In this document: positions 1 to 64,000 of the stretch, in pieces
How positions within the stretch are numbered: position 1 is the stretch's first letter
How the letters are laid out: each line of letters begins with the position of its first letter
Translations under genes and position numbers: made by a program
From: Bugula neritina
Taxonomy: Eukaryota > Animalia > Bryozoa
Reading direction: 5' to 3'
Assembly: GCA_964035545.1 (NCBI GenBank)
Contig: OZ037767.1
Location: 5,348,707 to 5,412,706 of the forward strand
DNA: 64,000 nucleotides
The notes under the pieces: generated by a model
The model's database searches: none
Seen by the model: only the letters and a program-made list of their open reading frames with translations
What the model was told of the DNA's origin: nothing

Positions 1-265
1 ATTATTTTCCTAAAATCTGAAATTAAAACATATAGGTATACAATTATAGAAATATAAAAATATGGTAGAAATGTATAAATCAAGAAATATTATATTGATG
101 TATAAGCATAGGAATGTAGAAGTCTAGTATAATTGATATATAAACGCAGAAAAATAGGATAATATAAATGTAGAAATATAAATACAGAAATATATAATAT
201 TATTACTATAGAAGCATTAAAAAACTATTTCTTCTGTTGCTACTTGCAGATATCCTATATCCAAT

Positions 266-693
266 ATGAAGTTTATTGCTTTGTTGATGATTACCGTCAT
301 AATCATTCCTATGAGTAAGTAAAGATGTTAAGAATGTCTCAGCAATGAACTCTAACTTGATAGTCACACAAGTTCTGCCTTCAATAATGATCATAATGAA
401 GGAAGACCAAATATAACTATCAAGTCTTAAGTTTAACTTTTGTCTCTTCTAAAGAAACCTTTAGCCATGATTAATAACGTTACCAACATTCATGTGAAAA
501 TTCTCTATTCAAAGTAAAATAATATGATAAAAATGTTAATTTTTTAGTTGAATACACAAGAGGTGTTAAATTCTTCCCAGATATTAAACTTACTGGAAGC
601 AAGAACAGTTGCAAAGATTTTTGTTATAGGAAAAGCTTTAAAACAGCCACATTTGGATACGGAGTTTGTATCTGTAGCCAAAAGTCATCATGA
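266..693 (+). CDS. Small secreted cationic cysteine peptide (defensin/CSab-like), 2 coding exons, 64 aa
   Basis: Exon 266-314 (MKFIALLMITVIIIPM, phase-1 donor A|gtaagt) joins exon 548-693 (acceptor ttttag|) giving IEYTRG-VKFFPDIKLTGSKNSCKDFCYRKSFKTATFGYGVCICSQKSS*. Hydrophobic signal peptide, CxxxC...GxCxC motif, AATAAA at 827-832, and an upstream acceptor ttgcag at ~249 implying a 5' UTR intron. Confidence 0.75.
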
Positions 694-1335
694 TCATTAC
701 CCTCATACCCACACCTGGCCTTTGGTTTACTAACACAGCTAGTATATAGGAGTACATTTTGTTTGTGTAAATTGAAAAGTTTGCATTTAATTTAATGTTT
801 CTTTGTCTTTCAACTAGTTATTAGACAATAAAGCATGTGATAGAATTAAATGAGTGTATTTTCTGTCTACTGTCATTTTGTCTAAGCTACTAGTTTAAAT
901 CATGTGAAATTAGGGAAAGATGTACACAAACAATGCGTGCATATGTTTAATCAAGAAAAATTATAGCTATAGAATTTATTTCTCTTATAAAATTAAATGA
1001 TTTTTTTCGTTCTTATGATATTGAAAGGCTAAACAAAACAGTACCAACTTCTTTGAGCAATATAAAATTAAATACATGTTTTCAAAATACTTACAAGTGA
1101 CAAGCTTGTTACTACATAATAAATATTTCTGACAAAATGACACCACATTTTTAAGTAGCCTATAGAACACTATACTTGGACCACTTGAATCTATGAATGT
1201 TAATCCAAGTTTGTTGATACAAATAGCTAACATTTCAGTTTATGCATTCAAAAGGACAATCAGAAGCTTTATTCAACATCCTAAACACTCGTAGTGACTA
1301 AAAGGTCTTTTCTTTTGCATATAGGTTGTTTCAGC

Positions 1336-4300
1336 TTAAACTGCCACAATTAAAATAATGAAAACTAATATTTTCATAATTCCTTGTGTAGTCAGCAGTT
1401 GAGATGGGCAGCTGTTTGCTATTTGGTTGATGATGTTCTGGACAGCATCTGCAGTAATGTTTGTATTCTCAAAGCTTATGATCCCCTTGCCTACAACAGA
1501 AATAACTATTCATTAAACAGCTGTGTTCTACTTCCCCAAAGTATTTTATACAATGCTAAGTTAAATATAAAAACATAAAAACTGCATTGAAAAAGTAATT
1601 TATCTCCCTTCACTTCTGTTATACTTGTTATATATTAAAAATTTTGCTCTAATGCGCTGTATTCATTAAGCTGTTCAACTTGGAGTATATTATCACAAAG
1701 AGAAATAAGAAGGTTCAAGAAATATATTTTATCTAATATTAGGTAATAGCATTCCTTTGACTATCTCTGGTGTTGCAAAATTTAAATAGTTGACCACATT
1801 ATAGGATGTTAACCAATCAAATGCATTTCACCATCGTGTTACCAGAAATCAGATGATTATACTCATAAAAACTGATTTTTGATAATAATTGAAGATCTAT
1901 ACAGCAACTGAAATAAAAGTTATAATCTTAAGTTGTAATTCACTATATCAACTATAGCTGAGAATAATTGATATAACAAAATATTCTACTCCATATTTCA
2001 CTTTTGCAAAAATAAGTTGTATGCTTTCTCACTGCATGCTTGAATTGGTGGTTATTGTTATACTTTAATCAACTGTGACACTACGATGTAAGCAATCTTT
2101 GAAAGTTGATATTGTTTTTGAAGCCTACCTTCCTTTGATTTATATTCATGGCTCCAAATTAAAATTTCATAACCAGTAATAAGCTTGATATAAACTTTCA
2201 GATCATAAGTTTCTGCTGTTTTTAGCACTAAGGCAAAGTTAGTAGTGTTGGGTGGTTTGTAGTTGCTCTCAAATCCGGTGTAGTTCAGCTTCAGTTGTGC
2301 TGTGCAAGCATCCAGCTTCTATAATAAATATTCAGCATAGAAATTATTTCAAACATCGGTTCGAGTTGGCAGAAAGCCAAGTCCTAGATCCTCTTAGTGT
2401 CTTAAAAATCTCTCTTTATATAGAGAAGAGCTTACCGCATGTCATGTCTATCACAATTGCTTATAATGAAATATTTTTAGGCTCATTGGTCTATTTAGCA
2501 AAATTAAATGTTTTTAAAATCAAATCATTATTACTTGGTTTACGATTAGTTATATTATTTAGCTTTGTAAACATATCAAAGTTCAGTAAATTGAGATAAA
2601 AACATATTTGTTGCAATTACATCGTCTATTTATTGATTCAAATAAATAGGAAACTTTGTGGAAGGATTTAAAACAGAGTTTTTGGAAAAATACAACCTTA
2701 TTAGAAAGTTTAGTAAATATTTAATATCAACTTACATAATTTTTGAATAAAGTTACAATGGCCCCCACTTCATCCTCTGCTGAACATATCCTGTACGTGT
2801 CCAGTTCAATCTTTTTTTCAGATTGACCTCGTCCTAGATATGATAAAAGTGGACTTGTGCAGATAATATGTATTAAAAATATTGAACACATTTTATAGAG
2901 TTGTTCTATAAGCAAGCTCTTTATATAGTCGGGTGACTGAGTGTAATAATTTGGGTGCTCAAGTTTGATGCTAGGTCCCTCAACTCCAAACTTGAGAGTC
3001 ACAAATTTTTACACTCAGTCACCTGCAACCCGAAGCTGCTTGTATAGGAAAATTTCATTTGACATGCATCTACCTTTGAAATTAGGCCATACTACTAACA
3101 AATAAATTTAACTTTTATTCTAAATATAATCAACAACCTTGTATTTAGCACCACTAGTTTGATGTTACGAATGTCATTTCATACTTATAATATACCTGCG
3201 CAGATTTGGACAGATGGTGAATATTTATCTTCAAGCAATTCTTCTCCTTGAAAGTTTCTCACTATCTGTACAGCAACATAGTATGGAATACTTGCATCTG
3301 GTAAACTGAGTAGTACTCTGTCAGTATCCACAGGTATGAAACTATCATGACATTCAACTTTATTGAGTAAGTCAGTGTCTGTAGCACAAACTACTCTGTA
3401 TCCAGCCACCACAACACTCTCCTCAGATGTAAGCTTTGCAGGAAGAGAAATCCAGATCTCACCTTCATCAAGGTCACCGTTGTAGTCTGGTGTAGGGGCA
3501 GATTGTAAGGCAATATATTCTGTAAAAGATGTCAATGGGTTACTTGAGTGTTCAATTGCTATGTATATAATACGTTTACTATAGAAGAATGAGATATCTA
3601 ACATGATTAAGAAAACAAGCCACAAATACTTTATGTGTATAGAATAATTTCTCAGTATAATTTCAAAATGGGAAATTATATGCATATCGAATTTTTCAAT
3701 CATTATTCAATACCAAGAAAAGCCGTCACATATTATAAATATATACTGAGATAATGATGTTGTTCATTTTATAGTTCATCTAAAAAGCCAATTCAATGTT
3801 CAATAACAAGTAGGTGCTCGTTTTAACATTTTAATAAAACTTTGAAAATACCACACAGCAACTTTTTGATATATTGCACCATATTTTTATAAACATAATT
3901 TTATTTCTTTTTATGCACATACATACATTGCTGGTATTGCTGCTTTAGAAAATACGTAAGAAGAGTAGGTTGTTGTAAAAAGCTTTTCAAAAAAATTGTA
4001 CAAAATGTAAGTCAGCCTTTAAAACATTTTCAGCTCGGAACAGAAATCTTGCAAACCTGAAATGTAGGCTTTTAGTGCTGCATTTTGTGATGAAACGGAT
4101 ACCAGGTTGTTGCAATCTCCTTCCCCACTGGCAGCTATTCCAAGGATGTCATTTTGTTTTATCACTTCTTTGTCATTCTGAACAAACTGAAATCTAGCTG
4201 CCGATGAACTGCTGCCTGGTTGAAGTAAGGTTACGCTAGTCGTCTCATAGTTGTCTGAGAAAACATTCCTCAAAATTTCTGCCGTGGTTACGGGGCAGTG

Positions 4301-7300
4301 TTGAACATTCGCTGACTGACTTATGTAATATTTCCAGCCGACTAAATATCCAGATACTGGTATTTTTAACGTTGGCAGCTTAAGATAATCTCTCCCTGTG
4401 GTGGCCCCTAAATCTTCAACAGTGTTGGGCGTGGTTGATGCCGAGGTACCTGTTCACAAAACAAATTGCAACGACTAATTTTTGCTTTTGACTATTTAGT
4501 TAAAAATAAGAAAATTATTTTTAATATGCACAGCAATTACACTACTTGGCTTTGTTGTTTAAATGCTATACACTTTGTTGTTAAATGCTATAAACTTTAA
4601 GTTTTATTTTGCATACAATAACTCTTTTATGCTAAAAATAGATAACACTGAGTAACTTATATCTGTAACTTATTATATACAAATAAATAGTGCCTAGGAG
4701 AGAGAGCCCAGGTCTAGAATGACCCAGGTCATAGGTTCAAGTTATTGGTGATGCCTAAAAAAGAGCCAAATTTTCTGCCAGTAATCAAAAGGTATTATGC
4801 ATTATAGGATTGAGGTTTTAAAGGGAAATAATGTGTAGCTTAGTCTCAATATTGCAAAGCCTTTTAATAATCACATGATCTTAATTAAATACAGTGTTAA
4901 AACAAAGTTGGTTCTAATTTATAGCCACGTATTTTTGATGAAATAGTTTTGTCTTACGAATGAGTTGCCAATGACGAAACCTGATAATACTTATATACGT
5001 TGTTTTTTCCAAATACTGAATTGACTGTGAAAATAAAAAAAAATAAAAAAAAGCATATATAAATGAATTTGTTAGATTTCAACTATTTGACTCTATGGTG
5101 ATCTAATTCTTTTTTGTTCTCTCAATAATTATTTTAAAAAGTAATAAACATTTATAACTCTGTTTTGACTCACTTTTATACCACGCTGGTATATTGTACA
5201 ACATAGTCTCTCTTTCACTTGAATCTAGGTCACCAGTCGCATCTTTGCTGTACATTTTACATTCATCAATGTTCTTACTTCTTGCTACAGAAATGCACTC
5301 TTGGTCACCTGTTCCAAGATGTCGGATACAATCTACCATGCAGTCGGCCACACTGGTGTGCTGTGTAGTTTTAAATGAGTCACCAGTGGCAGTTGTTTGT
5401 GGTCTCCACGGCAACCAAATTCCTTTAGTTTTAAAAGTACAAAAAATATGTAGTTTACCTCTTGGCTTTCTGTTTAATAATTTGTCATACTATCACCATT
5501 ATAGCAAATTAATTAAACCACTAGTTTAACGAAGTTCAATCTAGCTGCTGTGATAAGTGCGTGCCTTAATTCATGACCTATAAAATGATAACAGCTTATT
5601 ACCAAGCATATGTTTTGCAAAGTTAATTGATACTATCATACTATCTTACACTTCTACATACAGTATAATTGACTGTAAAATAATAAATTGGTACATATAT
5701 TTTACATAGCAACTAAGCTCAAAACTAATGTGAAGTAATCTACTCATGTCTCTAAAACTTGATTCCTGCAAATAAGCAATAGTATTCAAAAAAATAACTA
5801 TTACTTTACCATCGCAAGGAGGTCTGCTCATAGATATCCATCCCTGGACTGTTTCAAAACTAGCAGACGTTTCATCTTCTACTAGCAGTTCACACGTTCC
5901 CGTGTTTGGTTCATAGTTCGATGCTACGCATATAAATTCTAGTGCAGAAGAACAGAGTGATTTGCAGTGTGCCACACTAATTGCTGTCGTAGAACTAGTT
6001 CCACCGTATAGTGATGTCAATTTACCAGCGCGGATCTGCCACTGGCACAATAGATCAGAATCTATAGAAAAAAACAAATACTCTATCAATATAATAAAAA
6101 TTAAAAACAATATTTTAGGAAATGAATTCTTTAATTTGCTTTGAATTAGTAAGTCTTTACAATTATATTAAAAGTTTTGTTTCTGTTGATTACTATAGGG
6201 GAGCCACTGTGGTCTAGGGGTTAGAAGGTTTGCCTAGTAAGTACGAAGTCATGAGCAAAGGCCATTGGTGGTGAAAAGAAGAGCATCTAGTCATAATTGC
6301 TCTTGTGCCCCACCTGAATAAGTCCTTAGCCCGATTTAACAAAAACCTTTTCAGCATGTGTTTTCTCGCAAGGATAGCGACTAAAATTTCTTGTGTGAGT
6401 TTGTTTCTGTTGATTACTTGATATAGATTATACCTGCTGGGGGTGTGTATTCAAGGCTCCAAATTAGTATATCAAAGCCAGTAATTAGCTGTAAATACAT
6501 CTCCAAGTTGTATGGGGGCGTACTGTTTAAAGGGACGGCAATCGCAGTTGTGCGAGAAGAGTTGTAAAGTGTTTCCACGCCTTTATTCCTAAATTTGATG
6601 TTTCTTACACATTGATCTGAAGTCTGTAAGGCAGGAAGTAAATTATATGAATTATGTATTATAATATATAAGTAAACTTTGTTTTTGTGTTTTACAAAAG
6701 TTTTTTGTAACAGCTTTTTTAAAAACTGAATAGTTTGATATACAACAACAGATGATATTTCAATATCTCATTATATAAACAGTACAAAACCAACTATTAT
6801 AGATGCACTGAAATTACTTAGGATATTAAAAAACAGTTACATATATATTTATTACAAAAGTAAAATCTGAAACCAAATTTTTAATAGACACTAATAATTT
6901 ACAGCTATTTACTGAATGACTACCAAAATTTTTTTCTAAAAGGACTTTAAGAGTTGCGCTTCCCCGAAGCTCCATTCTCTATTATCCTATAAATATGAGG
7001 CTAAAAGTAGTAACTCTAAATTTTTTTAGGTTTTTAAGCAAATTTTTTTTGTTGACCAAAAATAGCATTGCTTTGTATAATTAGTATATAAGAATAATAA
7101 ATTTATGTTACAGTATACATATACATTGGGAAAAGTGTTTGCTTGGGCATAAATCACTCAATAGCTTATATATTAAAACTATTATTAGCCTATGATTTGT
7201 TATTAGAAAAATCCTAAAACTAATAGTTTTTTAATTTAGCTTTGTGCATGGTTATATAAGTATCGGTTGTACATTATACACAAGGAAACTATAAATAGAA

Positions 7301-9736
7301 AATAATCTTGACTTACAAAATCTTTTATCAATGTAATGAGTAGTTCATCATCTAATTTCACACCGTCTGCTGCGTTTTGACGATAATATCGAAGTTTAAT
7401 ATTCTTAAAGTCTTTTCGACCTACAAGTTTATAAATGTAGTAATAAACAGGCGTACTAACTCTATCTTATAAGCAAACAATGACAAACTACTATCAATAA
7501 ATGAAATAAAAGTGAAAAAAAGCATAATAAGGATGTGAAAAATAAAATATCTAGCTCCACACATTACCAAAAGCTTATTTAAGACATTCATAAAAATTGG
7601 TTTTTGCCAAAACATTATAAGTTACAATTTTTGACCAATTAAACTGGTGCCATGCATACAACTGAAATATTTCATACTGGAAAATATTTGCACTTAAAGA
7701 TATATCTTATATGAGTGCAAACTGAATCTTTTAGTGCAATGCTTTAACTTTTGCAAGACATTGTATAGCATACAATTTGAAAAGCTTAGTAGTACAAAAT
7801 AACTCATAATTGTTAATTGAACTTGATAGACAAAACACAGTTAAAATGATATATAAAGTTTTAGATCCATCATCATCTAACTACCAACCTGCGCAGATTT
7901 GGACAGATGGTGAGTATTTATCTTCAAGCATTTTTTTTCCTTGAAAGTTTCTCCCTATCTGTACAGCAACATAATATGGAATACTTGCATCTGGTAAACT
8001 GAGTAGCACTCTGTCAGTATCCACAGGTATGAAACTATCATGACATTCAACTTTATTGAGTAAGTCAGTGTCTGTAGCACAAACTACTCTGTATCCAGCC
8101 ACCACAACACTCTCCTCAGATGTAAGCTTTGGAGGAAGAGAAATCCAGATCTCACCTTCACCAAGGTCACCGTTGTAGTCTGGTATAGGGGCAGATTTTA
8201 AGGCTAAATATTCTGTAAAAAATCAGGTGGTTTCATGAAATTAATTGTTTTTCATATTTTACTCATTTTTAGAAATTATTCGACTAAGTTATGCGCAGAT
8301 AATCTACAACAAACTGCTAGTAAATTGCTGATTTATTGTATGAAACATAATTTGTATATTTTAGAAAATTATTATAGGTACCTATTGCGTTTAAAGTTTA
8401 CCTAACTTATCTAACTTATATTTAAAACGATTTTAAATCAACCCAATTCATTTAAAAACAATATTTTTCTTTTTTTAAGTGTATTGGAGACTTGGCAAAC
8501 ATATTTGTAGCTAACTCAGTTCTAAACTTGCAGAAACAAACTCTAGCTTGAGTAATTCTGAAGTTACTAACCAGATATATATGCTTTAATTGCTGCTTCC
8601 CCATATGTATTGTCAGCATTTCTAGACACTGATACCACGTTAGTGCAGTTTAACTTAGTTGGTGTTTTTGAAGATCCCAAGGCAATGGTGTCATCTTTCC
8701 TTACTCTTCCACTTGAAAACTGCTGAAAATTGAATCTGATCCCAGTATCAAGCTCGAAATATGATGATAGGCCATTGTGAATAGCGATATCGTATATTCC
8801 TGGCTCTTGTTCTGTTATGATTCTAGCATAACTGCTAGGACATCGATTGAGATCAAAAGGATCAGCTACATAAAACATCCATCCTACCAGATATCCAGAA
8901 ACTGGTAATTTCATTTGTTCAAAGATAATGTTACTTCGTTCATGAATTCTGGCGCCTAAGTCTATCATCCTAGCTTGTGATGAAGAACCTGCTGAGGTTT
9001 TACAATAATATTTAACAGTTCATTACACTACTATAACTGATTATTTTATGATATTAGCGTAGTCTACTGTAGTTATAAAGATCGAAAATAATGCAATGAG
9101 AAATTGTGTTAACTAGTTCAAACCAGAGCTTCATAAAATATTGAGCGAAACAATTATCGGCATACTACTATAAGAAATAAAAGATACTGCAATATTTTTC
9201 ATCTTAATTGGAAAATGCTGCTCGAAGGTGTTACACAGTTTGTATTATTCCTTACCTGAGTACCAAGGTGGTTTACCAAAGTATATTGAATCATCAGTTG
9301 AAGTAAATGAGTTGGAATTGCGTGAAAAACCGGACTGACGAATTTGAAGAGTACAGAATCGTCTATTTGCATCAGAAATTGTATGTAGTATATAACCACA
9401 GTTAGAGGCACTTTTCAAACAGGCAATAATGCACTCTTTAAATGTTGCTTCAAACATATTACCAATTTGAAGGTGAAAGCCTGACTGAACTCGTTTCCAT
9501 GGCAACCACATACCTAAAACAGGTACAGAGATCTAATTACAGCACAGTTGCAATGATTAAAACACTTTCTAAACATTGTACCTAACTTTTAGAGACTTAA
9601 CTACAGTTTATCTGGGGTTTGCGGTTGATGTGATAGAAAGTTTTATTTGAAGTTATATCAATTGTTTCAGTTTTATTCTGAATAATAAATTTTAAAGAAA
9701 GCCTCTCTCTCTCTTTCTTCTTTCTCTCTCTCTTTT

Positions 9737-9773
<37 letters not shown>

Positions 9774-9787
9774 GAAAGCCTCTCTCT

Positions 9788-9841
<54 letters not shown>

Positions 9842-11551
9842 TCGTATTCATTAGATTCAAATTAACTATACTAAAGCTACGCACCTTCACAGAGCGGTCT
9901 TCTATAATAGACCCATCGGGTTGCTAATGAACTGTCAGGGTTAACTAACAATTCATCTTCGAAGTAGATAACTTCACAAGACTTGTTTGAAGCCATGTAG
10001 TTTATTCCAGTACATACTGTATCTCTGTCCAGACTGGTGCACCAACCCTTACAGTCTGTAGGACTGTTTGCTAAATACAGGCCTGGCCATTGATATCGTG
10101 CAGCAAGTTTTCCACTTCCCATTTCCCACTCGCACTTTAAACTTGAACTTACTTCTGCAGCACATTATGAATAATAGAAATCAATTTATAATCAGCTATT
10201 GAATGCACTTTTAAAACTGCTGTGCATTTATTTAAAAGTTTTACTTATACCCAAGTAATAATTATTTAACAAAAATTCTGTGCCATAGTTGACTGGATAG
10301 AAAAACCTTTCACTTTACTAATTAGCTGTTTTCAGAAAATTAATAATTTTACCTCTACCTTTCAGTTGCTATGGTAACATATTTAGCTTACAATATTGAC
10401 AAATTTTCCAGCAAATTTGGCACGACTCTGATATTTTCTAAACCAACACTATCAAAAATATAGACAGCCTTTTGCAAATTATACATGTTGTTTATATGTT
10501 TCTTTAGAAAATAACCGAGCATATATAGGCATTAATTGAATGAGTTTATGCTCAATACATTTGGTAGCACCATAAGAATACACTTGACTTTCTGTAGATT
10601 CAAAATTGATAAAATTCTACACAAATTTAATTTATAGTGGTTACTCTGTTGTTTATTGTGAAAGAAATCCACGGCATATAACATCTAATGGTTGATAATA
10701 TTATGATGTTTTTTCAACTGTTTAACACAACCCTCTGCATTCTTGAACAAACTTTTAAATGCATAACTTAATACAACTTATTATGCAACAAAATTTAATT
10801 ATATAATTTTTCGTTATAATACACTATAACACAATAAGTTATAACATAATATAGGATGTAAATGACATAACGTGATGTAAGATATTATAGTATAACATAT
10901 AATATGATGTAATATAATGTATTGCGTACTACATTATAATGTAATATACAATAAACTAATGTGATACGTACAATACATTATAATATAATATCCTATATAA
11001 TAAAACATATTACAATATAATGATTTATAATATATATGAGACACAGTAATGTATTGCAGTATACATAATATACATGTTACAATATTATATAAGTCAATGC
11101 GGTGTAATAAAGCGAACAGAATGAAATATATCATAAAATAATATATAATATAAAGCTTAACATACACTAGCTATGAAACATATAGTGAATAATATACAAT
11201 GTATTATTGTATTATGCACTAATATAGTTAAAACTTACACTGCAGTAAATAATTGTTATAGACTAGTCTATGTATTAATATAACTAATTTTAGTAGAATG
11301 TTTTACTATACCTTTCTGTATTATTTATACATACTAATGTAGTATAGAAAAGCATGAAAATCTTAACAAATCTTTGGACACATTAGTAACATTTGTTTAA
11401 CTTGTCTACAATATATTAGATGAGTAAAACAATTTTAAATTCTCAACTATATAAAAAGTAATAGACATATTTTTTAGAATCTTTAAACTTATATAATACC
11501 TGACAAGCATAGGATCGTCAGGGTTATGGAAGTCAGCATATTAAGCTGCAT
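1336..11551 (-). CDS. Secreted, probably GPI-anchored protein with 4 PAN/Apple domains: signal peptide + 2x[PAN-PAN-unknown beta domain-FN3-like-FN3-like] + hydrophobic C-tail, ~1091 aa
   Basis: 14 exons with canonical sites and matching phases: 11500-11551 (MQLNMLTSITLTILCLS), 9885-10154, 9256-9513, 8572-8988, 7889-8212, 7317-7420, 6434-6623, 5810-6061, 5174-5422, 4057-4449, 3196-3519, 2736-2833, 2129-2318, 1336-1490 (ends IMKILVFIILIVAV*). Sum is 3276 nt, in frame. PAN motif examples: CKSLCSSALEFICVASNYEPNTGTCEL and CIIACLKSASNCGYI. The FN3-like calls are tentative. Confidence 0.85.
6198..6400 (+). mobile_element. tRNA-derived SINE copy with target-site duplication
   Basis: Head gggagccactgtggtctaggggttaga (A-box-like), shared core cattggtg...gaagagcatctagtcataattgctcttgtgcc, 3' end ...tgtgtgagt. 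Flanked by a direct repeat ttgtttctgttgattact at ~6177-6194 and 6401-6418. Confidence 0.8.
9692..9843. repeat. (TC)n microsatellite with an internal duplication
   Basis: Long TC tract; the leader ttaaagaaagcctctctct occurs twice (~9692 and ~9769). Confidence 0.9.
10790..11260. repeat. Degenerate AT-rich short-period (about 5-mer) low-complexity tract
   Basis: Recurrent ataac/atata/atgta-type pentamers in intron 1 of the PAN gene. Confidence 0.5.
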
Positions 11552-12657
11552 TGTCGGGCCGCGATAGCATCTGCCAGCAGACGTATTAGTATTCTTCTGA
11601 AACATGGTACATAACTCTTACACCCTATAATTTAGATTCCTAACAGGCAATGTGTTTCATATAACATGAGCTGTTCTTACGGAAGGTGGCTAGTCGATTA
11701 TTTACCTTCAAGTCAAACAACCGCTATAATTAAAAAGGAACATTGTTATATGGCTTTAACTATAATAGGCTGTATGAGAAGTAAAGAAATATCATGAGAA
11801 TTTGTTGTTAAAATAGAAGCAATAGTTGGTATAGCTAGCTATAATATATGTCATGTACTATATTATGCTATTTGCTTTAAATCTCAACTGTATACATTTT
11901 TTCAACTTTTATTAGTGTCAATATAAAAGCTTTCTATGCTCACGCAGAGCATGTACTAAGTTTAATAATTTTAACATTCATAAATAACAGTATATTGGAC
12001 TTTTATTATTACTAAGAATGATTGTCATTGTTTAACTTAAAAACCCCGATAACATTGTTACTTGCCATGTAGCCCTGTGCAGTAAATTCATTATGTATAA
12101 AATTATAAAATAATGCTATCATGTGCAATGATAGCTCATACACAGTCACATTTAATTATTTTTGCTAGAAACTTATATAAACTGCAATCAAATCCAAGTT
12201 ATAGTCAAGTAGTCAATTTACTATTTAAACCTCCATTTTACAATTTATTTCTGATTTAAAATAATGACTGCATAACACATTTGCGTGCAGCTTACAATTG
12301 TAGTAAAAATATGCAATTCATTAAAAAACTATGTAAAATACACAATATGTGTGAGTAATTAATATAATGTATAATAAAATTTCACTTACCACTATGTAAT
12401 AACAAAAATAGTAAAATCTGTCATATGGTATAAGTGATTAGTATTCTATTACTTATATTATGTTATATAACTAGTTTTTATCCTTCTCTATTGTTGAACA
12501 TTTTTGTGATTTTTCAAACTATAAGATTGTTGTTCTTTTAAAAAGCAAAAAAATTATATAAAAAGAGATGAAAAACTAAATGTTGTTAACAGCTTATTAC
12601 AATTTTTTCATGTTATGTAATATATTACACCATAACATCATTATTTAGGTAAAATGA

Positions 12658-12693
12658 CACACACACACGCACGCACGCACGCACGCACGCACG
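12658..12693. repeat. (CA)n/(GCAC)n microsatellite
   Basis: cacacacacacgcacgcacgcacgcacgcacgcacg. Confidence 0.9.
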
Positions 12694-12805
12694 AACAAGT
12701 ATGTTATCTAATACAAGGTATTGCATTGTATTATATATGAAATATAATATAATATACATGGTATTATAAAGTCTATTTTAGTACTCTCTCGGCTCAAGAA
12801 AGCAG

Positions 12806-15800
12806 TCATGGAAGCTGTGTACATTCTTGTTCTGTCTGTGACTGGCCTCTTTTCATTCTATTCCCCCTCTGTATGAAGACATATTTAGGTGAAGAAATGA
12901 AATTCCTCACTTTTTTCCAGACTCTCTGCATTGCTTTTTGCTCATCTTGAGATCTACTCTGTAAAAAGTTGCTAATTAATAAATATTGAGTTATTTTGTG
13001 GAAAACACTGTGTCTTTGTATATTTTAGCTGTTGCAGTATCCACACTTTAACCATCCTAATTACTAGTGAGAGACCAGGTATTTCGTAAAGGCATAAGCA
13101 CTATACTTTACATTAGTACACATGCAGATTTTTAAAAGTTTTTTAACTTATTAATTCACTTGTATCAATGAAAGCTAGCAACAGTTGCAACAGTTTCAAA
13201 TGTTGCATTATTATATTATTTATAGACCAGGAACAATTCCTTGCAATATAAGTTGACTGTAATATAAAGATATAAATGTGTGTCAGCAAAAGCAAAACTA
13301 TTGCGATAAAATACATTAGTTTAGTGATTTCTTATCTTAGAAATTAATTGAGTTGTATACGTGTTTACAGTCATACTTACGATATCAATAACCATTGTAT
13401 CGGCAGCGAGGAACAAGTTGAATGGTGCTTTGATTATTTCCTCATTGAGCTCTTCTAGTATCAGTACTAGAAACTTGTTGGGTTGGTGAACCTCAGATTT
13501 GCCTGTCATATTTCTACCTGTAAATAAGACAGAAACGTGATGCATCGGCACTATGGAGGCAAAACTATGCCCATAACATCTGAAAATCAACAAATATGAA
13601 ATTGGTTTAATTTGCATTGAAATACTGCGAAGCTTTGTAATAGTTGCTCGGCTTGAAGTTTTGCTATAACTGTCTCCACCTTTAACCCTATGTGCATGGC
13701 TGTTATAATGCATGCATGCATACATCTGTCTATGCCTATTACGTTATATATATGGCCACTTAGTTCTCCACACAAAGGTAAAGCTAATAATTAGCTGAAG
13801 TAATAAAGCAATAAATAGAAATGTGCAAGAATCATGTCCCATAAAAATATGACAACATATAATATAGTATTGAATGTAATACAATATGTATATTATATAA
13901 CATGGCGATTTAGCTATCGCACATTTAAATATAATAAATAGATAATGTATATTTTCTATAAAAGTGAAAAGAATATGTGTAACATATATAAAAAAAACAT
14001 CATACATGTTCAAAAACCATGTCTTGCAGTATATACGTCATGCAAAGAGTTTCAAGTTAACACTATGACAGATTGCATGCTTTGTTTTACATCTGTTTAA
14101 TAATAAATATAAATAAGAAAATGTACAACGTTTTAAAACATGTTTGTAGAAAAATCAGATAAAGAATTGGTCTGGCAATTGCTATGCAAGTTTTTCATCA
14201 AGAAATAAACATAAAGCTTGTTTTAATTTTTACTGACAGCCATGTATAGCAGTTGTTTTATTCTACATCATAATACCTTTAACGTTAATGTTTTAATTAC
14301 TATACTACGAAGTATACACAAGCTTTCAAATGTCATACATGAGAAAATAGAAATACATATTCGCAATATAGTTCAACAAAGCAATTGAAAATATTTCATT
14401 TCTACTCTAACCTGCCAGTATTTCAGCTTGACTAACACAAACAGGGTTAGTAAGGTAAGAGTTTGTTAGAAGAATGATGATTTTCCTGCTATTCTCCAGA
14501 GTTTCACACAGTTCTGTAAATGTGTTTGCACCAGGCTCAGAGTCTCTATCAGCTATAAACAGTTTCAGTCTCTGCTAATAAAAGTCAATGATCATGATAT
14601 ATTGAATAGTTTGTATGACAAGTTAACAAAGTTACAGATATTAACTCACATATCAAGAGTTTATACAGTTTTGAAAGTTGATATTCTCAACTGCAATGCA
14701 AAGATTCTGGCTTGCTTGGTACATTGCAGCTTGCAAATAGATTAAAGTTATTTTAAACAAATCCAATACAGACTCATTCTACTCACATTATTTTGTTCAT
14801 CAGTTTCCACCATGTCTCCACGTTCTACACCAGGAGCCAGTTTCTCTGCCACCCATCTAGTATCTCCTTCACTCTGTGTATTGTACGACACTAATGCATC
14901 ATACACACACTGCTGCTCAAACTTGACTTCTCTCATCTCATCAATTACTGCACTGACTACCACACGGCAGTGACTAATATACCAGCGATACTTGTAACAT
15001 GGGAGGGCAATCAATAGACTAACTAATATTCCAGCCACCACAATGCCAGAATATATTAAAGGCATTTTTATAAAGCAGAAAAACCTATCTGGTGTATAAT
15101 CAATAAATTTTACAGTTACACTTCTATTGTTTGCTTCTGGTGGACTACAAGTTACATCTTTAGTAATCATTAGAATTGAAGAAACATTCAACCAGTCTTC
15201 AAAATAATTATCACACTGACAAACAAATGGATTTTTATTAAAGGCAAACAAAGTAAGTTTTTCAAAATCATATTCAAAGCTGTCCAACGTTTCTTTTGAA
15301 AGTGAGCTGATAGAGTTGTCCTGAACATACAATGACGCAAGTGATTTCAGTCCCTTTAGATCAGATGCATCTAATGTTGACAAGGCATTAGAGTTCATAT
15401 TTATGACTGCCAATCTTGGACAAGCTATTGGAAGGTTAGTTGGCAGGGCCGTAATTGAATTTTGGGCTAACATTAAAAGCCCTAGCTCAGGCATATTGTC
15501 AAATAAGTAATTGGGTATGTATGTGAGTTGATTGTCAGTTAAATCTAAATGTTTCAGAGATAACTGTGATATGGCCTGAAAATTCTCTTTTGATTTTTGA
15601 CCAAGATAGTTATATGCTAAACTTAGGTAATGGATTGTCTTGCAAACATTGACACCAGTGACATCTGTCAGCTGATTGTGCTCAATAACAAGCTCTGTGA
15701 GATAAGGCATAACTCCACACAGTTTCGTAGAATCAACATAAGTGAATTTAGAGATAAGGTTTTGGCTTAATTTTAGAAGAAACATCTTTGAAAAATTATA

Positions 15801-17144
15801 GCTACCAATGCTTTGATTCTGGTTTAGGAAAATTGGAATGTTTTGCAGGAAATTGCTGTCTAAATACAAGCTTCCCAGCTTTGGAAAGCTATCAATTAAA
15901 CTTGTCAAATCGTAAGGTAGTTCAGAGTTTATGCCTATGTCAATCATGTTCAATGTTTTAACTTGTGATGTTGTATTTTTATCAAATAATGTGAGTTTTC
16001 TAGGTCCAAATAAGTTTCCATTTAAATTTAGATTTGTCATGTGTAATAATGAATTAAAAGTTCCATCTCTGATCCATGAAATTCCACACCATCCAATAAA
16101 TAATGTTTTAAGCTTATGAAATCCATCAAATATGTCTGGTGTTAAAGTGTTGCCAAATATTTTCTCCCCGTATCTTGTGTCAAGTGAAGAGAGTTCAGGA
16201 AGCATTTTCAAACCCAATAGACTGCGAGGATTCAAAAAGCAAGATTTGTTAGCAGAATTTGAAGTTGTCCAATATCTCATTGTAAGGGTTTTTAATGACT
16301 GAGGCAATTTTTCGAACAGTTGGCTGGCTTGTGATGGGCAATTTTGAAACAAAGGCAATCTGTCTATGACCAAACTTTGAAGACTTTTCAGTGGAGCTAA
16401 AATGTTTGGACCAGCAGAAAATATATTTGATTCACTCAAACAAATACTCTGAACATGGCTAAGAGGTTGGAGGTAGTCTGAGCTTATATCTTGACAATCT
16501 CCATGGCTAGTTCCAAAGCCATTTAGTACCAATACCTCTAGCCTAGTAAGATTTTGAAATTCTTCATCGATAGACATTTTGTTGTATTGACAGTTTTCCA
16601 AAGGATTGTAAGAAAACTCCATACTGCGTATTCTAGAAATACTTGGAAAAATGTTTACTGGGAAATGCCTGAACCTCCCATAAAGGAAAATCAGAGTCTT
16701 AATGTGATTATTTGAATCAAATAAGCCCAAAGGAAGTTGAGAGATGGAAGAATGGGTAAAATTAACATATTCCAAGTGAGGCTTATTAAGAAAAGTTCCA
16801 GATGACAAGGCTGTAATATTTTGACCAATCATGGTTAATTCCTTTAAGTTATAAAATTTGCTAAACACAGAGCTGTCGATTTGTACAGGTGGACCTGCGT
16901 AGGTTATTACCATATTTTGGGTACCAGAGTTTAACTGTCTAGGTATCACTTCATTAGCATTGCTGCTGGTACAAATAGCATTATATTGATCACATTTTAG
17001 ACACCCCGTTATGTCACAAAAACCAAGTTGGCAATTTCTATCATCATTTGGACATGTGTTCTTTTGGGTTGACACATCCTGAGTATTTAGAATAAATATA
17101 TAAAAAAGGAATAAAATTTTAGCTAGAGTACTAATAGTCTTCAT
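12806..17144 (-). CDS. Toll-like receptor (LRR-LRRCT-TM-TIR), single-cysteine-cluster type, ~936 aa
   Basis: Exon 14787-17144 carries the signal peptide, a Cys-rich N-cap, many LxxLxLxxN LRRs, LRRCT (NPFVCQC...VTCSPP...C), TM (LIYSGIVVAGILVSLLIALPCY) and TIR box1 YDALVSYN. Further exons: 14412-14574 (LFIADRDSEPG...LENSRKIIILLTNSYL), 13381-13517 (KFLVLILEEL) and 12806-12958 (RVWKKVRNFI...LP*). Phases 0/1/0 are consistent; total 2811 nt. Confidence 0.92.
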
Positions 17145-17215
17145 AGTCTACAAAAAACAAAACACAACCTTAAGTTTCAAGGCACATAATAGTGTATGCG
17201 TCCAGTTAATTTACT

Positions 17216-17228
17216 AGGTCAAAGGTCA
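17216..17228 (+). promoter_or_regulatory. Perfect nuclear-receptor DR1 element AGGTCA-A-AGGTCA just upstream of the TLR ATG
   Basis: Exact consensus direct repeat, ~70 nt 5' of the TLR start, in the presumed 5' UTR intron (acceptor ttgtag|ACTATG at ~17148). Function untested. Confidence 0.4.
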
Positions 17229-17490
17229 AAGTTTTTAAAATCTGATATGTTTTTTATCACTATAAAGAAGTTTGACAAGCAACCTGCTTTTCTATAGAGC
17301 ATTTTAGAAACTTGCTTGAATAGCCACTGGTTTCCGCATGAGCAGATTGAAATTTAGCCTCTCCCATATTTTATTGATGCAAATTTAAAATTTAATATTA
17401 GTTGTGACAGTATTGATTTATAATCATCATGATTAAAATTTTCTCTAGATGTTTTTGACATTAGCAAATTTATATAATATAATATGCCTT

Positions 17491-17705
17491 AGCAGCCGTG
17501 GTCTATAAGTGGTTAGAGCGTTTGTCTATAGTAAACATGAAATTATGGGTTTGAACCCTAAAAAATGTCATTGGTAATGTTAGGAAGAGCATCCAGTCAT
17601 AATTGCTCTTGTGCCTCATCTGAACAAGTCCTTAGCCCAATCTAACAAAAACCCTTTCAATCAGAGGTTTCTCACAGAGATAGCAAAAATAAACTTGCGT
17701 GAGTT
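17491..17705 (+). mobile_element. tRNA-derived SINE copy (near full length)
   Basis: agcagccgtggtcta...ggttagagcg head, B-box-like gggtttgaaccc, same core and ...cttgcgtgagt tail as the 6198 copy. Approximate TSD tataat(at)gccttagca on both sides. Confidence 0.8.
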
Positions 17706-20390
17706 TTTTATAATGCCTTAGCAAGTATACAAACAATAAAGTGACCTATAATTATAAAATGCAGTATGAACTAAAATCTTGACAAAAAGGAATTTATGTT
17801 ATAATATATAGCCTCACCTTTGTGCTGAAAAAAAGACTGCTGCTATTTCTTATAGGTTGTTACATTTAATACAACTTTAAACGAGGTTGTTGAAAAATTT
17901 ATCAGTGCGCAATCAAATGAATCACCTTTCATTGAAATAAGATAATCTTACGTCAGTAGTTTTGAAATAAATTATTTGAATTATGCATTGACACCGTTGT
18001 TTGTCAGAAAATAGGAGTTTGCAATTTGAAAACTGATGAAAATAAAAATATTCATGTTATTGTCCAACAGAAGCTCATCGAGCAACACCCAGGGACAACT
18101 TTCATTTTTCTTAGGGAAATAACCTATTTGGTCATAAAAATTAGCAGTAACCATTAGCCATAGTCAATGAGCTAAAGTAAGTCAATATAAAACTTCCTTT
18201 TATATTATTATTAGAATTTAATAAAACAGCTTCATGATCATATAATATATGCTCATTTATAATATACATATTACATTTAGTAGAAAACAACTGCTTATTG
18301 GAGAAGATTTACAAATAATATAGTATTTTGGTAAAATCTTATCATAAAATAACATGAATTAATGTTTCACATTGTCACTAATTGTTTAAAATGATTAGTC
18401 TGTCTATAATTTGGCCCAATAATCTCTAAAACAGCATGTCGTCTGCTTCTACTTGCAATAATAAACTTGACTAATTTGCATCTTAATAAAGTTTTGGGTT
18501 AAACATAGCTAGCGTTGCCTGTTTCAAATATAAATATAATGTTAGAGTTGCTTCCCATGCTTCAGAAATATTTCTTTTACTTCTTCAACTAATATACCAC
18601 ATATTTGGACTATTCCAAACGTATAATTTTGTGAAGTTGTCGTTCCCTTACTATTAACCTCACTTTGACCTAAAGTATTGCAGTAAGTTTAGTATTGCTA
18701 ATCAAAAAATGAAAATTTTAACCAATTGTTAATTGAAAGCGAGACTGCGTGGAGAGTTAACTCCAAGCTATAAAGTTTGTTATTTTAGTATCATCTGTGT
18801 AGCCTGTGTAGGTAATGTATTAGTATTTTGTGATATGGATAATTAACTGATGTGCTTCATATTTTATTATAAGTACCGTGTTTTTTGCTATAGAAAAATG
18901 CACTATTTAAATTATGTACATGATGGTTATTTATTAATAGTATAATATAATATACACTCTAGTGTATAATGCAATATTTAATAAAATACATAATAAAACA
19001 CTTAATATAATAGATAATTATATAATATATAATATTATATAGAATATCATAAGATTTCATATTATATTATATAGGCCTATGGTATTTTACATTACTTTGA
19101 TATTATAGGCAACATATTTTAAAAATACTATTTCAATTTTTCACTATCTTAGCTACTATTTTTTTGCTTTGAACTGTAGAGTAAAAGAAGTGATTATGTA
19201 TGGAAAGTTATTATTGTGTACAACTTGGGTTTTAATAAAAAAAAGTTAAGGTAATTACTCTTCTTTTGTGTCTTAATTTGTGTTTTTTGTAGCATCCAAA
19301 ATAATGTGACTTTAATGCAAAATGTCAATATAAGTATATTATGCAATGTGTTATTGTTTATATATATTTTAATTTATATATTTGAAAAATAATAAAATAT
19401 AATGTAATTTATAAGAAAATAATATTTATTATGATATTAATAATTTTGTTGATATATAAATTATTCCTTGCATTTTATTACATGCTTATTGAATAATAAA
19501 AAGGTCAACTCATTTTGCTAAATTTTACAAAATCGGAGTTAATTAGGTATAGTTTTAAAATATAGTAATTTTTCACTTTTACTCATTTTTATTGAATCGG
19601 CCAGTTTCCATAGCAGCATGCCAACTAGTAAATGAGAATTGTCTTCTTTTCAGTGTTCACGAAGATTTTTAACACTGCTATAGTTGTTACACTGTTCTAA
19701 TAGAACACCTGCATGCATGACATATTTCGTCTTGTACTTGCAATTATGCATTAAACATGTATAATATATTATACTGTAAATGGGTTGCCATATATAAGCT
19801 AAACTGGTCACATATTTACATAACCAAAGTCTAAATATTATAAAAAAATTTACGAATCAAGACAGCTCATGCATAACAAAACTGCAAAAAAGTTCTAAAC
19901 AAATCAGCTGCTATAATTAAATCAGACACAAATATTGACTAACGAAATAAGCATAATCGGCACAAAGTATCCTATGGGATTCACAGTGTTATAGCCTATT
20001 CAACTCTTACACTTTCATACAACAGCAGCTTTTACTTCATCAAATAATTGCTAATATATCAAGTATCTAGTGTAGCCATTATACTATGCAAATGTTTAAC
20101 AACTTACATTGGTTATCATATGTAGAGACACACAGAAATGTATTTTGAATAGAATATTTAATTGCAACTATATTTTTTAATTTTGGATTGAACAAACTAT
20201 TGCAATTGCACATTCATATAAATACAATGTATTGACAGTTTTTATAAATAATTAATTTTCTGTTTAGATAGAGTGCTAGAAAACCACTGAAACAAAATAG
20301 TCTTTATTTGTGATATAACATTATGCTGGAATGATATTCAATATTAGATATTTTGCAGTTCAAATTATCTAACAAATTTACAAAATTAAA

Positions 20391-21186
20391 ATGTTCTTTT
20401 GGTCATTTGCTTTGCTAGTACTTCGAATTATTTATGTTATTGATAAAGGATTAATTCTGGAAGTTGATGTAAGTTCATATATTTAACTGTTTAGTGGTTT
20501 AGAAAAATTTTGACTATAAGTTTGAATTTTCAAATCTTTTTTATGTCTATTATGAGTAGCTTTACCTTTATAGTTATATCAACAAATTTACATTCTATGC
20601 AGCCTAATTGGTTCATAGATAAACAGCTACTGAATATATGTAAAAAAAATTACAAGAAATATTGAAAATATGACAGAAAAGTCTTTAGTGAAAATTACCA
20701 TATATACCGGTGATGCTAAAATAAGAAGTAACTGTTATGGAGAAAATAACTACAAAGTATGAGTTTGCAACACAACGTTTTTGTATCTCTGCTGCCTATG
20801 TACTCAATTTTTTGAAAATATTATATATTTTTTTAAATTATGCAACCTTTTATAGCAATTTTAATATATTTACAATAAATTTATGTAAAATTAGGGATTG
20901 GAAAACAGCTATAGGTCTGCACTGGTGTCTGAACCCTACCAGCTGGTAAATGCCACACTTGTTAGTGGAGTCAGATCTGCTACAGAGTGCTCAGTAGAAT
21001 GTACCCAGAAGCAGGCAAAGTGTGCAGCATTTCAGTATGACAGTAAGAGCAAGACCTGTTGGGTCTCTGAAGCTCCTCCTACAAACAGCACGTCTGGTGT
21101 TTTACCAAGTGAAGAGGCCAAGCTCTATCAGCAAGGTTCGTTGTTCATTTAACCGCAGTGTTCATTGCCTGCAAAATAAACTATAC

Positions 21187-21229
<43 letters not shown>

Positions 21230-23040
21230 TATACATACATATACATACATATATCATATGTGCTTATACTGTATGCTTATATTGCAAGTGTGCCCGGCTA
21301 GATGGACAAGAAATCCAATAAAATCGACGTGTTTATTCTTTGACTTTGAAAATGAATACACAAGAAATGGCTCTCAAGCTAAATGTGAAGAACTTGGGGC
21401 TAACCTCATTGAATTAGACAGCGAAGAGGTTTTTGATTGGTTTATCAGTCTAAGAGACAACCGGCCAGGTAATACCAAAGTTAAATGTTATCACAAATGT
21501 AACGCAGCTAATTCAAATAAAAATATGGTAATGATGATTTTATTCTAATGCGCGTAATTAAATATTTAGGCTTTTCCTACATATGTTGCACACACCGGAT
21601 TAATGCAAAACATTTTCTTGACTGCTTAGTATAATAATCAATTTTAAAATCATGTAAATGACTGTGCATTTTGTGCAAAGCTCCCTCCATACTAAATGTT
21701 TAACAAATACATTTGCAGTAACGTGCTTGCACTTTTTTATACTTTAAACTATGTTGCATTCAATATGCCAGTTATCAAACCCTAATTATTGCAACCTATA
21801 GATATATGTTGTTCGCATAGATATAGTACCCACAGTCTAGAATCTAGATGTGTAAGACATTGATCACGTGTGTAGTCTAGAGCTCATATTTGAATCTACA
21901 AAAAGAAAGTTGATATGCTACTATACATATTTGTTTTAAAAACTTATAAATATTCTATCAGTTATTCAGAATTTTTTAATATCTTGCTTGTTTATTCTTA
22001 CAAACTTATTTACATAGAAGAAATATTTAGTTTCAAAATGTATGATGAAAAACTACTATAGTTTATTCTTTTGAAGTTTGTAGATCAATTACCATATTAT
22101 ATTCAACCGAATTATGGACTGTTAGCGTGATGCTTTGTATTTATCTTATTGGCCCACTCTTCATGTTTTCTGCAATACTATAATGGTTTCATTATGTTTC
22201 ACCATCACCATTTTTCTTCCCTGTCTATATATGTTTTCAGCATATGTAAAAAAAAGCTGATCGATTGAAGTGTTCAGACAATTGAAAAATTAAACCTTTT
22301 TAATGCTCAATGCATTATTTTTATTTTGTCTTATGAAAAAAGTAACAAGTTTCATTTTATAGTCAATTGTCAAAAGTATTTCTTCAATTACATGCATGAA
22401 GATACCACAGCTTTTTAAAAACAAGTAAAAACCTATTCTTTTTTGAAGCTATATTTCACTTGCTTCAATTAGGGTTAGACATTACTGTTTACACAATAGA
22501 ATAGAATAAGCATAGACCTAGTGATAACAATTTATAGGAAGCAGCTTTGCAAATGGTCACAATATATTAAAAATAATTGATATTTTATAAGAATTCAGTA
22601 AGAGTTAAAATACTAAAAATACAATTTGCTTATATATTTTTCAAAAGCTTTTTTGCATTAGGTATATCTGTGAAGCAAGCAAAAAGGAATATTATACGCC
22701 ACTTCATAGTTTATCAATTGTATTTGATATCAAAATCACAAATGACAAATGTTGCAATACCTATTCAATACATAATGCATATAACATATATAATGAAACA
22801 TATAGTGCAATACTAATATTATTTAAAGAATTCCAGTTCATCGAAGTTTGGGTTGGCGCAATGTGGGATGGAGAAGAATACCGTTGGAGAAACGGTTTGG
22901 TTATACCCGATCATTGGTGGAGGTTAAGAGAACCTAACAGAAGTGGAGATTGTGTCAGTTCGTGTGACTCAAAGCAAAACTTTTTTTTACGAGATAAGCC
23001 ATGTGTCTCTTTAGTTGCATCCTATATTTGTGAAAAATGA
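20391..23040 (+). CDS. Secreted PAN/Apple + C-type lectin domain protein, 236 aa
   Basis: Exons 20391-20468 (MFFWSFALLVLRIIYVIDKG...), 20895-21135 (SATECSVECTQKQAKCAAFQYDSKSKTCWV), 21289-21468 (CPARW...CLFF...SQAKCEELGANLIELDSEE) and 22829-23040 (VWVGAMWDGEEYRWRNG...WRLREPNRSGDCVS...LRDKPCVSLVASYICEK*). Phases 0/1/1; 711 nt. Confidence 0.88.
21182..21253. repeat. (TA)n/(TACA)n microsatellite
   Basis: Intronic TA run between the PAN and CTL exons. Confidence 0.9.
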
Positions 23041-24564
23041 GTTGTGATATTTCTTCATGCAAAAACAAATGAAGATTAATGACAGGCTTATATTAAAATA
23101 ATATGCCAGTTGTCAAGTAAATATTTTATTCATTGTAAGCAATTTTAACTATATCAATTATTTAGACAGTATGTTGTGTAAGAAAACAGAAGTCTTTGAG
23201 ATATTGCCTAATGACATGAGTATTTTTAATTTAGTTATGTGATTTTCTAGCATCTCTGGTTTTAGAGAATTGCTGTCAGCCAAACGTAATTGTTAAAATC
23301 ATATGGCAATAGTGAAAGTATCATAATGATGTAATATTGGAATCACATTGCTATGTGTATATGTTGTTGATGCAGTTCAATAAAATACAATTAATCATTA
23401 CATTATAGAATCATTGACACCAAACATGTAGCACTGCTGTTTTGTTTAAATTACAATACATTGGGCATAAGAACTCAAACTGATACAGAATCAACCTAGT
23501 TTCAACCAACAAACTATGCAATCAAAGATTCCAATTATAAGAAAAGATTAAACTAAATTTTTATCAATGCCTTTTGCAATAAAAAGAAATGTACCAGTAA
23601 AACTAAATAATAGGTAAGACATAAAGAAACTTTGTCTTTAAAGTTTATGTACTAATATAGTAAGGCATGCATGTAGCTTATAGTTATGATCCCTGCTAGT
23701 AAGGTTTGTGAGCGGCTAATTATATAATTTTAATAGCTTTCATTCAAGTAACTGTTACCTATAATCTGTAGTTTTCCATAAATTATACTTTCAAATTTGG
23801 AATGTTTGTAAGTATTAGACGACTAGATTGAGTAATATCTGTTAATAAAGATAGTGACTGCGTATCATGTGATCAGTGTGAAAAATTAAAATGAAAATAA
23901 CTTGACATCATATTTCAACGCATGTTCTCTTAATGTAATACTGTAGCATCAAAGTAAAAATAAACCTGATTAGCACAGGTCAAATTAAGATGACTTTTTA
24001 TGCACAAAAATGATAAACCAACCATAAAAAACAATAGCAATTTTTACCAATTATATTTTCAGATAAGACTGTGCTTGTATATAACTAAAGTAATCATGAC
24101 TTAGGTATATAGTATTTTTCTGCAGCACAAGCTAAAATAAAAGCTCCAAACTACTATTTAAGTCATGCTTTTCAACATGAAGGTTGTAATCATTACACAA
24201 TCAATCAAGTATCTGCGCTATGAATGTTTTGGCAGATTTAATATGGCTGTGCACTGCTTAAGGAAAGAGAGTGACACTGAGTAAAATCCTGCTACCAACA
24301 GTTATATAATATTTTGCAATATATACCAATAGTAATGACATTGCAACACGTAGATACTGCAGGAAACATTAAGGAAATGCAATCTTTGTTATTTTATCAT
24401 TATTTATAACCCTCTCATTCAGGAAATCATGGTCACGTAGTTACTATCTAACAAATATGAAATATAATAACTGATGAGTGTTACAGACCTTATATAAAAA
24501 GGTAGTATAATATGAACAGCCGGAGTGTAGAGTTAGACACCTGTCACTGAAGCTACACCAAAAT

Positions 24565-26679
24565 ATGATGTCTGTCAAGACAATGATGCTGTCTGTAATA
24601 TCTACAGCTTTACTGATTGGCTGCATTCAAGCCTATGGTAAGTTTGTGATTAATTGTAAACTATAATAAAATTAACTAGTCGCGTGCTTTTAAAGTACCT
24701 TGTTTTGTTTATTTACCTACAAGATATTTCTTATGGGTTTTGCAATTTGTTTTGTTTAAGATGTAATTAAATAGATTCCATAGTATCATAAATCAAATTG
24801 TTATATTTACTAATCTTCCTGTTTTAAATTGTTTTGAACAAACTTGCTGAGGACATAGGTGAGTAAGATCATAATCAGCTTTCTTAATGTTTTAGAATTT
24901 ATTACACTAAGCCTGCAATTATGATCAGCTTTTCCATAAATTTAAAAACCAATACTTGGTGGGAAAGGAGCATAAACATAAATTGTCTATAATAAACTTG
25001 CAGGCTAAGCTTTCAATTGCATTTTTATGCTCAAATTTCCTTTCTATCTAATAAAAAGCCAATAAGCATGGGTATTCTAGTGGTTAGAGCACAGGCTCAG
25101 TTATAAACACAAGGTCAGGGGCTCCAATCCCAGTAAAAGCCATTAGTAATATTAGGAAAGGCATTCAGTCATAATTGCTTCTATAATGTGCCACAATAAA
25201 AAGCAAGTCCTTAGTCTTTCTTTCCATGGGGAGGGGGGGTCTCACATGCAGTGATAGTGACTGCAAGCCCACAAAAGCATAATTTAAACATAATATACTG
25301 CTTTCTTAATAAGATATGCTATTCATTCCTACCGTCACACAATATCTGCTGGTATATATCGCTCATGCATGTTTATATTAAAAAAATGAAATAGAAGTAT
25401 GACTTATTTGCTTAAAGACTTAATTAATTATAAACTTATTTTCAGCTCAAAATTCTGTGGACAGATGCTTTCTAGACAAGAAAGTAGGACCTTGCAAGGC
25501 GTTAATACCACAATATTACTACAATGCTGGCAGTGGCCAATGTGAGCAGTTTTTCTATGGAGGGTGTAGAGGAAATGAGAATAGATTTAAGTGAGTAGTA
25601 CAATTGATTACAATATTCTTTATATGATTATATACTCACTCAGGCAAGTTTATAGTCATTATTCCTGTGAGAAACCTCTGATGAAAAGGGTTTTTGTTAA
25701 AGCGGGCTAAGGACTTATTCAAATGAGGCACAGGAGCAATTATGACTGGATGCTCTTCCTAACATCACCAATGGTCTTTGTTGGGGGGGGGGGTGGGGTT
25801 CGAACTTACGACTTTGAGTTCACAAAGCAAACGCTTTAACCCCTAGACCGTGGCTGCTCCCTTTTTTATACGATTATATATTACTCTAAATTACAAATTA
25901 ATGTAACGAGAGACTTTAGCTATAGCAAGTTATTATAGTAAATTACACTTTAGAGTTTAGATTAAGCATGTCAAATTGTAACTTTCCATTCTTCACACTG
26001 TACTGTGTGTATGCAAAACCTGTGTTATGATCTGTTTTGTTTCTTACATTTAAAAATTGGAATAAGTCTGAAATACATCAATCAGTGAAAAATAGTTTTT
26101 AAATTTGAACTCTTTCTAGATTATTCCTACTCCCACATCTGTCTACCATATATAGTAGACAGATGTGGGAGTAGGAATAATCTAGGTTTCAAATTAAAAC
26201 ACAAGCACAGTTATATATAACTGTGCTTGTGTTTTAATTTGAAACCTTTTTTAGTTCTGTAGAGGAGTGTGAGAGAAGATGTCCCAATCTGATTAGGAAA
26301 ATCTGTCGCCTTCCATCTGATAGTGGTCCCTGTGAAGCAGCAATATCAAAGTACTTTTACAATGCTGCCACAAAGAAGTGTGAGCAGTTCATTTATGGCG
26401 GCTGTCTGGGGAATGAAAACAGATTTGCGTATGTATAGCTATGTAATGTCTGCTTTATTTAGAGTTTAGACACTTCCACTCCTGTAAGTTCAGGCAGTTT
26501 AATAACTTTTATTTCAATCTGAGTGATGAAACTTTCATTTGAATTAAAAAGTTTTAGTCTTTCAAAATTTTAGTTGTTTTTTATATTATAGATAACTTTT
26601 GTAACAAAAATGGGATGACTGGCTTTTTCTTTTTTGTAGGACACTTGCAGAGTGTGAGAAGGTTTGCAGTCTCTACTAG
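24565..26679 (+). CDS. Secreted two-domain Kunitz/BPTI protease inhibitor, copy A (143 aa)
   Basis: Exons 24565-24637 (signal [25 protein letters not shown]), 25446-25590, 26255-26428 and 26640-26679. Domains [20 protein letters not shown]...[26 protein letters not shown] and [20 protein letters not shown]...[26 protein letters not shown]; all 12 Cys present. Confidence 0.93.
25069..25270 (+). mobile_element. tRNA-derived SINE copy (diverged) in Kunitz-A intron 1
   Basis: tctagtggttagagc head, ccaatccc B-box remnant, core cattagtaatattaggaaaggcattcagtcataattgct. Confidence 0.7.
25634..25861 (-). mobile_element. tRNA-derived SINE, full-length copy in Kunitz-A intron 2, absent from the paralogous intron
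   Basis: Reverse complement gggagcagccacggtctaggggttaaagcg...gttcgaacccc...cattggtgatgttaggaagagcatccagtcataattgctcctgtgcc...gagtgagt. Approximate TSD tttata(t/c)gattatata on both sides. Confidence 0.85.
26116..26247. repeat. Two abutting palindromes (70 bp with 1 mismatch; 64 bp perfect)
   Basis: 26116-26185 ctagattattcctactcccacatctgtctac-catatata-gtagacagatgtgggagtaggaataatctag; 26184-26247 aggtttcaaattaaaacacaagcacagttata|tataactgtgcttgtgttttaatttgaaacct. Confidence 0.95.
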
Positions 26680-27882
26680 ATTTGAAGGTCACTCAGCTAT
26701 CATAAGGTTTTCCATGCCTTCAACAATTAACATGCAGGAACTGTAATGCATACATGAAGAAACTAATATTGAAATTAGTTTTAAATTTAACAGTAAAACC
26801 TGCAACAGTGTTTTGATTTGAAGGTGTGAATACATTTACAGCCTGTTGACAAACTATTATTTTAGCCAGGGTGCTAAGTTACATTAGCCTTTATTACTGT
26901 GAATGAAGTAATCAAAGCTAATTGATTTTATAAGAGCAACCAAATTGACTATATATAATACAAATATTACATAATACAAAAGCTTTCCATAAGAATTGAC
27001 AACACCTGTACGACTAAATTTGATTTCTGTGACTAAAATTTGTCTTGCCACTTTTATAATGTTAATCCTAGTTATTTATTAATAACTTAAACGGAGATTC
27101 ACATCTTCTCCATAAAATAACTATAAGGATATCGGTATAAAAACTATTATGAGTTGCATTTCCTTATGCATAACATCCTTGGAAACAATGGTCTGGTGAT
27201 TAGATCACCAACTTAGACAACAATGCAGTGAATAATTCCAGTAAAGGTCATTGGTGATGCTAAGAAGGTCATTCAACTATAATACCATTTTCCGCCACAA
27301 CAGGAAACAAGTCCCTGACCCCTTGAAAAAAAATCTTTTTAAAGCTCAAGCATTTACAGCGCTTCAAGTTTATGCTAAATTTTATTTTGACCTGAGTGAT
27401 TAAAATTTTAGTTAAGCTTCAAAGCATTTCAGTGTTAATGTATTATTTTTGCTATTTTTATGAAAACAATTAGGACCGTAATTAGCATCTACAGGTGGAA
27501 AAATTAGTTGATATATATTATAATAAAATATCAATAGTGAGAAGTATATAAGGTAAGCTATCAACTACCTATAATTCACAAAAATTTAGGCTCTGCTTTT
27601 CTGATTGGACAAATGACAATTATTAAGATATTATTATCTGCTTAAAATAAAATAAAAATATAAATAACATGAAAATATCGCAATGATAATAATTATGTAA
27701 AAAGGATTCTTATAGATTTCTAAATAATTCTTTTTGTAAAGCTACTTCAACAAAATCATTCGCATTTATGTTTATATGATGAAAAAATAGATTATTAGTT
27801 CAAAAAAGTATATGATGTGAGTATACAAAGTAATGGCAGACAATAAAACCATTTACTAAGGTAGGTCAAGATTCTGAGCTTA

Positions 27883-27982
27883 TTATATATGTTGATGGTT
27901 TAGATTTGGAGATTGTTGACACTGTTGCCGTATAGTAACGGGAGGAGATTTCAGATTAAGTACAAGTCTGGTTTTAATGTCC
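27883..27982 (-). pseudogene. Duplicated copy of the terminal coding exon of the large membrane-protein gene (relic or alternative last exon)
   Basis: Intact acceptor tttcag|. Reads DIKTRLVLNLKSPPVTIRQQCQQSPNLNHQHI* versus DIKTRLVLNLKSPSVTTATGSTTSKSKTST* at 31414-31507; a 2-nt indel shifts the frame after ...VT. Confidence 0.75.
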
Positions 27983-28571
27983 CTGAAACACATGAAATGT
28001 ATGAGTTTAACTTTTTTAAGCCGATTTAAGTGAGTTTATGACAATTTTAAAAGCAGAAATATTGTTTTAAAATTTGGATCCAGAAAACAAGTTTTAAAAC
28101 AATTGCTAAGCAACGTTTTTAATCTTTTATCAAAACATATGATTTAGGTGATCTGATATCCTTTATTTTTATGTGTCAGTTAAGAGTCCGGCGGCTAGTT
28201 AGATATTCACTCAGCCTTTTCGCAAACGAGATTTGTTATGAAATTAGTATATGGAACAGGTGCCTATAAATTTGCAATGAAAATATGAAAAAAATGACAT
28301 TAATTGCGTAATATATTATAAACTAGTAGACAGTATAGTAATGACATTGCAGCACATAGATACTGCAGAAAACATTAAAGAAATTCAATCTTTGTTATTT
28401 TATCATCAATTACTCTTTTAACTAGGATATTATGGTCACGTGCTTATCTAACAAACATAAAGTATATATGTATATTAAGCCTGATGAATGCTATAAAGAC
28501 CTTAGAACAAGATAGTATATAAACAGCAGGAGTGTATAGAGTTAGAAACCTGTCACTAAAGCTGCACCTAC

Positions 28572-30101
28572 ATGATGTCTGTCAAGACAATGATGCTGTC
28601 TGTAATACCTACAACTTTACTAATTGGCTGTATTCAATTAGCTTATGGTAAGTTTGTGATGTAATTGTAAACTATAATATAATTACCAGCCGTGTGCTTT
28701 TAAAGCACCTTGTTTTATTAATTTACTAACAGGTATATCTTTAAAGGATTTGTAATTTGTTTTTTAAGATGTAATCAAATAGATTCAATAATACCAGAAA
28801 TCAATATTTTATATTGCAATTGCCAATAAAAACAAGTCTCTATAATAGCCTACTATAATAGGCTATATTGTAGGGATAGGGATAAAAGCAGTCTTTCTAT
28901 CACCTGGGTTTTCACAGGAATAGCGATTATGAGTCACATGAATTTTAAACATATATTATTACTTTTGATAACATATATGCTATTCATTCTTACCATCGCA
29001 ATAATATCTGTTGGTATCACTTATGCATGTGTATATTAAACTTGAGATAGAAGTGTGATATTTTTGCTTAAAAAATTTATAATAATAAGTACTAAACTTA
29101 GTTTCAGGTCAGGATCCTGTGAACAGATGTTCCTTGGATATGCAAGTAGGACCTTGCAAAGCGTACTTTCCACAATATTACTACAATGCTGACAGAGGCC
29201 AATGTGAACAGTTTTTCTATGGTGGGTGTGAAGGAATTGAAAATAAATTTAAGTGAGTATTTCAATTAATAACAATGTTATACTTTATATAGATATATTA
29301 CTATAAATTACTAATTAATGTAATGAGATACTAGCTAGAAAATTGTCATAGCAAAGTAAATTCTAGAAGCATGCAGCATATCAAGTTGTTGTTTCCCATT
29401 GCTACTACTATGCTGAGTGTATGCAAAAGTTGTGCTGTGATCTGCTGCTTTTGCCTTTAAAAATTAGGTTATTATTGGTCTGAAATACATCAGCGATGAT
29501 TGACAAAAAGTTTTTGAGTTTAAACTCTTTCTAGATTATTCTACTCCCACATCTGTTTATATACTGCAGCGATATTCTCCTATATATAACTGTACCATGT
29601 CTGAACAATATTGACTTGCATGCTAGCTGTATGCAAAATTGGAAAAGTAACACAAAAGTTAACGTTGTACTCACTATGTTTTTATTAAATTCCAATAATT
29701 TTTTTAGTACTTTAGAGGAATGTGAAAGCGCATTTCCAATTATATACATACGACTCTGCACTTTTCTACCTGATAGCGGTCCCTGTGATGACGCAATACC
29801 AATGTACTTTTTCAATGCTGGCACTAGACAGTGTGAGCAATTTATTTATGGCGGCTGTCTAGGGAATGAAAACAAATTTTCGTAAGTACTTAAAGTTTGT
29901 GCAGCTTGATTAGTTTTTTTATTTTAGTATGAGTAATAAAAATTTTATTTCAAATTAAATGATATTCACTTGTTCAAAATTTTAGTTATTCTTTACAGTA
30001 TACATAGATTTTAACTATGCAAAGCATGAGTAATTGTTTTATTTTCTTTTTTTAGAACACATGCAGACTGTGAGCGAGTTTGCGATTTCAAATACGGTTG
30101 A
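28572..30101 (+). CDS. Secreted two-domain Kunitz/BPTI protease inhibitor, copy B (146 aa; last Cys of domain 1 is Phe)
   Basis: Exons 28572-28647, 29108-29252, 29708-29881 and 30056-30101. CSLDMQVGPCKAYFPQYYYN...GGCEGIENKFNTLEECESAF; CTFLPDSGPCDDAIPMYFFN...[24 protein letters not shown]-like tatataaa at ~28516. Confidence 0.9.
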
Positions 30102-31413
30102 AGTGCACTCAGCTACCAATACCCCAACACTACACTTCTCTAAGTTTTCAACAATTAGCATGCACAAACTGCCTAATATATTCATGACAAAACTCATATT
30201 TAGCCTACGCTAGAATTATTATAAAATTCAACAGTAAAACCGGTAACCATGGTGCTTTGATTTGATGGTTTGAACAGTTTTGCAGTTTGTTAACAGAATG
30301 TCATATTGGCTAAAGTACTGATTGCTATGTTTGCTGGTTTTTGTTGCTGAATAAATGAATCAATACTAAAATAAATTTACAAGAGCAACCAGATTGATTA
30401 TTTATGAAATATTGCAATAGGTAAAACACAAAAGCTTTTAACACATGCATAACTTATAAGATTTGATTCATTTTACCAAATGTGTGTTGCCATTTTTACA
30501 ATGTTGATCCTATAGTTATTCAATAATAACTTCAAATGAGATTTACATCATCTCCATAGGACAACTATAGGATATCAATTTAAAGGGTATTAGGAGTTGC
30601 ATTTCCTTATGCATAGCATCTCTGGAAACAATGGTCTAGTGATTATAGAGCACCAACTTAGACAACAATGCAGTGAATGATCCCATAGTAAAGATCATTG
30701 GTCATGTGAAAAAGAGCATTCAATGAGAATTTTCTCTCATGCCACAATAAAAAGCAGGTCCTTGGCTTTTAGCTAAAAGTTAATGCTTTTTTTAGAACCC
30801 AGGTATGTACAGCGCTTCAGATGTTATAAATCTAAGTGATGAATGTTTTAGCTGATTTTCAAATTATTTCAGGGTTTTAAATTTTAGCTAACTTTTATGA
30901 AAACAAGTCTTTAGCCTCTATAGGTAAAAAGGAGATGAGAAATGTTTCTGTAACTTTTCAAATTGATAATTAATTCATGATAATGATGAGATAATATCAG
31001 CAGTGAAAATTAATTGAGCTGTCAACTACCTGATTCACAAGTGTTTGGGGACTTTCACTTTCGTGATTTGAAAAGGACAGCATATAAAATATAAATAATA
31101 ATAGTTTAACAATTTGCTTGGAAACAAAATAAAAAGTAAAAAAACCATGATAGATTATTACAATGATCATATCGCTTATATTGTAAAAGATTTTCCAGAT
31201 TTTCAGATAGATTTTTTTTGTAAAGCAAAATATCTCAGCAGTATAAATTTATCACAGTACGCACTACTCTGAAAAAGTTACTCACATTTGTGATTCTGTA
31301 ACAAAAAAATAGGTTGTTAACCCACAAAAATATATAATATATCATGGTTACAAAATAATGGCAGAAAATAAAATCATATACTAAAGTAGGTTAATATTAT
31401 CCAGATTATGATC

Positions 31414-60755
<29,342 letters not shown>

Positions 60756-62074
60756 AATAATGCTGGTTGCAATCTATCTTCTTGTAAAGTTTAAAATGCA
60801 AAGCTGCAGTTATATATTTTTAGGCGGCAGTTGATTTCCAATATACTAAGCAAATATTCAAACCCTAAACCAAATAACCTAGTGCATAAAATATTGATAA
60901 GAAACTGAAAGAGTTATGCATTATATTGGATATAGACAGTTTGAATAAGTCTCAAATTCTTCATCATATTGAATTTATATATTTGCAGTCTTGTATATAA
61001 ATAGCCACTACTTATGGGATAAAACAGCCTCAATGAATTATTTTGTTAAAAGAATAATTTAAGTAATTTATAACAATTTACACAAACTTTATCTCAGTTT
61101 GAAATACCCATACAATTTATGTTATAGCTATTATCACAGGGAGGTATAAATATAATATAAAAGTCACTAAAATTATATTATAGAACTGCAGTTTTCTGTA
61201 GTTTTCACTTCTTTTTAGAAAAAGTCTTGCAATTGGGCAAAAAATTTGGGGTTACGGGCATTTTTCAAAAGAAAAACTGTGATTACATTATAAAAACATG
61301 AATTGCCTATGGAACTATATTTTATCTAGAGTTTGCTGCAAGAGTTTTTTGTTCTATAAGCTTTAAGTAAAATATTGTTTGATGAAAGCTTTTTGTGAAG
61401 GCTTTTGCAATAGCTTTTTACTGGTAGCTTTTGTTTGATGAGCCAGTACCGCTCAAGAATTGAAAGAGGAAAGTTTGCTTTTGTTAAAGATGCAGGTAAC
61501 TTAATAGACTGTATTGTCCAAATAATTATTAAAGTTTTTCGAGAAATATGAACTGTTAGCATTAGGCAAATGGTTGAGTTTTGTCCTCCATCCATTCACT
61601 TTTCATTACGTAAATCACAGCATATATAGGCACCAGTGCTGTCACAGAATTCAAAGTATAACAGTATAACAGTTTTTGGGGAGCAATAAACTACGGTATG
61701 TGCAGTTAATCAAAGCAGTTATACTATTGTCTTATACAAAACTGTAAACCATGCAACAGATTAATCCTGTTTAGACTATTGCCTTGCCTTAATCCTCGTG
61801 ATCATTATTAGGAATCATACACAAATATAGCGTGAGTTTACGACTATTTTACAGTCTAAATTCTGAACCACATTAAGATGTTATGCAGAGATTTTAGTTA
61901 ACCTATTAATCTAATCCTTTTTTATACGAGATTACCAAAGGATAAATGGCTTTACTAAACGCCCAACCACTGTACACTTACATGCGACAGCCTAAAAGCA
62001 AATTAAGTATCATATTTATGGCTCTGCTAGTATAAGTTATCCAACTCTGTGTATATTTTTCTAGGCTACCAGAG

Positions 62075-62200
62075 GTTTGTAGTTGTTGGCAGTGGTTGCC
62101 AGTAGTTTACTGTGATTGACAGTGGTTTGCTGTAGATTACTGTAGATTACTGTGGATGACAGCAGTTTGCTGTAGATTGCAGTGGTTAGAAGTGGTTGCC
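62075..62200. repeat. Degenerate 10/30-bp periodic repeat
   Basis: agtggttgcc / agtagtttac / tgtagattac-type decamers in a ~30-bp cycle. Confidence 0.6.
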
Positions 62201-64000
62201 AAACTGTTTTAGTGGATAAGACAAGTAAGGAGTGGTTTCGATGCATGACAAAGTATCTAAGTACAATCGTCAGGTGATCTGAGAACTTCAGTTATAGATG
62301 CAGCAGCATGAACATTAACTGTATGGTAAGTGAAAACTTGGAGTTATATCATCCTACATTCTTACTAAAATTCAATTTTGGGCAAGGGTATAGGTGCAGT
62401 GAAGGAGAAATTGAAAAGATTCTGTGTTCTAGATTAAAAATTTAGCAAAATAAATAATGTTCTTGAAGGATTTTCAATTTGCGCCCCAAACCAAAATTTA
62501 TTAATAAAATTAAAAAACTTAGGCCATATCTCTATTTCTCTACTATTCTTTCTAAATGGAGCATAGACTAGCAGTTTTACCTGTCAGTCATTACGTCGCT
62601 AAATACTAAAACTAATCAATAAGTCTTTTAATTGGCTCAGGTTCCTTAAATGCTTAAATTTGAATCTAATATTGAATACGAGTTATACGACTTTATAGTT
62701 CATACAAAGTTGAATACATTTCAACCCTATAATATTATTATATTCAAAACTTATTGAATAACTTGTTAAAACCTGATTTCTTTGAATAATCATTAGTTGA
62801 CAGGACAAATGATGTGCCATCAACTTTGCTGATGTAGGATTAGAGTTGAAAATCAGTATAGTTCAATTGATTCTTATAGTTGGGTTGAATCATCTTTTAG
62901 TGGCTGTAGAAATGCTAAAATGTAGAAATGCTTTAAATGGTAAATTATTTTAATATTTAATGCTAGGAAAAAGTCTGAAAAACATGGCCTTTCAGAACTT
63001 ACCTTATTTTCCAGCTTGATTTATCACAAACTGTGCTTTGCATATTACTTCAGCTTCGAAGTTTATAAGATGAACATCCATGTTGCAGTCAGTCCAAGAA
63101 TCTGTTGAGAATTGTTTAATAGTATTAAGTAACTATAATACTTATACTTATATTCGCTATCATTCTTTGGTTTTACCGCCAAGTTGCTGCTTTAATGAAC
63201 TGCTACAGTATAGATAAGGTGTATAGAATATGCTAGCAGTAACACGAGAGTTGTCAGCTCATGCTCTAACCAATAGTTTTATCTCACGAACAGGTTTTAC
63301 AAGCAGGAAGTGAGGCAGATGTAAACTATTGTTTGTTGTTTTGCGCAGTAGAGGTTTCAGCCTGGCAAATTAAGCAGACTGTTTTCCAGCCAAAAACCCC
63401 ATTTATCAATTAGCAGTCATTTCTGATAATAACGACCACATCGGTGCCATTGTTGCTTAATGTTGATAAATAATATAGTTTGAAGATAATAAAAGTTACA
63501 ACATATCCACCAAATTTTAAGCTACTGATACTAGTAATTATAATCAATAATTATGATATTGTGGTGATGATGACAATTGATTAACCTGCAGGTGAAGCTG
63601 TACGTATTCATAATAACCAATTAATTCACCTGCACTAATTTCTTATAACAATTTCAGCCTAATATATGAAACAATGTTTTTAAATAATAAGCTAATATCT
63701 GTTCCTTTTTGAAGTAGCACTATAATATGTATACCAACCTAAATAAAGAAATAATAGTAATGTTTTCATCCATTATATACAATATCTTTCAACATTTTCT
63801 TGACAGTCTTGTGACAGGGAATAAAATGGCAAATATGAAATTTGACTTAATTTAATTCAGCAGTTTTAATACTGCAAAAAATATAAAAATACGTTTTCAA
63901 GCTAAGCCCAAAGTATGACTGACATCTAAAAATTTATTATAATTTAACTAAAGGTACAAATTAATTAAAATTCTAATTAATAATTAATTATAATTACCAT

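What the first reader, a model, noticed from the sequence alone, without database searches (positions are those of the whole stretch)
266..693. Hidden two-exon gene for a cationic four-cysteine defensin-like peptide
Seen: the peptide is absent from the ORF track because an intron splits it. The predicted mature part (VKFFPDIKLTGSKNSCKDFCYRKSFKTATFGYGVCICSQKSS, 7 K + 1 R vs 2 D) has C-x3-C and G-x-C-x-C. Known: this is the CSab signature of invertebrate defensins, which normally have 6 or 8 Cys and often a phase-1 intron at the end of the signal peptide. Inference: both partners of the C1-C4 bridge are missing (Phe sits at the C4 position), so this would be a minimal two-disulfide CSab antimicrobial peptide ~12 kb from a TLR. 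A stand-alone WSC-like fragment is an alternative reading.
Basis: partly seen in the sequence, partly recalled or inferred. Interest (0 to 1): 0.78.

Follow-up and report, generated by a model that had tools for sequence, protein, structure and literature searches.

The report
Orphan two-disulfide defensin-like animal peptide
A small intron-split animal gene with no detectable relatives is predicted to make a secreted, positively charged 42-residue peptide shaped like a defensin but with only two of the usual three disulfide bridges, and it is likely a defence peptide, though nothing has been tested.

Summary
The gene model is in the sequence as described: ATG 266, donor GTAAGT at 315, acceptor at 546-547, stop 691-693. 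There is also an upstream acceptor (5' UTR intron) and AATAAA at 827. Only 5 of 569 simulated windows give such a locus. A second haplotype keeps frame, splice sites and all four Cys (3 of 5 coding changes silent, P=0.05). AlphaFold2 folds the 42-mer as strand-helix-hairpin (pLDDT about 80-82, all five models). No relative was found in any collection searched; splicing is not shown. The 'CS-alpha-beta defensin' label is only partly supported. The peptide has the two-bridge CSH motif but lacks the third bridge and the G-x-C that define the family. The phase-1 intron is generic. Fold matches are tied between defensins and PAN/apple domains (all Z under 7). It is not a WSC member either (8-10 bits against 40-65 for real cores), though a faint WSC likeness remains (about 2% of Cys-fixed shuffles reach it). 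Best reading: a lineage-specific cationic CSH host-defence peptide, more likely antifungal or membrane-binding than a classic antibacterial defensin (about 0.5). Ancestry is open.

The parts
225..249 (+). Polypyrimidine tract and CAG acceptor of a predicted 5' UTR intron; the upstream exon was not located
   Evidence: sequence
250..265 (+). Predicted 5' UTR part of the first coding exon; open in frame but likely non-coding
   Evidence: alternate contig lacks one base at 256 and one at 258, which would shift any upstream frame
266..314 (+). Coding exon 1: ATG (A at -3), Met-Lys and hydrophobic core of a predicted signal peptide
   Evidence: mean hydropathy 2.9 over residues 3-16; SignalP not available
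315..547 (+). Predicted 233-nt phase-1 GT-AG intron
   Evidence: GTAAGT donor, T-tract + AG acceptor; both kept in the alternate contigs; splicing not shown
548..693 (+). Coding exon 2: end of the signal peptide (small residues at -3 and -1, rule recalled), mature peptide, TGA
565..690 (+). Predicted mature 42-residue peptide, 4.7 kDa, net +6, 7 aromatic residues; strand 7-10, helix 13-22, strands 27-31 and 34-38
   Evidence: cleavage site inferred
610..675 (+). CSH core: Cys16 (610) and Cys20 (622) on the helix, Cys35 (667) and Cys37 (673) on the last strand; bridges 16-35 and 20-37 inferred by analogy
   Evidence: the fold tool reports no disulfide geometry
785..832 (+). 3' UTR with two ATTTA pentamers (785, 790) and AATAAA (827-832)
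   Evidence: ATTTA is common at 30% GC, so weak
1336..1491 (-). Context: last exon of the convergent multi-PAN gene, ending in a hydrophobic tail and stop; shows that the peptide gene is not its antisense shadow

Best explanation
The locus is an intact, intron-split reading frame that is predicted to yield a secreted, cationic 42-residue peptide with a helix tied to a beta-hairpin by two likely disulfides, and it likely acts in host defence by binding anionic microbial membranes or wall components. Shown: frame, splice signals, composition, second-haplotype integrity, absence of detectable relatives. Predicted: splicing, signal cleavage, fold. Inferred: the bridges, secretion to a body surface or fluid, and the mechanism (eight basic residues draw it to anionic lipids, seven aromatic residues insert). 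Lacking the C1-C4 bridge and the G-x-C loop, it is more likely antifungal, antiprotozoal or generally membrane-active than a classic anti-Gram-positive defensin. It works like a CSH/defensin-like peptide; descent from defensins is not shown.
For: Gene: 5 of 569 simulated windows give such a locus. The alternate contigs show 5 coding differences, 3 silent and 2 conservative, no coding indel, and no difference over 589-728, which holds all four Cys (P=0.052, pN/pS 0.16). Fold: single-sequence AlphaFold2 pLDDT 85.5 for exon 2 and 79.8-81.8 in 5 of 5 models of the 42-mer. Top Foldseek rows for the exon-2 model are mostly plant defensins (best E 0.14); VIA-align gives MOPD-1 Z 6.6 (rmsd 1.6, 43 aligned) and nasonin-1M Z 4.0 (rmsd 1.8, all 33 residues). 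Atlas neighbours are Toxin_3 and gamma-thionin clusters, 0.75-0.77, 10 of 10 in one clan, whereas a real WSC core cut to the same length is called WSC at 0.93. Chemistry: pI 9.5, net +6. Precedent: coprisin without its C1-C4 bridge keeps its CD spectrum and antifungal activity but loses antibacterial activity (PMC4281341); the CSH-only AdDLP is active on Plasmodium only (PMC5116183).
Against: No sequence tie to any defensin: 0 Pfam families and 0 PDB sequences at E up to 10, whereas a six-Cys bacterial control gets 31. Atlas scores under 0.8 are what shuffled sequences often get. For the 42-mer the best VIA match is an apple domain (SML-2, Z 5.3, rmsd 2.8, 42 aligned), tied with HGF NK1 (4.5) and a plant DEFL (4.4), and Foldseek's best row is unrelated (E 0.79). 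The same precedents show that two-bridge forms can be inactive on bacteria. SNP density is no lower in coding (5 of 195 nt) than in non-coding DNA (13 of 424). No paralogue in the window, though defence peptides often come in clusters (own knowledge). No control fold of a shuffled sequence was run.
Confidence: 0.5

Rival explanations
1. A free-standing mini-protein cut down from a WSC or PAN/apple domain, keeping only the helix, two strands and the two core bridges, and binding glycans or a partner protein as those domains do. This concerns ancestry and may coexist with a defence role.
For: WSC ties its helix to strand 4 by the same two bridges (Wsc1 C49-C69, C53-C71; Kremen1 C147-C167, C151-C169; PMC9024836, PMC5014086). 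A profile from 35 WSC sequences scores the peptide 9.0 bits (9.7 with the 13 not picked by my DNA pattern); 51 and 55 of 3000 Cys-fixed shuffles reach that, and it ranks first of 1333 frames in the window. Phe, Ala, Tyr-Gly fall on conserved WSC columns. Kremen1 WSC has the highest identity (25%) of the 50 rows (Z 3.9, rmsd 2.5, 40 aligned). At least nine PAN/apple chains (recognised by title, partly from recall) are among the 50 rows. The next gene encodes PAN domains.
Against: Real WSC cores cut to 43 residues score 39.8-65.3 bits (32 of 32 with the core; 3 of 35 lacked it) and all have a 15-residue spacer, against 14 here; the first Cys, the CGG loop, and the Tyr, Gly, Gln, Phe, Gly columns are not matched. 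The Atlas calls a cut WSC core WSC but not this peptide. A profile of six PAN exons from the window gives 1.6 bits. Caveat: my WSC set is mostly bacterial and uniform, so animal WSC domains may lie closer.
Confidence: 0.2
2. A secreted CSH peptide with a non-antimicrobial job: receptor ligand, enzyme inhibitor, toxin-neutralising or ion-channel-binding peptide.
For: The scaffold serves many functions and Cys pattern does not predict activity (PMC5116183; PMC5234102; PMC11116330 passages). Short scorpion K-channel toxins reach TM 0.59-0.61 to the 42-mer model.
Against: The KCXN motif of alpha-KTx (PMC11561630 passage) is absent: the matching stretch has no Lys or Cys. High positive charge with no acidic face suits membrane binding (inference).
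Confidence: 0.2
3. Not a working gene: a chance arrangement or a silent relic.
For: No relative anywhere. The silent-to-replacement excess is borderline (P=0.052) and rests on two haplotypes that may come from the window's own source animal. The null was built after seeing the locus.
Against: Start context, two acceptors, consensus donor, signal-like exon, Cys motif, poly(A) signal and a confident fold coincide in about 600 bp; 5 of 569 nulls match even part of this.
Confidence: 0.1

Closest known systems
CS-alpha-beta (cis-) defensins: plant defensins such as PhD1 (1n4n), PsDef2 (7lns); insect nasonin-1M (2kp0)
   Same: Size, positive charge, signal peptide, predicted beta-alpha-beta-beta fold, C-x3-C on the helix and C-x-C on the last strand, spacing compatible with x9-[C4]-x4
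   Different: No C1-C4 bridge, no G-x-C, no His before the second helix Cys, no detectable sequence similarity
AdDLP of Anaeromyxobacter dehalogenans (CSH-only defensin-like peptide; PMC5116183)
   Same: Four Cys forming only the CSH motif; no gamma-core GXC
   Different: Bacterial; no sequence comparison was made here; this peptide is animal, intron-split and strongly cationic
WSC domain (PF01822; Kremen1 5fws/9vfr, yeast Wsc1)
   Same: Same two helix-strand bridges; Phe, Ala and Tyr-Gly in matching columns; structural match over Kremen1 133-174 with 24-25% identity
   Different: Half the length, two of four bridges and the CGG loop missing, spacer 14 not 15, 8-10 bits against 40-65
PAN/apple domains (SML-2 2yil, HGF NK1 7mob)
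   Same: Best or tied structural matches for the 42-mer (Z 5.3 and 4.5)
   Different: The window's own PAN exons have no C-x-C and score the peptide 1.6 bits; PAN has five strands

Membership tests
CS-alpha-beta defensins | CSH motif: C-x3-C on a helix and C-x-C on a strand | tested here: met
   sequence; Cys16/20 in helix 13-22 and Cys35/37 in strand 34-38; bridges themselves not reported
CS-alpha-beta defensins | Third bridge (C1-C4) that completes the fold (PMC5116183, PMC5234102) | tested here: not met
   only four Cys in the whole reading frame
CS-alpha-beta defensins | Gamma-core G-x-C at C4 | tested here: not met
   the matching residues are A-T-F; pattern from PMC6435467 and PMC5234102 passages
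CS-alpha-beta defensins | Helix packed on an antiparallel sheet, matching solved defensins | tested here: inconclusive
   topology met; best Z 6.6 and 4.0-4.9, tied with PAN and unrelated folds
CS-alpha-beta defensins | Profile match (Defensin_2, Gamma-thionin, Toxin_2, Toxin_3) | tested here: inconclusive
   no Pfam hit, but HMMER's filters drop weak matches; Atlas 0.75-0.77, lead only
CS-alpha-beta defensins | Signal peptide with a phase-1 intron near its end | tested here: met
   not diagnostic (PMC5308243; same layout in the neighbouring PAN gene)
CS-alpha-beta defensins | Antimicrobial activity | not testable with these tools
   needs the peptide
WSC domain (PF01822) | Eight Cys, four bridges, CGG motif (PMC9024836) | tested here: not met
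   four Cys; the frame stops five residues after the last Cys
WSC domain (PF01822) | 15-residue spacer between helix and strand Cys, and a profile score in the family range | tested here: not met
   spacer 14 against 15 in 32 of 32; 8.4-9.7 bits against 39.8-65.3; mostly bacterial reference set
PAN/apple domain (PF00024) | Profile match and five-stranded sheet | tested here: not met
   no Pfam hit; 1.6 bits against six PAN exons of the window; three strands predicted
Short scorpion K-channel toxins (alpha-KTx) | Six Cys and KCXN motif | tested here: not met
   sequence; motif from PMC11561630 passage

The most novel reading that the evidence does not exclude
A defensin look-alike built from a different parent: the helix-hairpin core of a WSC/PAN domain was cut free, put behind a signal-peptide exon and made cationic, giving an antimicrobial peptide that converges on the defensin shape; or it marks an unrecognised evolutionary link between WSC and CS-alpha-beta folds.
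Probability: 0.15. Interest if true: 0.75.

Novelty: new variant of a known kind. Interest (0 to 1): 0.42.

Why it matters
The only natural CSH-only defensin-like peptides named in the papers I read are myxobacterial and were proposed as ancestors of the family. A natural animal example would test whether the third bridge can be dropped in a working defence peptide and what activity is left. It is easy to make (42 residues, two bridges). It also shows that WSC cores and defensins share the same two-bridge element, so motif-based defensin mining can confuse them. If it proves inactive, it is one more orphan secreted peptide.

Tried and rejected
No whole genome is held, so paralogues outside the window could not be sought. 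No RNA holder listed; the one holder X1 gave contigs that run through the intron with no joints. Relatives: 0 hits by phmmer in 1.84 billion representatives, no candidate in the 5.8-billion word search for 25-83 aa (longer forms not searched), 1 of 211 pattern matches passing in metagenome contigs, L001, rejected as a 15-residue chance match at the edge of a gene in GC-rich bacterial DNA; L002-L004 from viral pattern scans were chance; one search found nothing. No paralogue in the window. Antisense shadow of the neighbouring gene rejected: it ends at 1336. An upstream coding extension is disfavoured by two one-base losses in the alternate contig. BLASTP against one WSC protein: no alignment. 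A matched CS-alpha-beta profile could not be built: Defensin_2 gave 1 match in 301 genomes and one more weak match in 13, so the shuffle test was run for WSC only. Kremen1 WSC was not among the 50 rows for the 42-mer model, which does not exclude it. The TLR search did not place the lineage: the two close hits are unnamed. Earlier findings: nothing relevant in four look-ups. Literature: eight searches; 'WSC domain + defensin + disulfide' gave 4 papers, none of whose titles or abstract starts links the two (passages read in one); I found no animal CSH-only defensin in what I read, but Tarr's supplementary alignment was not opened and may list some. No complex prediction was sent: no partner is claimed.

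Full report
Observation. The window is AT-rich animal DNA (26-38% GC) with a TLR, Kunitz, PAN and TSP1 genes. At the stated place there is an ATG at 266 with A at -3, a 49-nt exon that encodes Met-Lys and a hydrophobic run, a GTAAGT donor at 315, a T-tract and AG at 541-547, and an exon that runs to TGA at 691-693. A second acceptor at 247-249 points to a 5' UTR intron, and AATAAA lies at 827-832. The predicted mature part (565-690) has 42 residues, 8 basic, 2 acidic, 7 aromatic and 4 Cys in the pattern C-x3-C-x14-C-x-C. The cleavage site rests on the recalled -3/-1 rule.

Is it more than chance? A crude finder for 'signal-like exon, intron, 45-110 aa frame' gives 14 candidates in the window and 13.8 on average in 569 simulated windows, so that part alone means nothing. 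With the Cys motif added, the window has one locus (two acceptor variants) and 5 of 569 simulations have one. The criteria were chosen after seeing the locus and ignore the start context, the upstream acceptor and the poly(A) signal. The only public run that holds the stretch gives pairs of contigs at about half depth each, which I read as two haplotypes; it may be the window's own source. Coding differences number 5: 3 silent, one Met to Leu in the signal, one Phe to Leu near the mature start; P=0.052 for that many silent changes, pN/pS 0.16. There is no coding indel, against 6 indel bases in the flanks (not significant, P about 0.3), and SNP density is equal in and out of the exons (5 of 195, 13 of 424; two positions pooled, and differences near contig ends are not listed). 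Bases 589-728, with all four Cys, lie in one invariant contig. Two one-base losses at 256 and 258 argue that 250-265 is untranslated. The neighbouring minus-strand gene ends at 1336, so the locus is not its shadow. I put a working gene at about 0.9.

Relatives. None was found by phmmer over 1.84 billion proteins, the word search, Pfam, PDB sequences or metagenome contigs. A six-Cys bacterial defensin-like control does hit 31 PDB sequences at the same setting. Conservation of the four Cys across species is therefore untested.

Fold. Single-sequence AlphaFold2 gives strand-helix-strand-strand for exon 2 (pLDDT 85.5 best, 67.5-74.7 for the other four) and for the 42-mer (79.8-81.8 in all five), with C-x3-C on the helix and C-x-C on the last strand. 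No shuffled control was folded. For the exon-2 model, Foldseek lists mainly plant defensins (best E 0.14), and VIA-align gives MOPD-1 Z 6.6, a designed EHEE protein 5.7-6.0, the apple-domain lectin SML-2 5.2, plant defensins 4.8-4.9 and Kremen1 WSC 3.9 with the highest identity, 25%. That model's first strand includes five residues that would be cleaved. For the 42-mer the order is SML-2 5.3, EHEE 5.0, HGF NK1 4.5, PDFL2.1 4.4, PsDef2 4.1, nasonin-1M 4.0, and Foldseek's best row is unrelated. All lie under the tool's line of Z 8. The fold is compatible with defensins and with the PAN/WSC core and does not choose.

Defensin or WSC? Tarr (PMC5116183; parts 1-2 of 8 and passages) defines CS-alpha-beta by three bridges, of which two form the CSH motif; the CSH-only AdDLP lacks GXC and acts on Plasmodium only. 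This peptide has CSH, but not the third bridge nor the Gly that normally sits two places before C4 (PMC5234102, PMC6435467 passages). The phase-1 intron is no sign of descent (PMC5308243 passages); the neighbouring PAN gene has the same layout. WSC domains use the same two bridges (PMC9024836, PMC5014086 passages). I gathered 35 WSC sequences (7 of 7 sent to Pfam were confirmed; L038 and L039 left out). The peptide scores 9.0 bits, or 9.7 with the 13 not picked by my pattern; 51 and 55 of 3000 Cys-fixed shuffles do as well. Real cores cut to the same size score 39.8-65.3 and all 32 have a 15-residue spacer. In the Atlas a cut WSC core is recognised at 0.93, while the peptide's neighbours are Toxin_3 and gamma-thionin clusters at 0.75-0.77 and nothing usable once those are skipped. 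A profile of the window's PAN exons gives 1.6 bits. So it is a member of neither family by the defining tests; it leans weakly to CS-alpha-beta by language model and weakly to WSC by residue columns. I could not run the matching shuffle test for defensins.

Mechanism. The most likely job is defence: a small, secreted, disulfide-braced, cationic and aromatic-rich peptide binding anionic microbial surfaces. This is inference from chemistry and shape. Coprisin without its C1-C4 bridge keeps its CD spectrum, loses all antibacterial activity up to 100 uM and keeps antifungal MICs of 12.5-25 uM (PMC4281341, abstract and Results), which is why I favour antifungal or membrane activity over classic anti-Gram-positive killing. 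The TLR is 12-14 kb off with another gene between, which is weak context. Rivals are a WSC/PAN-derived binder (0.2), another secreted function (0.2) and no working gene (0.1).

Verdict. It is a new variant of the CSH/defensin-like kind, an orphan with no expression, relative or activity data. Other papers seen only as passages: PMC6627431, PMC11561630, PMC11116330, PMC10608444. No supplements were opened; Tarr's full alignment may hold animal four-Cys cases. Interest 0.42; 0.75 if a WSC origin were shown.

Noticed in passing
window 1336-11551 (-): Multi-exon gene with a signal exon, four PAN-like exons (Pfam PAN_1 in three, one over cut-off) and internally duplicated unknown modules; exons 3185-3520 and 7881-8222 are 92% identical. 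It ends in a hydrophobic tail that looks like a GPI signal (recalled pattern, not tested).
   Followed up: partly
window about 12900-17147 (-): Toll-like receptor with a single long ectodomain exon and a TIR domain split by introns; closest relatives are two unnamed records (67% and 42%), named ones are about 22-33%.
   Followed up: partly
window 20895-23040 (+): Small gene with a PAN exon (Pfam E 1.5e-8) followed by exons that look like a C-type lectin domain (no Pfam hit on the separate exons).
   Followed up: partly
window 25424-29885 (+): At least four Kunitz-domain exons, likely one multi-Kunitz protease inhibitor.
   Followed up: partly
window 32604-52000 (-): Large likely membrane protein gene or genes with TSP1 and EGF-like exons, a 650-residue Ser/Thr mucin exon with repeated N-V-S-T units, and several C-x3-C..C-x-C modules (35701, 41873, 43095).
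   Followed up: no
window 355-425: A 72-nt stretch with 75% identity to its own reverse complement inside the peptide gene's intron.
   Followed up: no
window 1031-1354: The two contig versions in run X1 differ strongly here (16 substitutions and 11 gaps in 160 nt at 1196-1354), far more than over the peptide gene.
   Followed up: no
L039 (G269:C303:4364-4447): Six-Cys CS-alpha-beta-like module at the very end of a 306-residue bacterial open frame (Defensin_2 over cut-off).
   Followed up: partly
L036 and L037: Bacterial WSC domains in which the second helix Cys and its partner are both replaced, a natural loss of one core bridge.
   Followed up: no
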